A DNA stretch of 64,000 bases from a virus: the IMG/VR virus record IMGVR_UViG_3300028610_001991, one strand, 5' to 3'. A program made the position numbers and the translations under genes. Numbering within the stretch: the first letter of the stretch is position 1; each line of letters starts with the position of its first letter. Positions 1-64,000 of this stretch are shown here, one piece after another. Below the pieces are notes generated by a model. That model had not been told where the DNA came from. It ran no database searches and saw only the letters and a program-made list of their open reading frames with translations.

Positions 1-1
1 C

Positions 2-694
2 ATAGGATGCTATTCTGCCATACTTAGTGATAAGCATGTTATACACTAGCTCCGTATTCATCTTCCTTAGCTGGATATCCGTTAGCATCACTTTAAGCTT
101 ATCCGTTGTTGTCTGTCTCTTAAAGTTACCTCGACTTATCTCTCTAATAGCGTTTACCTTATTTCGGAAATACTCAAACTTACCGTCCTTCTCCTTACCT
201 ATGAAATCTGATAACCAATCATTAGCTGTCTGCTTACCACATGATATGTTGATTAGTGTTAGCTTAGGATTCTCTTTTATACGGCTCTCTATCCAGTCTA
301 GTTTAGCCTCTTTATCTTTAACACTTCTAAGGTTCTCTTGCTGTGTTTCTTTCATGTTGCCTTTATGTCCGTCACCTATACTAACGAAATCAGCTATGCT
401 CTCATGCTCTACAACTACATCCGCATGGCTATTACTCTCCTTTTTCATACTTTCATCCACCAACTTATCTAAGCTTTCTATCTGGTAGGAATCGAGCATA
501 TCCTTATTTTCGAGATAGCGTCTGTCTCCTCTGATTGTTTCTATTACAATCTTAGCTAAGGCCTGTTCTGCGCCCTTAGCATCCTCCTTGAAGCTAACTG
601 TATCCATAACTTCTGCTATCTCTAATACATGTATGTTGAAATCATTTAACCCTATTTCAGCTATAATCAAGTCTCTTACGAGTATGTCATCCAT
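2..694 (-). CDS. hypothetical protein (3' partial, runs off window start)
   Basis: RBS AAGGAGGTGA then ATG at 694 on the minus strand; frame MDDILVRDLIIAEIGLNDF... stays open to the window edge, so it is absent from the ORF track. Confidence 0.75.
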   Translation of the reverse strand, partial: MDDILVRDLIIAEIGLNDFNIHVLEIAEVMDTVSFKEDAKGAEQALAKIVIETIRGDRRYLENKDMLDSYQIESLDKLVDESMKKESNSHADVVVEHESIADFVSIGDGHKGNMKETQQENLRSVKDKEAKLDWIESRIKENPKLTLINISCGKQTANDWLSDFIGKEKDGKFEYFRNKVNAIREISRGNFKRQTTTDKLKVMLTDIQLRKMNTELVYNMLITKYGRIASY

Positions 695-710
695 TAGGTA
701 TCACCTCCTT

Positions 711-1064
711 TTAACTACGGATTAACTCTCTAATAGTTTGATTCTGAGCTTTAAACTCCCTGAGTTTATACAAATAGCCTTTACTTCTTACATACAGCTC
801 AGCTAGTGCGTACTTCAGATTCCTCATAGCCTGTTTCTTTGTTGCTACTGTCATCTCCGGAACTTGACTAAGATCATTAAAGTCCACAGTAATCTCTTTA
901 TCTAATAGTTCCACTGTACCTGCTAACCTGGCAATCTTACTGTCTAATACATCAGGACTAACACCATAAAACATCCTTCCCAGGATACTGTAAGTCCTCT
1001 GAATACATGGCTTTTCAAACTCATCAAAATCTCTAAATGTGACATCATTTAATAATTCTTGCAT
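711..1064 (-). CDS. hypothetical protein
   Basis: Track ORF 711..1184; start moved to ATG 1064 (MQELLNDV...), which has a GGAGGT RBS and abuts the previous stop. Confidence 0.7.
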   Translation of the reverse strand: MQELLNDVTFRDFDEFEKPCIQRTYSILGRMFYGVSPDVLDSKIARLAGTVELLDKEITVDFNDLSQVPEMTVATKKQAMRNLKYALAELYVRSKGYLYKLREFKAQNQTIRELIRS

Positions 1065-1065
1065 A

Positions 1066-1308
1066 CTACACCTCCATATAGATTGGTTTATTAGAGAACA
1101 TATATTTAATTTCCCTGTTCTCTCTAATAGGGGAAATGTGGGTAAACTTTGTTGAACTACCCTGTAGTACTGCTCTTGCTGCACTGATACCGGTTAACCA
1201 ATACTTACCTTGTATAGCAGCAATAGCTTCTTCTCTAGACATTAACTCCTGCAGCTTACTCTCTTTCCAGCACTCATTCTTTTTAATATAAGCAATGTAT
1301 CTATTCAC
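1066..1308 (-). CDS. hypothetical protein, paralogue of 1489..1752
   Basis: Shares Y.KK.E.W...EA...G...A.AV...T.F..ISP...Y.FS..PIY.EV with 1489..1752; tightly packed operon. Confidence 0.7.
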   Translation of the reverse strand: MNRYIAYIKKNECWKESKLQELMSREEAIAAIQGKYWLTGISAARAVLQGSSTKFTHISPIRENREIKYMFSNKPIYMEV

Positions 1309-1499
1309 TATGCCTCCTTTTTAGTATATAGTGGACGAAACATACATGTAGATAAATCGTTAAAACACAGCACTCTCCAATACTTATGAGGATAGTCGTC
1401 AGGTACCCTTCCCGCTTCTTTTAGTTGTCTCATGTCTACAGCCTTGCAGTAATGACCACTCCCGTCCTCATGGTAGTTTAAACAATCGTTATGAGACAT
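1308..1499 (-). CDS. small Cys-containing hypothetical protein
   Basis: GGAGGT RBS, overlaps its neighbours. Confidence 0.65.
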   Translation of the reverse strand: MSHNDCLNYHEDGSGHYCKAVDMRQLKEAGRVPDDYPHKYWRVLCFNDLSTCMFRPLYTKKEA

Positions 1500-1752
1500 T
1501 TGTTACCTCCTTGTAAATAGGATTATGACTGAAAAGGTAGAAAGTCTTCTTCTTAGCAGAAACATACACAGGTGAAATAAAGCTAAAGTTAGTAGTAGTC
1601 TTTTTAGCATAGACAGCTTTAGCCATAAACTCTGTGCCTATGAAGTGAAAATCTCCTGCATACAGCTTCGTTGCTGCCTCCTGCAGTGTCTTTATCCTTG
1701 ACACTGCCCTCCTGTGCCAGCCCTCATGTTTTTTAGTGTAAATACTAAACAT
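1489..1752 (-). CDS. hypothetical protein, paralogue of 1066..1308
   Basis: See 1066..1308. Confidence 0.7.
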   Translation of the reverse strand: MFSIYTKKHEGWHRRAVSRIKTLQEAATKLYAGDFHFIGTEFMAKAVYAKKTTTNFSFISPVYVSAKKKTFYLFSHNPIYKEVTNVS

Positions 1753-1984
1753 AAGCCATCACCCCCTTTATTTTTCTTTCTATTTGCATTAACTTGATTA
1801 AACCCGGCTCAGCATCGATCTTCTTCAGATTAACACTAGCTATAATCAACCTTCTTGCCTGCTCTAGCTGCTCTAGTCTCATCCTCTTATAATCAATAGC
1901 AGGCCTGTCATAGCAACGAATACACACACCCTCTGTACACTTAAAACACTTAGCTTTTATGTTTAATTCATGCATTCTACTCAC
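1745..1984 (-). CDS. hypothetical protein (CxxC..CxxC)
   Basis: GGAGGTGA RBS, operon packing. Confidence 0.65.
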   Translation of the reverse strand: MSRMHELNIKAKCFKCTEGVCIRCYDRPAIDYKRMRLEQLEQARRLIIASVNLKKIDAEPGLIKLMQIERKIKGVMAYV

Positions 1985-2198
1985 CTCCTTGAGTTAGTTC
2001 TGTAATACTTCTTCTTCCGGATAACCGTACAGCAAGATTGTCATCACCAACTGAATACAATAACCCAGGCATGTCCGGAACAACCTCAGCTAGTGTAAGA
2101 TACTTTGGCCTAGGCATAAGCCTCTGTAGAGCCCTTTCCATATCAAGCTGCGCTCTAACCTTACGATTCCACTGATAACTCTTTTTGTTAATAGCCAT
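1977..2198 (-). CDS. hypothetical protein
   Basis: AGGAGGAGA RBS, operon packing. Confidence 0.65.
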   Translation of the reverse strand: MAINKKSYQWNRKVRAQLDMERALQRLMPRPKYLTLAEVVPDMPGLLYSVGDDNLAVRLSGRRSITELTQGGE

Positions 2199-2210
2199 AC
2201 TCTCCTCCTT

Positions 2211-2480
2211 TTAATTTGATTCAACTACTCTAAGCTCGCAGTCTTTAACTGAGCAAGCCTTACAACCAATACCTCTATGAATACAATACATAGCTTCAAC
2301 ACCAAATATGCCATCTTGACATTTTTGACATAAACCATTTATACGAAACTCTTTAACGCTAAGAACATCTTTAAACTCAGTAACAGGATTAATGTCTTTT
2401 TTACATAAAGGGCATTTGCTTTGCTCAACATTGTTTACTGCATCCCTAAAGCCTACTTTCTTTATTAAATCTTTATTCAT
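2211..2480 (-). CDS. zinc-finger hypothetical protein
   Basis: CPLC...LCQKCQD plus a second Cys cluster; GGAGG RBS. Confidence 0.7.
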   Translation of the reverse strand: MNKDLIKKVGFRDAVNNVEQSKCPLCKKDINPVTEFKDVLSVKEFRINGLCQKCQDGIFGVEAMYCIHRGIGCKACSVKDCELRVVESN

Positions 2481-2531
2481 AACAACAGCCTCCGTACCTG
2501 CCTACCTTTCGGTTAGGACTTATAGGTAAAC

Positions 2532-2591
2532 TGCCAGTGATGGGAATCGAACCCAATAGCCTTATTATTTCAGCTTCAACCTGACACTGGC
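2532..2591 (-). ncRNA. tRNA-like RNA lacking an anticodon arm (about 60 nt)
   Basis: Minus strand: GCCAGTG/CACTGGC-A acceptor, TCAG/CTGA hairpin, TGGG-TTCGATT-CCCA T-arm; intergenic. Confidence 0.55.
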
Positions 2592-2605
2592 GATTAATGA
2601 ACATT

Positions 2606-2761
2606 CTACTTACTTTTCTTTAATTTGTTTAATGCTCTCTGGATGTTTACATAAGTAACCAGTTTGTCATCCTTCAAATAAAATCTCATCTTGTTTCCGT
2701 TCTCTGTAACTTTTGTGATTCTTGTGCAATACCCAAGATTAATGTGATTCGCATATTCCAT
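2606..2761 (-). CDS. small hypothetical protein (51 aa)
   Basis: AAGGAGA RBS, MEYANHINLGYCTRITK...; too short for the ORF track. Confidence 0.65.
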   Translation of the reverse strand: MEYANHINLGYCTRITKVTENGNKMRFYLKDDKLVTYVNIQRALNKLKKSK

Positions 2762-2883
2762 TTGTTTCTCCTTCGCTTAGGGTTAAACTCGGATCAACCA
2801 ACTACGGATGGGTGCCCCTTATTCCCAAGCTGTTAAATCATATTTATTTACTATTTAACTACCCTCCCCAGCGCACTTGGGTG

Positions 2884-3085
2884 AGGTTCGTTTTTATAGG
2901 GGGTCATGGTGAAACGTATCTAAAAATACGAAGGTTCGTACTATAGGGGGTCATGGTGATTTATAGGAAGGTCGGGAAAAACGTATCTGAAAATATATCC
3001 GGTCTCTTTTTACTCTATAATGTATGTCCGGTCTTCTTTTACTCTTTTTATAGAGGGTGGTCGAAAAAAGCGTATCTGAAAATAT
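2884..3085. repeat. cluster of interleaved direct repeats at the strand-divergence point
   Basis: TATAGGGGGTCATGGTGA x2 (2895, 2942); CGTATCT(A/G)AAAATA x3 (2915, 2982, 3071); TCCGGTCT..TTTTACTCT x2 (2998, 3027). Confidence 0.85.
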
Positions 3086-3368
3086 GGCGGGCACTACTGT
3101 TACTCTTACTCTGGTCTTATTGTTATTCTCTCTGATAGTATAATGAATGATCCTGCATTTTTTCTTTTGACTATGTACCTACCGGTCAAATTCAAACCGA
3201 ATTTAAAATGATAACTATTATGTTAGACCTCTTTGTATACTGCACACACTTACCTTATCCCTCCTACACTTTTTATGCATAAATATACCCTTTTATCTTA
3301 TTTCTCTACGCTTTTACTGCATTTCTTTACACATCTGTTTATTTCTCTACGTATCTTTTGTGCTATTA

Positions 3369-3397
3369 TTGACAATACTGTAATTATGTTATATAAT
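3369..3397 (+). promoter_or_regulatory. consensus sigma70 promoter
   Basis: TTGACA-17 nt-TATAAT at the head of the rightward small-gene cluster. Confidence 0.85.
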
Positions 3398-3476
3398 TTA
3401 AGTAAGTAGAGGGACGCTAAGGGAGGAAGATAATATGATAACTTTAATGTATGTATATAAAAGATAGAGACCTCCC

Positions 3477-3746
3477 TTGAAAAAGATATCCAGAAGCGAT
3501 ATACAAAAATTATTTGGGGATGAGAATATTGACCTCCTTATTGATAGTGGTATTAAAGCCGGTACTGATATACGTAGTATACGTATAGTTATAGTAGACT
3601 ATCTCTTATGTAAGTTTTTTGGAGATAGTGATAGAGAAGAGTTTAAGGAATATCCTGTTAGCGGTAAGCTGCGTATTAGCGGTAAGCTGCGTGAAAATAT
3701 AGAAATAGGGGAGAATAGGTATGGACGTAAAAAACGTAGATTTTGA
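3477..3746 (+). CDS. hypothetical protein
   Basis: TTG start; contains an 18-bp tandem duplication (SGKLRI/SGKLRE). Confidence 0.5.
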   Translation: MKKISRSDIQKLFGDENIDLLIDSGIKAGTDIRSIRIVIVDYLLCKFFGDSDREEFKEYPVSGKLRISGKLRENIEIGENRYGRKKRRF

Positions 3747-4095
3747 AAAGATAAATAGAGAAGCTATACTCAGTTTAGAAGAGGACAGTGAGAAAAGATT
3801 AGAGTATAGGAGTTCAACTGAATATAGGATATTGAAAAGAAAGATAATTGAACACTGTTATGCTGATAACCATATTGTAGACAATGAGTATGTAGATACT
3901 CTTTTTGATAATGTTACTAATGATGAGTTCGTATACTTCTTTGAATGTACTGTGTTTGATAAAAAAAGGACGGTGGTAGGTGTGTCTCCTTCTGAGAGCG
4001 TTATTGTTTATGGACTAACATTTATAGTGACTTTCGGTCAGGATGCAAGTTACGAAGTATATAAAGAGAGGAAAGATGAAACCAATAGTGTTTAA
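3721..4095 (+). CDS. hypothetical protein
   Basis: GGGGAG RBS, operon packing. Confidence 0.7.
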   Translation: MDVKNVDFEKINREAILSLEEDSEKRLEYRSSTEYRILKRKIIEHCYADNHIVDNEYVDTLFDNVTNDEFVYFFECTVFDKKRTVVGVSPSESVIVYGLTFIVTFGQDASYEVYKERKDETNSV

Positions 4096-4324
4096 AGAAA
4101 GCAATGTTACATTTGCTAAAGATCAAAAGCAGTATTTACCTTTACCTGCTTTTAAGAATGAAAATGGTCATGTAATTTCATGCTGGAAGTTATCGCTAGT
4201 AGAAAGAATGAAATTACTATTTACAGGTAAACTATGGATGAATATACTTTCGTTTAATAAACCGCTATCTCCTATTTTACCAAGTGTTAAATATCCTTTT
4301 ATAAAAGATAAAAATGATGGGTAA
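4076..4324 (+). CDS. hypothetical phage protein
   Basis: Track ORF 4043..4324, start moved to ATG 4076 (GAGGA RBS); Q..Y.PLPA...VISCWKLS..ER..LLFTG.LW pattern. Confidence 0.7.
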   Translation: MKPIVFKESNVTFAKDQKQYLPLPAFKNENGHVISCWKLSLVERMKLLFTGKLWMNILSFNKPLSPILPSVKYPFIKDKNDG

Positions 4325-4541
4325 GCTGCATACTATACGAAGATATATACTGCGTGATCCTGAACGTTTTATTGATGGTTACTGGAGTGATGGTACAAAA
4401 AGATTTAAAGGTGTACGTTACGATAAAGGTAAAACATCAACAGTAAACCGGTTCACTTACTCATATAGGTCATTTGTTAAACATATATTAGCTGGAGTAG
4501 GCATGTCCGACGACAGGGAGAGGAATAGCGATGGTACCTGA
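4314..4541 (+). CDS. hypothetical protein
   Basis: ORF track; its 3' end overlaps the tRNA-like element. Confidence 0.5.
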   Translation: MMGKLHTIRRYILRDPERFIDGYWSDGTKRFKGVRYDKGKTSTVNRFTYSYRSFVKHILAGVGMSDDRERNSDGT

Positions 4542-4613
4542 TGGGTTCACAGCTTATCCTTTGCTAATGGGTTAATCGCCATTGTTAGGCAGGTTCGAAT
4601 CCTGCCTCCAGCA
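4491..4613 (+). ncRNA. elongated tRNA-like RNA (123 nt)
   Basis: Perfect 7-bp GCTGGAG/CTCCAGC acceptor plus discriminator A; canonical GCAGG-TTCGAAT-CCTGC T-arm; 91-nt non-canonical interior. Confidence 0.6.
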
Positions 4614-4629
4614 TATTTAGAGGGAAATA

Positions 4630-5118
4630 ATGAAATTGAAAGACATACCGGCACTAGAGTGGCACAGTTTTAAGGTTAATAGTAGTAATGTTAGAAAATA
4701 CTTAAATGCTGTTATAGATGAAAACGAAAAGCTTAAAGAAGCAGGATCAGCGTGTGTAGAGTTATTAAGAGAAATGACTAACCTATATATTGCAGCTGAT
4801 CATTCTGATTCCATACTTGCTTTTACAATAGCGCAGCGCTTTATAGATTTAATAGGGGGGGAACGGATGGGAGCATTTGACGCATTTTATAAGGGCGAGA
4901 AAGCAAAAGAGTATTACAGGAAAGCTAAACTATTTGAAAAATTATCTTTTGATTTGAATATTAATGTTCGTAAACTTGAAGACGTGAATAAACAACTTCA
5001 ATTAAAGTACAGTGAATTAATAATGGCAGTTGGGAACAAATATAAAGGTGAGACCAGGCATGAGACTGCTTTACGTTATATTAAAAATGCTGAACGTGTA
5101 AGAGGGAAGGGGAAATGA
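4630..5118 (+). CDS. hypothetical coiled-coil protein
   Basis: ORF track, AGGGA RBS. Confidence 0.65.
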   Translation: MKLKDIPALEWHSFKVNSSNVRKYLNAVIDENEKLKEAGSACVELLREMTNLYIAADHSDSILAFTIAQRFIDLIGGERMGAFDAFYKGEKAKEYYRKAKLFEKLSFDLNINVRKLEDVNKQLQLKYSELIMAVGNKYKGETRHETALRYIKNAERVRGKGK

Positions 5119-5312
5119 AGAAAGAATTAACAGGGAAGGATGCAGCTGAGATAGTTGACAGATCCACAATCTTTATGCTAAAGGAAAGGATTGGACAATT
5201 AGAAGCTGAACATAAACGATTATTAAAAAAGGTAAGGTGTGGGTGTGGAAAGAAAGCCAATACTCACCTATGTAGTGACTGTTACGTAAATGACTTAGTA
5301 GATTTACATTGA
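5115..5312 (+). CDS. small Cys-rich hypothetical protein
   Basis: ATGA overlap; CGCG...CSDC. Confidence 0.6.
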   Translation: MKKELTGKDAAEIVDRSTIFMLKERIGQLEAEHKRLLKKVRCGCGKKANTHLCSDCYVNDLVDLH

Positions 5313-5322
5313 GGAGAGTATA

Positions 5323-5541
5323 ATGAAATGTAAAAAATGCGGTACTACTATTAGTGCATGGACTGATATAAAAGAAGAACCTCCTGAAAGAAAGCTACTG
5401 ATAATAACAGACGGCAAAAAAAATGTCGGTGTAGCTTTTTACTATAAGTACTGTCAGAAGTTTTTTGTTGGTGATCTTGAATGTAAAAATGTTGTACAAT
5501 GGACGCTCTTGCCTAAGCCTACAAAAAAGAGGAAAGCATGA
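5323..5541 (+). CDS. DUF551-like protein
   Basis: W..IKEEPP...V.QW..LP.P pattern; GAGGAG RBS. Confidence 0.6.
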   Translation: MKCKKCGTTISAWTDIKEEPPERKLLIITDGKKNVGVAFYYKYCQKFFVGDLECKNVVQWTLLPKPTKKRKA

Positions 5542-5735
5542 AACTAAAATATCCGGCATCTCATTTTGTAAGTACTCCGTCTGGAAAAACATATGCTTGC
5601 GAAAAACATCTATCGGCGATAAGAGCTATATATAGGGTGTTAGGTTGTAATACGGAAGTAATTAAATTAAATAAGAAAGGTAAACACGAGTGCGACAATT
5701 GTGTTAACGAGAATAGTATAAATAATGATACATAA
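5538..5735 (+). CDS. small zinc-finger hypothetical protein
   Basis: ATGA overlap; CEKH...CDNC. Confidence 0.6.
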   Translation: MKLKYPASHFVSTPSGKTYACEKHLSAIRAIYRVLGCNTEVIKLNKKGKHECDNCVNENSINNDT

Positions 5736-5952
5736 ATTAGAATATAGCTACTATACGAAGAAAGCAATAATAAATGGCAGAACAAAATTCAAGCATGAAG
5801 ATTTTCGTAAAGGTATCCTGGATTTTGATACTAATAAATACTGGGATGATGAAAATAATTATTATAATGTTGTATCTGATTTTCTACAGGATTCAGGTGT
5901 AAAGAAAGGGTATATGCTTACAGTAATTAAGAAGGAGGAAAAGGATGACTAA
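5725..5952 (+). CDS. hypothetical protein
   Basis: ORF track, operon packing. Confidence 0.6.
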   Translation: MIHKLEYSYYTKKAIINGRTKFKHEDFRKGILDFDTNKYWDDENNYYNVVSDFLQDSGVKKGYMLTVIKKEEKDD

Positions 5953-6547
5953 AACTGAATTTGTTGCTAAGTACAAAATAGATTTTCAAGGAGTAAGGGA
6001 CTTAGAGGGCATCTTAGATGATAATGCTAAGGATACTTTCAGCGAATATTTAATTAAACACAAATTAAAACCTGACATTGAAAAAGGGATTGAAGCTGGT
6101 GATTTTATCCAAACTACAGATATGGAGGAGTATACCGCGACAGGTGTAGTTGCATCTATTAAAGGGAAGATTGTAGTTTGGTGTACTAATAGAAAATTTA
6201 AGTCTGATGATTTAAATAACTTTAAGTCTGTAAAAATTGTAGCTAAGAAAGATACTCAAGAGTGGGAGACTTTATTTATAAGTAACTTTGGTAATTTAAA
6301 TTATTGCTCTGATACTGAAATTAATGCTCTACGGGGCTCCCTTAGAAGTTTAAATGTTAAAGAAGAGCTATTATCTTTTATCCCTGAAGTAGGATCAGAG
6401 TTAAAAAGAATAACAGATAATCTTGCAACGGCCAACCACGATATAAATATTTATAAAGACTTAGTAGGTCAGGTCGCTCCTGGTATGTTAAAGTTAGTAG
6501 AACAATATGAAAAAAGACTAAAACAAAAATTAGAAAAACAACAATGA
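5945..6547 (+). CDS. hypothetical protein
   Basis: AGGAGG RBS, 200 aa. Confidence 0.7.
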   Translation: MTKTEFVAKYKIDFQGVRDLEGILDDNAKDTFSEYLIKHKLKPDIEKGIEAGDFIQTTDMEEYTATGVVASIKGKIVVWCTNRKFKSDDLNNFKSVKIVAKKDTQEWETLFISNFGNLNYCSDTEINALRGSLRSLNVKEELLSFIPEVGSELKRITDNLATANHDINIYKDLVGQVAPGMLKLVEQYEKRLKQKLEKQQ

Positions 6548-6924
6548 AGCATTACTACTTTGGCTGTAATAAACAGGCCGGACATTTTTGGTTTACTTCT
6601 GTTAATAAAGGAGAATATTTAATCCCACACTGTAGCTTTAGTATACCAAAAGAACTAGGTAGTATTAGAACATCTATTGACAGCTCATTTTGCCCTGCAG
6701 ACACCGAGGTAGAAGGAATCTCTAACCTTTGGCTTTTGATCTCAGGTAAAAAAAGATGGACAATATTATCTTTTTGGGATCACAGTGTTGACAGTAGGCC
6801 CGGAAGTAATAGTAACTTTGTAATAGAAGGAGAGCATAATTTCAATAAAATGATAAATTTAATAACTAAATATTTTCCTTTTATTATAACACGGTTTCAT
6901 TTTGACATAAAGATGCAGGGATAG
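6544..6924 (+). CDS. hypothetical phage protein
   Basis: ATGA overlap; YFG...GH...WT.LSFWD.SVDSRPGSNS.F pattern. Confidence 0.7.
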   Translation: MKHYYFGCNKQAGHFWFTSVNKGEYLIPHCSFSIPKELGSIRTSIDSSFCPADTEVEGISNLWLLISGKKRWTILSFWDHSVDSRPGSNSNFVIEGEHNFNKMINLITKYFPFIITRFHFDIKMQG

Positions 6925-6925
6925 T

Positions 6926-7159
6926 ATGATTGAAGTTTATGTAGAATGGTATGACAGTCAGTCTTCTAATGTATGGACTGAAAAAAAGGACATTCACTAT
7001 AAACATATACCGGCAGTAACAAAAGGATATAGAGTAAAAGAGACAGACAAGTATATTGTTGTTAGTCATTCCTATGACAAAGAAACCAACAGCTGGTGTG
7101 GATATTTACTTATACCCAAATGCAGCATAATTAAAATAGAGAAAAAGGTAAGCAGATAA
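6926..7159 (+). CDS. hypothetical phage protein
   Basis: V.W.DS...W...T.GY...ET..YIVV...IPK..I pattern. Confidence 0.7.
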   Translation: MIEVYVEWYDSQSSNVWTEKKDIHYKHIPAVTKGYRVKETDKYIVVSHSYDKETNSWCGYLLIPKCSIIKIEKKVSR

Positions 7160-7220
7160 ATGAACACCCAAACATTAATCATTTTAAAGACTAGATATAT
7201 AATAGTACTAGAAAAAGAAG

Positions 7221-7478
7221 GTGTATGTGGGTGATAGTACATTATCAAAAAAAGAAATTGAAGATTTATTAGGCTCTGCAGAAGAGTTTAAAAAAATAGG
7301 GAAAAATAAACCACGCTCTTTACCTGGAAAAATGAAAAGGGCATTATCTAGGATGGATAATGAATTTAAAGGGAAAAGGTTATATTATGAGGATGGTGAA
7401 TATTATGTATGCTGCAAAGATGTACCTGGTTTATATTGTAAAGTAGATAGTTTACGGAGGATATATGGGACAAACTGA
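7221..7478 (+). CDS. hypothetical protein
   Basis: ORF track. Confidence 0.55.
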   Translation: MYVGDSTLSKKEIEDLLGSAEEFKKIGKNKPRSLPGKMKRALSRMDNEFKGKRLYYEDGEYYVCCKDVPGLYCKVDSLRRIYGTN

Positions 7479-7638
7479 AAGAAAATACAGCAAAAACAAA
7501 AAGCGATGCACTAAATGTAATATAGTATTCCGGGGCTTATTTATCGCATATAAAACACGGGTATACTGTATGACATGCGGAAGTAAAATTGAAGTTTCAC
7601 CCACTATAAGTATAGGTGAGTATATAAGTGCAGCATGA
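7465..7638 (+). CDS. small zinc-ribbon protein (57 aa)
   Basis: GGAGG RBS; CTKC...CMTC; too short for the ORF track. Confidence 0.6.
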   Translation: MGQTERKYSKNKKRCTKCNIVFRGLFIAYKTRVYCMTCGSKIEVSPTISIGEYISAA

Positions 7639-7870
7639 ATTTTCTGAATGGTTTAATATTGATGATTATAAGAAACATTTAACCAGAAATATGAATGAGG
7701 TATACTTACTATACAATTTTAAAAAAGGAAATTTGTTGGTCTATATAAATGGTGTAAAAATAGATGAAATTGAAAATGTGCCTATATCCGGATCAGATAT
7801 GACAAAAAAAAGTACATTTATAATACCGTCTGTAGTTTTTAAGTATTTATCAAATGCTGAATATAATTAA
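7628..7870 (+). CDS. hypothetical protein
   Basis: ORF track. Confidence 0.55.
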   Translation: MQHEFSEWFNIDDYKKHLTRNMNEVYLLYNFKKGNLLVYINGVKIDEIENVPISGSDMTKKSTFIIPSVVFKYLSNAEYN

Positions 7871-7887
7871 AATAAAAGGAGAAACTT

Positions 7888-8127
7888 ATGAGTAAAAGAA
7901 TTGTAAGTGCAATACGCATACCGGCACATAAGCTTATATTTAAAATGCGGCACAGAGAACCATTTCGTAACAAGATATGCCGGTTTGTAGCCAGACATTT
8001 ACCTGATAGATTAATTTATTTTGTTGTTATATGGGTGGGCGCTCAATGCTCTAGCGCTAATAATAAACCTGTGCCGGATATAACATGGCAAGATATGGCA
8101 AAACACTATGAAAAGAGAGATTATTAA
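7888..8127 (+). CDS. hypothetical protein
   Basis: AAGGAG RBS. Confidence 0.6.
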   Translation: MSKRIVSAIRIPAHKLIFKMRHREPFRNKICRFVARHLPDRLIYFVVIWVGAQCSSANNKPVPDITWQDMAKHYEKRDY

Positions 8128-8305
8128 TAATCGGTTTTTAGGGATATGTCAGAAATGCGGAAATAAGGTTAGAGTAAGATTATCCGAAGAAGCTACTTTA
8201 GCCTTCAGAGTTAAAGAATTAAAAAAGATAGTGGGTATATATGCCACCAATGAATGCTGCCCTGCACCAAATAGATGTAAAGGTGGTTATAAAATAAAAC
8301 ATTAA
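8108..8305 (+). CDS. small Cys-rich hypothetical protein
   Basis: CQKC...CCP..RC. Confidence 0.5.
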   Translation: MKREIINNRFLGICQKCGNKVRVRLSEEATLAFRVKELKKIVGIYATNECCPAPNRCKGGYKIKH

Positions 8306-8320
8306 AAGAGAGGTAAGTAA

Positions 8321-8698
8321 GTGAAAAGTTATGGAAAAGAACTGATACTGGATATTCATGGTTGTAATGCTGCGACGTTTACCCGGAAATCTATTAAAGC
8401 ATATTTCCAGGAGCTGTGTATCAAAATAGATATGAAAAGGGAAAAGCTTTGCTGGTGGGACTACAAGGGACATCCGGAATTATACGAAAAAGCACCTGAC
8501 CATCTTAAAGGCACTTCAGCTGTACAATTCATTAAAACATCTAACATCACCGTGCATACCCTGGATGTCAAAAAGATGGTATTGTTGAACATATTCTCAT
8601 GTAAGGATTTTGATATAGAGGAAGCTGTAGGTTTTTCAAGTGAATGGTTCAAAGGCAAGAAATGCATATACAACACTGCAAGTAGGGGAGCATTATGA
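8321..8698 (+). CDS. speD: S-adenosylmethionine decarboxylase proenzyme-like (prokaryotic class 1b)
   Basis: YGKELILDIHGC, GTSAVQFIKTSNITVHT (SH-type self-cleavage region with Ser retained), IFSCKDFD. Confidence 0.8.
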   Translation: MKSYGKELILDIHGCNAATFTRKSIKAYFQELCIKIDMKREKLCWWDYKGHPELYEKAPDHLKGTSAVQFIKTSNITVHTLDVKKMVLLNIFSCKDFDIEEAVGFSSEWFKGKKCIYNTASRGAL

Positions 8699-8741
8699 AT
8701 GTAGAAATCCTCAAACAGCAGCTGCATGAGGAGAGAAAGAA

Positions 8742-9584
8742 ATGAAATATTTCTATAGTTCTGCCTCCCAAGGATTCTTTGGTGAAGGATACGCTTGGCA
8801 CAAGCCAATCCTACTGACAGAGTCAATACGAAGGTTTATCAAGAGAGAACGGACTCTGACACAGGACGGATTCTCATTCTGTACAATACCCAAGTTCCCA
8901 GACTTTCCATTCGTATGTAAAACAATCACACTGAATCCCAAAAAAGGAACACCCTGGAGATTTACTCCTCCACCTATTACTATGATAACTCGTAGTTGTT
9001 GGAACAAGATCAGATTGCATAACAAAGGGTTTGATTGGTTTATTAAGGAGTATACGTGGAGATTTGCTTCTGGAGAGAAATGTGGAGATCTGTATAAACT
9101 TATTCCTTCATTGTATGGAACAACAGATGAACTTCAAAGAATGATAGATGGCTTGGAAGAGTATCTTGATTATATGATTAAAATGGTAGAAATAAATGTA
9201 TCTTGTCCCAACGTAAAAGAAATAGCTGAAATCAAACTTCCGGAGTCGCCATATCCATTATCATTAAAGCTACGATATGATGATGATCCACGTAGGTATG
9301 ATCTTTCTAATGTTAAAAGAATAACTTTGAACTCTATACCTGCTAGTCGCTACATTAAAGGTATGCCTGGCGGGATCTCGGGTAAACTGGCACAGAGTAG
9401 AAACTGGGACTTCATACGAAAGTATCAGATACAGATTGCTCCGGAGATAGCCGGATGTTCAATTACCAAGATGGAGGATATTGAAACACTAAGCAAACCC
9501 CCATATAACTGTAAATCCATAGGATTAGGTAGTGTCTTAATGATAAACCCATGGCTTGTACTAAAGTTGAAGGAGGAAAGATAG
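8742..9584 (+). CDS. dihydroorotate dehydrogenase-like FMN TIM-barrel
   Basis: KTITLNP..G, EINVSCPN (catalytic Cys loop), LKL, NSIP, GGISG, IAGC..I..GLGS. Confidence 0.75.
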   Translation: MKYFYSSASQGFFGEGYAWHKPILLTESIRRFIKRERTLTQDGFSFCTIPKFPDFPFVCKTITLNPKKGTPWRFTPPPITMITRSCWNKIRLHNKGFDWFIKEYTWRFASGEKCGDLYKLIPSLYGTTDELQRMIDGLEEYLDYMIKMVEINVSCPNVKEIAEIKLPESPYPLSLKLRYDDDPRRYDLSNVKRITLNSIPASRYIKGMPGGISGKLAQSRNWDFIRKYQIQIAPEIAGCSITKMEDIETLSKPPYNCKSIGLGSVLMINPWLVLKLKEER

Positions 9585-9843
9585 TGACATATTCGGATAG
9601 ATGTAAATGTACTGAAAAGGCTGTTAGATATCTAGCACATAATTATTGTGCTACGAAGCGTAATGCATGCAATGGGGGATAATAACGATAGTAAAATTAA
9701 TCTCGAGACATTTAAATAAATTACTGAAGATATTTATGAGATGTTAATTTATGGATGGACAGCTAAAGAGTTAGCCGGTAGTCAGAAATAAGGACATCTA
9801 TTATGAAAGAAATAACAATAATAAAACCTAAGGAGGTTACATT

Positions 9844-9963
9844 ATGCAAGAGTTTACAAAGAAGTGTCCTCGCTGTGGTGAAATAACAGTAAAGAGACAA
9901 AGTGATGCCATATACATATGTCATAACCCAAAGTGTGTATGGGCTGGATGGATATGGAAATAA
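9844..9963 (+). CDS. small zinc-ribbon protein (39 aa)
   Basis: AGGAGG RBS; CPRCG...CHNPKC. Confidence 0.55.
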   Translation: MQEFTKKCPRCGEITVKRQSDAIYICHNPKCVWAGWIWK

Positions 9964-10017
9964 GAGAAAAGTAGAAATGCAGTACTAATAAAGTATATTT
10001 GATAGGAGGAAAATAAA

Positions 10018-10455
10018 ATGACTAATATATATTATAGATTCATTAATTGGAAGAATAGTTTATTTAAAGAAAAAATAACATGCTTACGAAGAATGCATGA
10101 TCCCGATCATCGGGAGCATAAAAAAGAATTAGATTATTGGTATACACGAGGTATAAATAAAACTTGTAGTTTTTGTGGCTCCATGCACCCAGATGAGTTT
10201 TTTGACTTATGTAAAAAAGTAATTGAAAATAAAGGGCTTAATGGGTATGAAGTTTCAATGTCTGATAAGAAATATAAAATTTATGTCCGCCAACCGGGTG
10301 TTTCTAATGCAGGAGATGGAGTTATCAAATTTTACGTTCAGCACATAAGACCAAAAGATAAAACAAAAGAATTTGAGAATATAGTAAATGAAGCAATACG
10401 TATATCTTCAGATGTGTTTAATAAAAAAATGGAAGAAAGGAGGAAAACTAAATGA
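10018..10455 (+). CDS. hypothetical phage protein
   Basis: GGAGG RBS; CSFCGSMHPD...DKKYKIYV...KFY.QH pattern. Confidence 0.7.
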   Translation: MTNIYYRFINWKNSLFKEKITCLRRMHDPDHREHKKELDYWYTRGINKTCSFCGSMHPDEFFDLCKKVIENKGLNGYEVSMSDKKYKIYVRQPGVSNAGDGVIKFYVQHIRPKDKTKEFENIVNEAIRISSDVFNKKMEERRKTK

Positions 10456-11501
10456 TATGTGTACTAATCATACCGACAGGGGTAGGTCTTGCAATAGGTG
10501 GAAATGCCGGTGACGCTAATCCAGTTGCTAAACTAATTGGGGCTTGTTGTGATAAGTTGATTCTTCACCCTAATGTAGTAAATGCCAGCGATATAAACGA
10601 AATGCCAGAAAATGCAGTGTATGTAGAGGGATCCATGCTTGATCGGTTTCTTAGGCAAGAAATTGAATTGAAAGAAGTCCTACGGAATAAGGTATTAGTC
10701 GTTGCTAACCTGCCTCTCAGGAGCGATACTATAAATGCTGTAAGTGCAGCCAGAGCTACTATAGGTCTGGAAGCTAGTGTCTTGGAGTTAAATACACCAT
10801 TAGAAATGATTGCCGAGATGCATGAAGACGGACATGCTGGCGGCATAGTAAGAGGCTGGAAAGAATTAATTGAACAAGTTGCACCGTTTGATTTTGATGC
10901 CTTGGCGGTACACACTCCGATAACTGTACCAAGAGAGACTGGATTAAATTATTATAAAAAAGGAGGCGTAAACCCGTGGGGCGGAGTTGAGGCAATAGCA
11001 AGCAAACTTATAGCTAATGAACTAAACAAACCGGTTGCTCATGCTCCTGTAGAAAGTTTTAATATAGATGACCAACAAGAAGTATATGATCTAGTAGTGG
11101 ATCCTAGAATAGCTTCAGAGTCACTATCCAGTTGTTATTTACATTGTGTACTTAAAGGGCTGCATAAGGCACCACGTATCAGTGATCATTGTCCGGGATA
11201 TGGTAGACGTATAGCTGCTCAAGAAGTCGATTTTATGGTATCACCTTTTGGTCTGTGGGGTCCTCCTCACGAAGCTTGTGCAGCATTAGATATACCTATT
11301 ATATTTGTCAATGAAAATAAACCGGCTAAAGGACTCGCAAAAGAGATCCCGGAAGGCAAATATCCTAGAATATTTCAAGTTGAAAATTATATAGAGGCAG
11401 CCGGTCTAATTATGGCTCATGAAGCTGGAATTGATCCTTTATCTGTCAGAAGACCATTAGCAAATACAATAATAATAAAGGAGGTACAGAATGAAAAGTA
11501 A
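10452..11501 (+). CDS. DUF3326 family protein
   Basis: LIIPTG.G..IGG.AGDA, HPNVVNA, YVEG..LD.F, G.NPWGGVEA..S, PVAHAP. Confidence 0.75.
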   Translation: MICVLIIPTGVGLAIGGNAGDANPVAKLIGACCDKLILHPNVVNASDINEMPENAVYVEGSMLDRFLRQEIELKEVLRNKVLVVANLPLRSDTINAVSAARATIGLEASVLELNTPLEMIAEMHEDGHAGGIVRGWKELIEQVAPFDFDALAVHTPITVPRETGLNYYKKGGVNPWGGVEAIASKLIANELNKPVAHAPVESFNIDDQQEVYDLVVDPRIASESLSSCYLHCVLKGLHKAPRISDHCPGYGRRIAAQEVDFMVSPFGLWGPPHEACAALDIPIIFVNENKPAKGLAKEIPEGKYPRIFQVENYIEAAGLIMAHEAGIDPLSVRRPLANTIIIKEVQNEK

Positions 11502-12060
11502 AACAGTAAGTATAGTTAATCTATACTGTTTTTTAATCTTAGTGGTTGTTATTGCCGGTATTTGTTTTTTAATCTTAAACTGTAAAAAAGATAAGTCTGA
11601 AATAGAACTACTTTTAACAGATACTGAGACAAAAACAACTAAAAAGGCAACAAAAGAAAAACTAAAATGGCCTAAACATTATGACGGTGAAAATTGGTGG
11701 GAAGTTGAATACAAAGAACATATCAATGTACATCATCCCTTAGGTTATGTAATTATCACTAAAATCAAAAAAGAAAACATTTCTAAGGATGAAATAGAAA
11801 CATGGACTATAGACTATGGTATTCAAAACTATGTAGAAGAAATACATTACAGTTTAAAGGCCACACACAATAATGGCGGATATGAAGAAGAAGATAATGT
11901 ATTTTTACCGGATAATGAAAATTTTCGTAATGCCTTTAGGACTGCGGAAGCTATACTCATAGCGTGGAAGTATAGTGGTAATAATCCCCTTAATACAGAA
12001 GATATAAAAAAAGCCGCAGTTAGGATGAAAGGAAGAAAGACAGGATTAATGCGTAAGTAG
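11491..12060 (+). CDS. membrane-anchored hypothetical protein
   Basis: N-terminal hydrophobic helix; GGAGGT RBS. Confidence 0.7.
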   Translation: MKSKTVSIVNLYCFLILVVVIAGICFLILNCKKDKSEIELLLTDTETKTTKKATKEKLKWPKHYDGENWWEVEYKEHINVHHPLGYVIITKIKKENISKDEIETWTIDYGIQNYVEEIHYSLKATHNNGGYEEEDNVFLPDNENFRNAFRTAEAILIAWKYSGNNPLNTEDIKKAAVRMKGRKTGLMRK

Positions 12061-12105
12061 TTTGATTAAACTAAACCTTTCATATTATAAGAGAGATTTG
12101 GACAA

Positions 12106-12213
12106 ATGGGTTTAATTCTTATAGTTGGACTTGTATTAAATTTACTAATAATAGGCACATTAATTAAATTAGCTCTAAAGCTAAGTAATAATAAAAAAGA
12201 AAGGCGATTTTAA
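12106..12213 (+). CDS. small single-TM peptide (35 aa)
   Basis: MGLILIVGLVLNLLIIGTLIKLALKLSNNKKERRF; downstream of a promoter-like sequence at 12062-12091. Confidence 0.5.
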   Translation: MGLILIVGLVLNLLIIGTLIKLALKLSNNKKERRF

Positions 12214-12215
12214 AA

Positions 12216-12329
12216 ATGTATCTTTTGTTAATTATTACTATATTAGCTGTTTTTCTTTGTGTATCTATTTATAAAGACTATAGGAGAAGTAACCCTAAGA
12301 CTACTGTTAAATTTAAAAGGAAAAAATGA
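12216..12329 (+). CDS. small single-TM peptide (37 aa)
   Basis: MYLLLIITILAVFLCVSIYKDYRRSNPKTTVKFKRKK; ATGA overlap with the next gene. Confidence 0.55.
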   Translation: MYLLLIITILAVFLCVSIYKDYRRSNPKTTVKFKRKK

Positions 12330-12715
12330 ACTTACAACAAGCTTTAATTATATTTAAATTAAATCTAGAGCTATACTTTAAAGGTACAAAGTCTCCGAGC
12401 GAAGTAAATCTAAAATTAAAAAAGTTTAAAGAAGACGTTAAACAAACTTATAAACATCTGGCTCTTGCTGTGCATCCGGATATACATCCACAACTAGGGT
12501 CTGAAAGATTCAGAAAATTAACAGAAGCAAAAAAAGTGTTACTAGAATTACATATTACAGAAAGAGTAAATGAACCAACAATAACTGTCAGTAATATTTT
12601 TAATAATAGTTTTACACGTACAGAAGGCGCACATAGTGAAAGACATGCTAGTTGGTATACCGACTACTCTGATATTATTGATAGTTTTAAATGGTACGGC
12701 ACTACATATAAATAA
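12326..12715 (+). CDS. J-domain (DnaJ-like) protein
   Basis: VKQTYKHLALAVHPD...ERFRKLTEAKKVL (HPD motif). Confidence 0.7.
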   Translation: MNLQQALIIFKLNLELYFKGTKSPSEVNLKLKKFKEDVKQTYKHLALAVHPDIHPQLGSERFRKLTEAKKVLLELHITERVNEPTITVSNIFNNSFTRTEGAHSERHASWYTDYSDIIDSFKWYGTTYK

Positions 12716-12726
12716 ATTGCATAGTG

Positions 12727-12755
12727 TTGCGTTATAGTGCTTTATAGGGTATAAT
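12727..12755 (+). promoter_or_regulatory. sigma70-type promoter
   Basis: TTGCGT-17 nt-TATAAT with no downstream plus-strand ORF. Confidence 0.65.
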
Positions 12756-12761
12756 ATATAG

Positions 12762-12884
12762 TATAGGAACCTACAGTCGTAGGTTTCTTCGCTTGTTTCC
12801 AGTCAGAGAATCTTTCCTCCCTGACAATGGTAAACTCAAGTATCCCACATAAGGCCGATTGTCCCCATCGGCCTTTCCTTTTTT
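12762..12884 (+). ncRNA. putative three-hairpin small RNA
   Basis: Lies between its own promoter and an intrinsic terminator; 10-bp hairpin 12765-12788; long stem 12792-12840 with a CU-rich loop. Confidence 0.55.
12851..12884 (+). terminator. intrinsic terminator
   Basis: AAGGCCGAT-TGTCCCC-ATCGGCCTT followed by a T-run. Confidence 0.75.
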
Positions 12885-13176
12885 AATAAATATTGTTTCT
12901 GTAATGTAAGTCTGTAGCCTGAGTAACAAAACTATAAATGTTTTTTAAAAGGTTAGCATCGTAGTAAGCATCTGGCTCTGGATGAAAACAAAACTGTCTA
13001 GAATCAGGGTGTCCACACCATCTCACTACACCAATTAAATTCCTTTTAAGGGCTGTCAAGTAGCAACCCCATATAGGTGTTTCTCTATCTGCAGGACTTG
13101 AATGCTGCACAAACCTGATAATTTCATAATCAGTTTTCAAGCCTTCTGGTGGTAACTTTAATTCTTTCAACATCAT
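12883..13176 (-). CDS. hypothetical protein
   Basis: ORF track, AGAGAGGT RBS. Confidence 0.65.
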   Translation of the reverse strand: MMLKELKLPPEGLKTDYEIIRFVQHSSPADRETPIWGCYLTALKRNLIGVVRWCGHPDSRQFCFHPEPDAYYDANLLKNIYSFVTQATDLHYRNNIY

Positions 13177-13943
13177 TAGCGTACCTCTCTTTTTTTAATA
13201 TCTTCTTTTAATAGTAATTCAACCTCTTTATCCATATTTTTAACTGGCATAATTATATAAGGTGAATTTTTTGGAAAATGAATTAAGCACCCATCATGTA
13301 ATTGTATATTGAAGTTAGATTTCAGTATGTTTTTATAAAACCCTAACTGAAGAGAATATTTATTAAACTCACAGTTATCAAAACCAGACAGTACCCCTAA
13401 CATACTATCAAAACGGTTATCTCGTTTGATATTTTTATTTGTTTTCCAATCGACAATAAAATAAATGCCTGTTTCTTTATTTCTACATAAACAATCTATT
13501 GTTCCAGCAACGTTATACTCTTTATGAGCTACCATAAGTTCAGTCTCTAGGATATCAACCTTATTTTTAAATGGATCCAGGAATTTATGAAATTGACTTA
13601 TTCTATACCTAATATCTGTTACAGGTAGTGTAATCTTACTATATTTCAAAAATAGATTAATATAGTAGTGTAACTCTTTACCTATTACAATTGAATAATC
13701 TTTTTTTATAAGCCAGTTTTCTTTTATTTCGTCTGTGCTTATTCCTTCTTCATCAGCTTTTATCTTAGCCCAGTAATCAGTTTTAAATTCAGGGGTATAT
13801 TTATTTAGTATATCACTAACAGCCTCGTATTGGTTTTCTCGTACATAGTAAGTATGCGTATCTGGAAGAAAATTAATATGTGGGTTTTTAAAATTCAATG
13901 TTTCCTTTTCCTTAGTATCATTGTATAATACAGGCACTTCCAT
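13176..13943 (-). CDS. PD-(D/E)XK exonuclease (RecB/Cas4-like phage family)
   Basis: GKELH, E-motif ETELMV, AGTIDCL, IVDWKTN, YSLQL..Y. Confidence 0.85.
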   Translation of the reverse strand: MEVPVLYNDTKEKETLNFKNPHINFLPDTHTYYVRENQYEAVSDILNKYTPEFKTDYWAKIKADEEGISTDEIKENWLIKKDYSIVIGKELHYYINLFLKYSKITLPVTDIRYRISQFHKFLDPFKNKVDILETELMVAHKEYNVAGTIDCLCRNKETGIYFIVDWKTNKNIKRDNRFDSMLGVLSGFDNCEFNKYSLQLGFYKNILKSNFNIQLHDGCLIHFPKNSPYIIMPVKNMDKEVELLLKEDIKKREVR

Positions 13944-14070
13944 ACTAGCCTACCACCACACAGCTCCTAGAGTCTAGCCCTTGCACCATACATGTCTCCG
14001 ACTGCCGATAATGTCCGTATGCAAATGCCGTTTGACCTTTTGAAGCACAGGGAGGCCCGTATCGGCCTTT

Positions 14071-14322
14071 TTATTTTAACAACTTCCTTTTGTTTTGTTG
14101 TTTAACTTTTTTAATACTTTTGTATACTGCACCATGCATTTTTTCACTATCCCATGCGACTTTATCTCCTAACTTAATCACATGTCCCATACAGGCATAC
14201 ATAGCTTTAAATAATGTTTCAAGTTCTTCTTTATGGTACCTAGCTATGCCAGAATTAACCATAATCTCTAACTGAGCCTGAGCTAGGTGTATAGCTTTAG
14301 GGTTATATATTCCATTAAGCAT
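14071..14322 (-). CDS. hypothetical protein
   Basis: ORF track, overlaps upstream gene. Confidence 0.55.
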   Translation of the reverse strand: MLNGIYNPKAIHLAQAQLEIMVNSGIARYHKEELETLFKAMYACMGHVIKLGDKVAWDSEKMHGAVYKSIKKVKQQNKRKLLK

Positions 14323-14677
14323 GCGGAATGCCTTTGAATTTTCCCCAAATATTTTCCATCATTGCTTTAGCATGTACTATATATAACTTATCTTCAACTG
14401 AAAACATTAATGGGTTTTTAAGTAACTGACTATGTTCTTTACTATAATGATTTTTCCAAAATTCCAAAATCTCGTTAACTTTTGACACTTTGTACTTTAT
14501 GCTTTCCTTTACTATTATATGCCCTTTAAAAGTATCTAGTATACCCCTTAGAACTCCTCCCCTTCCTTCTGCTTCAGCATATTTTGTATTATCTACTAAA
14601 GCATACTTATCAATGTCTTTTTTAACTTTATTATGTTGGGAGTAAAGATACTCTAAAAAAGCAGCCCATGTTTTCAT
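14315..14677 (-). CDS. hypothetical protein
   Basis: ORF track. Confidence 0.6.
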   Translation of the reverse strand: MKTWAAFLEYLYSQHNKVKKDIDKYALVDNTKYAEAEGRGGVLRGILDTFKGHIIVKESIKYKVSKVNEILEFWKNHYSKEHSQLLKNPLMFSVEDKLYIVHAKAMMENIWGKFKGIPHA

Positions 14678-14713
14678 TTTAACGGTTTTCTTCCTTTTTC
14701 TTTTCGTCTGATA

Positions 14714-15049
14714 TCACGAACTGTGTCCCTTTTTTTTTCTCTCAGGAGATTTTCTATTAAGATTTAATTTTAACTTCTTACGTCTTTTTTTGTTTGCTAC
14801 ACTATGTGCCAGTTTTTGAACACTTATACTCCTCCCTTTTTTAGTAAACTTAGCTACCTTTCTTTTTTTTCTTCTAATGTTACCTTTCCGTTTTACTAGT
14901 TGTTCTGCTATACTTAGTGTTTCATTTTTAGAAATTGTGCCCTTTTTCTCAACTAGCTTTTCTGTAGCGGACTTTTGCTGATCTTCTTTTTTCTCAACTA
15001 ACTTTTCTACTGTAGACTTTTGTTTGTCTTCTTTTTTCTTAAAAAACAT
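14714..15049 (-). CDS. highly basic Lys/Arg-rich protein with a 15-aa tandem repeat
   Basis: EDKQKSTVEKLVEKK / EDQQKSATEKLVEKK; GAGGT RBS. Confidence 0.65.
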   Translation of the reverse strand: MFFKKKEDKQKSTVEKLVEKKEDQQKSATEKLVEKKGTISKNETLSIAEQLVKRKGNIRRKKRKVAKFTKKGRSISVQKLAHSVANKKRRKKLKLNLNRKSPERKKKGHSS

Positions 15050-15056
15050 GTTTACC

Positions 15057-16409
15057 TCATTTTATATTTATTATAGGGGATTTAGGTTTATCGTTAAATG
15101 TTTGAAGTTTAGGTTTATTGTTAATAGGTTTTTTAGGTATATGTTTACTTTTATTACGGATATATACTATAACCTTTATAATAGCAAAGGTGGGTGCGAA
15201 TGATGCAAGTAAAAGGATAGTTACTACCATTATTAAATATATGGTGATAGCTATTTTACGTTTTTTTTCTTCTTTCTCTTTTCGTAAATCCTGTGCAAGT
15301 CCTTTAAAAAGCGCTTTAGTCATTGGCCATAAATCATTATAATCCCTGAATTTACCTTTTGTAGCTAAACCATAAATTCGACGATATTTTTCATCGGTAT
15401 CTATAGCTTTCTTGGCTATATGTTTTAACTGTTTATCAAACTTAGTTTCAAACTCTAATTTCATTTTTTCAATCTTATCAACATCATCCCTTAGTTGTTT
15501 TACATATTTCCAGGATTGAATGAAATTCCATTCCTGCTTACTACATGCCCTTCGGTATTTTTCCAGATATGTTTTATCAATATTAACTTTAACACTAAAC
15601 GTATTCCATTGTGATATATGAGCATTCCAGATATAGTAATACATAAATGGATTTCTTATATCTTCTTTAATAGTACCTACATTAAATTTAAAATACCTTG
15701 GAAGTTTAACCCCCTTTTTATAATATGGATCTATACGTCTTATACCCCAGTGACTAGCAGTAATGTATATAGGTATATCATTTCTGTACTGACGTTTAAG
15801 GCCCCACTGCAGCACACCTTCAACACGGGTAGCGTTTATAGGGTCTTCTAAATCTTTCGGACCTCGGTATACGATACCTAGCCGTTTTTGATAAGAGCGT
15901 GGAAGCCAGTCAAAGTATATTTTTGCTTGACCCACAGCATCCTGGTGATGTTGGTACATACCAAAAGCAGATCCATTATCCCCTACACATTCCGGACCAA
16001 AGGATGTTTCTATACGCGCCTTTGCCATTAAGCTAAAGGTAGGTAAATCTAGTAAACGTGTAACTTCATATACTTCTTGTATGAAATCAGGTTTTTGGTA
16101 TTTAGTTAATCCTTGATCGTTCGGTTCATTTTTCCTATGATATTTTAAACCGTAACGGGCAATTATCTCTGAATAAAAAGTAGTGACTTTTATATACCGG
16201 TCATTTTCAGTAAGGATTTTTTCATCACGTTGGCGGTCTTTTATCCTGGTAAATGTATCTATTAGGACGCTTTGCTGTTTACGTCCGTCCTGCCAGATAA
16301 TTATAGACCAGATTAATATTGAAACAGCAATAAAGAACCACGGAGAGTGGTATGTTTTTCTTATAAACTTCTTTAAAAGAAATTTAAGATACGTTTTTAA
16401 TTCAGTCAT
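15057..16409 (-). CDS. membrane-anchored lytic transglycosylase (SLT-like) protein
   Basis: AKARIETSFGP...GSAFGMYQ (catalytic Glu and GxxQ motif); hydrophobic helices near both termini. Confidence 0.65.
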   Translation of the reverse strand: MTELKTYLKFLLKKFIRKTYHSPWFFIAVSILIWSIIIWQDGRKQQSVLIDTFTRIKDRQRDEKILTENDRYIKVTTFYSEIIARYGLKYHRKNEPNDQGLTKYQKPDFIQEVYEVTRLLDLPTFSLMAKARIETSFGPECVGDNGSAFGMYQHHQDAVGQAKIYFDWLPRSYQKRLGIVYRGPKDLEDPINATRVEGVLQWGLKRQYRNDIPIYITASHWGIRRIDPYYKKGVKLPRYFKFNVGTIKEDIRNPFMYYYIWNAHISQWNTFSVKVNIDKTYLEKYRRACSKQEWNFIQSWKYVKQLRDDVDKIEKMKLEFETKFDKQLKHIAKKAIDTDEKYRRIYGLATKGKFRDYNDLWPMTKALFKGLAQDLRKEKEEKKRKIAITIYLIMVVTILLLASFAPTFAIIKVIVYIRNKSKHIPKKPINNKPKLQTFNDKPKSPIINIK

Positions 16410-16425
16410 TTATACCTTGTTTTTC

Positions 16426-17352
16426 CTATTGTTTAAGAATATTATACTTCCCTTTATACTTTACTAAGAAAGGAGAAAACATACCATATATCTCATGTAT
16501 ATCTTTTTTCATATCTTTAAGAGACTCTTCGTTTGGATTGATATCTAAAAGAGGCTCAAGATACGATGTATACAGTTTTCTCGCTTCTCTATTAGCTTCC
16601 CTAGCAGCTAAACGCCCATCAAGCTCTTTTACTTTTTTCTCAATATCATTTGACTTTTTTATAACCTGATCTGACTCACCCCATTTATTTACCTGATCCA
16701 CTTCTTTCTGACTGAGTACTACTACAGAGTTTTTACCAGCAGCTTCTCTAACTTTATCACGTAAAGATTTATCAGCTACATTTCCATTCTGCTCTTTATA
16801 GAACCAATCTTGAATCTCTTTTTGTCTTTCTACAGATAATGTTTCAAATATATTAGCCATTGTAACAAAGTCTTTATTTTTATTTATTGCTCGCGCTATG
16901 TAATCCCGGGGAGATAATTCTGCTTCTGCCTTATTATCGTCCTTTTTACCTTTTCCTGTTTTCCAGGCACGCCTTTCTTGAAGATAAGGTATAATTTTCA
17001 TTTTTAAGAAGGAGTCTACTTCTCGTCTTTCAGTATTATCAGCTAACATCCACTCAAGTTCATCATCTTCAGGAATATCAATCACACTACACAGAGTTTC
17101 TTCAAATCCTAATTCTTTTAACACCTTATACCTACGATGCCCTGATATAATATGTTTTGTTTTCCAGTTAATAACAACTGGATTTTGAACCCCACGTACA
17201 CGAATGTCTTCCTTAAGTTCATCTAATTCACTTTCTTCGTGAGCTGTACGCGGCTTAGTTGGAAAAAACTCTTCATTTTTTGGATGTATTACTATCTGGT
17301 CTAAGCTTATCTTAACAAACTTCATTTCCGAACCTAGTCCTAATTCCCGCAT
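16426..17352 (-). CDS. parB: ParB/Srx-domain protein
   Basis: ISLDQI..HPKN, L.EDIR.RGVQNPV.I, IISGHRR; HTH-like segment follows; AAGGAGGT RBS. Confidence 0.8.
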   Translation of the reverse strand: MRELGLGSEMKFVKISLDQIVIHPKNEEFFPTKPRTAHEESELDELKEDIRVRGVQNPVVINWKTKHIISGHRRYKVLKELGFEETLCSVIDIPEDDELEWMLADNTERREVDSFLKMKIIPYLQERRAWKTGKGKKDDNKAEAELSPRDYIARAINKNKDFVTMANIFETLSVERQKEIQDWFYKEQNGNVADKSLRDKVREAAGKNSVVVLSQKEVDQVNKWGESDQVIKKSNDIEKKVKELDGRLAAREANREARKLYTSYLEPLLDINPNEESLKDMKKDIHEIYGMFSPFLVKYKGKYNILKQ

Positions 17353-17427
17353 AGATACCTCCTTTATTTATGTAACTAGTATGCGAATATGTATAGGTTT
17401 AGCATGCACTCTATACATAAGTGAAAA

Positions 17428-17673
17428 CTACTTTCTGTTATCATCATCATCATCTTCTCTATAAAAATCTCCTTCATCATCATCATCATCATCTTCCTCA
17501 TCTTCGTTGTAGAAATCTTCAAATTCATCCTCATCGTAAAAATTCTCTAACTCATCCTCTTCGTTTTCATCATATAAATAATCCTCTTCTTCTATGTTAT
17601 TTATATCTTCCAGAGAAAGCTCTGTATCCTCCAGTATATCTTCAAAACCGTCAAAAGGTTTTTCTTCGTTCAT
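17428..17673 (-). CDS. extremely acidic small protein
   Basis: 45 of 81 residues are D/E; has its own promoter and an AAGGA RBS. Confidence 0.7.
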   Translation of the reverse strand: MNEEKPFDGFEDILEDTELSLEDINNIEEEDYLYDENEEDELENFYDEDEFEDFYNEDEEDDDDDDEGDFYREDDDDDNRK

Positions 17674-17690
17674 ATTTTATCCTTAACAGT

Positions 17691-17718
17691 AGTATAACAA
17701 ATATTAGATAAAAATCAA
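17691..17718 (-). promoter_or_regulatory. sigma70 promoter with extended -10
   Basis: Minus strand TTGATT-16 nt-TATACT with TG upstream of the -10. Confidence 0.55.
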
Positions 17719-17999
17719 GCCTTAAGTTTTTTCTTTATTTCAAAATACTCCTCTAACTGAATTGAGGTATGATTAATTTCAGATAACTGAGCTATATGAT
17801 ACCTTTTAATTAATTTTATTACACTCCTAATCTGCTTTATTTCTTTTCGTTGAAATGTATTTAGGGCATCTGCTATTTCAAGAAACTCTCTCAAGTTTGT
17901 AACTATATCTGTAAATATTTTATCTACGGATAATGCTTTAAATTTTAAGTTCGCTTTTTCTCTTTTAATTAGCTCTTTATCATCAATGTCATGTTTCAT
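17715..17999 (-). CDS. hypothetical protein
   Basis: AAGGAG RBS. Confidence 0.6.
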   Translation of the reverse strand: MKHDIDDKELIKREKANLKFKALSVDKIFTDIVTNLREFLEIADALNTFQRKEIKQIRSVIKLIKRYHIAQLSEINHTSIQLEEYFEIKKKLKA

Positions 18000-18003
18000 A
18001 GTG

Positions 18004-18141
18004 TTATACTCCTTTTTTACTCAGTTTTTCTTTACTGTCTTTAGTGTATAGCTTCCCTATGAACCCGACAAATGGTTGGAGTAAGATACACACAAGTATA
18101 GGTATGATGATAAAAGGTAAATAGACTTTTTGATATTTCAT
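18004..18141 (-). CDS. small membrane protein
   Basis: Track ORF 18004..18246 trimmed to ATG 18141 (MKYQKVYLPFIIIPILV...). Confidence 0.45.
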   Translation of the reverse strand: MKYQKVYLPFIIIPILVCILLQPFVGFIGKLYTKDSKEKLSKKGV

Positions 18142-18196
18142 CTCTCTATTACTATATATCCTCATTTTGTAAAAAAAGTTAAGTACTTTTTTTTGG

Positions 18197-18225
18197 TTGA
18201 AAATAAATATAAATTTAAGTATAAT
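18197..18225 (+). promoter_or_regulatory. sigma70 promoter, predicted leaderless transcript
   Basis: TTGAAA-17 nt-TATAAT, with ATG 6 nt after the -10. Confidence 0.7.
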
Positions 18226-18231
18226 ATAGAT

Positions 18232-18654
18232 ATGACCACAAAACATAAAGATTTTTTTAGAAACATATTATTCTTATGTGGAATAACATTAGATAATGAA
18301 TATAATTTTATTTGCGCAAAATGCATTAGTAACCCTGACCATGAAAAGTATAAAAAATGCCGTAACGAATATGGTAAAATTGACCCCTTAGCACAATTTT
18401 ATTGTATCATAAATTACCATAAATACCAAGAGATAAACCCAGATATAAAATTTCAACAAGTAATGTTAATTGTAAAACAAATAGATAAAGCAATAAAAGA
18501 TGGGCGAAATTTCGCCCATCTTTTAAGTCTAATAAATATAGTTAGGTTAGAATTGAAGCTATTAGATAACGGAGTATTAAACATAGAGCAGGCCACACAT
18601 GAGTACAGAACAAAAATAATATCGATCTTAGATAGATTTTTAAGCAAATTTTAG
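18232..18654 (+). CDS. hypothetical protein (likely leaderless)
   Basis: Track ORF 18130..18654 trimmed to ATG 18232. Confidence 0.6.
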   Translation: MTTKHKDFFRNILFLCGITLDNEYNFICAKCISNPDHEKYKKCRNEYGKIDPLAQFYCIINYHKYQEINPDIKFQQVMLIVKQIDKAIKDGRNFAHLLSLINIVRLELKLLDNGVLNIEQATHEYRTKIISILDRFLSKF

Positions 18655-18667
18655 AGAAATATACTAA

Positions 18668-18751
18668 AAAGTACTGGACAATTTTGTCCAGTACTTTACA
18701 CATGAATCTAATTTAAGTAAAATCTACTGGACAAAATTGTCCAGTAGATTT
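18668..18751. repeat. two palindromes sharing core TACTGGACAA-NN-TTGTCCAGTA
   Basis: 14-bp arms at 18668-18697 and 15-bp arms at 18720-18751; centres 53 bp apart. Confidence 0.9.
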
Positions 18752-18930
18752 GTATGCTATTTCTTAAGTATTCAGCTATTTTTAGTAATAAATAACTATT
18801 TTAGTGAATTTTCTAGGGAAGATTTTTGGTACGCCATTGTTTCTCTTTTAATGTCTATGTAAATTTAAGGAATTCGGGTGTTTTCGGAATTTTGCAGAAC
18901 TCCGTCACGGTATAGGCTAGACTACGGGTG

Positions 18931-19160
18931 GTTCAGCTGAACTATGGTTCAACTACGTTTCATCTTAGTTCAACTATGTTCAGCAGATATTGAACTAAGA
19001 TGAACTAAATACGTACCTAGATGATACGAAGTAGTACACGGTAAAAATCGAAGCGATTTTACCGTGTAGGGAAACGCTTCGCGTTTCAAATCTTTTGAGG
19101 AAACCACTTTATAGGATGAATACTATCTCTGTTTGAACTCGTCTGAACTTTGAACTTGAA
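18931..19160. repeat. hairpin and short-repeat cluster (origin-like)
   Basis: 15-bp inverted repeat 18959-19004; hairpins 19035-19068 and 19071-19087; about 10 TGAAC/GTTCA copies. Confidence 0.8.
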
Positions 19161-19266
19161 TATTAATCTTTTTAAGTGTTTTGTCATATAACATGTCTGT
19201 CGATAATTGGTAGATATGTAGGGGAGATACAGTGTGTATACATTATTACTGCTGCCGTGTTTTTCG

Positions 19267-19295
19267 TTGACAATTTAACATATGTAGTATATAAT
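19267..19295 (+). promoter_or_regulatory. consensus sigma70 promoter for the structural operon
   Basis: TTGACA-17 nt-TATAAT. Confidence 0.8.
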
Positions 19296-19533
19296 TAATT
19301 ATAGGATTAAAAATGCCGGATCCGCGAGTAATTTTAAGTGATATAGACTTACAAGGTAATAAAATACTTAATGCTGAAATTGAGCATTTAGAAAAATAAA
19401 AGAAAGTTAAAAATATTATAATGTTGAACGGGGTGCTAACTTATGCTTTAGATGAGTTGCCTTTGAGTAGTGAGGCGGTTCAGTGTTTTATAATTTGTCT
19501 TATACCTGAAATAGTAGTAAAGAGGTTTATTGA

Positions 19534-19839
19534 GTGAATCTTTATGATGACTTAAATATACTACAAAATGTATTAATAAATTTTGTATCAGAGAGGGTAA
19601 GTACGTTTCCAGCTGATGCAAGAAGAGGAAGAGTAATTTTCCATATAGGATTAAAGTATTTGTTTGTATGTAAGAACGGGGTGGAAGATGCAAATGATAC
19701 AACTTTAATAGCAAATTGGGTTGGTGGAAAAGTAATGATAGACGGAATGAGTAGTGAAGGAGAGAATAGAGGAAAAATCTTAATTACAGATGGTGCAGAT
19801 GGGTATCTTTTTGGTGATTGTGACGGCGGTACAATATAA
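19534..19839 (+). CDS. small tail-fibre-associated structural protein
   Basis: DLNILQN...P...G.V.F N-terminal pattern typical of fibre proteins. Confidence 0.5.
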   Translation: MNLYDDLNILQNVLINFVSERVSTFPADARRGRVIFHIGLKYLFVCKNGVEDANDTTLIANWVGGKVMIDGMSSEGENRGKILITDGADGYLFGDCDGGTI

Positions 19840-19855
19840 AAAAGGAGTGTGAAAT

Positions 19856-21061
19856 ATGGCAGAACTAATTAAATTATTAATTTTAAGAGGAACAGAGGCA
19901 CAGATAACAAGTGCAAGTAATGATGTTGGTAAACCTTATCTTGCTACAGATACAAAGAGAGTTTATATATCAGATGGAACTACAAAGCATTTAGTAGGTA
20001 AAGTTTTTTTTGGTCTTGATGCAAATAAGCCAACTGCAGCCGCATTGTTAACTGGTATGGTATATGTAGCAACTGATACAACTAAAACCTATTATTGTAA
20101 TGGGACAGCTTGGGTTGTAGCAAGTGTTACAGAATTGTCAGATATGACAGGAGACCTTGATGATATTTCAGATGGTTCTACCTATGGAAAAGTTAAGAAT
20201 ACTGAATTGTCAAGTGGTCAAGTAGCACAGATAAGAGCGGTTACTGGTACACAAGATATTACGGGTGATACTTTAAAAGCCCATTTGGATAATCTCACAA
20301 AACATAGATTAATTAATGATGGTGGAAATGGAACGACGGAACTCTGGAGTGCTAATAAGATTGATTCTGAGCTTAATGCTGCTTCTTCTGGACAAAGTAG
20401 ACAGCCAAAAGTAATTGATTTTGTTGATTGTACTGGAATACCACCAACAGAAGTTGAAGGAGATAGATATTTACTTGATTTTGCTGTTGGTACAGTGCAT
20501 GCAAATTGGGATGGAGCTGATAAAGGAGATTTAGTTCAGTTTGAAAGTTCTGCCTGGGTGATAAAAATTGATGCTTCGGATGCTACTAAGGAAGGGACTA
20601 TCACTTACGTAGATGACGAAAATGAAGATAGGATTCTTGTTAACGATGGCACACCTGATTGGGAATCAAGACCTACTGCTATCACAGCTCATAATGATTT
20701 AGGTGGACTAGATACAGGAAGTTATCGTCACTTAACTGCTCAAGAAAAAAAAGAAGCAACTCAGGCTGCCGGAACTGATAATGAATCGGGACTTATGACG
20801 GATACTGATAAAGATAAATTAGACGGGATTGAAGCAGGAGCTGATGATAATCAAGATATTACTGCACAAAAGGGAACAAAAAGAACAGATGCAAATCCTG
20901 CTAATGGTGATGCAATTATTGAAGTTGATTTTGAAGATACGGGAACAAATATATTAGCTGTGTTAAAAGGAGCTGGAAACGGAGTCGCTGGAACTTCTGA
21001 TCAAGCAGCAAGACGGGATCATCAACATAGATTAATTGACGTTGATGCTGGAACTCTTTAA
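19856..21061 (+). CDS. tail fibre-like structural protein
   Basis: LRGTEA...GKPYLATDTKRVYI.DG N-terminal motif; H.H and DKDKLDGI fibre motifs. Confidence 0.7.
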   Translation: MAELIKLLILRGTEAQITSASNDVGKPYLATDTKRVYISDGTTKHLVGKVFFGLDANKPTAAALLTGMVYVATDTTKTYYCNGTAWVVASVTELSDMTGDLDDISDGSTYGKVKNTELSSGQVAQIRAVTGTQDITGDTLKAHLDNLTKHRLINDGGNGTTELWSANKIDSELNAASSGQSRQPKVIDFVDCTGIPPTEVEGDRYLLDFAVGTVHANWDGADKGDLVQFESSAWVIKIDASDATKEGTITYVDDENEDRILVNDGTPDWESRPTAITAHNDLGGLDTGSYRHLTAQEKKEATQAAGTDNESGLMTDTDKDKLDGIEAGADDNQDITAQKGTKRTDANPANGDAIIEVDFEDTGTNILAVLKGAGNGVAGTSDQAARRDHQHRLIDVDAGTL

Positions 21062-21074
21062 TTAAAAATAAATT

Positions 21075-21275
21075 ATGGCTAGAAATTTATATGTAAAAAT
21101 CCTACGTGCTACAAAGACTCAATTAGAAAATTATGGAAGTTATCCTCTTGCAGAGGGAGAACTAGCACTTGATACAACAGACAAAGAATTGTATATTGGG
21201 ACTGGAAGCACTAACAAAAAGCTTGGTGGTGTTGGTGCTGAAATGAAAAGATGGCGTTTATGGTTAGGAGCATAA
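21075..21275 (+). CDS. fibre N-terminal-like (hyaluronidase/Mtd N-terminal type) small protein
   Basis: ILRAT..Q...LAEGELALDT..KELYIG.G. Confidence 0.6.
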   Translation: MARNLYVKILRATKTQLENYGSYPLAEGELALDTTDKELYIGTGSTNKKLGGVGAEMKRWRLWLGA

Positions 21276-21276
21276 T

Positions 21277-21972
21277 ATGATATTATTGGATACAAGTACA
21301 AAATTAGAACTCAAACTAAATGCAACTCCTTCGACTGAATTAGATTGGTTGTCTGTTTATATTGATACAACTAATGATGTTGCAAAACATAATGATGGAG
21401 TATCAAACGGGACTACTGATGTTATTATGGTAGCTGCACCTAGTGCCGATAAACGTCTTGTTCGTTATTTAAATATATATAATAAGGATTCCTCTCCACA
21501 AACAATTACAATCAAAATAGATGATGGCGTTAATGAAAGAATATTGATTAAGCAAATACTAGAGCCAGAAAGTACATTAATTTATGACTCACAAGCTGGA
21601 TGGTATACCGTTCCTATTTATGTTGATAAAAAAGTAACAAAAACTATAGTAGTTGAAGCACCTGGAGTAAATGATAATAAATATATAGGGTTTACTCATA
21701 AACCTATAACCGTCTCGGAAATCAGAGCAGTACTAGTCGGTAGTTCTAATCCTTCTGTAACATGGACAATAAGATATGGATCTGACCGAAGTTCTGGTGG
21801 TACTGAAATAGTAGTTGATGGAACAACTACAACGAGTACGACAACAGGAAGTGATGTAACAAGTTTTACTAATGATACTATACCAGCAGATAATCACTAT
21901 TGGTTAGTACTTACCGTAGTAAGTGGTATAGTAAATGAATTAGCTGTTACACCAGTTTTTAATTATACGTAA
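21277..21972 (+). CDS. virion structural protein (beta-rich)
   Basis: Thr/Val-rich, located in the fibre cluster. Confidence 0.6.
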   Translation: MILLDTSTKLELKLNATPSTELDWLSVYIDTTNDVAKHNDGVSNGTTDVIMVAAPSADKRLVRYLNIYNKDSSPQTITIKIDDGVNERILIKQILEPESTLIYDSQAGWYTVPIYVDKKVTKTIVVEAPGVNDNKYIGFTHKPITVSEIRAVLVGSSNPSVTWTIRYGSDRSSGGTEIVVDGTTTTSTTTGSDVTSFTNDTIPADNHYWLVLTVVSGIVNELAVTPVFNYT

Positions 21973-22044
21973 GGTAAAGCACAAAGTGGATTGTTAACGA
22001 ATTAGCTATTACCCAGTATGGGATTATGATTGAGGAGATATAAT

Positions 22045-22674
22045 ATGGCTAAATATGAAATATTAATTGGCGGAAAAGATCAACAGAAAGCACATCGGTA
22101 TAATAAAGGTGATATATTGTCTATACATCCTTGGATACGTAAAAGCACAACAGAAGTAGATCATTATGAAAATCAAGTTATTAATGGACTTACTAAAAGA
22201 GTTCCAATAATGAAAGATTTGGATGAAGGAGTTGATTGGGGTTTGAAAGAAATTAAAAAAGGGTTGGTTGTAATAGTTGAATCAAATAAAACGATAGAAG
22301 AAATGAGACAATATACAGGTTCTATACATGAGCATAAAATATCATTTGAAAAAATAACAACACAGCAATTAAGTATACTAAGTGATGAAGATCAAAAAAA
22401 TTATCAATTATATAAAGACTGTCATAGTAGGGTTGATTTAGTTGAATTAAGAAAAACAATTACAGATTTAAATGATGCACAAATGGAAAATGAAACAGTT
22501 ATATATCAACCATGTAAAAAATCTAGCCAATTAATAGCAAAGTTTTATGGAAATAATAACAATCGCTTACTTGAAGCGAAAGATGTTAACACAGTTAGTG
22601 TTGTAGCAGCTAAAGAAGCTGAAATAAATATTAATATAAATAGTATTAATCTAATTAAATCAAATATGGAATAA
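22045..22674 (+). CDS. hypothetical protein
   Basis: Start moved to ATG 22045 (GAGGAG RBS). Confidence 0.65.
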   Translation: MAKYEILIGGKDQQKAHRYNKGDILSIHPWIRKSTTEVDHYENQVINGLTKRVPIMKDLDEGVDWGLKEIKKGLVVIVESNKTIEEMRQYTGSIHEHKISFEKITTQQLSILSDEDQKNYQLYKDCHSRVDLVELRKTITDLNDAQMENETVIYQPCKKSSQLIAKFYGNNNNRLLEAKDVNTVSVVAAKEAEINININSINLIKSNME

Positions 22675-22677
22675 TAA

Positions 22678-24534
22678 ATGTCAAGTAGTAGACGTAATGC
22701 AGTAAATGAAAATATTTCAACCTATGATAGTGCTGGAGGAAAAGATTATTCGGACTTGGGTGTATGGGAAAGTTTTACTGATATTGACCTCGTATCTGCT
22801 GCACAGTCTGAAGTGCTTGAGTGTTACAAAGGTGTACATGATGATGATGTGAATATGGTAGGATCAATAAATAATTCTTCATATCATAGAATTATCCGAC
22901 CGGCTCCAGGAGAAGGACATAACGGGATTCCAAAACTTGATGGAACTGTAGTAGCGTTTTCTAATACATCGAATCTTAGTCCGTTTTGGTTGGCTGAAAA
23001 TTATGCACAAATACAAGATTTAGTTTTAAAGTCAACCGTCAACGAAGCAGCCGATCGTTTTGTCATTGTTATGGATGACATCTATGATTATCAAAAGGCA
23101 ATAGGATGTTTGGTTGTAGACAGCACAAATACTGGTTCAGGATCACTACTTGTTGGAATTTTATTTTATAATAATCATTTCATAATAAATTGCTTAATTC
23201 ATAATTGTGAGCGAGTAGGGTTTGGAGGTCTTAACGCTGGAGGAACAGGCCTTTGTTATAATTGTGGTTCTGATAGCAATGATGTTGGATTCCAATCAAA
23301 TGTTCAAGTCACAATTGTAACAAATTGTGTGTCTTCAAATAATACGACATTAGATTGGGATACCGCCGCTGGTGGTTCTTTTACAACAACGACGTGTACT
23401 GCAGAAAATGATACACCGGTATTTAATGATGCTGCAAATGATGATCTTAGACTTGATGAAACTGATTATATATGTAGAAAGAAGGGTACTGATTTAAGTT
23501 CCGATGGAGTATTTGCTTTCGATGATGATATAATGTTTAATACTAGAACTTTTTGGGATATTGGATTTCATGCAAATTTTGATTTATCATCTCGAATAAA
23601 AGCAACAAATGAAAATGTAAGTACTTATGATTCAGCAGGTGGAAAAGATTATAGTGATCTTTCTGTTTGGGAAGCATTTACTGATATTGACCTCGTATCT
23701 GCTGCACAGTCTGAAGTGCTTGAATGCTATAAAGGTGCACATGATGATAATATTACTTTTAGTGGAGCCACAACTAATATATCTTATTTTCGTATAATAA
23801 GAGCAGCAAGTAGCGAAGGACATTCAGGTGTTCCATTAAGTGATGGATCATGTGTTGAATTTCACAATACTGGTAATGTAGAATTGATTTATCTCAATGA
23901 AGAATATGCTATAGCACAAGATTTAGTTGGAAAGTTAACACAAAATACAGGTGGTCAAAATGCATGTTTTAGAATAGCTGGTCCAAGTGCAAAATCGGTT
24001 GGGTGTATTGCATATGATTCCACAAATGCTGGTGCTGGTAATTTAGATGGATTTCAGCTGTATGACCATAATACCATAATAGTTAATTGTTTAGCTCATA
24101 ACGTGAAATCAAGAGGGGCTATGTACACTATGGGTGGTGGTAATACAGGATATATATATAGTTGCACTTTTACGAATAATGGTACAACAGGAGTATTTCA
24201 ATGGACAGGTACAGCAATAGGAAAAAATATTTTAGCCAGTGAGAATGCTATAGATTTTGCAGGTACAATTACGAAAACAACATGTAATGCGGAGGGATCA
24301 AACCCTGTATATAGAGATGCTGCAAATAATGATTTTAGATTATCCGGGGTAGATACAATTGGAAGAAATAACGGTACGGATTTAAGTGGTGTTGCTCCTG
24401 AAAGTGAGGCAGTATTTCCATTTAATGACGATATACATGATAGAACTATGGGAGGTTCTAAGCCTGGTAAAAATAGAGTGGGGTTATGGGGTATAGGATT
24501 TTATCAATTTTATAGTAGAGCTTATGTAACATAA
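22678..24534 (+). CDS. parallel beta-helix (pectin-lyase-like) protein made of two 301-aa modules
   Basis: Duplicated NEN.STYDSAGGKDYSDL.VWE.FTDIDLVSAAQSEVLECYKG; NC/Asn ladders. Confidence 0.7.
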   Translation: MSSSRRNAVNENISTYDSAGGKDYSDLGVWESFTDIDLVSAAQSEVLECYKGVHDDDVNMVGSINNSSYHRIIRPAPGEGHNGIPKLDGTVVAFSNTSNLSPFWLAENYAQIQDLVLKSTVNEAADRFVIVMDDIYDYQKAIGCLVVDSTNTGSGSLLVGILFYNNHFIINCLIHNCERVGFGGLNAGGTGLCYNCGSDSNDVGFQSNVQVTIVTNCVSSNNTTLDWDTAAGGSFTTTTCTAENDTPVFNDAANDDLRLDETDYICRKKGTDLSSDGVFAFDDDIMFNTRTFWDIGFHANFDLSSRIKATNENVSTYDSAGGKDYSDLSVWEAFTDIDLVSAAQSEVLECYKGAHDDNITFSGATTNISYFRIIRAASSEGHSGVPLSDGSCVEFHNTGNVELIYLNEEYAIAQDLVGKLTQNTGGQNACFRIAGPSAKSVGCIAYDSTNAGAGNLDGFQLYDHNTIIVNCLAHNVKSRGAMYTMGGGNTGYIYSCTFTNNGTTGVFQWTGTAIGKNILASENAIDFAGTITKTTCNAEGSNPVYRDAANNDFRLSGVDTIGRNNGTDLSGVAPESEAVFPFNDDIHDRTMGGSKPGKNRVGLWGIGFYQFYSRAYVT

Positions 24535-24613
24535 TAGTAGTAAATAAAGTAGGAAGGATGGTGAAAAAGTTTAGCGTAAAGATGTTATAGGTAATTTTAA
24601 GGGAGGTTTGGTT

Positions 24614-25120
24614 ATGAATAGTAGTTATAGATTAAAATGGTTAACTTTATGTTTTATGATGGGTTTTGTATATCTCAGTATAGAGGTAGTGTTTCGGGCT
24701 ATTATTGGGGATATGGTAGGAGTACATAAGTTAATCTTCTGGAGTCTTGGTGGTTGGACTACATTGTGGATGCTTCCCGTAGGCGGGATATGTGGTGTAC
24801 TACTTGGACTGCTGAATGAGATTAAAATATTAAAAAAGTGTATCGTATTAACCCAGTGTTTAATTGGTACGTTTATAGTTTTGTTTGTGGAGTTACTACT
24901 AGGTATTATTTTTAATTTAGGTTTTGGTTTGTCGTTATGGACATATGCTGGTTGGTCATATAATATATTAGGTCAGATATGTTTACCTTTTGCGATCATA
25001 TGGTTTTTCTTATGCCCTTTTGTATTTTGGTTGGATGATTTTTTGCGGTTTGCTTTATATGGCGAAGATGCAAAGTACTCTGTGTTAGTTCCTTATAGAA
25101 AATTATTTACTTTAAAGTGA
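24614..25120 (+). CDS. multi-TM membrane protein ('putative ABC transporter permease' phage family)
   Basis: Y..IE...R...WM..VGG...G...NE...EL..G.I.N...W.Y....YN.LGQICL.F. Confidence 0.7.
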   Translation: MNSSYRLKWLTLCFMMGFVYLSIEVVFRAIIGDMVGVHKLIFWSLGGWTTLWMLPVGGICGVLLGLLNEIKILKKCIVLTQCLIGTFIVLFVELLLGIIFNLGFGLSLWTYAGWSYNILGQICLPFAIIWFFLCPFVFWLDDFLRFALYGEDAKYSVLVPYRKLFTLK

Positions 25121-25458
25121 GGTATACGGTGTTTACTTTGGGGGATACTGTTACCATCTGTGTGATTGTCTTTGCTGCCGGAGGCAGTTACGCTCTTTTA
25201 AAGAAAGATGTAATTTTCATTAAAATAGTTTTAAGTTATTGGTTTGGGTCTGGAAAAGAAGGAGAAGAAGGTAGTGGCATTAAACGATTAAAATTATACA
25301 TTCAGCAAGAGCTGAGTGTAATGGATAAACGATATGAAGAACGATTTATAATTTTAGAAAGAAGAGTTAAAGCGTTAGAGGAGATTGCCGGGTTAATTGA
25401 AAAAGCTCAACAATATGAGTTTAAAATTAATAAACATAGAAATAATAAACATAAATAA
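25117..25458 (+). CDS. membrane/coiled-coil protein (holin-like candidate)
   Basis: N-terminal hydrophobic helix followed by coiled coil. Confidence 0.45.
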   Translation: MRYTVFTLGDTVTICVIVFAAGGSYALLKKDVIFIKIVLSYWFGSGKEGEEGSGIKRLKLYIQQELSVMDKRYEERFIILERRVKALEEIAGLIEKAQQYEFKINKHRNNKHK

Positions 25459-25466
25459 AGGTCTAT

Positions 25467-25727
25467 ATGTTAAAAACATATATTCTTAACCTTATAAAAA
25501 AAGAGTTTGGGCATGAAGCCTTTAAACTATTTAAAGATAATGATGATGAGGATACTATAAAGATTATACTAAAAGCTCTTGTTAACAATAAACTTAAATC
25601 GAAATATATTTCTATAAAACAGGCTGCAACCTGTTTGCGACTTATTAAGTATTTGGAAAAGAACGGTGTCCTAGATAAAGACACTTTAAAGATGATAAAT
25701 GGTATTGATTATAAAGAATTTGAATAA
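25467..25727 (+). CDS. hypothetical protein
   Basis: ORF track. Confidence 0.55.
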   Translation: MLKTYILNLIKKEFGHEAFKLFKDNDDEDTIKIILKALVNNKLKSKYISIKQAATCLRLIKYLEKNGVLDKDTLKMINGIDYKEFE

Positions 25728-25747
25728 CTTAGAGGAGGAAAATAATT

Positions 25748-25966
25748 ATGAAATTACAAGATAATATTTCTTATGGTAAACAAATAGTTAATAGAGTTAA
25801 AGAAATACCTTTAAAACTTTGCAGTATGTCTTTTTTAACTTGGGCTTTATTGTTATTCCTGTGGACAAAAGGAAAAATAGATTTTCAGGGTATTGACTTT
25901 TTAGTGTTTACTGCAGCTGTTATAGGTATTAAAGCTTATAAGGCAATAAAAGAAAAGGGGGAGTAG
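25748..25966 (+). CDS. small two-TM protein (holin candidate)
   Basis: Two hydrophobic segments, basic C-terminus, GAGGAGG RBS. Confidence 0.5.
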   Translation: MKLQDNISYGKQIVNRVKEIPLKLCSMSFLTWALLLFLWTKGKIDFQGIDFLVFTAAVIGIKAYKAIKEKGE

Positions 25967-26190
25967 TGGCGGATTATATTTATACCCCATATAAACATGT
26001 GCAGTCTACAGCTTCAGCGGAGTGGACGGTTATTCATCGTAAAAAAAGATCAGTAACTTTATCTATATTTGATGATTCTGGTAAACCCGTGTTTGCTTCC
26101 TGGGAGCCGATCGATGATAGCACACTGGTAGTAAGGTTTAAAAAGAACGGTGTAGATTTTGCTATGTCTGGTCATTGTGAGGTATTTTGA
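25966..26190 (+). CDS. small virion structural protein
   Basis: H.QS.AS.EW.V.H...D..G...F...SG pattern. Confidence 0.6.
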   Translation: MADYIYTPYKHVQSTASAEWTVIHRKKRSVTLSIFDDSGKPVFASWEPIDDSTLVVRFKKNGVDFAMSGHCEVF

Positions 26191-26636
26191 TGGTTTATAC
26201 TACTATAGATAATCCTGTATATCCTTTAGGTAGATTTCCTACCGATCTTATTGGTGAGGATGTATATTATAAAATAGTTAATCATGCGAATACTGTTGTT
26301 GTTGCAAGGACAGCTACGGGTGTTGTTGAGGTAGGGTATGGGGCTTATGGTATTTTACTTTCTTTTGATACGGTAGGGAATTTTGTTATTATTTTTGATA
26401 TTGATGGTACCGATTATGTAGCTTCTGAGAGTATTAACGTTACATTAAATCCGGATGAAAGTAGGGATAATGTAAAACGTGAATTTCAGCAATATAATGC
26501 TGATAAGTCTGTTAAGAAAGTAAGGATACTGAAAGCGAGGGACGGTGATTTTAATAATCCTGATATTATAAAAGAATTGACATTTGAATATAATACCGAT
26601 AAGACAATTAGTGTTATGAAAGAGGAGGTATTGTGA
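26187..26636 (+). CDS. hypothetical structural protein
   Basis: ORF track, operon packing. Confidence 0.6.
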   Translation: MMVYTTIDNPVYPLGRFPTDLIGEDVYYKIVNHANTVVVARTATGVVEVGYGAYGILLSFDTVGNFVIIFDIDGTDYVASESINVTLNPDESRDNVKREFQQYNADKSVKKVRILKARDGDFNNPDIIKELTFEYNTDKTISVMKEEVL

Positions 26637-26836
26637 GTTATAGTTCCAGGGAGCAAAGTTTACCTTTAGCTACAGAAGGGTATGTGCTAGGTGTAAGAGA
26701 AAGATTTATTCAGAATACTAAACTATCGGATGGTATTGTAGCGCAAGCTAATATAGCTGTTAAAGATGTAAAGATTGTCACACTTCGTATAAGTGCTCCT
26801 TCAAAGCGATTAAATTTAAGTCTGAGTAAGAATTAA
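26633..26836 (+). CDS. hypothetical protein
   Basis: GTGA overlap, GAGGAGG RBS. Confidence 0.55.
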   Translation: MSYSSREQSLPLATEGYVLGVRERFIQNTKLSDGIVAQANIAVKDVKIVTLRISAPSKRLNLSLSKN

Positions 26837-26847
26837 GGTGGTTAATT

Positions 26848-27207
26848 ATGGCTAAACTAGCAGAGGTTGAGGTATACGCTAATGATACAAAACTTTATTT
26901 AGAAATTACATTAGATGACGGAGATACGACTAATCCTCAGCCAATTGATTTAACTGATGTAATGTATATTCTTATTAAGGTGGCTGATAGTTTTGATGCA
27001 GAAACAAATCATTTTGTTGGTGAGTGTGAGATTGTCGGGGATCCTGCGGATGGTAGTATTCGGTATAAATTTTTATCAGGTGAGCTGGAGAGGGGCGGCT
27101 GGGTAGGAGAAATATCGTTAGTTTATAATGATTATGAGGTTCAGACAATGGGTCATTTTAAGCTGAAAGTTAAACCTGATTTACCAAATAATATTGTAGG
27201 ATATTGA
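26848..27207 (+). CDS. BppU N-terminal-like baseplate/structural protein
   Basis: NDT..L...DLT...G.I.Y.F...G..GE....T...F.L.V pattern. Confidence 0.55.
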   Translation: MAKLAEVEVYANDTKLYLEITLDDGDTTNPQPIDLTDVMYILIKVADSFDAETNHFVGECEIVGDPADGSIRYKFLSGELERGGWVGEISLVYNDYEVQTMGHFKLKVKPDLPNNIVGY

Positions 27208-27210
27208 TTT

Positions 27211-27597
27211 ATGGTATTAGTTAGTGTAGGTCTTTTTTTATTAGCGGTATCCCTGGTTTTTTCGATAGTACTTTTTTGTATGTCCTTGTCTAAGATAAAG
27301 ATTGGAGGTACTATAAATGTAAACATACCTCAGAACGGATATCATAAATTTGCAGGTGTTGATCCTGCTCAAGGTAAAGATAGGTCTGAAATGACAATGG
27401 TCGAACATCCCGGACCAGATGGTAGTACGATTAGTTATCCTACAGCTGTTCCGGATATGAGTATACTTGATAGTGCTAAAGTTGAAACTAATATGGATTC
27501 GGAAACATTAATTATTAAAGGTAATACCAAGGGTAGCGATATTAAAAGTGCTGCAGCAGAACTTAAAAAAACTAAAAGTAGCAAGGGGTTAAAATGA
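27211..27597 (+). CDS. single-TM membrane protein coupled to the actin-like gene
   Basis: N-terminal 25-aa hydrophobic helix; ATGA overlap with 27594. Confidence 0.65.
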   Translation: MVLVSVGLFLLAVSLVFSIVLFCMSLSKIKIGGTINVNIPQNGYHKFAGVDPAQGKDRSEMTMVEHPGPDGSTISYPTAVPDMSILDSAKVETNMDSETLIIKGNTKGSDIKSAAAELKKTKSSKGLK

Positions 27598-28607
27598 AGG
27601 GTTTAGATATTGGGACAGCATTTATTGTTTGTATGGAGCAAGGTACTGAGGGGAACCAGGTAGTTCGTAGTGAGAGAGATGCTTTTTTTGAAGTACCTCC
27701 AGGTGAGTTTACAAAAAATATGCTTAACCAGTCTGGGGTTAATTATGTTAAGATGGACGACAAACTATATGTTATTGGTGATAAAGCTATGGAATTTGCA
27801 GAGGTGTTTGGTAGTGAAGCGCGTAGGCCACTTGCTCGTGGCTATATCAGCCCACGAGAAAAAGAAGCGCTTCCTATTTTAAATCAGATTATTAAGGCTG
27901 TAGCCGGTAAAATAAATGAAAAAAATGAGAAATTGATATTTTCGGTACCTGCGGATACTATTGATGATTTTCAGAGACAGAATGCCTTGGTATACCACAG
28001 AGAGAGTATAGCTACACTTATAAGACATATCGGGTTTGAGCCTATTGCACTTAATGAAGGTTTAGCGGTTATTTATTCTGAACTAAAAGATTATCAATTT
28101 AGCGGCCTAAGTTTAAGCTATGGAGCCGGAATGGTAAATTTTTGTGCGTCTTGGCTATCAGTGCCTATTCCTGAGCTTACTTTTGCAATAGGTAGGGGCG
28201 GTGACTGGGTAGATGAAAGTGCTGCCCGAGCTTTAGATGAGAGTATTGCAGTAGTTTGCGGGATGAAAGAATCTCCAAATGAATTTAATCTTAATGATAA
28301 TTATGAATCTGGTATTCCTCAGGCATTAAGTATTTATTATAAAGAACTTATCAGGTATACACTAATGACCTTAGAACGTGCATTTTATAAAATAAAAAGG
28401 CGGTTTCCTAAACCGATACCTATTGTTATAAGTGGAGGAACTACATCTCCTCCTGGATTTTTGAACCTATTTACCGAGATGACAAGAAAATGTATCTTTT
28501 CTAATTTTAAAGGAGATAGGATAGAGATAGGGGATATAATCCAGGCCGGTAATCCATTGTACTCTGTAGCTCAAGGTTGTATGATTAAGGGTGTGATAGA
28601 TGGGTAA
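27594..28607 (+). CDS. actin-like ATPase (ASKHA; MreB/MamK/ParM superfamily)
   Basis: GLDIGT (phosphate 1), NEGLAV (connect 1), YGAGMVN (phosphate 2), GGDWVD, ISGGT (adenosine). Confidence 0.85.
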   Translation: MKGLDIGTAFIVCMEQGTEGNQVVRSERDAFFEVPPGEFTKNMLNQSGVNYVKMDDKLYVIGDKAMEFAEVFGSEARRPLARGYISPREKEALPILNQIIKAVAGKINEKNEKLIFSVPADTIDDFQRQNALVYHRESIATLIRHIGFEPIALNEGLAVIYSELKDYQFSGLSLSYGAGMVNFCASWLSVPIPELTFAIGRGGDWVDESAARALDESIAVVCGMKESPNEFNLNDNYESGIPQALSIYYKELIRYTLMTLERAFYKIKRRFPKPIPIVISGGTTSPPGFLNLFTEMTRKCIFSNFKGDRIEIGDIIQAGNPLYSVAQGCMIKGVIDG

Positions 28608-28887
28608 TAACGAAAACGAAATTGGTAGTTTAGGTGAATCTCAGATAACTAAGCAGGAAGAAAAAGTTATTATACCACAAAGGTTAGTAGGTAAGGATGT
28701 TGTTAACTGCCCTATAGCAGCTGCTGCAGAGTCAGTTGTACTTGTAGATTTTTGTAAAAATATATGTTCTCATTTTGTTAAATTTATTGAAGATGAGAAA
28801 TATGGTAATAGGGTTGAGTGTAAATACCCTAGATTTATAAAAGTTATTAATGTTTACGGAAAAGAAAAGTCAACTACCTTTACCTAA
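28600..28887 (+). CDS. Cys-containing hypothetical protein, C-terminus replaced by IS sequence
   Basis: The final STTFT* codons lie inside the IscB left end. Confidence 0.65.
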   Translation: MGNNENEIGSLGESQITKQEEKVIIPQRLVGKDVVNCPIAAAAESVVLVDFCKNICSHFVKFIEDEKYGNRVECKYPRFIKVINVYGKEKSTTFT

Positions 28888-29128
28888 AGGGTAGGGGCTT
28901 GAGTAGTGATGCTCAACGCAAGGGTTGATTAGGGAGCTAAAAGGAAATTTTATGCAGAAGTTATTAGTAAAGTTAAAGAACACACCTACGGATGCTTCAC
29001 AAGTCTGTAGCTCTGTAAATTCTGTATTAAACAAAGAGGGCACTCTTAGTGTGCAGAATAAAGTACTGGCTAATAACAATCCCGAAGTGAATCGAGTCTC
29101 TACAAACAAGACGCTCGTTAAAAGTAAA
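28869..29128 (+). ncRNA. omegaRNA (HEARO-type) scaffold; boundaries approximate
   Basis: GTCAACTACC...GGTTGATTAG pairing and GC-rich hairpins directly upstream of the PLMP domain. Confidence 0.7.
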
Positions 29129-30298
29129 GTGTTTGTGCTTAACAAACAAGGTTTACCATTAATGCCCTGTAGTTATGCTAAGTCTAAAAGAATGGTTAAA
29201 AAGGGAGGAGCGAAAGTAGTTAAAAGATATCCCTTTACAATCCAATTAACATTTGATTGTGAAAACAAAACCCAAGATATTACTTTAGGTATTGATACGG
29301 GTTTTGGTAACATTGGGTTTAGTGCTGTTTCAGAAAAGGAAGAATTAATTTCAGGAACTTTAAAACTCGATGGAAGAACTAAAGAAAGATTAGATGAAAG
29401 AAGAATGTATCGAAGATGTAGAAGAAACAAATTGTGGTACAGGAAAGCAAGATTTAGTAATCGAAAGAAAAAAGAAGGATGGTTACCTCCTTCAACCCAA
29501 AGACGGTATGATACACATTTGAATTTAATTAACGGGTTGAAAAAGATACTGCCCATCACTTTAATTACTGTTGAAGTAGCAAAGTTTGATATCCAGAAGA
29601 TAGAGAATCCAGATATCCAAGGAAAAGAATACCAGCAAGGTAATTTGTACGAATATCAAAATACAAGAAGTTACTTAATGGCTAGAGAAAAGGGTAAGTG
29701 CCAGTTATGTAGTAAAGATTTTAAAGGTCAACCAAGTCACCTACACCACTGTAAACAACGAAATGAAGCGGGTAGTAATAGACCTGAAAACTTAGCCTTA
29801 CTTCATAAAGTATGTCACACGAAGCTACACAGAAAAGGATTAAAACTATTTAAACCAAAAGAATATAAGGCCAATATATTTATGTCTATTATAAACAAAA
29901 GGTTCTGGAAAGATGTTTCTAATTTAAAAGTTACTTACGGTAATACAACATTTGTTGATAGAAATAATTTAGAGTTAGAAAAATCTCATGTTAACGACGC
30001 TTTTGTTATTGCTAACGGTTCTAGTCAGAGAAGGTGTAAAGCGTTTAGTATACTTCAAAAGCGTAGAGCGAATCGAGCGTTGCAGTTAAATAGAAAAGGA
30101 TTTAAACTTTCTATTCGTAAACAGAGATATAACTTACAGCCGCATGACTTAGTTAAAGTTAATAACCTTATTTGCACTGTTATTGGAACTCATTGCAAAG
30201 GTACTAGAGTTATGATTAATAAATTGGATAGAAAAGTTAGTGAGTCAATTAAAAATATAGAATGGAGTTTTCATTTTGGAAGTTTTACATATAATTAA
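28952..30298 (+). CDS. iscB: IscB RNA-guided nuclease (PLMP, RuvC, bridge helix, HNH)
   Basis: PLMP; RuvC-I LGIDTG; RRMYRRCRR; RuvC-II VEVAKFD; HNH CQLC..HLHH..N..NL..CH; RuvC-III SHVNDA. Start is ATG 28952 (with RBS) or GTG 29129. Confidence 0.92.
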   Translation: MQKLLVKLKNTPTDASQVCSSVNSVLNKEGTLSVQNKVLANNNPEVNRVSTNKTLVKSKVFVLNKQGLPLMPCSYAKSKRMVKKGGAKVVKRYPFTIQLTFDCENKTQDITLGIDTGFGNIGFSAVSEKEELISGTLKLDGRTKERLDERRMYRRCRRNKLWYRKARFSNRKKKEGWLPPSTQRRYDTHLNLINGLKKILPITLITVEVAKFDIQKIENPDIQGKEYQQGNLYEYQNTRSYLMAREKGKCQLCSKDFKGQPSHLHHCKQRNEAGSNRPENLALLHKVCHTKLHRKGLKLFKPKEYKANIFMSIINKRFWKDVSNLKVTYGNTTFVDRNNLELEKSHVNDAFVIANGSSQRRCKAFSILQKRRANRALQLNRKGFKLSIRKQRYNLQPHDLVKVNNLICTVIGTHCKGTRVMINKLDRKVSESIKNIEWSFHFGSFTYN

Positions 30299-30357
30299 AA
30301 AGGAGAGTGACAGTTTCTCTGTTGCTTAAAGGCGACAGTTTCCTTGTCGAAAAGGTT

Positions 30358-30696
30358 ATGATCGATCAAAACTTAGAAAGTATCACTTCTACGGTAGCTA
30401 CTTTTATTGATCATTGGTGGGCATGGCTAGTACCTGTTGTAATAATGTTTATATTAAGGAGATACATATCTAATTTATGGTATCGTATCGTAATGAAATT
30501 AAGCGAGGCTCCTTATGCGAGTATAGGTAATGTGATTCAATTTCAGGAGAACGGTACAAAATGGAAAATAGTAGGATTTACGCGACACAGCGTTTATCTT
30601 AAGAACGCAGAGAAAGAGAAGAATGGTAACCTTGCTTTAATGCGGGTTCCTATAGACAAGTACTATAATAGTATATTTATTTATAAGAAGGTATAG
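30358..30696 (+). CDS. membrane protein
   Basis: Native ATG 30358; the track's GTG 30307 lies inside the IS right end; one TM helix. Confidence 0.6.
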   Translation: MIDQNLESITSTVATFIDHWWAWLVPVVIMFILRRYISNLWYRIVMKLSEAPYASIGNVIQFQENGTKWKIVGFTRHSVYLKNAEKEKNGNLALMRVPIDKYYNSIFIYKKV

Positions 30697-30699
30697 CTT

Positions 30700-31725
30700 A
30701 TGGGTGAGTTAAGGAATAAGTATAGAGATATGGAGACGGGGCAGTTTGATAGTGTATTAAAGCCGGAGGACGAGGCTTACATTATTAATAATTATTTAAA
30801 CATGACGGACGCAGAGATGGCTACTCAGTTAAAAGTAAACATGCAAGTAATCCAGAATTTTAGAAGTAAAAAGGGTTTAATGAAAATGTCTTATTCTTAT
30901 GAGAGCGCTTTTGGTGGGGTAATGAAAGATGTCGAGAATAACCCACAGGATAAAATGAAAGAGAAAATAGAAAAAAGTGAAGGCGGGGGTATTAAGCAGG
31001 GTAAAGGTAAGGAAAAACAAAAAAAGAAAAATGTCTCTGAGTTTTCTTACGAAGATGAAAAAAAAGCATTAAGAAAGTACTTATCTTTAGATATCAAAAA
31101 GTTAATTCCGTCTCAGTATTTAAAAGATATAGGCACACAAGATGAATTTGTAGATAAGTTTATAATTCTTAGAAAGAGTTTTAACGATGGTGAGTGGAGG
31201 GATTTTATTGCTCATTGGATGAGATATATGAAGGAGCATCAATATGATTTTAATGTAGCTGAAGACTTTGATGATTTATCAGGATTGATAAGGGAATTAA
31301 TTATTCAATCAAATATATTTGATAGAAATAAAAATGCGCGTACTAGTGATGCGTTTTTTTCAATATATATGAAGCAGTTTAATGAGTCTGTAAGTAGACA
31401 GAAACGATACCAGGATAATTTAAAACTTTCCAGGAAATCTAGAAAAAGTGAAAAGGATTATGATAAAGAATCTTTTGTTGAAATAGTAGCTATGTTTGAT
31501 AATGAGGAGACACGTAAAGTGATGGCTCAGGCAGATAAAGAGGATAATGTTGAGTTACTTAATTATATGGACAAAATAAGAAAAAAAATGAGAGAGGAGG
31601 TTCCGGAAGGTACTGAAATTGACGGACAGGAATCTTCTTTGCTAATGGGTATAAGCGAAGAAAAAGTTCAAGATATAGTAGATAAAGGTATTGATGTCTT
31701 AGAGAAGGAGAAGATTGAAAAATGA
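30700..31725 (+). CDS. hypothetical protein, possible terminase small subunit
   Basis: HTH-like N-terminus; ATGA overlap with terL. Confidence 0.5.
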   Translation: MGELRNKYRDMETGQFDSVLKPEDEAYIINNYLNMTDAEMATQLKVNMQVIQNFRSKKGLMKMSYSYESAFGGVMKDVENNPQDKMKEKIEKSEGGGIKQGKGKEKQKKKNVSEFSYEDEKKALRKYLSLDIKKLIPSQYLKDIGTQDEFVDKFIILRKSFNDGEWRDFIAHWMRYMKEHQYDFNVAEDFDDLSGLIRELIIQSNIFDRNKNARTSDAFFSIYMKQFNESVSRQKRYQDNLKLSRKSRKSEKDYDKESFVEIVAMFDNEETRKVMAQADKEDNVELLNYMDKIRKKMREEVPEGTEIDGQESSLLMGISEEKVQDIVDKGIDVLEKEKIEK

Positions 31726-33560
31726 TGGGTGAGAGGAAGGGTTTATCTGAGTCTGAAATAAGGATGATTAAATATTTTCGTATACGTCCTGACAGGGCTG
31801 CGGAAATGTTATTAGGTATTGATTTTTTACCTTTTCAAAGATTACTTATTTTTATAGGTTGGTACTTTCCTTTTGTTTTAAATATACTGACTAGAGGTGC
31901 TGGTAAGACTTTTATGTTAGCTACTTTAGCATTACTCAGGGCTATGCTGTATTCTAATCAGAAGGTTGGGTTACTGGCGGCTTCCTTTAGACAATCAAAG
32001 CTACTTTTCGCTGAAATTTATAGGATATATATGAAGTCTGCGCTTTTACAAGGTATGGCGGAGAAGCCTCCTGTACGTGGTACGGATCTATGCTATTTTA
32101 ATCTTAAAAATGGATCTGAAATTCAGGCATTACCTTTGGGTGATGGTGAGAAAATTAGAGGAGCGCGTTTTTACTATATAGTACTGGATGAGTTAGCTCA
32201 AATTCCGGAAATTATCCTTAATATTGTTATAATAGGTATGACAGCAACAAAGCAGGACCCTATTAAAAGCGCAAGAATGGAGGCTTTGAAAAAGAGATTA
32301 AAAAAGGAGGGGAAAGTACCTTCTAGGAGTATACAGCTGGTTTCAGAATTAACTAAGAATTATCTAATAGGTGCTTCTACAGCTTATTACCAATTTAATC
32401 ATCTTTTTAAAATGCTAAAAAATTATATAAGGGTTATAAAGGATAAAGTCATAGCTGAAAATGGTATGGATTTATGGAAGCTGTATGCAGTATACAAGTT
32501 ATCGTATAAGATGATACCTGAGGGATTCATGTCTATAGAATCGATAATGATGGCTAAGGAAAAAATGTCGAGCATGCAGTTTAACATGGAATATAATTGT
32601 TTATTTCCTGCGGAGAGTGGGGGTTTTTTTCCGGCTCAGATTGTAATGAATGCTTATACACATAATGGACAGATACATTTTGAGCTTGCAGGGGATGGTA
32701 ACGCTGCATATATACTTTTTTGTGACCCGGCAAGAACTAGTGACAACTGTACTTTTTCTATTAATAAAATATTATCTACTACAGAAGCTACCCGGTATGC
32801 GTGTGTTTGTGTAGAGGTACTTCAGGGTAGAAAGTTCCAAGAGGCTATGGAAAGGATTAGGGATATATGCCGTAGGTTTAATATTGTTAGAATCGCTATG
32901 GATCAGGGCGGTGGTGGATTAGCTATAAAAGATCTATTAAATGATCTTGATAAATGTCCGGAAGGTGAAGAATTAATTTGGGATTTTGAAGATCCGGCCT
33001 CTTACTTAGATGAGGAGATGCAGTTTAAAAAACCTGGATTACATATCTTGCATTTAGTTAATTTTAACCCTGCTTATTTGACGGAAGCTAATCATGGCTT
33101 ATTATCCTCTTTAGAAAGAAAAGAATATGTATTTCCTACACCGTTAGGTACAGAGGATTTGATGAATAAAGGTGAGAAGGAAGCAGAGCAATTAGAAAAT
33201 GTAGAGACAGAGATGCTTGTCGCTAAAAATGAGATGATAAACATTGTATTAACTAGAACACCAAAGGGATCTCCTCACTGGGATACACCAGCGAAAGGAC
33301 AAAGAAAAGATAGATATACTGCTATTATGGGAGGCTGTAAAGAATGTAAAGATTTTATTAAGCCTGAAAATAGTGAAGAAGTAACTATAGATTTACCAAC
33401 GGGAGGTTGGGCAGGTAAAGCAAGTTTGAGTACAAAGAAGGAGTTAGGTGTCGGAGCTGCTGATCTTACCCAAGGAGGAATTAAGTTTTCAGAAGCAGCA
33501 GAGAGAAGAAAAAGATTAGTTTATGCTAAAAAATTATCAGAGATAGCTGAGTTAAATTAA
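31722..33560 (+). CDS. terL: terminase large subunit
   Basis: Walker A TRGAGKT, IRGARF, Walker B IVLDE, nuclease FCDPART.D, KDRYTA. Confidence 0.92.
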   Translation: MMGERKGLSESEIRMIKYFRIRPDRAAEMLLGIDFLPFQRLLIFIGWYFPFVLNILTRGAGKTFMLATLALLRAMLYSNQKVGLLAASFRQSKLLFAEIYRIYMKSALLQGMAEKPPVRGTDLCYFNLKNGSEIQALPLGDGEKIRGARFYYIVLDELAQIPEIILNIVIIGMTATKQDPIKSARMEALKKRLKKEGKVPSRSIQLVSELTKNYLIGASTAYYQFNHLFKMLKNYIRVIKDKVIAENGMDLWKLYAVYKLSYKMIPEGFMSIESIMMAKEKMSSMQFNMEYNCLFPAESGGFFPAQIVMNAYTHNGQIHFELAGDGNAAYILFCDPARTSDNCTFSINKILSTTEATRYACVCVEVLQGRKFQEAMERIRDICRRFNIVRIAMDQGGGGLAIKDLLNDLDKCPEGEELIWDFEDPASYLDEEMQFKKPGLHILHLVNFNPAYLTEANHGLLSSLERKEYVFPTPLGTEDLMNKGEKEAEQLENVETEMLVAKNEMINIVLTRTPKGSPHWDTPAKGQRKDRYTAIMGGCKECKDFIKPENSEEVTIDLPTGGWAGKASLSTKKELGVGAADLTQGGIKFSEAAERRKRLVYAKKLSEIAELN

Positions 33561-33570
33561 AGGAGCGGGT

Positions 33571-35709
33571 ATGGTAAAAAACGGTAAGGATACTGGAGTT
33601 GCCCAAAAACATAAAACGGGGACTAAAATTGATTATGATAAGGGGGAAGTGTCTGTAGAACTTCCTTATTTAGAAAGACATGATCAAGCTTCGTACCATA
33701 GAGCTGATGACTACGAGACAGAGATAGGTGGAGGTTCTTCAACTTTTCGTAAAAGGGCGTATTCGAATATCAAGTCTAAAATAAGTCAGGCTCAGGATTA
33801 TTATATAAAAGATTCTTTAGCAAGAAGGTTTATTGAGTTGATGGCTCAATTTTCAGCTACTTCAGTACAGTTAAAAGGCGCACAAAAGTACAAAGTTTTT
33901 TTTAATCAATGGATGAAGGTTGTAGGCATGCCTACTATTTTAAAAAAGATATTTAAAGAATTTTATAGAAGTTCAAATGTGCATACAATTAAATGTACCC
34001 TTCCTTTTAAAGGCAAATTTAAAAAAGGAGAGAAATTAGATATAGATATCCTGAAGGGTTTTAAGACTGACGGACGGTTAGGTAATTTTGATAATGCTAA
34101 GTATAAGATCGATTTAGCTAGATATATAAGAGGTGGTGAATCAACAGATATAGCGGCTAGAAAATTAAATTGGTCTAATAAGATGATCCCCTGGCGGTAT
34201 ACAGTTTTAAACCCTTTGCAAATTGAAAAATATGGAGATTCTACTTTTAGGTTAGAAGAAACATACTGGACCCCGAGTAGCTCACTAAGGCATTTAATAT
34301 TAGAGATTGAGGCTGATAAAGGAAAAGCCAGAAGAAAAAAATTAGAGCCTATTATTAAATCTATTCCTGCTATGTTATACCAACAGTTAAAAGATGGTAA
34401 ATCAAAAATAGAATTATTCCCTCATTTTTATTCTCCAATATATAGACTAAAAGATGATTATGAGAGCGATGGTGAGCCTTTGATGACTCCTATCTTTGAT
34501 CATCTCTTTAGAAAGAACCAAATGAGAGAAGCTGATATTCGAGTTATTAATTCTGTGATTAATAAAATATTATTAATAAGGGTAGGTAGTGACAAATTTC
34601 CAGCTAAGAAAAAACAGTTGGAGGCTATCTCTGCTATATTTCAAGAGCCTTCACATGTTCTTGAATTAATATGGAATCATTGTATTGATGTTAAGTGGGT
34701 TGATGTTCAGACAGAGTTCTTAAATGACGATAAATATAATTCTGTAGATAAAGACATCAAAGAGGGATTCGGGGTAACAGAAGTTTTATTAGGCACAGCA
34801 AAAGATAATAAAGGAAATCCTTTTGTATCGTTAAGAGGGTTAGTTGAAAATATGGCTGACGGTCAGGAATCTGTTTCTGAATGGTTACAAGAGGAGTTTG
34901 AAGATATAGGCGATACTTTACAGCTGGACACTGTTCCAGAGCCGCATTTAACGACTATTAATCTTGAGGATAAGGTTAATCTTTTTAAGATATACCAAGG
35001 TATGGTAGATAGAGGTATTTTATCTAATGAAACAGTTTGTGAGCTTATGGGAGAGGACTGGAGAAGAAATCTTGCACAAATTAAAAAAGAGTCTAAACAG
35101 AGAGAAGAAGGCATATTGCCTTTGATGGGGTCACCTTATCAGAAAGGAACTGAGTCTCCTTCAACAGTAGCGCCTGGTGATAAAGTTCCAGGAGATCCTA
35201 ATGTACCTACAGGAGTAAAGCCTAAGTCAGAAATCACACCACAAGAGAGAAGAGGGTCTCAAGGAAAACCGGTAGGTAAACAAGGTCCTTTACAGACTCC
35301 GCGAAAAAGTCCTCGTATGAAAGCAGCAGCGGAAGCAGCAGTATTAGACGGGAGTGATGTTTTAACTGCTGATGAATTGATAGGGTATGCTAATCAGGCA
35401 GTTAAGAAATTGTACGACAGCTATAATACAGGCGGAAAAGATTTTAAAGCTATATACAACGATGTAGCGCTTGATTTATATAAAATACCTTCAAAGGATA
35501 TAGCTTTTTTTATTAGCAATGGCGGATATAAAATTAATGGAGAAATTGATTTAAATTCTGATTTGTATAAAAATGTAGTGTCGGATATTAGGGGTATGGC
35601 CAGTACTTATATCTCTAAGTGGAAAAGAAATAACGTAGGTAAAAATATGTCGCCAGATGTTTCTCTAAGTATATTAGCTGATTCTTGGGCTGCATGTGTA
35701 CCTGTTTAA
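33571..35709 (+). CDS. portal protein
   Basis: Follows terL; 712 aa; helical core with Pro/Lys-rich C-terminal extension. Confidence 0.75.
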   Translation: MVKNGKDTGVAQKHKTGTKIDYDKGEVSVELPYLERHDQASYHRADDYETEIGGGSSTFRKRAYSNIKSKISQAQDYYIKDSLARRFIELMAQFSATSVQLKGAQKYKVFFNQWMKVVGMPTILKKIFKEFYRSSNVHTIKCTLPFKGKFKKGEKLDIDILKGFKTDGRLGNFDNAKYKIDLARYIRGGESTDIAARKLNWSNKMIPWRYTVLNPLQIEKYGDSTFRLEETYWTPSSSLRHLILEIEADKGKARRKKLEPIIKSIPAMLYQQLKDGKSKIELFPHFYSPIYRLKDDYESDGEPLMTPIFDHLFRKNQMREADIRVINSVINKILLIRVGSDKFPAKKKQLEAISAIFQEPSHVLELIWNHCIDVKWVDVQTEFLNDDKYNSVDKDIKEGFGVTEVLLGTAKDNKGNPFVSLRGLVENMADGQESVSEWLQEEFEDIGDTLQLDTVPEPHLTTINLEDKVNLFKIYQGMVDRGILSNETVCELMGEDWRRNLAQIKKESKQREEGILPLMGSPYQKGTESPSTVAPGDKVPGDPNVPTGVKPKSEITPQERRGSQGKPVGKQGPLQTPRKSPRMKAAAEAAVLDGSDVLTADELIGYANQAVKKLYDSYNTGGKDFKAIYNDVALDLYKIPSKDIAFFISNGGYKINGEIDLNSDLYKNVVSDIRGMASTYISKWKRNNVGKNMSPDVSLSILADSWAACVPV

Positions 35710-35713
35710 AAAT

Positions 35714-35766
35714 TGTTGATAAACTGTTGATAAACTATAGACAAATTCTGTTTTATAGTGTATAAT
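35714..35766 (+). promoter_or_regulatory. sigma70-type promoter with an upstream 11-bp tandem repeat
   Basis: TGTTGATAAAC x2, then TAGACA-17 nt-TATAAT. Confidence 0.65.
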
Positions 35767-35817
35767 TGTTTATAGAGAGAGACAGTACGGCGGAAATAAA
35801 TAAAAAGGAGAGGATAT

Positions 35818-36006
35818 ATGCAAGCACGATGTATGAGATGTAAAGATAATAGGGATATGAAAGATGTTCAAATTGTTAAAACAAAAAGAGGCGGTTTTAT
35901 GGCTAAAGGAAAATGCATTCAGTGTGAGTGTGGGATGTGTAAAATTATGTCAAAAGACCAAGCCTCTCAACTAGCGACTGAACTTAGTATTCAGTTACCA
36001 GCATAA
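35818..36006 (+). CDS. DUF5679-like zinc-ribbon protein
   Basis: CMRCK...TKRG..AKGKC..C..MCKI. Confidence 0.7.
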   Translation: MQARCMRCKDNRDMKDVQIVKTKRGGFMAKGKCIQCECGMCKIMSKDQASQLATELSIQLPA

Positions 36007-36038
36007 AAAGTAAATAATTAAAAAAAAGGAGAAGGCTG

Positions 36039-36518
36039 ATGAAAAAGTTAATTTTTATTTTGATTGTATTAAGTGTGTTTTTTATGTTTGCTGAGGATTT
36101 ACTAATTGAAAGGTTACATACACCTGTATGGAAAACTGTTAATGATAGTAAAGGCTTTAATCGTTTAATCGATATTGCTCTTCCCGGTGAGAAATACTCT
36201 ATTGTTGAAGAAAAGGTGTCTTGGTATTTTGTGGAGATTCTTACACTGTCTAAACATGTAGGTATTAAGTGTTGGGTATGGGCGGGTAAAAAAGATAAAC
36301 CTATAGTAGTTAAAAAGGACGGTAAATTTTATATTGGGCAAAAAGGTGTTACTGCACGTAGTAGGCCTGTAACAGTAAAAAGTACTGAATTAGGTAAACA
36401 TATACTCAACGGTTCGGAAATCAAGATTATAAAGAAGAAAGTATTAAAAGTTAAAGTTAAATTATGTGATGGAAATGAAGGCTGGGTATTTATAGCTAAT
36501 GGTAAAATAATTCAATAG
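36039..36518 (+). CDS. exported protein with SH3b-like domains
   Basis: Signal peptide; G..Y.IVEE..SWY.V..GWV and KV.L.DG.EGWV motifs. Confidence 0.6.
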   Translation: MKKLIFILIVLSVFFMFAEDLLIERLHTPVWKTVNDSKGFNRLIDIALPGEKYSIVEEKVSWYFVEILTLSKHVGIKCWVWAGKKDKPIVVKKDGKFYIGQKGVTARSRPVTVKSTELGKHILNGSEIKIIKKKVLKVKVKLCDGNEGWVFIANGKIIQ

Positions 36519-36528
36519 GGAGGCATCT

Positions 36529-37065
36529 ATGCCAGTGGGACCTTATCCTACATTTGATGTTTGTGTAGCAGCTCAACAAAAAAAAGGTAAGTCTAAAAAG
36601 TCTGCGCAAGCTATTTGCGGAGCAATAGAGCAAAGGACTAAGAAAGGAAAGGAAACCGGTTCTTTTACTGAAGCTAAAATAGTTTATGATTTGGTGAAGG
36701 CTGAAGTAGGTATAGATAGTTCTGCAGTATGGAAGCCTGCACGGAAGAATGATCTTCCAGATGCAGCATTTGCATATGTTGAATCAGGAAAAAAGGAAAA
36801 GATAAATGGTAAGACACTTACTAAGCCAAGGAGTAAAAGACATTTACCGCATCACACTTTTGCAGTAAAAACAGGAAGTGAAAGTGATACAATAGATAAA
36901 CCTCATCTTAGAAATGCGTTAGCTCGTGTTTCTCAGACAGGCATAGGCATATCACCAACGGCTAAAGTTAGTGCTGAACGTCATTTAAGAAGACATGCTA
37001 ATGCTTTGAAAATAGGTGAAGGTGACGACAAGAAAGTACAAAAATTAAAAAATAAGGATAAGTAA
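36529..37065 (+). CDS. head-morphogenesis-associated protein (DUF6582-like)
   Basis: NDLPDAAFAYVE...PRSKRHLPHH...HLRNALARV. Confidence 0.55.
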   Translation: MPVGPYPTFDVCVAAQQKKGKSKKSAQAICGAIEQRTKKGKETGSFTEAKIVYDLVKAEVGIDSSAVWKPARKNDLPDAAFAYVESGKKEKINGKTLTKPRSKRHLPHHTFAVKTGSESDTIDKPHLRNALARVSQTGIGISPTAKVSAERHLRRHANALKIGEGDDKKVQKLKNKDK

Positions 37066-38684
37066 TGTCAGACATTATTAAAACTCCGGATTACTTTAAT
37101 ATCCCTATACAGTCTGTTGATTATGCTAAGGACTTAGATGAGGTACCGTTTTTTGAAAAAAGATCGAGTGTTTTACAGCAGATAATGCCTGAGAAGCAAG
37201 TAGACCTTGCTTATGGTACGGCTTTATATGTATCTCAAGGCGGGAATAAAAACGGTTATTATTTCTCTAACCATTTATTGTTAGCTAATTATAAAACAGG
37301 TTTATTAAAGCCTATTAACGTAGGACATAGTGCCGAGTTTATAGTAGGTGTTGTTTATGATGTGGCTTTGTCTAAAAAAGGAGATACAGATAATCCCGAA
37401 CCTAAATTTAGTTTAATTGAAGATTCAAGAGTTAAGGTAACATCCGACAAAGGAATCTATACTGAGGGATATAGAGGTGAGGTTGATGTTTGGACCCACT
37501 TCGTATTATTTAAAATAATTTACCCAGGTGTTGTAGAGGTTTTAAAAGAAAATGTTTCAGGTAATATGGAGTATGATAAATACTTTATGTCTATGGAAAT
37601 TCTTTTTGACGATTATAAATATTTATGGGATGAGGATGAAGCTACAGCTTTTGATCGTACTTATAAAAATCAATACCTTGATGAGTATATAGGTAAAACT
37701 TTCGAAGGAAGAAAATTATTTAAGATGTATACAGGCCCGGTGGCGTTTGGCGGAGGCGGGATAGTAAGTGATCCTGCTGAATCTAGAGCAGTATTGGCAG
37801 ATGTTGCTAATAAAGATGTTGCAGCTACAAATCTCTCCATTAAAAAAGATGGAGATTTGTATAAAGTTTACAGTCTCAATGGTAGTGAAATGGGTAGAAA
37901 AGAGGATAAGGACAGGGCGGACAATAATAAGAAAAATTCTAATAAGGAGGAATTAATTATGGCAGACGACAAAATCGATGTTGCAAAGATGGTTCAAGAC
38001 GTTGAGAATAATGTTCTTGAGAGAGTTAAATCGTTGCAAGCTGTTGAAAAACTTGATAAAGCTTCTGCGACAATTGCAGCTCAAAAAGAAGAAATTACTT
38101 CTTTAACTAAGAACTTACAGGATGTATCTGCTGCAAGTGACGATGCTATACATGAAGCTGAAGGATCATTAGAAGAATCTAATTCTAAGCTCGACGAATC
38201 TAATACTAAAATTACTGAACTTGAGAATAAAAATAAAGAGCTTGAGAATAATCAGATGACTGAAGAAGATAAAAAAGAACTTGCTGATTATCGTATCCAT
38301 AAACTTTCTACAGAGCGGTTAGAGGATCTTTCTAGTAAAAAGATCATTATTCCTGAAGATAAGAAAGGTGAAGTTATGGAAAAACTTGGTAAATTTTCTA
38401 ATGAAGAGTATAGTGCTTATGTTTCTGCGTTAGAGATGGCCGGGGTTAAAGATGAAGCCGCTAATAAAGGTGCGGCAGGTAAAGATACAGCAGGATCTAA
38501 AGATACCGGGAAAACTGGTGCGGAAGGTAAGGCAGCTGATAAAATTCTTTCTAACGCAAGTGTTACTCCTGATGCTGATTTGCAGCAGGATACAGCATCA
38601 GCAGATGCAAAAAGTGTTAACTTCAAAAGTGCGCTTAGAAGTGTAACGACTCGAACTAAAGAAAACCCTCGTGGGGGTCGTTAA
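37065..38684 (+). CDS. prohead protease/scaffold
   Basis: Position between portal and capsid; N-terminal alpha/beta domain (H at INVGH, S at SMEI), C-terminal coiled coil. Confidence 0.65.
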   Translation: MSDIIKTPDYFNIPIQSVDYAKDLDEVPFFEKRSSVLQQIMPEKQVDLAYGTALYVSQGGNKNGYYFSNHLLLANYKTGLLKPINVGHSAEFIVGVVYDVALSKKGDTDNPEPKFSLIEDSRVKVTSDKGIYTEGYRGEVDVWTHFVLFKIIYPGVVEVLKENVSGNMEYDKYFMSMEILFDDYKYLWDEDEATAFDRTYKNQYLDEYIGKTFEGRKLFKMYTGPVAFGGGGIVSDPAESRAVLADVANKDVAATNLSIKKDGDLYKVYSLNGSEMGRKEDKDRADNNKKNSNKEELIMADDKIDVAKMVQDVENNVLERVKSLQAVEKLDKASATIAAQKEEITSLTKNLQDVSAASDDAIHEAEGSLEESNSKLDESNTKITELENKNKELENNQMTEEDKKELADYRIHKLSTERLEDLSSKKIIIPEDKKGEVMEKLGKFSNEEYSAYVSALEMAGVKDEAANKGAAGKDTAGSKDTGKTGAEGKAADKILSNASVTPDADLQQDTASADAKSVNFKSALRSVTTRTKENPRGGR

Positions 38685-38731
38685 TTTATTTAACGATTTT
38701 AATTTAAATACTAATATAGGAGGAAATAATC

Positions 38732-39373
38732 ATGCCAGTGAATCCAGTTGTTAATTATAGACAAATTAACCGGTATTCTAAGCAGTTCGAGCCGATAGAC
38801 GGAGATTTTGTTAAAGAGGGATATTTTAAGATCCCTGCGGCAGAGATCGAAGCTCTCGGTTATGGTGATGCTGAAGATGTTCCGGAAGGTATTGCCGTAA
38901 AACTAGCTGTTCCCGGTTCTTCACAGACGAAAAATTCTGTGTATGTACAATATGAGGAAGGCGATCTGGAAATCTGTGATACAGATGATGCAGAGGTTTA
39001 CGGTGTAACAGTCCAGAGAATTATTCCAGTAGGAACAAACTTTCCTTATAAAAGGAAAGAATATTCATCTGCAGTTTTTCGTGGTGAGTATGTTGGTGTA
39101 GTAACAGGTCATTTCATCGCAATGTTAATGGGAATTCACCTTGAGACAGGAGTAGGAACAACAGTTCCCGCAGTTAAAGATTATTTGTATGTAGGAGATA
39201 AAGGTATGCTCTCCTTAGACGGAGAAAATGGAGCCGGCTCTACCGGTAAGAAAGTTGCCCGAATTTTATCTAGAGATAGGTTGCCTAGACAGTTTAGTGA
39301 TGGTGCAGTAAAAGCTGGTTCAACTCATAAAGAAGTGATGGTTAAATGTTTCTTAACGGAGAATCCGTCGTAA
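38732..39373 (+). CDS. capsid decoration/minor head protein
   Basis: Directly upstream of the major capsid protein; DYLYVG..G.L pattern. Confidence 0.55.
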   Translation: MPVNPVVNYRQINRYSKQFEPIDGDFVKEGYFKIPAAEIEALGYGDAEDVPEGIAVKLAVPGSSQTKNSVYVQYEEGDLEICDTDDAEVYGVTVQRIIPVGTNFPYKRKEYSSAVFRGEYVGVVTGHFIAMLMGIHLETGVGTTVPAVKDYLYVGDKGMLSLDGENGAGSTGKKVARILSRDRLPRQFSDGAVKAGSTHKEVMVKCFLTENPS

Positions 39374-39399
39374 GACGCGGATAATACAGGAGGAATAAC

Positions 39400-40347
39400 A
39401 TGAGAAACGATTTATTGTTGAAAATTGAATCTGGTGACGCGTTATCTGATTCTGAGAAACGTGAACTTTTCATGGAGATGGGCAAAAACAGTCGTGAGGC
39501 TGAAGAGCTCAGAAAAGATTTCGCAGCGTCCAGGGGTGAGTTACTATTACCGGTATTAAGGCAACAATCACTAATTAGGCAAATATTTAGAGAATCTTTT
39601 ACTAACGGACAACAAATACCTTATCCTATCAGATCTAAGAGGATTAGAGCTGCTTGGTTTATGGCTAGTATATCAGGTGTTCCACAAAGAACAGCTGAAC
39701 AAGATGAGATGGTGTTTCCAACTTTTTATATAAAAGGTGGAGCTCGTTGGTATCTTGATTATGCTAGAGCAGGAAATTACGAGTTAATTGAAGAACTCGA
39801 AAATGACCAAATGGACGAAGTAGCATACAAAGAAAATCTAGCCGGATGGACACTTATAAAAGCTGCTGAAGCTTCTGGTGACATGCTTGTCATTGATAAG
39901 ATTTCTGCTGAGACAGGTTTCACAGTTAAAGTAATGGTAGAAATCATTACTAACTTGGAAGAGCAGGACGATAAGAGACAGATATCAGATATATATCTTT
40001 CTCCGAGACGCTATAACGATATTCTCAATTGGGCTAAGTTAGACGTTGAACAGTTAGACGATGGCACAAGACGAGAGATATTTAGTAGAGGTCCTGAAGC
40101 TGTAGCCAATATTCTCAGAAGCTGGGGTGTAGCTTTTCATAAAGTTTTTGATCCTGAATTTGTAGATGATACTAAATGCTATTGTTTTCAAGGCAGTAGA
40201 TTTGGTGTTATGCCTGTTGACAAGCGATGGGAAACAGTGCATGACGATCAAGCTAAGATGACCTGGGAAGATGGATGGATTGGGCGTGAACAGGTTGGTT
40301 TCGGTATTACCGATTTACCATCTGGTTGCGTTTATAAATTTGCATAA
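39400..40347 (+). CDS. major capsid protein (HK97 fold)
   Basis: 315 aa, position, strong RBS, downstream terminator. Confidence 0.75.
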   Translation: MRNDLLLKIESGDALSDSEKRELFMEMGKNSREAEELRKDFAASRGELLLPVLRQQSLIRQIFRESFTNGQQIPYPIRSKRIRAAWFMASISGVPQRTAEQDEMVFPTFYIKGGARWYLDYARAGNYELIEELENDQMDEVAYKENLAGWTLIKAAEASGDMLVIDKISAETGFTVKVMVEIITNLEEQDDKRQISDIYLSPRRYNDILNWAKLDVEQLDDGTRREIFSRGPEAVANILRSWGVAFHKVFDPEFVDDTKCYCFQGSRFGVMPVDKRWETVHDDQAKMTWEDGWIGREQVGFGITDLPSGCVYKFA

Positions 40348-40362
40348 ATTTAAATAGTAGGG

Positions 40363-40396
40363 AAGAGGGTTCTTTAGTAGGGGCCCTCTTTACTTA
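40363..40396 (+). terminator. intrinsic terminator-like hairpin after the capsid gene
   Basis: AAGAGGGTTCT-loop-GGGGCCCTCTT-TACTTA. Confidence 0.6.
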
Positions 40397-40410
40397 TTAA
40401 AGGAGCAGGT

Positions 40411-40941
40411 ATGGCAGTAGTAAAAGATGTAACAGTTGAAAAACCTGAAGAACCTAAGCCTTTGGGTTTTAAGGACAGGGTTGAAAATACAGGTAAGTTT
40501 GCTAAGGTAGAAGAAGCCATAAGGCAAGTACCTAGACATAGAGACTTGAATCAATTACCCAAATATAAGCATTTACTCAAAGACGCGGATGATCCAAAAA
40601 AATTAGTGTCTAAGGGGTATAGTGAGATTGAGAAAGCTGTAAATAGATATTATCAAGAGAAAAACATTAATGCTTTACAGGTATTTTTACAAAACTTTAT
40701 GTATTTTCCTCGTGACTTGGTAAAAATGGCTGAAAAGTATTACGATGAACTAGCTAGGAGGCAAGACTCTTCAACGGGAGGTGCTTTCACTATAGAAGAA
40801 CTGAAAGAAAAAAAGCTTATTGAGTTGATGACTTTGGGAAATAAGTTAGGATTGTTTTTTCAAAATGGAAAAACAAAAGAAGCGATGATAGAGGCGATCA
40901 TGACCATGCAAAAGATAAATGTAAGGAGAAGAAAAGTCTAA
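40411..40941 (+). CDS. hypothetical protein with C-terminal Rho-N/HeH-like domain
   Basis: ELKEKKL.EL..L...LGL...KTKEAMIEAI. Confidence 0.55.
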   Translation: MAVVKDVTVEKPEEPKPLGFKDRVENTGKFAKVEEAIRQVPRHRDLNQLPKYKHLLKDADDPKKLVSKGYSEIEKAVNRYYQEKNINALQVFLQNFMYFPRDLVKMAEKYYDELARRQDSSTGGAFTIEELKEKKLIELMTLGNKLGLFFQNGKTKEAMIEAIMTMQKINVRRRKV

Positions 40942-41702
40942 TGGCAGCTACTGTAGATACTGAATCAGTTGAGACAGAAGTTCTTATTCTTCGGGCTACC
41001 GGAGATGAAAGGATAAGTTATTTGCAGAAATATCCGACTGTGCCCTATGAGGACTCTTTTGCATTAAAAATATATAAAAGGCCTTTAGGTGTAACAGATC
41101 CAACAAGATTAATAGTAAATACTGATTTTGTAATGGATGACGAGAATGCTACAGTCCAGTATCTGACAGATTTTAGTGAAGATGATTATGTTTATATACA
41201 AGACTATGAGTATGAAACTATCTATCATAAGTATATATCCTCTTTAAGAGATACGGTAGGAGATAATAACTTTATTAATTTGCGCTACGGAGCAGACACC
41301 CTAATTCGTTACTTTCATAAAGCGATCTTTGAAAAAATAGTTCCTGTTTCTGATTGGGTATTTACTTTGGATGAGGATGTTAGTAGGGTTGAAGAAAGTA
41401 TAGATAATATAAAATTGGATTTTATCGTTGATTTTGCTGCTTTAATGCTTCAGAGGGCTGAGTTAAAAACAGCGCTGCGAAGAGCGATAGTAATTAGCGA
41501 TGCTACATCTAGACTTGATACTACAAAGCATTTGAAGATAATGCAGGATCAGGTTATTAAAGACGAAGAAACTTTAGCATATACTTTAGATCAATATTTA
41601 ATAACATCAGGGATGTTGGATGGTAGTCTATTACTAGCGATAAAGGGCTCTATTAAAGCTAGAACTATTATAGACTATGCAGGTAATGCTATATTAGTAT
41701 AG
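40941..41702 (+). CDS. head-tail adaptor
   Basis: Synteny; LRDTVGD...Y pattern. Confidence 0.55.
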   Translation: MAATVDTESVETEVLILRATGDERISYLQKYPTVPYEDSFALKIYKRPLGVTDPTRLIVNTDFVMDDENATVQYLTDFSEDDYVYIQDYEYETIYHKYISSLRDTVGDNNFINLRYGADTLIRYFHKAIFEKIVPVSDWVFTLDEDVSRVEESIDNIKLDFIVDFAALMLQRAELKTALRRAIVISDATSRLDTTKHLKIMQDQVIKDEETLAYTLDQYLITSGMLDGSLLLAIKGSIKARTIIDYAGNAILV

Positions 41703-41710
41703 GATAATAT

Positions 41711-42232
41711 ATGGCAGAACAATTAGTAGATGAGAATACTTTCTTTTTATATAAGGAAGGCATGGCCAGTATGAGGGAGACTCTTGGAAGAAGGATTATT
41801 GTTAAACTTCCTTCTATTGTTCAGGATTGTCCTAATTGTTCATGGGATGATGTTAACCAGAGAAGTTCTGGTATGTATGACCCAATATATCCTTACCCGG
41901 CTAGTATTCCCGGACCAAAATCATTTAAAGGAAGATGCCCCGTTTGTAAAGGTAAAGGTAAAGTTGCTTATTCTGAACAAAGTAAGAGAATAAAAGGTCA
42001 GTGTACATGGCTAGAAGGTAAGGCACGAACAGTAACGGTTGGCGGTAAGACATATGATACTGATATAAAAGCCTCCAATATAGATATTCGATTTTATGAT
42101 ATAGTTGAAAAAGCTGACTCATTTATAGTTGACGGTCAAGAAGTAGACTTAGCCTTTAAGCCTTTAAAAGAGGGTTTACGAGATTTAATTAAGTTTACAG
42201 CGTATTTTACTCATAGTAAACTTAGTACTTAA
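41711..42232 (+). CDS. head closure/stopper-like protein with zinc finger
   Basis: CPNC...CPVC.GKG; synteny. Confidence 0.55.
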   Translation: MAEQLVDENTFFLYKEGMASMRETLGRRIIVKLPSIVQDCPNCSWDDVNQRSSGMYDPIYPYPASIPGPKSFKGRCPVCKGKGKVAYSEQSKRIKGQCTWLEGKARTVTVGGKTYDTDIKASNIDIRFYDIVEKADSFIVDGQEVDLAFKPLKEGLRDLIKFTAYFTHSKLST

Positions 42233-42242
42233 GAGGTAAACC

Positions 42243-42572
42243 TTGATACTAGAAAAGAATATAGCGCAGGCTTTACTGGAAATTAAGACAGAGGTTAGAA
42301 ATAATATTCTAGAACAGTTAGAGAAGGGGGCTACGTTACATTTTTCAGGTTACTGGGTTTCTGTTGATACCGTTACAGAGCTTTTTAATAGTATGCAGGT
42401 ATTTGTTGAAAGAGATTCAGTAGTAGTTAATAAGAGTGATGTACCGGCTTTAGTACCGGTAAAGGTATTAAATGTTTTTGAGGTGATTCTAATTGAAAGT
42501 GTTAGAGCTGTAATTAAAGGAGATAATGTACCAAAGTATACAATACCAGAAATTGAGAGGTTGGTAACATAA
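42243..42572 (+). CDS. hypothetical neck-region protein
   Basis: ORF track, synteny. Confidence 0.5.
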   Translation: MILEKNIAQALLEIKTEVRNNILEQLEKGATLHFSGYWVSVDTVTELFNSMQVFVERDSVVVNKSDVPALVPVKVLNVFEVILIESVRAVIKGDNVPKYTIPEIERLVT

Positions 42573-42573
42573 C

Positions 42574-43371
42574 ATGGCTTTTAGTGAAATTAAGTTAGTT
42601 GATCTTAATATTTTTCACCATATTCGCGAACAAGTATTATATTCTTCTCCGCCTCTAGGAGAAGAGGATGTATCTTTTGATGAATACATAGAGGATGATA
42701 TTTTAGACGCGACTGAAATACTTGAATTAGGTATTACTGTAAAAAGCCATAAAGCGTATCGTTCGTCTAATAGAAATTGGATTTATTATGACACCAAAGA
42801 TATTGAGATTGTAATTAAAAAAAACGGATATGTTATTGGTTCTTCAGATTATATAGTTAATTATAACGAAGGTATTATAGTATTTACTGATCAATTTGCA
42901 GGAACTCTTGATGATGTTGATGATATAACAGCAGACTATTACTGTATGACTGTAAATGTTATGGATGGCTATCCATACGATAAATTAAAGAAGCCTGAGT
43001 TTCAGAACAACCTTCCGGTTGTTGCTGTTGAATATATGGACGGTGTACCAGTACCGTATGAACTTGGGGGAACGGAAGAAGAACTGAGGTCTTTTACACT
43101 ACATGTGTTAGCATCCTCAGATTCGGAAAGAGATGATCTAGCAGGTATAATAGCTAAAAGTTTAAAAGCTTCGATACCTATAATAGATTATAGGCAGGGT
43201 ATGCCTCTGAACTTTGACGGTAGTAAAAATTCAGAGTTCGGGTACGGTATACTTGATAAAGGAAGAATCTTATTTGAGAATATTCGTAACAGGACTATTC
43301 GTCTTGAGGATCCATTACCTATACAAAGGTTTTGGAATGTTATAACCCTTAGTACAAGGAGCTTTATTTAA
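42574..43371 (+). CDS. tail terminator/completion-like protein
   Basis: LPVVAV...YELGG...HVLA.SD.ERDDL..I; synteny. Confidence 0.55.
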   Translation: MAFSEIKLVDLNIFHHIREQVLYSSPPLGEEDVSFDEYIEDDILDATEILELGITVKSHKAYRSSNRNWIYYDTKDIEIVIKKNGYVIGSSDYIVNYNEGIIVFTDQFAGTLDDVDDITADYYCMTVNVMDGYPYDKLKKPEFQNNLPVVAVEYMDGVPVPYELGGTEEELRSFTLHVLASSDSERDDLAGIIAKSLKASIPIIDYRQGMPLNFDGSKNSEFGYGILDKGRILFENIRNRTIRLEDPLPIQRFWNVITLSTRSFI

Positions 43372-43565
43372 TGGTTTTAAAGTGTAATGCCTGTGAGGCT
43401 ATAGTAAGGCCTAGGAATACATCAAAAGTATGTCCTAAGTGTAGTAAGGGTGTTTTAGAAGAGATGAATTTCCATGAGGAAAAAAAAGAACCCATTTCGA
43501 TAGAGACAATTTTTGAGAGAAAAGCTGAAAATGCTAATATTAAAGTGAACGAAAAAATACTTTAG
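43371..43565 (+). CDS. zinc-ribbon protein
   Basis: CNAC...CPKC. Confidence 0.6.
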   Translation: MVLKCNACEAIVRPRNTSKVCPKCSKGVLEEMNFHEEKKEPISIETIFERKAENANIKVNEKIL

Positions 43566-43577
43566 GAGGTAAACATT

Positions 43578-45278
43578 ATGAGTCGTGAAGTAAGAAATAT
43601 TTATCCTGGTGAGTGTCTGTTTCTTAATGACACCCAGGTATTGAGAGTTCAGACATTTGGAGCTTCAACAACTCTAAATTCTGAAGACGTGAATGAACTT
43701 GGTAATTTGGAAATTGTCGAAATTGTGGATAATGTTCCGGCAGTTGCAATTACCTTAGATACTTTCTGTCATGGAAGTATTGCGACAGTAGCTCTTCTTG
43801 CAGGAAAAGACCCACTTAATACAAGATATGTAAGAGCTGCAGATTTTGAATCAGCGTCAGTTGATATTTACGCGCCAATTATTCAAGGTGCAGATTACGG
43901 TAAAACTAATACCGAGGCTGCAGCGGGCACATTAGATATCTACCGTACCATGTATATTGATAACGCTTTTGTAAATTCTCAAACAATGACTTTTAATACG
44001 ACAGCAATAGCTACTGAGAATTATGCAATGGAATCGGATAATAAAGCATGGTATTTTAATGATGGTGCAAGTGTTGTTCGTGGTCAGGTTAACATCTCAA
44101 CAGGAGATACTGATTATGATACATCTGAGCTTACACTTGATTCAGGTAAAACAGCTGATGATGATACACTAATGACACAGCTCAATGATGGTAGTTACAC
44201 ACTAGCTACAGATTTAGACCAGCAAAAGATTATAAAAGTTATTGATGCTACAGATGGATTTACTGTGCTGAAAGAACTTACATCTGCCGGTAGTGTTGCT
44301 AATGGAGCTGGTGATCCTGCAGGTTTTGTAGCTGGACAATTTTATATTGAACAGCATCTTTCTATTGAGAGACCTACAGGTAACCCAGTTGGTGAAACTA
44401 TCCATATTCATACGGATGATGCAGTAACTTATGATACTGAAATACTTGATGTAAGGTATATTGCTAAGAAAGGTGGGGCTTATTTTAGTCCTGATGCTAG
44501 TTTTATTTCTGGTTTAAGACTTGGTCAGACTCAGATTTATCTAGCGCCTTTTTTATCTGGAACAACTAAAATTGATCCTGCTGATGAGATATTTTGGAGG
44601 ATGATAAGTTCTACAATTACAGTAACACTTACTAGAGAACCACTATTAGAGCTTGGTCATTTTAGACCTTACTCAAGGCCTTTAACATTCCCTATACCTG
44701 TTACAGTTGCATCTGAAGCTACAGATGCAGACACAGAAATGTTTGCAAAACTTTGTGGTAAAGATTTTGATACAGATACAGAAATATCTATTGATGATCT
44801 TTTAAAGGATCAGAACCTTATAGTTAAATTGTACAGGTATACTGATGTTCAAAGGAGAAAGATTGCAGCGGCTTTAGTAAATGATGGAGGTAAAAATATT
44901 ACAGGATTTAATGTAAGTGATACCTCGTTTGATGAAGATACTTGTGATCTTCCAGCATATGGTGGCGCAGGTATTGATGATAGTGTCACTGTAGGTAGTG
45001 AGACATACTATACACATGATCTTGCTCCTTTGCTGACAATAGTTGTTAAAAGATTAATACCTACCGGTGAAAATCAAAATCTTGCTATTGGTGGAAATGC
45101 TACGCAGACGTTTGATTTTAGAGCTGATAATGCTACTGTTGGTATTGGCGGAGCCAATGAGCTTTGTATCGGATCTTACGGTACAAACCAGGGGGCTGGC
45201 GTTGATACTTCAGAGATTGTAGCAGGCGCTCATGGCTGGCAGGCTTTTAAGTACAGCGGAACTGATGCTGATATTTAA
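43578..45278 (+). CDS. major tail (tube) protein with inserted domains
   Basis: RVQ.F...ELGN..IV.I motif; upstream of chaperones and TMP; followed by a terminator. Confidence 0.65.
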   Translation: MSREVRNIYPGECLFLNDTQVLRVQTFGASTTLNSEDVNELGNLEIVEIVDNVPAVAITLDTFCHGSIATVALLAGKDPLNTRYVRAADFESASVDIYAPIIQGADYGKTNTEAAAGTLDIYRTMYIDNAFVNSQTMTFNTTAIATENYAMESDNKAWYFNDGASVVRGQVNISTGDTDYDTSELTLDSGKTADDDTLMTQLNDGSYTLATDLDQQKIIKVIDATDGFTVLKELTSAGSVANGAGDPAGFVAGQFYIEQHLSIERPTGNPVGETIHIHTDDAVTYDTEILDVRYIAKKGGAYFSPDASFISGLRLGQTQIYLAPFLSGTTKIDPADEIFWRMISSTITVTLTREPLLELGHFRPYSRPLTFPIPVTVASEATDADTEMFAKLCGKDFDTDTEISIDDLLKDQNLIVKLYRYTDVQRRKIAAALVNDGGKNITGFNVSDTSFDEDTCDLPAYGGAGIDDSVTVGSETYYTHDLAPLLTIVVKRLIPTGENQNLAIGGNATQTFDFRADNATVGIGGANELCIGSYGTNQGAGVDTSEIVAGAHGWQAFKYSGTDADI

Positions 45279-45288
45279 TTAATTGTAT

Positions 45289-45326
45289 ACTCAAGGCAAG
45301 ATACTTCTTGCCTTGAGTTTTATTTT
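45289..45326 (+). terminator. intrinsic terminator
   Basis: Perfect 12-bp stem ACTCAAGGCAAG/CTTGCCTTGAGT followed by TTTATTTT. Confidence 0.85.
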
Positions 45327-45339
45327 AAAGGAGAAATCC

Positions 45340-45630
45340 ATGAATGAAGGTAAGGGTAAGGACATGGTTCCAGACGGAACAGGGCTTTTATATGGTTATT
45401 TTGAACAAATGTATAAAGGTATGTTTGAAAAACAATTAGATATTTTAGAGTATATACTCATCTTGACAGCACCAAAAGATAAAGATGAAATGTTTGTTAA
45501 ACTTAAATCTAAAATATTAAGGCTAGGGAATAATTCATTGCGTCAAGTACAAGATGAATTAAGGAAATATGATATTAGACCGAAGGATGTGGTACATGAT
45601 ATTGTTGTACCACCACAGAATCGGAATTAA
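45340..45630 (+). CDS. hypothetical protein
   Basis: Track ORF 45283..45630 trimmed to ATG 45340 (AAGGAG RBS). Confidence 0.6.
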   Translation: MNEGKGKDMVPDGTGLLYGYFEQMYKGMFEKQLDILEYILILTAPKDKDEMFVKLKSKILRLGNNSLRQVQDELRKYDIRPKDVVHDIVVPPQNRN

Positions 45631-45647
45631 TTAAAAAGGAGAAGGCT

Positions 45648-46421
45648 ATGGCAGACAATGAGAAAAAATTGGCTGAGGAAACTAAAGAAACACCGACCGC
45701 ACCTCCGGGATCACCAAGTCCAGAGGCTGCAACTACAGGTGAAGTTATTGAAGACGAAAAGGCACGTAAATTTACTTGGGTAGATAATCAGGGCGCTAAA
45801 CTTAACCTAAATATTCGTAGGCCTACAGGTGAAGAAGTACAGGCTAGTGATTGGGAATATGCAAGGATATTTAACGAGGCTATCCAGGAAGGGATTATCC
45901 CGCGAGCTGCTCTTATTTCCATATTACAGGAAAGAGGTATCAACTTTGATAAACAGCAGGAAGAAGTAACTGTAATGCAGGATGAGTTGAATGCTTTAAT
46001 AACTGAATTAGAGGAAGTTCGTAAGAAAGAGGATAAGGGTAAGGTTACTGAAGTAAAAGACGACATAAAGGATTTACGTGATAAGCTAATAGTTAAAAGG
46101 ACTGCAATTTCTGATTATACGAGAAATTGTGCTGAGAGTATGGCAAATGATGCAAGAGATGTATTCGTATTAGCTACTATTTTGGAAAAAGATGGAGAGT
46201 CTTTTTTTAATTCAAAACAGATAGGTACTAGACAGGCTATGCGGGAGAGATTGAAAAAGTTCCAGAAAGACGAATACACTACACTACGGCTGCAGGGCTC
46301 TTATGAGTTTATGACATTTGCTAACGGGTTGCCTTCTAACTTTATGGAGCAGTTTCCAGAGAGACAATCAGAGAAATGGGAAACTACTACTAAAGGTAAA
46401 CAGAAAGCTGCTAGTAAATGA
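45648..46421 (+). CDS. tail assembly chaperone
   Basis: IRRPT motif, coiled coil, position. Confidence 0.55.
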   Translation: MADNEKKLAEETKETPTAPPGSPSPEAATTGEVIEDEKARKFTWVDNQGAKLNLNIRRPTGEEVQASDWEYARIFNEAIQEGIIPRAALISILQERGINFDKQQEEVTVMQDELNALITELEEVRKKEDKGKVTEVKDDIKDLRDKLIVKRTAISDYTRNCAESMANDARDVFVLATILEKDGESFFNSKQIGTRQAMRERLKKFQKDEYTTLRLQGSYEFMTFANGLPSNFMEQFPERQSEKWETTTKGKQKAASK

Positions 46422-47458
46422 GTGTAGTCCTTAACGACGAAGAGGTAAGACTATATTTTTCAGAGATAGCTACTGGGACAAGGACTATTACTGTTAAGAA
46501 CAGTAAAGGCAAGGAACTACTAGGAATATTAAGACAACCTACCGCTCTAGAGTATAGAGTAGGGGCGGAAATATATAAAGATACTTTTGAAGATAGTATC
46601 GTTAACAATATAAGAACCAGAAAACAATTAGAGACTGATTTTATTAAACAGTATAACTTTTTAACTGAAGCAGAACTGTCTAAGCTCTCTAGGTTAGAAT
46701 CAGAATTAAAGGTACTAAGAAAGCAATTAATAAGACTTTCTGGTGAGCCGATTTTAGTCAGGCAGAGAAGAGAAGACCTAGATAAGAAAGAAATAGAGTA
46801 CTACACTTTATTTTCAAAAAGAGCTAAGTACTACACAGAAACAGCAGAGTATCAGGCTGAGTCTACAGAGATGTTTCACTATGCTAAATTTTGTATATCT
46901 TTGTGGAAGACTACAGAAAGTTTTCTGGTCGAAAGAGATGATGTATTACGAAGACAAGCTATCCAACAACTTACTTCTTTTGTTCGCGGTTTTGATCAAG
47001 GAACCCTCAGGGCTTTAGCACGAAATCCTATTATTAGAACTCGGTGGAGAGCATCGAAAAAGACCGGTAATCCATTTTTTGGGATACCTATGCAAGGAGG
47101 AAATCAGTTTTTAGGTAGTCCTTCTGCATATTGGACACCAGATCAGATTGGTATGAGTTCCTGGCTTATGTACTATGATGATGTTACTGAAGCTTTTGAG
47201 GCTCCGGAATGGTTATTAAAAGACGATGAAAAGCTTGACCGCTGGGTTGAGAAGAAAATGGAGGCCAAGGAGCGAGAAAGGATTAAAAAACTGGGTGTAG
47301 GGTCTGACAGAGATGCTTATGATCACGAAGAGGTTATTGTTTTTGGTGATGATAAGGATTTACTATTTGGCGAGGGTTCTCCTTATACGCCTAAATGGGA
47401 TAAAGGAAAATCTGGAGATAATATTTCAGACCAGAAATCTATTTTAGGGAACAACTAA
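46418..47458 (+). CDS. second tail assembly chaperone-like protein
   Basis: LRQPT..E; YD.V.E..E.P.W...DD..LD.W pattern; abuts the TMP start. Confidence 0.55.
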   Translation: MSVVLNDEEVRLYFSEIATGTRTITVKNSKGKELLGILRQPTALEYRVGAEIYKDTFEDSIVNNIRTRKQLETDFIKQYNFLTEAELSKLSRLESELKVLRKQLIRLSGEPILVRQRREDLDKKEIEYYTLFSKRAKYYTETAEYQAESTEMFHYAKFCISLWKTTESFLVERDDVLRRQAIQQLTSFVRGFDQGTLRALARNPIIRTRWRASKKTGNPFFGIPMQGGNQFLGSPSAYWTPDQIGMSSWLMYYDDVTEAFEAPEWLLKDDEKLDRWVEKKMEAKERERIKKLGVGSDRDAYDHEEVIVFGDDKDLLFGEGSPYTPKWDKGKSGDNISDQKSILGNN

Positions 47459-50400
47459 ATGCCTGAAGAATTAATACGTATTGATTTAACCGAGATGTCT
47501 GAGCTTAGGGACCTAGTTCAATCTTTACGTGGTATAAAAGATGTCTTTTTAACTTTCTCAAAAGCCGTGAGTACTCCGTCCGGAGGTAAAGCTACAGTAG
47601 GGGAAATATCAATTAAAAACCTCATTAAAAAGTTTGACCAAGAGTTTAGTGCTTTCACTAAAAAGTTTGGAGAAGGTGCTAAGGAGTTTAAGGTTAAAGG
47701 TATTGATGAGGCTCGCCGTAAAATTCAAGGTTTTTCCGGATCTATCGGTAAAATGGTCCAGGCCGTAGGAGAAATAGATAAATCTATAAAATCTATAACA
47801 GCAGCAAGTCTTAAACTTAAAAAATCACCGGAACTTAAAAAAGCTAGAGATACCCTCGAAAAAGAATTAAATAATATTTTTACAAAGTATATGTCTTTAA
47901 ATGTTGATGATGTTATTAGAACAGCTGAAAAAACAGGGAAAAAATTAAATGATTATTTTAAAACTATAAATGATAGATTGGCTGAAACTGGTAAGGGGAT
48001 AGAAAAACAGATTCAAGATTTACCAAAACCTAAAGCTAAGGTTACTAAAGGTAGTCAGGGAGTTGTAGGAAAGGCTAAAGAAGGTATTAAGAAAATAGAA
48101 GAAAAAGAACAGACTTATATTTCAGAGCTGGACGAAAGAGTAACAGGTACCCTAGATGTTTTACATAAGAGATCTATAGATCAAATAGATGCTTTGATTA
48201 AAGAAGTAAGAGGCACTACTCCTGCGGGGGCTACTGCGAGATTTGCTGAGGCAGGGAGAACGGGTGTTTTAAAAACAATCAGCGCTATTAAGAAAGGTAT
48301 TCAGATATCTCAGAAAGGGTTAACTAAGTTAGTAGATAAGGCTCTAAATTTACAGAAATTAAATGAAGTGATAGGTAGGAGTACAAAACAAGTTCAAAGA
48401 CTTGAAAACGAGATTAAAAATATAGAGAGAACTATACAACCTGAGGAAGCTGAGGGTATTATAGCAAGACGGGAACGATGGATAACAGCATTAAATAACC
48501 AGATTAAAAAGTTTACGGAAGCACGCACTACAGTCTGGAATGAAATAAGTAAGAAGTTGTCAAGTGCTGCTATAGGCGATGTCAAAGAATTTGCAAAACT
48601 GTTAGAGACAATAAATGATATACGTTTCTACAGTAGACTTACACGTAGATTAGAAAGAAGGGGGATTTCTCCAGAATCTTTAAATCGTGTTAGAACAACA
48701 TTCGGGGCATTTGAGTTTGAGGGGAAATTTTATGAGAATATTAATTTAATAACAAAGGGTCTTATTGCTACTGCTAAGACCAGTGTAGAAGAAGTAGGTT
48801 TTGCTATCAGTGAGCAGATAGGCCAGTATGGAAAAACTGTAACAAAATTACGTTTGGGCTTTACGAGAGGAAGAGCCCCTAGAGAAATGTTTAAAGTTAC
48901 AGAAGCTATTTCTGGTATTACACGAGGTTTAGGCGGATTACCTGGTGCTAAGTTTGGTAAGGTATCGGCAGGGGCAAAAGAGGATGTTGTTGGAAAATTA
49001 TTAAACAGTATAGCTATGCAGGTAGCTCAACGAGCAAAGTCTGAGGTTAGTGTAAGCGGAATGGCAGTGAGCGGTTTAGATGTAGAGAAAGCGGCTGATG
49101 AAATAGCTACAGCTATTATTACTCCTTTTTCAGGTTATTTGTTAGCTAAAAGGCCGGAGATAGGAAAAGCGGTTATACCCTCAGGAAGACCAGATTTAAT
49201 GAAGCTAGATGATCTTGCCAGGTATATGGTTAGAGAAGCAATGCCTACGGCTATGAGAAAGAAGTTTCAGGTTACCATAAGTAAATTTTTTGAGCAAGCA
49301 GGTGATATAGGTAGAATAAAAACTGAATTTATGAGGGTTATGGGTATGGTAGGACCTGCTGAAACAGCAGGTGCAAGTTATGAAGGTTATATACGGGAGA
49401 TGGAAGCACAGGCTAAACTATTTATCGATCAACAAGAGTATACACGAGAGTTTGCGCCGACTATACAAGCAGCTATAGATGCTTATATATCCGGAGGAAG
49501 TCAGGTATTTGAAAGAGTTGTAAATTTATTAAAGATACGAACACAGAAGTTTTTAGTTGAAATAATAAAGCTTATTCAGAATAGGGTTCAGTTACCTATT
49601 GCTGAAGCTATGGCTAAGTATAGAAAAGAAGTACAGCAGAGATTTGTTGAGATGCTGGTAGCGGGATTTAGGAAAGAACAGGGAAAAGTACAAAAGTTAG
49701 CATCCGGTAGGGCGATGCAGTCTGGACTAATAAGCGGCGCATCGGCTACTGAAGAACAGTGGACAGCACCTTCTGCATTTTCGATTACAACTCCAGGACA
49801 GACACCAAAGATAGAAAGAGAGCTTAGGAGTATGATATTCAACCTGATGTCTTATTCCCTTAGGGGTAAGTCGCTAAAGGGCACTAGGTTTATCTCTGAT
49901 TTTGTTCCAAAGATTTTAAAAGAAACGGAAGCTGCAGAAGTAGGTATGCCTGGTAAGCAATTAATAACAACACAGGCCCTAATAGAGAGAATAAAGACAT
50001 CAAAAGGGGAGGATGCAGAACAAGCAAAAAGACTTATTGAACAGGTTACGGTGTTACCGGAAGAGGAGTTTAAAAGATTTAAATTTATAGCAGAGACCCT
50101 TAAGTTATACATTACAAAAAAAGGTGAGTTTACTAAAAGAGGGCAGGAGATGATGAAGCGTGTTATGGGAAATGCTAGAAGACTAACCAGAGGTGGCGGT
50201 ATTTCTACACAATATCAATCTTTCTTGAAAGTGATGTTTGAGGAGGTTTTAAATATAGAGCGAGAAAGTGTTTTTGCTCAGATGATAGATCCTGCACAGA
50301 TGGAGGCATTTTTATCTCATGAAAAGGTAGCGTCTCAAAAATTAGTAGCTAATATAGTTAGTAGGATAGAAAGGTTTCCGAAGGGTAAAATGAAAACAGG

Positions 50401-53400
50401 CCTTTTGACTTATGCTGATATGAAAGAGAGACAGAGAAAAATTGCGGAAGAAAAGTTAAAGCGGGTAGGTGATATTATAAAGAAATATACGGCTATTGGA
50501 TTTTCACCAACTCTCATTAGGAGACTAATTGCTACGACTGAAAAAGAACAGGAAGTTTTTGATAGAGAAGTTGTGGCGTTAGAGAATGTAATTAAAAGAG
50601 GCGGTGCTGTAGCGTATGAGTATTTTCCTACGCAGCAGATTGTAGAAAAACATAGGCAGGAAGCATTAGCTATCAGGGGGCTTGAAGAGGCTGAGAATGT
50701 AAGTAATAAAAGACTACAGAGAGCTTTTCAGAAAATCAGTAAAGTATTTCAGGAAGGTGCAGGTTTTAAAGAGATAAGACAAATGATATCAGATGTTTAT
50801 AAAAGAGGAGATAGAGAAACTGTATCTCGCTACGATAAGGCTATAACCGCACTATCCTCTATACATAAAGAAAACATACAGAATGTTGGTAAAATACTTA
50901 TTCCTGCAATAGTGCAGTTTTTTGTAGGCGATATGGAGAACTTGGAGCAAGTATTAAGAACATTAGCTTTAATATCGGGAGGAGCTGCTACCGCAGAAAG
51001 GTACGGGAATATAAGGTCTTTAGTTGGTGAATTTTTAGGAATTTCACGAAAAGAGTACGGGCGTTTAGATAAATCTTTAAAATCAGGGAATAAGCAGGCA
51101 GTAAAGGCAGTTCGGGATAGATTAGTGACTTTATTTACTCCGAAGATAATGGATCTTGGAAAAAGTTTGGAGGATTTTTATATACAGATGAGTGCAGACT
51201 TAGCTAATCTTGTTACTACAAACTTAGTTAGTTGGTTTACTGCTCAGAAAGAAGGGTTGGGTAAAACATTCGGTGCAATAGCGATGCGTGTAAGACAGCT
51301 AGGCAGGATGCGTGTTAAAGGTGAAACTATAGGTATGATAGAGCCGTCAGGATTCTTACCAGGAACTACCGGAGAAATACCTATTGAAACTATAAGACAA
51401 GAACAAAGATTATTAGGAGCAAGAGGAAGAAAACCGACAGGGGAGGTACCTGTTTCTTATGCACCGGCGGTTAAAGGGCTAGATGATATTCTTAGGGAGT
51501 TAACTGAAGAATTTAAACTAACTAAAGAGGCTGTGTCAGTACTTCGTGCCTTTATGGAAACTAAATTTTCAGGAAGAGAGGTTGTGGCTATACGTGGTAG
51601 AGCAGGAGTAACTACTCCAGGAAGAGGCGGGCCTTCAGCTTTTGGTGCTTTTGCAGGTAAAGATATTGAATATGGTTTACAAAATATAGTAAAAGATTAC
51701 ATGAAACGGCTAGGCTATACTGTTGAGGGTAAAGCAGCAACAACTGGAACTAAAATACATGATATCTTAGAAGGTGTTTTTTTAGAGTACTCAAAGCGTA
51801 TCGGAACTCAGATGGTAACTGAACAACCAGTAACAACTGTAGGTACTAGAGAAGGCGCTGCTGCTAAAACATCATTATTGGGTTTTGGTAGAATTGATAT
51901 ACTTGGTATATTTAAAGGTTACGGTGAGATATTTAAGGCATTAGGGGCTATGCCTGCTTTAGTAGATATTAAGACAGTAACTCGTCTTGAGGCTTTTGAT
52001 GCAGAGGGATTTAAGACTCAGATTAGTGCGTATGTAGAAATGTTTAAAGTTTTGGTAAAGATGAATCCTGATAAATATCCTGAACTACAAGATGCTTTAA
52101 AACTAATGGGCGGTAGGGAAGTTACTGCTGTACGAAACTCCATTGTAAATATTCAAAGTATTGTTAAGGATATTACGCAGTTACAAGCTGCGGCTCTTGT
52201 TATAGATAGGGAGGCATTTGAGGCAGCTATTAAAAAAGCCGGTTTTAAGAGTATTGATCAACTAAGGTTTTTGGTATTAGCCGGTAAAATAACTAACGAG
52301 CAGGTGAAACGACTTATAACGATTGTTAATCAGGTAGGTAAGGTTGAGGTTTTTGGTTTAAAAGATTTGCCTGATATTGAGAGATTGATGATTCCTGCTT
52401 ATAGAGCAATAGTGGCTTTTGAACAAGTTAATAAAGTGTTAGGTAATATTTCCGGAGAAATAACAAAGAGGTTTGTAGAGTATAAGGGTAGACGTGTAGA
52501 GCATATAGACGAGGCTCTTCTTGCTAAAAATTTAAGGGAGCTAGGGTTGCCGTTTATTAAAGATGCGGAAAAGCTAAAAAGGGTCGCAAAAGAACAAAAG
52601 GTATCTATGGGAGAAGTAAAGGATGCTATAAAAAGAGCAACTGTAACGGTAACTAGCCAAGTTCCGGAACGTGAATTTAAGGATTTTTATGCACAGTTAA
52701 AAGAGAGGTTACTGACACAATTAAAAACTTTAACTGGTTTTTCTAATATAAAACAGTATTTAGGTGAATATATCGGTAGGCAGCAGATAGGTGGTAGGGC
52801 AGGTGTTGCTGCATTGCCAGCACCAGGAAGGGTAGGGGTAGAAAAAGAGAGAGTGCAAGTATCAGCTGAAACAGCAAAAATGACGGGTGAAGAAGCAAAG
52901 GCTTACGGAAACATTATAGGAAGTGTTGAAACTTTAACCGGTAAGTTAAAAGAAAAGACCGGCGCTCTTGAAGCAGAGATGGCTATTTTAAAGGAAGAAG
53001 CTACTATTTTTGTTTCAATTACACAGACAGCGGAAAGTTTGGTTAAGTACCTGAGAGGTACAGAGAAATTATCTTCTGTAATTAAATCAGCTTCACAGGT
53101 TCTTAGCTTGTTTGGACTGAGTGAGAAAGAGGTAGGAAAAGTAGTTAAAAACTTAGGAAAAACTGTCGGAAAGATGGAAGAGTTAAAATCAGCAACATCT
53201 AAGGTAAAAGATACTGTGGAAGGTACAGCTCAGGGATTTGATAGAGTAAATAAAAGTGCAACTGATTCGTCCAAAACTATAGATGATATGCTGGGCGGTA
53301 TGTTTAATTTAGGTAGCGGGACTGCGAGTGTTGAAGAAAAGATTAAGTCAATGACAAGTGAAGCAGGCAGGTACGCTACTATGATGAACAGTGCTGTTAC

Positions 53401-56400
53401 TTTTTCTAAAAATGAATCTGCAAATAGAGAGCAGATTAAAGCTAAGCTTAGTGATGCTTTATCACATATTGAAAAATACGAACAGTTAGCGAATAGGCTT
53501 TCAGAACATTCTAAAAATAATGTAGATGCAGCTAAAGCGGAATTTACAGCACGTCAGAGAATTGCACAGATATACGAGCGTGCTTCTGAGTTTGGATTAA
53601 GGACGGAATCTGAACTAGCAGAGAAGATAGATCTTAGAAATAAAAAACAACGAGATTTATCAAGACAAGCTAATGAGTACTTTACACAGTTAGGTAGGAT
53701 CAGAACTGCATCTGCAGACGCTAACATACCCCTACATGAAAGACTTGAGAGTCTTAGAGAGGCTATACGTGCCTTAAATCAGTATGCAGACGTAGTTAAA
53801 TCGCTTTCTCAGGTTGAGGGAGAGGGCTTAGCAACAGCATCTAGACGACAACAGTTTGCAATGCGTAGATCTCAGATAGGGGAAGCTTTAGGGGGATTAC
53901 AAGCAGAGTTTAAGAGAGGGGCTGATCCTGCAGGGGAATTAACGAGACATATAGGGAAGCAGATATCGCAGTTTAATGAAGAAATGTTATTATCTGGAAG
54001 AGCTTATGCTCAATTAACTAAAGAATCAGGAGGGGCTATAAGAGAAAACTTAAATGTGATTCGTAAAGTAACTGATCAACAAGGTAAGCAGCTACTTATG
54101 GTTGAAGGTATAGCAACAGCTCAGGGTAAAGTAACTACACAGGTAAAAGAGACAGCATCTGTGTATGCTGGAACTGTAGCTAATCAGATGAAAAATATTA
54201 TGGCTAGACTGGCGAAGTGGGGGAGTGGTGCTTTTTTATATTTTGGTGTTATGCGTGGTGCTAGGGATGCTGTTCGTGCAATAACAGAAATGGAAAGCGC
54301 TATTACTTCGTTAAGGCAAGTTATGAATCAGTCTAATACTGATTTTATGGCTATGTCAGAGCAAGCTTACGCTCTAGCTGTGTCCTACGCAACACCTATT
54401 AAAGATTTAATGAAAACTATGTTAGAGTTTGCGCGGCAGGGCCTTAACCAGGAAGAGGTAATAGAGGCTTCACGGGTAGCTACTCTAGCAGCTAATGTAA
54501 CAGTCTTAAATGCAACGCTGGCTATGGACACACTTACAGCTGCTACACGTCAGTATAATATATCTGCAATGGATTCTATAAAAGTTCTTGATGCCTGGAA
54601 TTTAGTAGCTAATAGGAATGCTGTTACTGCAAAGGATTTGGGTGGGGCGATGAAACAGGCAGGTAGTATAGCTAAATTAATGGGGCTTGGTTTTGAGGAA
54701 CTCACAGGTATCATGGCTGCATTACAGGAGACTACCAGAAGAGGTGGACCTACAATCGGACGTGCAATTAGGTTTATGTTAGTTCATTTAAGAACAGATG
54801 AAACAGAGAAAGCTTTAACTGATTTAGGTATTTCTATAAGAAAGACAGCCGGAGAATATAGAACAGCTTCATCTGTATTTAAGGAAGTAGCTGAGAGGTG
54901 GAGAGAATTAACAAGTGCTCAAAAGTACCAAGTTTCTTATGCTATAGGGCACGTAAGGTTTGGTGCATTTGTAGCTGCAATGTTTGAGAATTGGGCTAAG
55001 GTTACTAAAGCTACAACAGAAGCTACTTACGCTCATGGATCTGCAATGGCAGAAAATGAAATAGCTATGCAGGCGTTTAAGAAACAAGTAACAGGTTTAC
55101 GTAATGAATGGGAGGCTTTTATTTATTCTTTTGGTAGAACAGGTATCTTAGGTATACTACGTGGATTTCTTTCAATAGGTAAGGGTATCTTAGGTGTATT
55201 TGATAAACTGCCAGGGGTTATAAAGACTACAATTTCTGTCTTGGGTACATCTGCTGTTTTATTTATGGGACTTAGTCGATTTTTACGATGGTATTTTAGT
55301 ATTGATTTATCAGATGTTATTCGCAGGTGGGGATTAAGAGCGGCAGGAAAAGAGGCGGCAAAAACTATAGGTTTTTTAAAGAATGTTTCTTCAGTAGCTA
55401 TTGGTAAAAATATATCTGAGACAGAAACACTAGCAATGGCACAAAACACAGTAACAGGATCTGTGCAGGGAACAAATGTTTTATATACTACGAGTCTTGG
55501 CCTCCTTAACTCTATGACTTTAGCTACAAGGGAGTTAGCGGTTGCTCAGGGTTTAGTTACTGGGGGCACGACAAAAGTAGCTATGCAGACGTTACCCTCT
55601 ACCCTTGTGATGCAAAGAGGGAGACTTGCACCTACTTCAGCAAGAACGATAAAGGAGAGCGTAGCAGTAGCGGGTACGGGTGCAGCAGTCAAAAGATCAT
55701 TATTTCAGAAGAGTACTTTTAGAGAAACATTTCGTGCAGCTAGGGTATCCGGGAAAGCTACAGGAAATAGATGGGGTAATGCTTTTATGGCTGCAACCTG
55801 GTTAAGGGTTAAGGGTTTAGGTAAGGGATCTTTTTGGAAGGGTTTAGGTTTAGCTTTAACTAAGGTAGGAGGTACTTTAGCAGGATTTTTAACTAGTCCT
55901 CTTGGGATTGTAGCGGCAGCTATAGCAGGTACTACAGCAGCCCTATGGGGATTTAGGAAAGTAACAGATAACACATCTAAAATTATAATTGAAAAAAACA
56001 AAAAGTTAATTAACGAACTTCAGCAGTCTTTAAATGAGGCTAAAATAGCTATTGTTTCTTATACAACGGCTTTAGAGAATATCGCTACGGGTGCTAGGGT
56101 TGATTTAAGTGCTATTGAAAGAGAGAAGAAATTAAGATCAGATATAGCTTCCCGGTTTCCTGGGTTAGTGAAAGGTTATACAGATTACGGGGATGCTATT
56201 CTTGAGTCTTCAAACAGGGTTGGTGTACTTAAAAAAAGAATGGAAGAGTTAGCCACAGTAAAAGCTGTAGAACTAATAGGTATACAGTTAGAGGAAGTTA
56301 GTGTTATATTAAGAGATCTATCAGACCCGAGAGTAGGCAGAAATATTTTAACTTATTTACCGGCCAGTCTGGGTTTGTTGGATAGTACTATAGACAAACT

Positions 56401-59400
56401 AAGAAAAAATATTAAAGAATATAATAATCTACGAGAAGCTTACAATGAGGCATTTAAAAGAGGTTATGATGTTACTACTATTAGAAAAAATATGGGTGAG
56501 ATTGCTGAGGAGATTAGAGAGGGAACCAAGGTAGTAAATACTTCTTTTATTCAGGCAGAAAATAGAATGAGAAGTATAGCAAAGATGGGCGGAACTGCTG
56601 CAGTTGAGGCAATTGGGAGGGCATTACAAACAAACTCATCAAATCTGGAAATTTATATAACTAGTATAGTTCAAAGTTTAGGTACGGAAGATGTTTTAAA
56701 AGGATTCAGAGCATTTTTTGTTAAAACATTTGGCCCGGACTTAGGTACGATTATAAAAGATTCTGTTAGGAATATACCTTTACCAGCTTTAAAAGAGTCG
56801 GCGGAGGCTATATCAAAAGCTATTTCCGATTCTTTATTAACAAATATAGACGTTAAGGGGTCTACCCGAAAGGCAGTTAGAAAAATAGTTAAAGATTTAG
56901 AAGATGCGATTAGGGGTGAAGATTATCAGGAAGCTTTGTTATCGGCTATGGAAGGTATATATGAAATCAGGGGAAAACTAAGCGATAATGCGGTACAGAA
57001 ATTAACTAGTAAGATGGGCGAGTTTGCTATAGTTTTCGCAAAAAAGATAGAAGGCGATGCGAAAGAACATAGAAAAATGTTTATTAAGACTACCGAGGGG
57101 TATGCTATAATAGATGAAGAAGCTATAGCAAACATATTTGGAGGTAAAGATATAGATTTAGAGCTTATTAAAAAGAAAAAAGAATTTATAATGAAATACA
57201 AAAAGTCTGGCGATGTGATTGATATGATTGAAGAAATGCAGCGAGAGAAAGGTAAGTGGGAAGGAGATACATACGTTATTAAAGTAGGTATTAAACCAGA
57301 TGAAGTATACTTTAATAAACTTAAAGTGGCGATGGACGCTGTTAAGGGTTATTCTGCATACCTTAAAGTGATGGATCAGTATTTAACTGGAATTAGTGCA
57401 ACAGAAAAAAACAGAGTAAGTATGATGAAGGATGCTTATTCTATAGGTACGAAGTCAGCAAAAGAATACGCTAATATACTTGATGCTTTGGAAATTAAAA
57501 TCAAAAAGAACTTAAGTAGGTTTGGTGGTTTAATGGGTGCTGGTCCGGAATTTAAAAGGGAGATGCTTGATATTACAAGATTAAGAGCAGAAGCAGAATT
57601 AACTGTTAATAAGTATAATCAGTGGCGTTCCTTAAAGAATAGAATGTTAGCAGATCCTGCAGCATTTCAAAAGGATACACACGCAGTAAGAACCTTTAAG
57701 AATTTAATAGGAGATATCCAGGCTAGTTATAAAACATTACCGAGAGAAGCGCAGGAAATGTACAGGGGTGTTTTTAAAGATATAGATAAAGTTTTAATCG
57801 ATGAAGACCAGGTAGAGAAGAATAAAGAAAAGATTTTAGGTGCAATTAGGGATATAGCTGATAAGGCTAAATATAAAGGTGTATTAACTTTTGAAACAAT
57901 TGATACACGTGTTTTTGATAAAGCCATAGATGAAATATATAAAAAGTTTAGGGACACTTCAGCCCTTACATCAAAAGACGTAGAAAGTATAATAAATAAA
58001 ATCCCTATAGATACAGGGGCTGTAATTAATGCTGAAATAGATAATATGAGAAAAAAAATAAATACGATGAAGAAAGAGCAGTTTCCCGGGCTATTCGGTA
58101 CTATTTCAGAAAGTGACATAAATTATTTTAAACAGCTAAATACGCTATATGGAGAATTAGAGAAAAAAAGAAGAACTGCTAAGGTTTTAGGTAAGGCTTT
58201 ACCATTTATTCCTAAAAAAACTGATTTAGATGCAGTTAGTAAATCTCTAGATAGTTTAATAAAAGAACATGGAGCAAGACTTGCATCAGGAGTTTCAGTA
58301 GATATTAGTAAAAGTGTTTTACCGCGTTTGAAAAAAGAGTTAGAAGCAGTGCAACTGATGAAAATGGAATTTAAATTAGATGAAGCACAGGCCGCTAAGC
58401 AGGCAGTAGGTGCGGCTGAATTATTTAAATCCGCTTTTACAAGAGAATTACATGAGAGGGTAGGAGAAGAAGCAGGAGGAAAACTTGCTTTAGGTACAGT
58501 AAAGGGGCTTCAGCGTGGTTTAACGGTTTTAGGAGGTACTAATTTTTATAGACTATTAGCAGGTACAATGAAGATAGATAAAGTAGCTAATCAGTTAATA
58601 AGATCAGGTCAAAAAGCATTTGAGAAAGCTAGTAGAGGACGAGGTGGTACTGATACGATGACTGCTATACTAGGTTTAACTCAACAGAATATAGGCGAAG
58701 CATTAAGGACAGCTAATTTAGGAGGAGTAGCTATAAACGCAGCTAGTCAGATATGGGATGAATATTTAAGCAGGGCCAGGGACGGAAGTACAGAGAGTAT
58801 TGCAGTTTTTACAGAAACAATAAAAGCTTTTTCTAAGGCCGCAGGGAATACAACGGGAGAAATGTTAGACAACATAACAAAACAAATGGAAGAGGGCATG
58901 AGGCCTGATGTAGCTTTTATGGATATGGTTAAAAGCCTTGGTTTAGCCCCTGAGGATTTAAGACTTATACAACAACAATCAACAAAAATGCTTTCGACTA
59001 TTACAGCTATACAGAAGGGTATGGGAGATGCAGCGAGTGACTACTCTAAGTCTTTAACAGAGTCAGGTAAAAAGTCTAGACTGGAAATAGTTAGTTTGTT
59101 AAGTGAGTCTTTAAATATAGCTAAATATTATGAAAAAAGAAGAGACGAGGCTATAAAGGACATGAAGGAGTATGTAACTACTCTAGTAAGCTATAGTAAA
59201 GAATTGACTTCTGGAGTAGGTGTGTCTTTTGCTGAATTTTCAGAAAAGATGGGTGGGCATCTTGGTGGTATACGTAAGATGTTAAATATATTTTCAAAAT
59301 CTACTGAAGCAGAAGTAAGAGGGTGGGCTAAAGCTTTAAAGGAGATTTTAGGTAGAAAGTTTGTAGAGGCTTTTACAGGTTTTAATATCCAGGCGATAAA

Positions 59401-62400
59401 GCAGTCTATTAATGCAATAAGGGATGCCTTAGCTACTGAAGAATTTGAAGAAACCGGTTACGCTGGCATGACAGCATTGGCGAGTCAAATAAAGAAATTA
59501 GGTATAGCTTTAGCTAAAACAGCAATAAAGTTCCCAGAAGTTAAAACGTGGGGTAAAATGGTTAAGGAGGCTTTTGATAAAAAGACAGTGGCTGAAGCGG
59601 AAGCAATGGGAAAAGCATTAATAAAGTTAGGAAATGAAACAGATGAGTTACGTAAGAGGCGGGATTATTTAAAAAAAGGACCACCTGCAGGGGCAAAGGT
59701 TATATTTTTTGATCCTGCTAGTGTTAACGAATTAGATGAACAAATAAAACAGAATGAGATACGCTACACTAGGTTAAAAACTCAACTAGTAGCAGGATCT
59801 ACAGCAATGAAAAGTTATTTTGAGGATACGTCGAAAGAATTTAATGAGTTATTTAGGGTACTTGGTTATACAGATAAACAGATTAAAGTATCTGATAAAA
59901 ATTTACAGGCTTTAGGCTTAACAGGTATACGGGCAGCTTATGCTGTTATTCAGCAGCAGATTAGTTGGATTAAAATGAATAAGTCTTTATCTGATTTTGT
60001 AACAGTTGCTGACCTGTACACAGATATAGGTTTGGTAAATAGAATAGGTGAATTGACTCCTGTTATTTCTGCTACAGAAGAAGTGCTTACCGCATTAAAA
60101 AAGGAGTATATAAGTAACACTGAAAAGTTAAGGGAATACACGGAACAAACAGAAGATTTTATTAAAGTGCAAGAGAGACAAAAAATAATAGTGGAAACGG
60201 TAAAAGATGTAGAGAACTGGAGGGAAAGATTAGTAGGGTTTGAAAGTATGAGATCTTCGTATTCAGATTTAAATAAAAGTTTAAATTTATTAGATGCTCA
60301 AACAAAGGTATATCAGTCTAGTTTAGATTCTGTAAGTAAAACTGCTGATTATTTTAAAACAACAATTGATAAACTGATTGAATCTTCATTACGTTCCGGA
60401 GAGTGGGGTTGGGATAAAGTTCCGCCACTTATAAAAAGCTCTATAAGTCAGCTAGAGTCTTACTACTCAGAACTGTTAGCTTTACAGAGACAGCAGGATG
60501 TTATTTATAACCAGGTAGATAGACTAGGCGATGCATGGGTGGATGCGCTACATGCCCCTGATGAAGAACAAACACTTTTGAAGTCTATAACAGATAGTTT
60601 TAAACAATTAAGAAGAGATGCATCAAGAAATTTTATACAGCCTGTTCTTGATGACTGGAAGAACTTATTTGCTGGAACTGTACCTATCAAAGATATACAA
60701 GTAGATGCAAGTGCGGAAATAAAGTTTATAGTAGCAGAGATTAAAAGATTAGAAGAAAATATTAGAAGCGAGAAAGGTGTATTCGAGGAAGTTTTTTTAG
60801 GTGATCTAAAAAAGGCATTAGGTATTTTAAATGAGAACGACACTATACAAGCACTTAATAGCATGAGTAAGGTTATTAACAATATATTACTGGGTAAGGG
60901 GGGTGTGGTAAGTGCACCTGTACCCCTTAAAAAGGCAAGTGGGGTTGTACTAACTGCTGCTCAGGGAGTAGTGGATGGAAGGTCTGGAGGTCAGTTAGGT
61001 CACGCTGTAGCTAAGGAAGGTAGTGTTTTAGCTGAACTTCATCCAGGAGAAATAGTTGTACCAGCTCGGTTAGCAGGAGGGGTACCCTCTTACATAACTA
61101 ATCAATTACCTGTTTATGATGGATTTTCTTCAGGGATACGTATGGCTGAGGGTGGTGTATTAACCGAAGAAGAAAATCTTAAAAAAGCAAAACAGGTTGC
61201 TGATAGTTTATTTAATAAAGGTCTTTTTCTGGAAGCTGTATCTGCGTATAGAGGTATACTAAAGGTAAGGCCTAATGATCGGGATGTTAATTTAAACCTT
61301 AATAGATTACTAAGTCAAAATGCCTTTAGTGATCCTTCTATAAAATTAGAAAGAGAAAAAGATATAGCTAAACACCCCGAGATAGAAGAAAAAATAAAGG
61401 AGGCTAATCTTCTCTACAGATCACAGGAGTATAAGAAGGCGCTTGATATTTTTACAGGCATAAGGTTTAAATACAAAGATATTGAACAAGATAGTAAGTG
61501 GCTTACGTATGGTTTTATAGAGAGGATAAAGACATTTATTGAATATAATAAACCCGGGGATGTAGCAGGTCTGATTAAGGAAAAGCCGGAATTAGGTAAG
61601 GCTCTTGATCCGCGGGATATGAATTTAGAGGATGTAGAGTTGTTGGCACGAAGTTCTTCAAGTAAAAAAGAATTGAAATCTATACTGAGTGAGATACCCC
61701 TGGATAACCATAATGTTCGTTTAGGTATGGAATCTTTGATAAAGGAGAAATCTTATTTTTATAAATTATTTGAAAGGCTAAAAAAATGGGGTGCAGTTAG
61801 GTCTGAAGTAAGTTTCGCAAAAGAAATGATGAAGTCACTTAATAAAGAAGCTGTAGTTGATTACTTAGGGATAGAAAAATTTAAGAGATATTTTCCTAAG
61901 ATACCAATTACTAGTAAACAATTTGCTTCAGGTATTAGAATGGTTGAAGGTGGACAGTTACCCTTACCCAGAGCAGCAGTAAGAGGAAGATTTACACAGG
62001 AGGAAAAAGAGAAACAAGCTGAGAATCGTTGGAAAGTAATGGCAAAGATAGCTTCTGCAGCTTGGAAGTTGGGCGGAAAAGGTGTTACAGGGTTTATGGG
62101 TTTAATAAGTTCTGCTCTTAAGAAAGAGATAACTCTTCCTGAAATGAATAATCAGTTAACTAAAGATCAGTTAGAGATGAGGGACGCGATAATGCGTGGT
62201 TTCGGAGGTAAGTATAAAACAGCAGATACGAAAACTGACCTTAATTTTTGGAAAGATGTATATAGGGGTTTAGGGATTATGGGTAAAGGTCTTTCTACGG
62301 GATGGAAGGGATTTATTAAATTTATAAAAGATCATATGAGTTTAAAAGAAATATATTTAGGTGCTAGGGCACAGCAAGGGCAACCAACTGCACTTGATAT

Positions 62401-64000
62401 AGCTGCTGGTCGTGCTTCTGGTTTACGTTTATCTGAAGGTGGACAGTTAGGCCATGCTGTTGCCGCTGCGGGTGAAGTAGCTGCAACATTACATCCAGGT
62501 GAGATAGTTGTACCGGCTCATCTTGCAGGGGGAGTGCCGTATAATATTGTAAATAAGTTACCGGTTTATGACGGGTTTTCTTCCGGTGTACGTATGCAGG
62601 GCGGAGGTAGTATAGGGGGGGTTACTGAAGTTAAAAGTGAATTAGATAAATCTTTTGCTAAGTTAGTGATAGGTTTTAAAGCAGCTGCATTGAACATGGA
62701 AGTATCAGATAAGGTTTTTAGACAGAATTTGGAAGCTCAACGGAGTACTAACAGGAGCATGGAAGATGTAGGCAGGAACATGGAGGTAGTAAGTAAGGGT
62801 TATAAAAAAAGAGCTGCTGTTTCTGCTTCTCCTGAGGATAGTAGGAGTAGTGCTATACGCATAGATACAGACAGTATGGTTTCTAAAGGCAGTGTAGGTG
62901 GAGGAGGAGCTTCTCTAGAGATAGGTATGGTTAAAGCTACAGATGTTATAAAAGGATTTAATACTATTCTAAGTAAACAGGAAGACAAAGTTAAGGAGTT
63001 AACAGACGCTTATACAAAACTTAAACAAGAAACAGGCGATCTTAAAACAGCTTCTAAAGAGGCGAAGGAGGCATTAGCAAAAGCTGATTGGGAGAAAGCT
63101 ATTAATCAAGTTGGATTAGGTTTATTGCATGCGACTGAATTTGTTGCTAAGAAGGCTGAGCCTGTGCTTGTGGGTGGTTTTCAGGCAATAGTAGCCGGTA
63201 TGAGCGGAAGTGCTGAAGTGTTAGCTATGGCTAGAGAAAAGTTAGGGGTAGAAATGGGTAAGCGTGAAAAGCAAGTTAGAGAAGAATTAGCAGGGAAAGC
63301 TGTAAAGAAAGAGGAAAAGAAACAAGTAACAAGAAGAGCTACTGAAATAACAGAAACAATAGGTATTCAAAAAGCCTCCGGAATAAAAATGCATTTAGGA
63401 AAGGCAGAAGGGGAGCGAAAAGACATAAGCCTATCAGCAGAAGACATGGTAAAGACAGTAATGCTAAGTACAGAGGACTATGCAAATGCCTTGTCTAATT
63501 TAAGAGACCCCGACACTGTAGATGCCCTGAATGCTTTACAAATTCAAATGATAGGGGTTAGCGATAAAGCTTACAAAACAGCAGAGGCTGAACTTGTGAA
63601 TGCTAAGGCTAAAAAAGAAGCTGAAACAGCGACTCAGAAAGCTAGTGAAAAACAGTTAGAAGCTGCGAAAAAAAGTGATGCTTTTGGAAAAGCTATGGGA
63701 ACGGTTATTGCAACGCTGGAGGTTGGTATAGGTCAGCAAATGATGAAGGATTTTAAAACATTAGCAGAAGATATAAGTTTAACAATCGGCGGAATAACAC
63801 TTCAAGGGACAGGTAAGACAACAGGTACCCGAATGAAAGAAGCCGGATTAGAAGACTTTCAGATGAAGACTGCTGCAGATAGGCCAGAAGTGCAAGAATC
63901 TGTTTCTGGAGGAGGTGCGGTTGGTGCGGTTGTAGGTAAGCAGCTAGGTACTACTGCGGGTGCAGCTCTAGGGGCTGCATTAGGTGGTCCTGCAGGAGCT
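47459..64000 (+). CDS. giant tail tape-measure protein (>5,514 aa, 3' partial)
   Basis: ATG 47459 directly after the upstream TAA; no stop seen in the segments I translated, and the track lists no ORF in this frame; TP901-type tape-measure core at about 54290-55100 (EF.RQG..., DAWN.VAN..AVT..DL..AM..AG..A...GL.FEEL.G). Confidence 0.9.
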   Translation, partial: MPEELIRIDLTEMSELRDLVQSLRGIKDVFLTFSKAVSTPSGGKATVGEISIKNLIKKFDQEFSAFTKKFGEGAKEFKVKGIDEARRKIQGFSGSIGKMVQAVGEIDKSIKSITAASLKLKKSPELKKARDTLEKELNNIFTKYMSLNVDDVIRTAEKTGKKLNDYFKTINDRLAETGKGIEKQIQDLPKPKAKVTKGSQGVVGKAKEGIKKIEEKEQTYISELDERVTGTLDVLHKRSIDQIDALIKEVRGTTPAGATARFAEAGRTGVLKTISAIKKGIQISQKGLTKLVDKALNLQKLNEVIGRSTKQVQRLENEIKNIERTIQPEEAEGIIARRERWITALNNQIKKFTEARTTVWNEISKKLSSAAIGDVKEFAKLLETINDIRFYSRLTRRLERRGISPESLNRVRTTFGAFEFEGKFYENINLITKGLIATAKTSVEEVGFAISEQIGQYGKTVTKLRLGFTRGRAPREMFKVTEAISGITRGLGGLPGAKFGKVSAGAKEDVVGKLLNSIAMQVAQRAKSEVSVSGMAVSGLDVEKAADEIATAIITPFSGYLLAKRPEIGKAVIPSGRPDLMKLDDLARYMVREAMPTAMRKKFQVTISKFFEQAGDIGRIKTEFMRVMGMVGPAETAGASYEGYIREMEAQAKLFIDQQEYTREFAPTIQAAIDAYISGGSQVFERVVNLLKIRTQKFLVEIIKLIQNRVQLPIAEAMAKYRKEVQQRFVEMLVAGFRKEQGKVQKLASGRAMQSGLISGASATEEQWTAPSAFSITTPGQTPKIERELRSMIFNLMSYSLRGKSLKGTRFISDFVPKILKETEAAEVGMPGKQLITTQALIERIKTSKGEDAEQAKRLIEQVTVLPEEEFKRFKFIAETLKLYITKKGEFTKRGQEMMKRVMGNARRLTRGGGISTQYQSFLKVMFEEVLNIERESVFAQMIDPAQMEAFLSHEKVASQKLVANIVSRIERFPKGKMKTGLLTYADMKERQRKIAEEKLKRVGDIIKKYTAIGFSPTLIRRLIATTEKEQEVFDREVVALENVIKRGGAVAYEYFPTQQIVEKHRQEALAIRGLEEAENVSNKRLQRAFQKISKVFQEGAGFKEIRQMISDVYKRGDRETVSRYDKAITALSSIHKENIQNVGKILIPAIVQFFVGDMENLEQVLRTLALISGGAATAERYGNIRSLVGEFLGISRKEYGRLDKSLKSGNKQAVKAVRDRLVTLFTPKIMDLGKSLEDFYIQMSADLANLVTTNLVSWFTAQKEGLGKTFGAIAMRVRQLGRMRVKGETIGMIEPSGFLPGTTGEIPIETIRQEQRLLGARGRKPTGEVPVSYAPAVKGLDDILRELTEEFKLTKEAVSVLRAFMETKFSGREVVAIRGRAGVTTPGRGGPSAFGAFAGKDIEYGLQNIVKDYMKRLGYTVEGKAATTGTKIHDILEGVFLEYSKRIGTQMVTEQPVTTVGTREGAAAKTSLLGFGRIDILGIFKGYGEIFKALGAMPALVDIKTVTRLEAFDAEGFKTQISAYVEMFKVLVKMNPDKYPELQDALKLMGGREVTAVRNSIVNIQSIVKDITQLQAAALVIDREAFEAAIKKAGFKSIDQLRFLVLAGKITNEQVKRLITIVNQVGKVEVFGLKDLPDIERLMIPAYRAIVAFEQVNKVLGNISGEITKRFVEYKGRRVEHIDEALLAKNLRELGLPFIKDAEKLKRVAKEQKVSMGEVKDAIKRATVTVTSQVPEREFKDFYAQLKERLLTQLKTLTGFSNIKQYLGEYIGRQQIGGRAGVAALPAPGRVGVEKERVQVSAETAKMTGEEAKAYGNIIGSVETLTGKLKEKTGALEAEMAILKEEATIFVSITQTAESLVKYLRGTEKLSSVIKSASQVLSLFGLSEKEVGKVVKNLGKTVGKMEELKSATSKVKDTVEGTAQGFDRVNKSATDSSKTIDDMLGGMFNLGSGTASVEEKIKSMTSEAGRYATMMNSAVTFSKNESANREQIKAKLSDALSHIEKYEQLANRLSEHSKNNVDAAKAEFTARQRIAQIYERASEFGLRTESELAEKIDLRNKKQRDLSRQANEYFTQLGRIRTASADANIPLHERLESLREAIRALNQYADVVKSLSQVEGEGLATASRRQQFAMRRSQIGEALGGLQAEFKRGADPAGELTRHIGKQISQFNEEMLLSGRAYAQLTKESGGAIRENLNVIRKVTDQQGKQLLMVEGIATAQGKVTTQVKETASVYAGTVANQMKNIMARLAKWGSGAFLYFGVMRGARDAVRAITEMESAITSLRQVMNQSNTDFMAMSEQAYALAVSYATPIKDLMKTMLEFARQGLNQEEVIEASRVATLAANVTVLNATLAMDTLTAATRQYNISAMDSIKVLDAWNLVANRNAVTAKDLGGAMKQAGSIAKLMGLGFEELTGIMAALQETTRRGGPTIGRAIRFMLVHLRTDETEKALTDLGISIRKTAGEYRTASSVFKEVAERWRELTSAQKYQVSYAIGHVRFGAFVAAMFENWAKVTKATTEATYAHGSAMAENEIAMQAFKKQVTGLRNEWEAFIYSFGRTGILGILRGFLSIGKGILGVFDKLPGVIKTTISVLGTSAVLFMGLSRFLRWYFSIDLSDVIRRWGLRAAGKEAAKTIGFLKNVSSVAIGKNISETETLAMAQNTVTGSVQGTNVLYTTSLGLLNSMTLATRELAVAQGLVTGGTTKVAMQTLPSTLVMQRGRLAPTSARTIKESVAVAGTGAAVKRSLFQKSTFRETFRAARVSGKATGNRWGNAFMAATWLRVKGLGKGSFWKGLGLALTKVGGTLAGFLTSPLGIVAAAIAGTTAALWGFRKVTDNTSKIIIEKNKKLINELQQSLNEAKIAIVSYTTALENIATGARVDLSAIEREKKLRSDIASRFPGLVKGYTDYGDAILESSNRVGVLKKRMEELATVKAVELIGIQLEEVSVILRDLSDPRVGRNILTYLPASLGLLDSTIDKLRKNIKEYNNLREAYNEAFKRGYDVTTIRKNMGEIAEEIREGTKVVNTSFIQAENRMRSIAKMGGTAAVEAIGRALQTNSSNLEIYITSIVQSLGTEDVLKGFRAFFVKTFGPDLGTIIKDSVRNIPLPALKESAEAISKAISDSLLTNIDVKGSTRKAVRKIVKDLEDAIRGEDYQEALLSAMEGIYEIRGKLSDNAVQKLTSKMGEFAIVFAKKIEGDAKEHRKMFIKTTEGYAIIDEEAIANIFGGKDIDLELIKKKKEFIMKYKKSGDVIDMIEEMQREKGKWEGDTYVIKVGIKPDEVYFNKLKVAMDAVKGYSAYLKVMDQYLTGISATEKNRVSMMKDAYSIGTKSAKEYANILDALEIKIKKNLSRFGGLMGAGPEFKREMLDITRLRAEAELTVNKYNQWRSLKNRMLADPAAFQKDTHAVRTFKNLIGDIQASYKTLPREAQEMYRGVFKDIDKVLIDEDQVEKNKEKILGAIRDIADKAKYKGVLTFETIDTRVFDKAIDEIYKKFRDTSALTSKDVESIINKIPIDTGAVINAEIDNMRKKINTMKKEQFPGLFGTISESDINYFKQLNTLYGELEKKRRTAKVLGKALPFIPKKTDLDAVSKSLDSLIKEHGARLASGVSVDISKSVLPRLKKELEAVQLMKMEFKLDEAQAAKQAVGAAELFKSAFTRELHERVGEEAGGKLALGTVKGLQRGLTVLGGTNFYRLLAGTMKIDKVANQLIRSGQKAFEKASRGRGGTDTMTAILGLTQQNIGEALRTANLGGVAINAASQIWDEYLSRARDGSTESIAVFTETIKAFSKAAGNTTGEMLDNITKQMEEGMRPDVAFMDMVKSLGLAPEDLRLIQQQSTKMLSTITAIQKGMGDAASDYSKSLTESGKKSRLEIVSLLSESLNIAKYYEKRRDEAIKDMKEYVTTLVSYSKELTSGVGVSFAEFSEKMGGHLGGIRKMLNIFSKSTEAEVRGWAKALKEILGRKFVEAFTGFNIQAIKQSINAIRDALATEEFEETGYAGMTALASQIKKLGIALAKTAIKFPEVKTWGKMVKEAFDKKTVAEAEAMGKALIKLGNETDELRKRRDYLKKGPPAGAKVIFFDPASVNELDEQIKQNEIRYTRLKTQLVAGSTAMKSYFEDTSKEFNELFRVLGYTDKQIKVSDKNLQALGLTGIRAAYAVIQQQISWIKMNKSLSDFVTVADLYTDIGLVNRIGELTPVISATEEVLTALKKEYISNTEKLREYTEQTEDFIKVQERQKIIVETVKDVENWRERLVGFESMRSSYSDLNKSLNLLDAQTKVYQSSLDSVSKTADYFKTTIDKLIESSLRSGEWGWDKVPPLIKSSISQLESYYSELLALQRQQDVIYNQVDRLGDAWVDALHAPDEEQTLLKSITDSFKQLRRDASRNFIQPVLDDWKNLFAGTVPIKDIQVDASAEIKFIVAEIKRLEENIRSEKGVFEEVFLGDLKKALGILNENDTIQALNSMSKVINNILLGKGGVVSAPVPLKKASGVVLTAAQGVVDGRSGGQLGHAVAKEGSVLAELHPGEIVVPARLAGGVPSYITNQLPVYDGFSSGIRMAEGGVLTEEENLKKAKQVADSLFNKGLFLEAVSAYRGILKVRPNDRDVNLNLNRLLSQNAFSDPSIKLEREKDIAKHPEIEEKIKEANLLYRSQEYKKALDIFTGIRFKYKDIEQDSKWLTYGFIERIKTFIEYNKPGDVAGLIKEKPELGKALDPRDMNLEDVELLARSSSSKKELKSILSEIPLDNHNVRLGMESLIKEKSYFYKLFERLKKWGAVRSEVSFAKEMMKSLNKEAVVDYLGIEKFKRYFPKIPITSKQFASGIRMVEGGQLPLPRAAVRGRFTQEEKEKQAENRWKVMAKIASAAWKLGGKGVTGFMGLISSALKKEITLPEMNNQLTKDQLEMRDAIMRGFGGKYKTADTKTDLNFWKDVYRGLGIMGKGLSTGWKGFIKFIKDHMSLKEIYLGARAQQGQPTALDIAAGRASGLRLSEGGQLGHAVAAAGEVAATLHPGEIVVPAHLAGGVPYNIVNKLPVYDGFSSGVRMQGGGSIGGVTEVKSELDKSFAKLVIGFKAAALNMEVSDKVFRQNLEAQRSTNRSMEDVGRNMEVVSKGYKKRAAVSASPEDSRSSAIRIDTDSMVSKGSVGGGGASLEIGMVKATDVIKGFNTILSKQEDKVKELTDAYTKLKQETGDLKTASKEAKEALAKADWEKAINQVGLGLLHATEFVAKKAEPVLVGGFQAIVAGMSGSAEVLAMAREKLGVEMGKREKQVREELAGKAVKKEEKKQVTRRATEITETIGIQKASGIKMHLGKAEGERKDISLSAEDMVKTVMLSTEDYANALSNLRDPDTVDALNALQIQMIGVSDKAYKTAEAELVNAKAKKEAETATQKASEKQLEAAKKSDAFGKAMGTVIATLEVGIGQQMMKDFKTLAEDISLTIGGITLQGTGKTTGTRMKEAGLEDFQMKTAADRPEVQESVSGGGAVGAVVGKQLGTTAGAALGAALGGPAGA

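Follow-up and report, generated by a model that had tools for sequence, protein, structure and literature searches.

Our analysis indicates that a single giant open frame is probably the sole tape measure protein (TMP) gene of an uncultured, low-GC phage of about 180 kb with a noncontractile tail and that it encodes one ruler protein of 6,433 amino acids. The window, a stretch of 64,000 nucleotides analyzed as a whole, corresponds to positions 54486 to 118485 of one 180,316-bp IMG/VR virus record, which is linear and 96% complete by CheckV. An ATG-started frame that begins at position 47459 on the plus strand stays open for 5,514 codons and runs off the window end; the unterminated frame described in the initial annotation was thus reproduced from the ORF list and its translation, down to the last residues (...AALGAALGGPAGA). 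When the contig was followed beyond the window, as had been proposed there, the frame continued for a further 2.76 kb to a stop at genome position 121245 (window-equivalent position 66760). Read as in the window, the full frame comprises 6,433 aa in a gene of 19.3 kb. Its start codon abuts the stop codon of an upstream 346-aa gene (TAAATG), and no other ORF of at least 150 aa in the ORF list of the 64-kb window overlaps it on either strand.

The open frame is confirmed as real. At the regional base composition, stops should make up 8.1% of codons, and the probability of 5,514 open codons by chance is about 1e-202. Base composition and GC skew are uniform, and no long exact DNA repeats, which are possible assembler traps, were found within the giant ORF. 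A search of 5.8 billion proteins returned one long relative, an uncharacterized metagenomic protein of 6,927 aa (P0002/P0005) encoded by a gene of 20.8 kb. This ortholog is collinear with the giant TMP from aa 418 to the last residue, with an identity of 22 to 40% depending on the segment (22% in the N-terminal 1,500 aa, 40% at aa 2065 to 3420, 32% at aa 3656 to 4573, and 40% in the C-terminal 920 aa). It was found both in a Logan assembly and in JGI contig Ga0272443_10000775 (L003), and the two versions are 99.98% identical over 6,071 aa. In contig L003, the core block at aa ~2236 to 2560 is about 75% identical to that of the giant TMP, the TMP N terminus and the junction with the upstream gene are also kept, and the ORF directly preceding the ortholog's TMP is 60% identical to the 346-aa upstream ORF. 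The two giant proteins share a duplicated sequence cassette, nuclease-like motifs (see below), and a complete lack of cysteines. The ortholog is 494 aa longer, with the additional residues located mainly at the N terminus and between the cassettes, and its contig has a GC content of 41%, versus about 36% here. Because the giant ortholog is present in two assemblies, the giant size is a conserved property of the lineage and not an accident of assembly.

The initial annotation had proposed a TMP of more than 5,500 aa, and family searches bear this out for the protein of 6,433 aa. PF10145 (PhageMin_Tail) matches aa 2305 to 2492 with 96.6 bits (Pfam cutoff, 33.2), and a search of the whole phage record (96% complete) detected one PF10145 locus only, with 103 bits. 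Thirteen tape measure PHROG families match aa ~1950 to 3170, the best of them being phrog_4211 (E value, 3.6e-84; aa 2236 to 3152). In a tblastn search with aa 2001 to 3000, 202 phage records were matched, every one of them at an annotated TMP; the matches include SPbeta YomI, Bacillus phage Thrax2, and the Lactococcus 949 group, with 24 to 27% identity over about 430 aa. These similarities indicate a distant relationship with the large siphophages of Bacillota (SPbeta, Tsamsa/Thrax2, and Lactococcus 949 groups). Likewise, the portal-like protein and the TMP core match only phages of Bacillota, which, together with the GC content of about 36%, is suggestive of a Bacillota-like host. A megablast search with 24 kb found no match among phage records, an IMG/VR scan with the core protein was negative as well, and a search for TMP core homologs among proteins of up to 2,000 aa returned one distant TMP of 1,554 aa. 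The features established directly here are the uninterrupted frame in the window, membership in the TMP family, the order of genes, the single copy in the genome, and the collinear giant ortholog; the giant TMP is a record-size example of a well-understood gene class.

The gene order fits in with these family assignments. The giant TMP gene sits between tube-like and chaperone-position genes and the fiber and carbohydrate-binding genes of a late operon (Table 1). The major head protein candidate is followed by four small genes and then by the 566-aa tube-like gene. The 566-aa protein has no match in Pfam, PHROG, or PDB sequence searches, and its feature and structure neighbors in the ESM Atlas carry Phage_tube_2, Phi812_tail_tube, and YomU_Tube domains (TM scores of 0.81 to 0.88 by row). 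The three ORFs in the position of tail assembly chaperones have no family matches. Downstream of the giant ORF, the operon encodes proteins of 686 aa, 2,183 aa (tail fiber PHROG), 893 aa, and 460 aa (F5/8-C). No sheath domains were detected anywhere in the record by a search that a very divergent sheath could escape; therefore, a noncontractile tail is the likelier form.

TABLE 1 Positions of the giant TMP ORF, its internal features, and neighboring late genes in the 64-kb window
Feature	Position	Strand	Basis
Major head protein candidate; start of head-to-tail late operon	39400..40347	+	phrog_2522 major head protein, E 8.8e-7
Tail tube (major tail) protein candidate, 566 aa	43578..45278	+	ESM Atlas neighbors
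Three ORFs (115, 257, and 346 aa) in tail assembly chaperone position	45283..47458	+	ORF list; function from position only
Giant TMP ORF, first 5,514 of 6,433 codons	47459..64000	+	ORF list, translation, source-contig extension
Sole difference between window and public contig; contig version has TAG at codon 1410	51679..51689	+	Sequence comparison
PD-(D/E)XK nuclease-like segment, candidate only (aa ~1425-1530)	51731..52048	+	Motifs, weak profile matches
PF10145 PhageMin_Tail core (aa 2305-2492)	54371..54934	+	Pfam; within most conserved block, aa ~2236-2560
Hydrophobic membrane-type segments (aa 2563-2582, 2587-2606, and 2805-2826)	55145..55936	+	Kyte-Doolittle scan
Cassette copy 1 (aa 4510-4566; LHPGEIVVP...LPVYDG)	60986..61156	+	Self-BLAST
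Cassette copy 2 (aa 4994-5050)	62438..62608	+	Self-BLAST
Gly/Ala-rich glycine-zipper-like segment (aa ~5480-5545), start; continues past window end	63896..64000	+	Translations

Outside the core, a crude periodicity measure suggests that the giant TMP is mainly alpha-helical. Helical hydrophobic periodicity exceeded the 90th percentile of shuffled sequences in 39% of the scanned segments (10% expected), and the same scan along the protein gave no excess of beta periodicity. The helical signal is strong at the start of the protein, extends over a long stretch at aa 2830 to 4440, and is lower at aa 4400 to 5400 and 5600 to 5800. AlphaFold models based on two-sequence alignments were unusable (mean pLDDT of 35.5 for aa 1385 to 1605 and of 33.8 for the C-terminal 1,200 aa) because there are too few relatives, and the view that most of the protein is helical and ruler-like therefore rests on this periodicity. 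Searches of sequence tiles against Pfam, PHROG, and PDB yielded no family assignment for aa 1 to 2000 and aa 5050 to 6433, about 3,300 aa or over half of the protein. Of these parts, aa 1 to ~2000 represent a poorly conserved N-terminal extension, and aa 5510 to 6433 form a conserved C-terminal region. The hydrophobic segments behind the core align with conserved glycine and hydrophobic positions of the ortholog, and many glycine positions of the glycine-zipper-like segment are invariant between the two proteins. The two copies of the cassette are 77% identical over 57 aa; they are spaced by 484 aa here and by 800 aa in the ortholog, in which the cassette is duplicated too. Neither a search of phage records with the cassette nor a search of PDB with a cassette profile gave a meaningful match; a TPR_14 match between the copies stayed below threshold, as did further matches elsewhere in the sequence searches. 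In the giant TMP, neither a lytic transglycosylase nor a peptidase domain was detected.

A segment within the N-terminal extension (aa ~1425 to 1530) may be a PD-(D/E)XK nuclease-like module of the RecB/Cas4-like type, an assignment that is weakly supported. The motif series GTxIHxIxE ... EQ ... D ... DIKT ... QxxxY is shared unchanged by the two orthologs, whose identity in this region is 26 to 33%, and the segment matches the exonuclease family phrog_298 with an E value of 2e-4 per library (2e-5 per genome). PF12705 (PDDEXK_1) matches the ortholog segment only (E value, 2.6e-4), with no match to the giant TMP at an E value of ≤10. Comparison with PDB profiles gave no match, the segment shows no similarity to the stand-alone exonuclease that the phage also encodes, and an exhaustive HMMER search (see below) revealed no outside relatives of the nuclease-bearing region. 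The literature was also searched for TMPs bearing a nuclease domain, and none was found. Two other enzymatic functions were considered. The DxDxD (DFDGD) motif is absent from the N-terminal 2,000 aa of both orthologs, each protein has one DxDxD elsewhere that is not conserved, and no conserved HExxH metallopeptidase motif occurs in the giant TMP and its ortholog. The giant TMP is therefore neither a fusion with a two-barrel RNA polymerase of the P23-45 type, which was rejected, nor a metallopeptidase.

The window differs from the public IMG contig copy at one place in 64 kb, and this place decides whether the frame is read as one gene or as two. At the disputed site, the window reads GGTTTACAAAATATAGTAAAAG and the public contig reads GGTTTTAAAATATAGTTAAAAG. 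The difference is a −1/+1 indel pair, in which the contig has one base fewer and then, 11 nt further on, one base more, so that eight codons read G F K I stop L K D in the contig and G L Q N I V K D in the window. The initial annotation had set an internal stop against its own reading; such a stop is indeed present in the public contig copy (TAG at codon 1410) but is absent from the window. In the contig version, the giant frame becomes two open frames of 1,409 and 5,023 aa. The public gene call (P0004; JGI/IMG, 1,409 aa) follows the stop-bearing version, and the ESM Atlas entry is the same 1,409-aa sequence. When 1.84 billion representatives were searched exhaustively with HMMER, with aa 420 to 1619 as the query, the single match was this 1,409-aa JGI/IMG protein from a 180,316-bp contig; the protein is identical to the giant ORF through residue 1406 and ends in ...EYGFKI. 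An ESM Atlas search with the 1,409-aa call gave weak leads only (a TMP_3 cluster at 0.88), and an IMG/VR scan with a DNA pattern spanning the disputed site gave no match. Amber recoding or suppression was rejected: no tRNA genes, including suppressor tRNA genes, were found in the phage record, and the phage uses TAG as an ordinary stop codon, at the end of 17 of 114 long ORFs. Thus, read-through is not the explanation of the TAG at codon 1410.

Two alternatives concern the integrity of the gene. If the public record is right, the gene is split into a 1,409-aa N-terminal protein and, a few codons on, a separate protein of about 5,020 aa, either through genuine fission between two domains or by an inactivating mutation in the sampled genome. 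The second product would comprise the nuclease-like module, the TMP core, and the rest of the protein; it would be of the size of the P23-45 TMP and would correspond to a tail of about 0.75 to 0.8 μm. We regard this alternative as less likely than the continuous reading. The public contig copy and the IMG and Atlas protein calls all bear the stop, which lies about 20 codons upstream of the first nuclease-like motif, a plausible domain boundary; an ATG (codon 1415) follows five codons past the TAG, and coupled stop-start junctions are frequent in the late operon. However, the ortholog is unbroken at this site in two assemblies, and one contig is the only source of the truncated product. A compensated −1/+1 pair 11 nt apart is typical of a glitch in the consensus or haplotype and not of a designed junction; moreover, the contig version closes all three frames, and no Shine-Dalgarno-like sequence precedes the ATG at codon 1415. 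The five window residues at this site also fit the ortholog better (BLOSUM62 score of +1 versus −8), which is weak evidence. Even if the gene is split at codon 1410, at least ~5,020 aa remain in the part that carries the TMP core. An assembly chimera or a fusion artifact of several genes is, by comparison, scarcely credible. The contig is metagenome derived and its copies conflict at one site, but collinearity with the 6,927-aa ortholog holds in two independent assemblies, which makes misassembly very unlikely, and the improbability of a random open frame, the lack of long repeats, and the uniform composition and GC skew argue against a chimera as well.

The third alternative concerns how much of the protein measures the tail. 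At 0.15 to 0.16 nm per residue, the tail is predicted to be 965 to 1,030 nm long if all 6,433 aa count (roughly 0.95 to 1.0 μm), an extrapolation from protein length. The 5,023-aa frame would predict 750 to 800 nm, and a tail of about 650 to 800 nm is predicted if the N-terminal ~1,400 to 2,000 aa do not count (about 660 to 700 nm for aa 2000 to 6433). It is conceivable, though rather improbable, that only a central part is the ruler, the remainder being ejected cargo that is stored elsewhere in the particle; the ruler would then be either the core-to-cassette segment (about 2,200 aa, or about 330 nm) or the broader region at aa ~2000 to 6433 (about 650 nm). A nonruler part is suggested by the TMP of P23-45, which has a globular N-terminal RNA polymerase of about 1,100 aa (PMC10770324), and by the nuclease-like segment found here; the lower helical periodicity at aa 4400 to 5400 and 5600 to 5800 and the variable cassette spacing point in the same direction. 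On the other hand, the whole P23-45 protein gives 0.16 nm per residue, with no tail shortening by the enzyme part visible from the published figures (10.1101/2022.12.01.518664). No positive evidence marks an end point of the ruler, the cassettes are without a match in phage records or PDB, and conservation is among the highest of the protein in the C-terminal 920 aa (40% identity to the final residue), as expected for an end that docks at the tail tip. The core-to-cassette ruler of about 2,200 aa that the initial annotation had offered as an option found no support, given that helical periodicity is enriched along most of the protein and that the ortholog is collinear to the C terminus.

With the whole protein taken as the ruler, tail assembly may be pictured by analogy with studied TMPs. 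A few copies of the protein, coated with chaperones, would adopt an extended helical form, and their C termini would be anchored in the tail tip complex. The tube protein would then polymerize along the TMP and stop at its N terminus, so that tail length would follow protein length. Further steps that we infer, along with whole-length ruler function itself, are ejection, membrane insertion, and nuclease activity. During infection, the TMP would be expelled ahead of the DNA, the hydrophobic segments (aa 2563 to 2826) and the glycine-zipper-like segment might insert in the envelope, and the nuclease-like N-terminal module could be delivered with the TMP, as the RNA polymerase module of P23-45 is. 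A far-reaching version of this model would make the TMP a combined ruler and delivery vehicle, in which an N-terminal extension of about 2,000 aa with an active PD-(D/E)XK nuclease is ejected before the DNA, the cassettes mark processing or docking points, and the tail, at about 1 μm, is the longest of any phage. We consider this full combination doubtful. If it is true, nuclease delivery could attack host DNA or process the entering genome, and the nuclease-bearing TMP would represent a second, mechanistically different case after the RNA polymerase fusion of P23-45.

The TMPs of 6,433 and 6,927 aa belong to a low-GC siphophage lineage unrelated to the thermophile phages, and the tails of about 1 μm predicted from them imply that extreme tails are not a thermophile oddity. 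They offer a second natural system in which to study how very long tubes assemble faithfully and to ask whether large nonruler modules, possibly a nuclease, ride the ruler into the host.

Giant TMPs that go with long tails and bear an N-terminal enzyme have a precedent in the Thermus phages (P23-45 gp96 and P74-26) (PMC10770324, PMC10034513), and tails of the P23-45 phage group have been called the longest of any known virus. The values of about 5,000 aa and 800 nm that the initial annotation had given for these phages are correct: the TMP of P23-45, the longest one studied so far, comprises 5,002 residues (PMC10770324), and a preprint abstract (10.1101/2022.12.01.518664) puts the tail at 800 nm. 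By our arithmetic on these figures, the ratio is 0.16 nm per residue. Since this ratio holds despite a folded RNA polymerase in the first ~1,100 residues, an embedded enzyme need not shorten the tail. Like P23-45 gp96 and its P74-26 counterpart, the protein described here is a giant single siphophage TMP with a very long N-terminal region before the membrane- and TMP-type parts. However, there is no detectable sequence relation to the Thermus phage TMPs, and it is about 29% longer than the 5,002-aa P23-45 protein. In contrast to the Thermus phages, its phage has a low GC content (36%) and Bacillota-type kinship, and the candidate enzyme is nuclease-like instead of an RNA polymerase.

With SPbeta YomI, vB_BanS-Thrax2, and the Lactococcus 949 group, all of them large-genome siphophages, the giant TMP shares a PF10145 core that is followed by hydrophobic segments. 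In the Tsamsa-like phage Thrax2, the order of genes from the head to the distal tail is the same as here, and the TMP has 3,031 aa. Overall, the giant TMP is 2 to 3 times longer than the SPbeta/Thrax2/949-type TMPs, and about 2,240 residues precede its core, compared with about 630 in Thrax2 and about 570 in the phrog_4211 profile. Unlike these TMPs, it carries the duplicated 57-aa cassette and the candidate nuclease-like module, and no lytic transglycosylase or peptidase was detected in it. In another lineage, the 9-kb TMP genes of Gordonia phages were described as “among the largest” in 2016 (PMC4919401); the 19.3-kb gene described here and the 20.8-kb gene of its ortholog are clearly above that size.

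Both orthologous tape measure proteins (TMPs) are devoid of cysteine, that is, the 6,433-aa protein encoded from window position 47459 through 64000 and onward and the collinear 6,927-aa protein of the JGI metagenome contig Ga0272443_10000775 (L003:2741-20953), which would fit a need for these proteins to pass unfolded along the tail channel. Over the 64 kb compared, the sole mismatch between the window and the genome copy lies at positions 51679-51689 (G000:C1:106164-106174), where a -1/+1 indel pair leads to a TAG at TMP codon 1410 in the genome/public version. No pairwise similarity was found between the stand-alone exonuclease and the candidate PD-(D/E)XK nuclease-like segment within the TMP, and ARAGORN identified no tRNA or tmRNA genes across the whole 180,316-bp source record (G000).

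Features within the window and in L002, the stretch of G000 that holds the genes after the TMP gene
Feature	Coordinates	Strand	Basis
Stand-alone exonuclease	window 13176-13943	-	phrog_298, E 3e-29
Tail-tube-like protein, 566 aa	window 43578-45278	+	resemblance to tube-family clusters
2,183-aa protein	L002:2118-8669 (G000:C1:123317-129868)	+	tail fibre PHROG match, near C-terminus only
Radical SAM enzyme	L002:12701-13996	+	phrog_1802, E 5e-50

The second gene downstream of the TMP gene encodes the 2,183-aa protein, a further very large tail protein, most of which is without a family match. A radical SAM enzyme gene is located within the block of tail-fibre genes.

The tail-tube-like protein is about twice as long as the members of the tube-family clusters that it resembles (267 to 318 aa). 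Because the alignment to these clusters covers residues 1 to 533, the presence of extra or inserted domains is suggested. In P74-26, a phage with a very long tail, the tube protein is likewise enlarged and duplicated.
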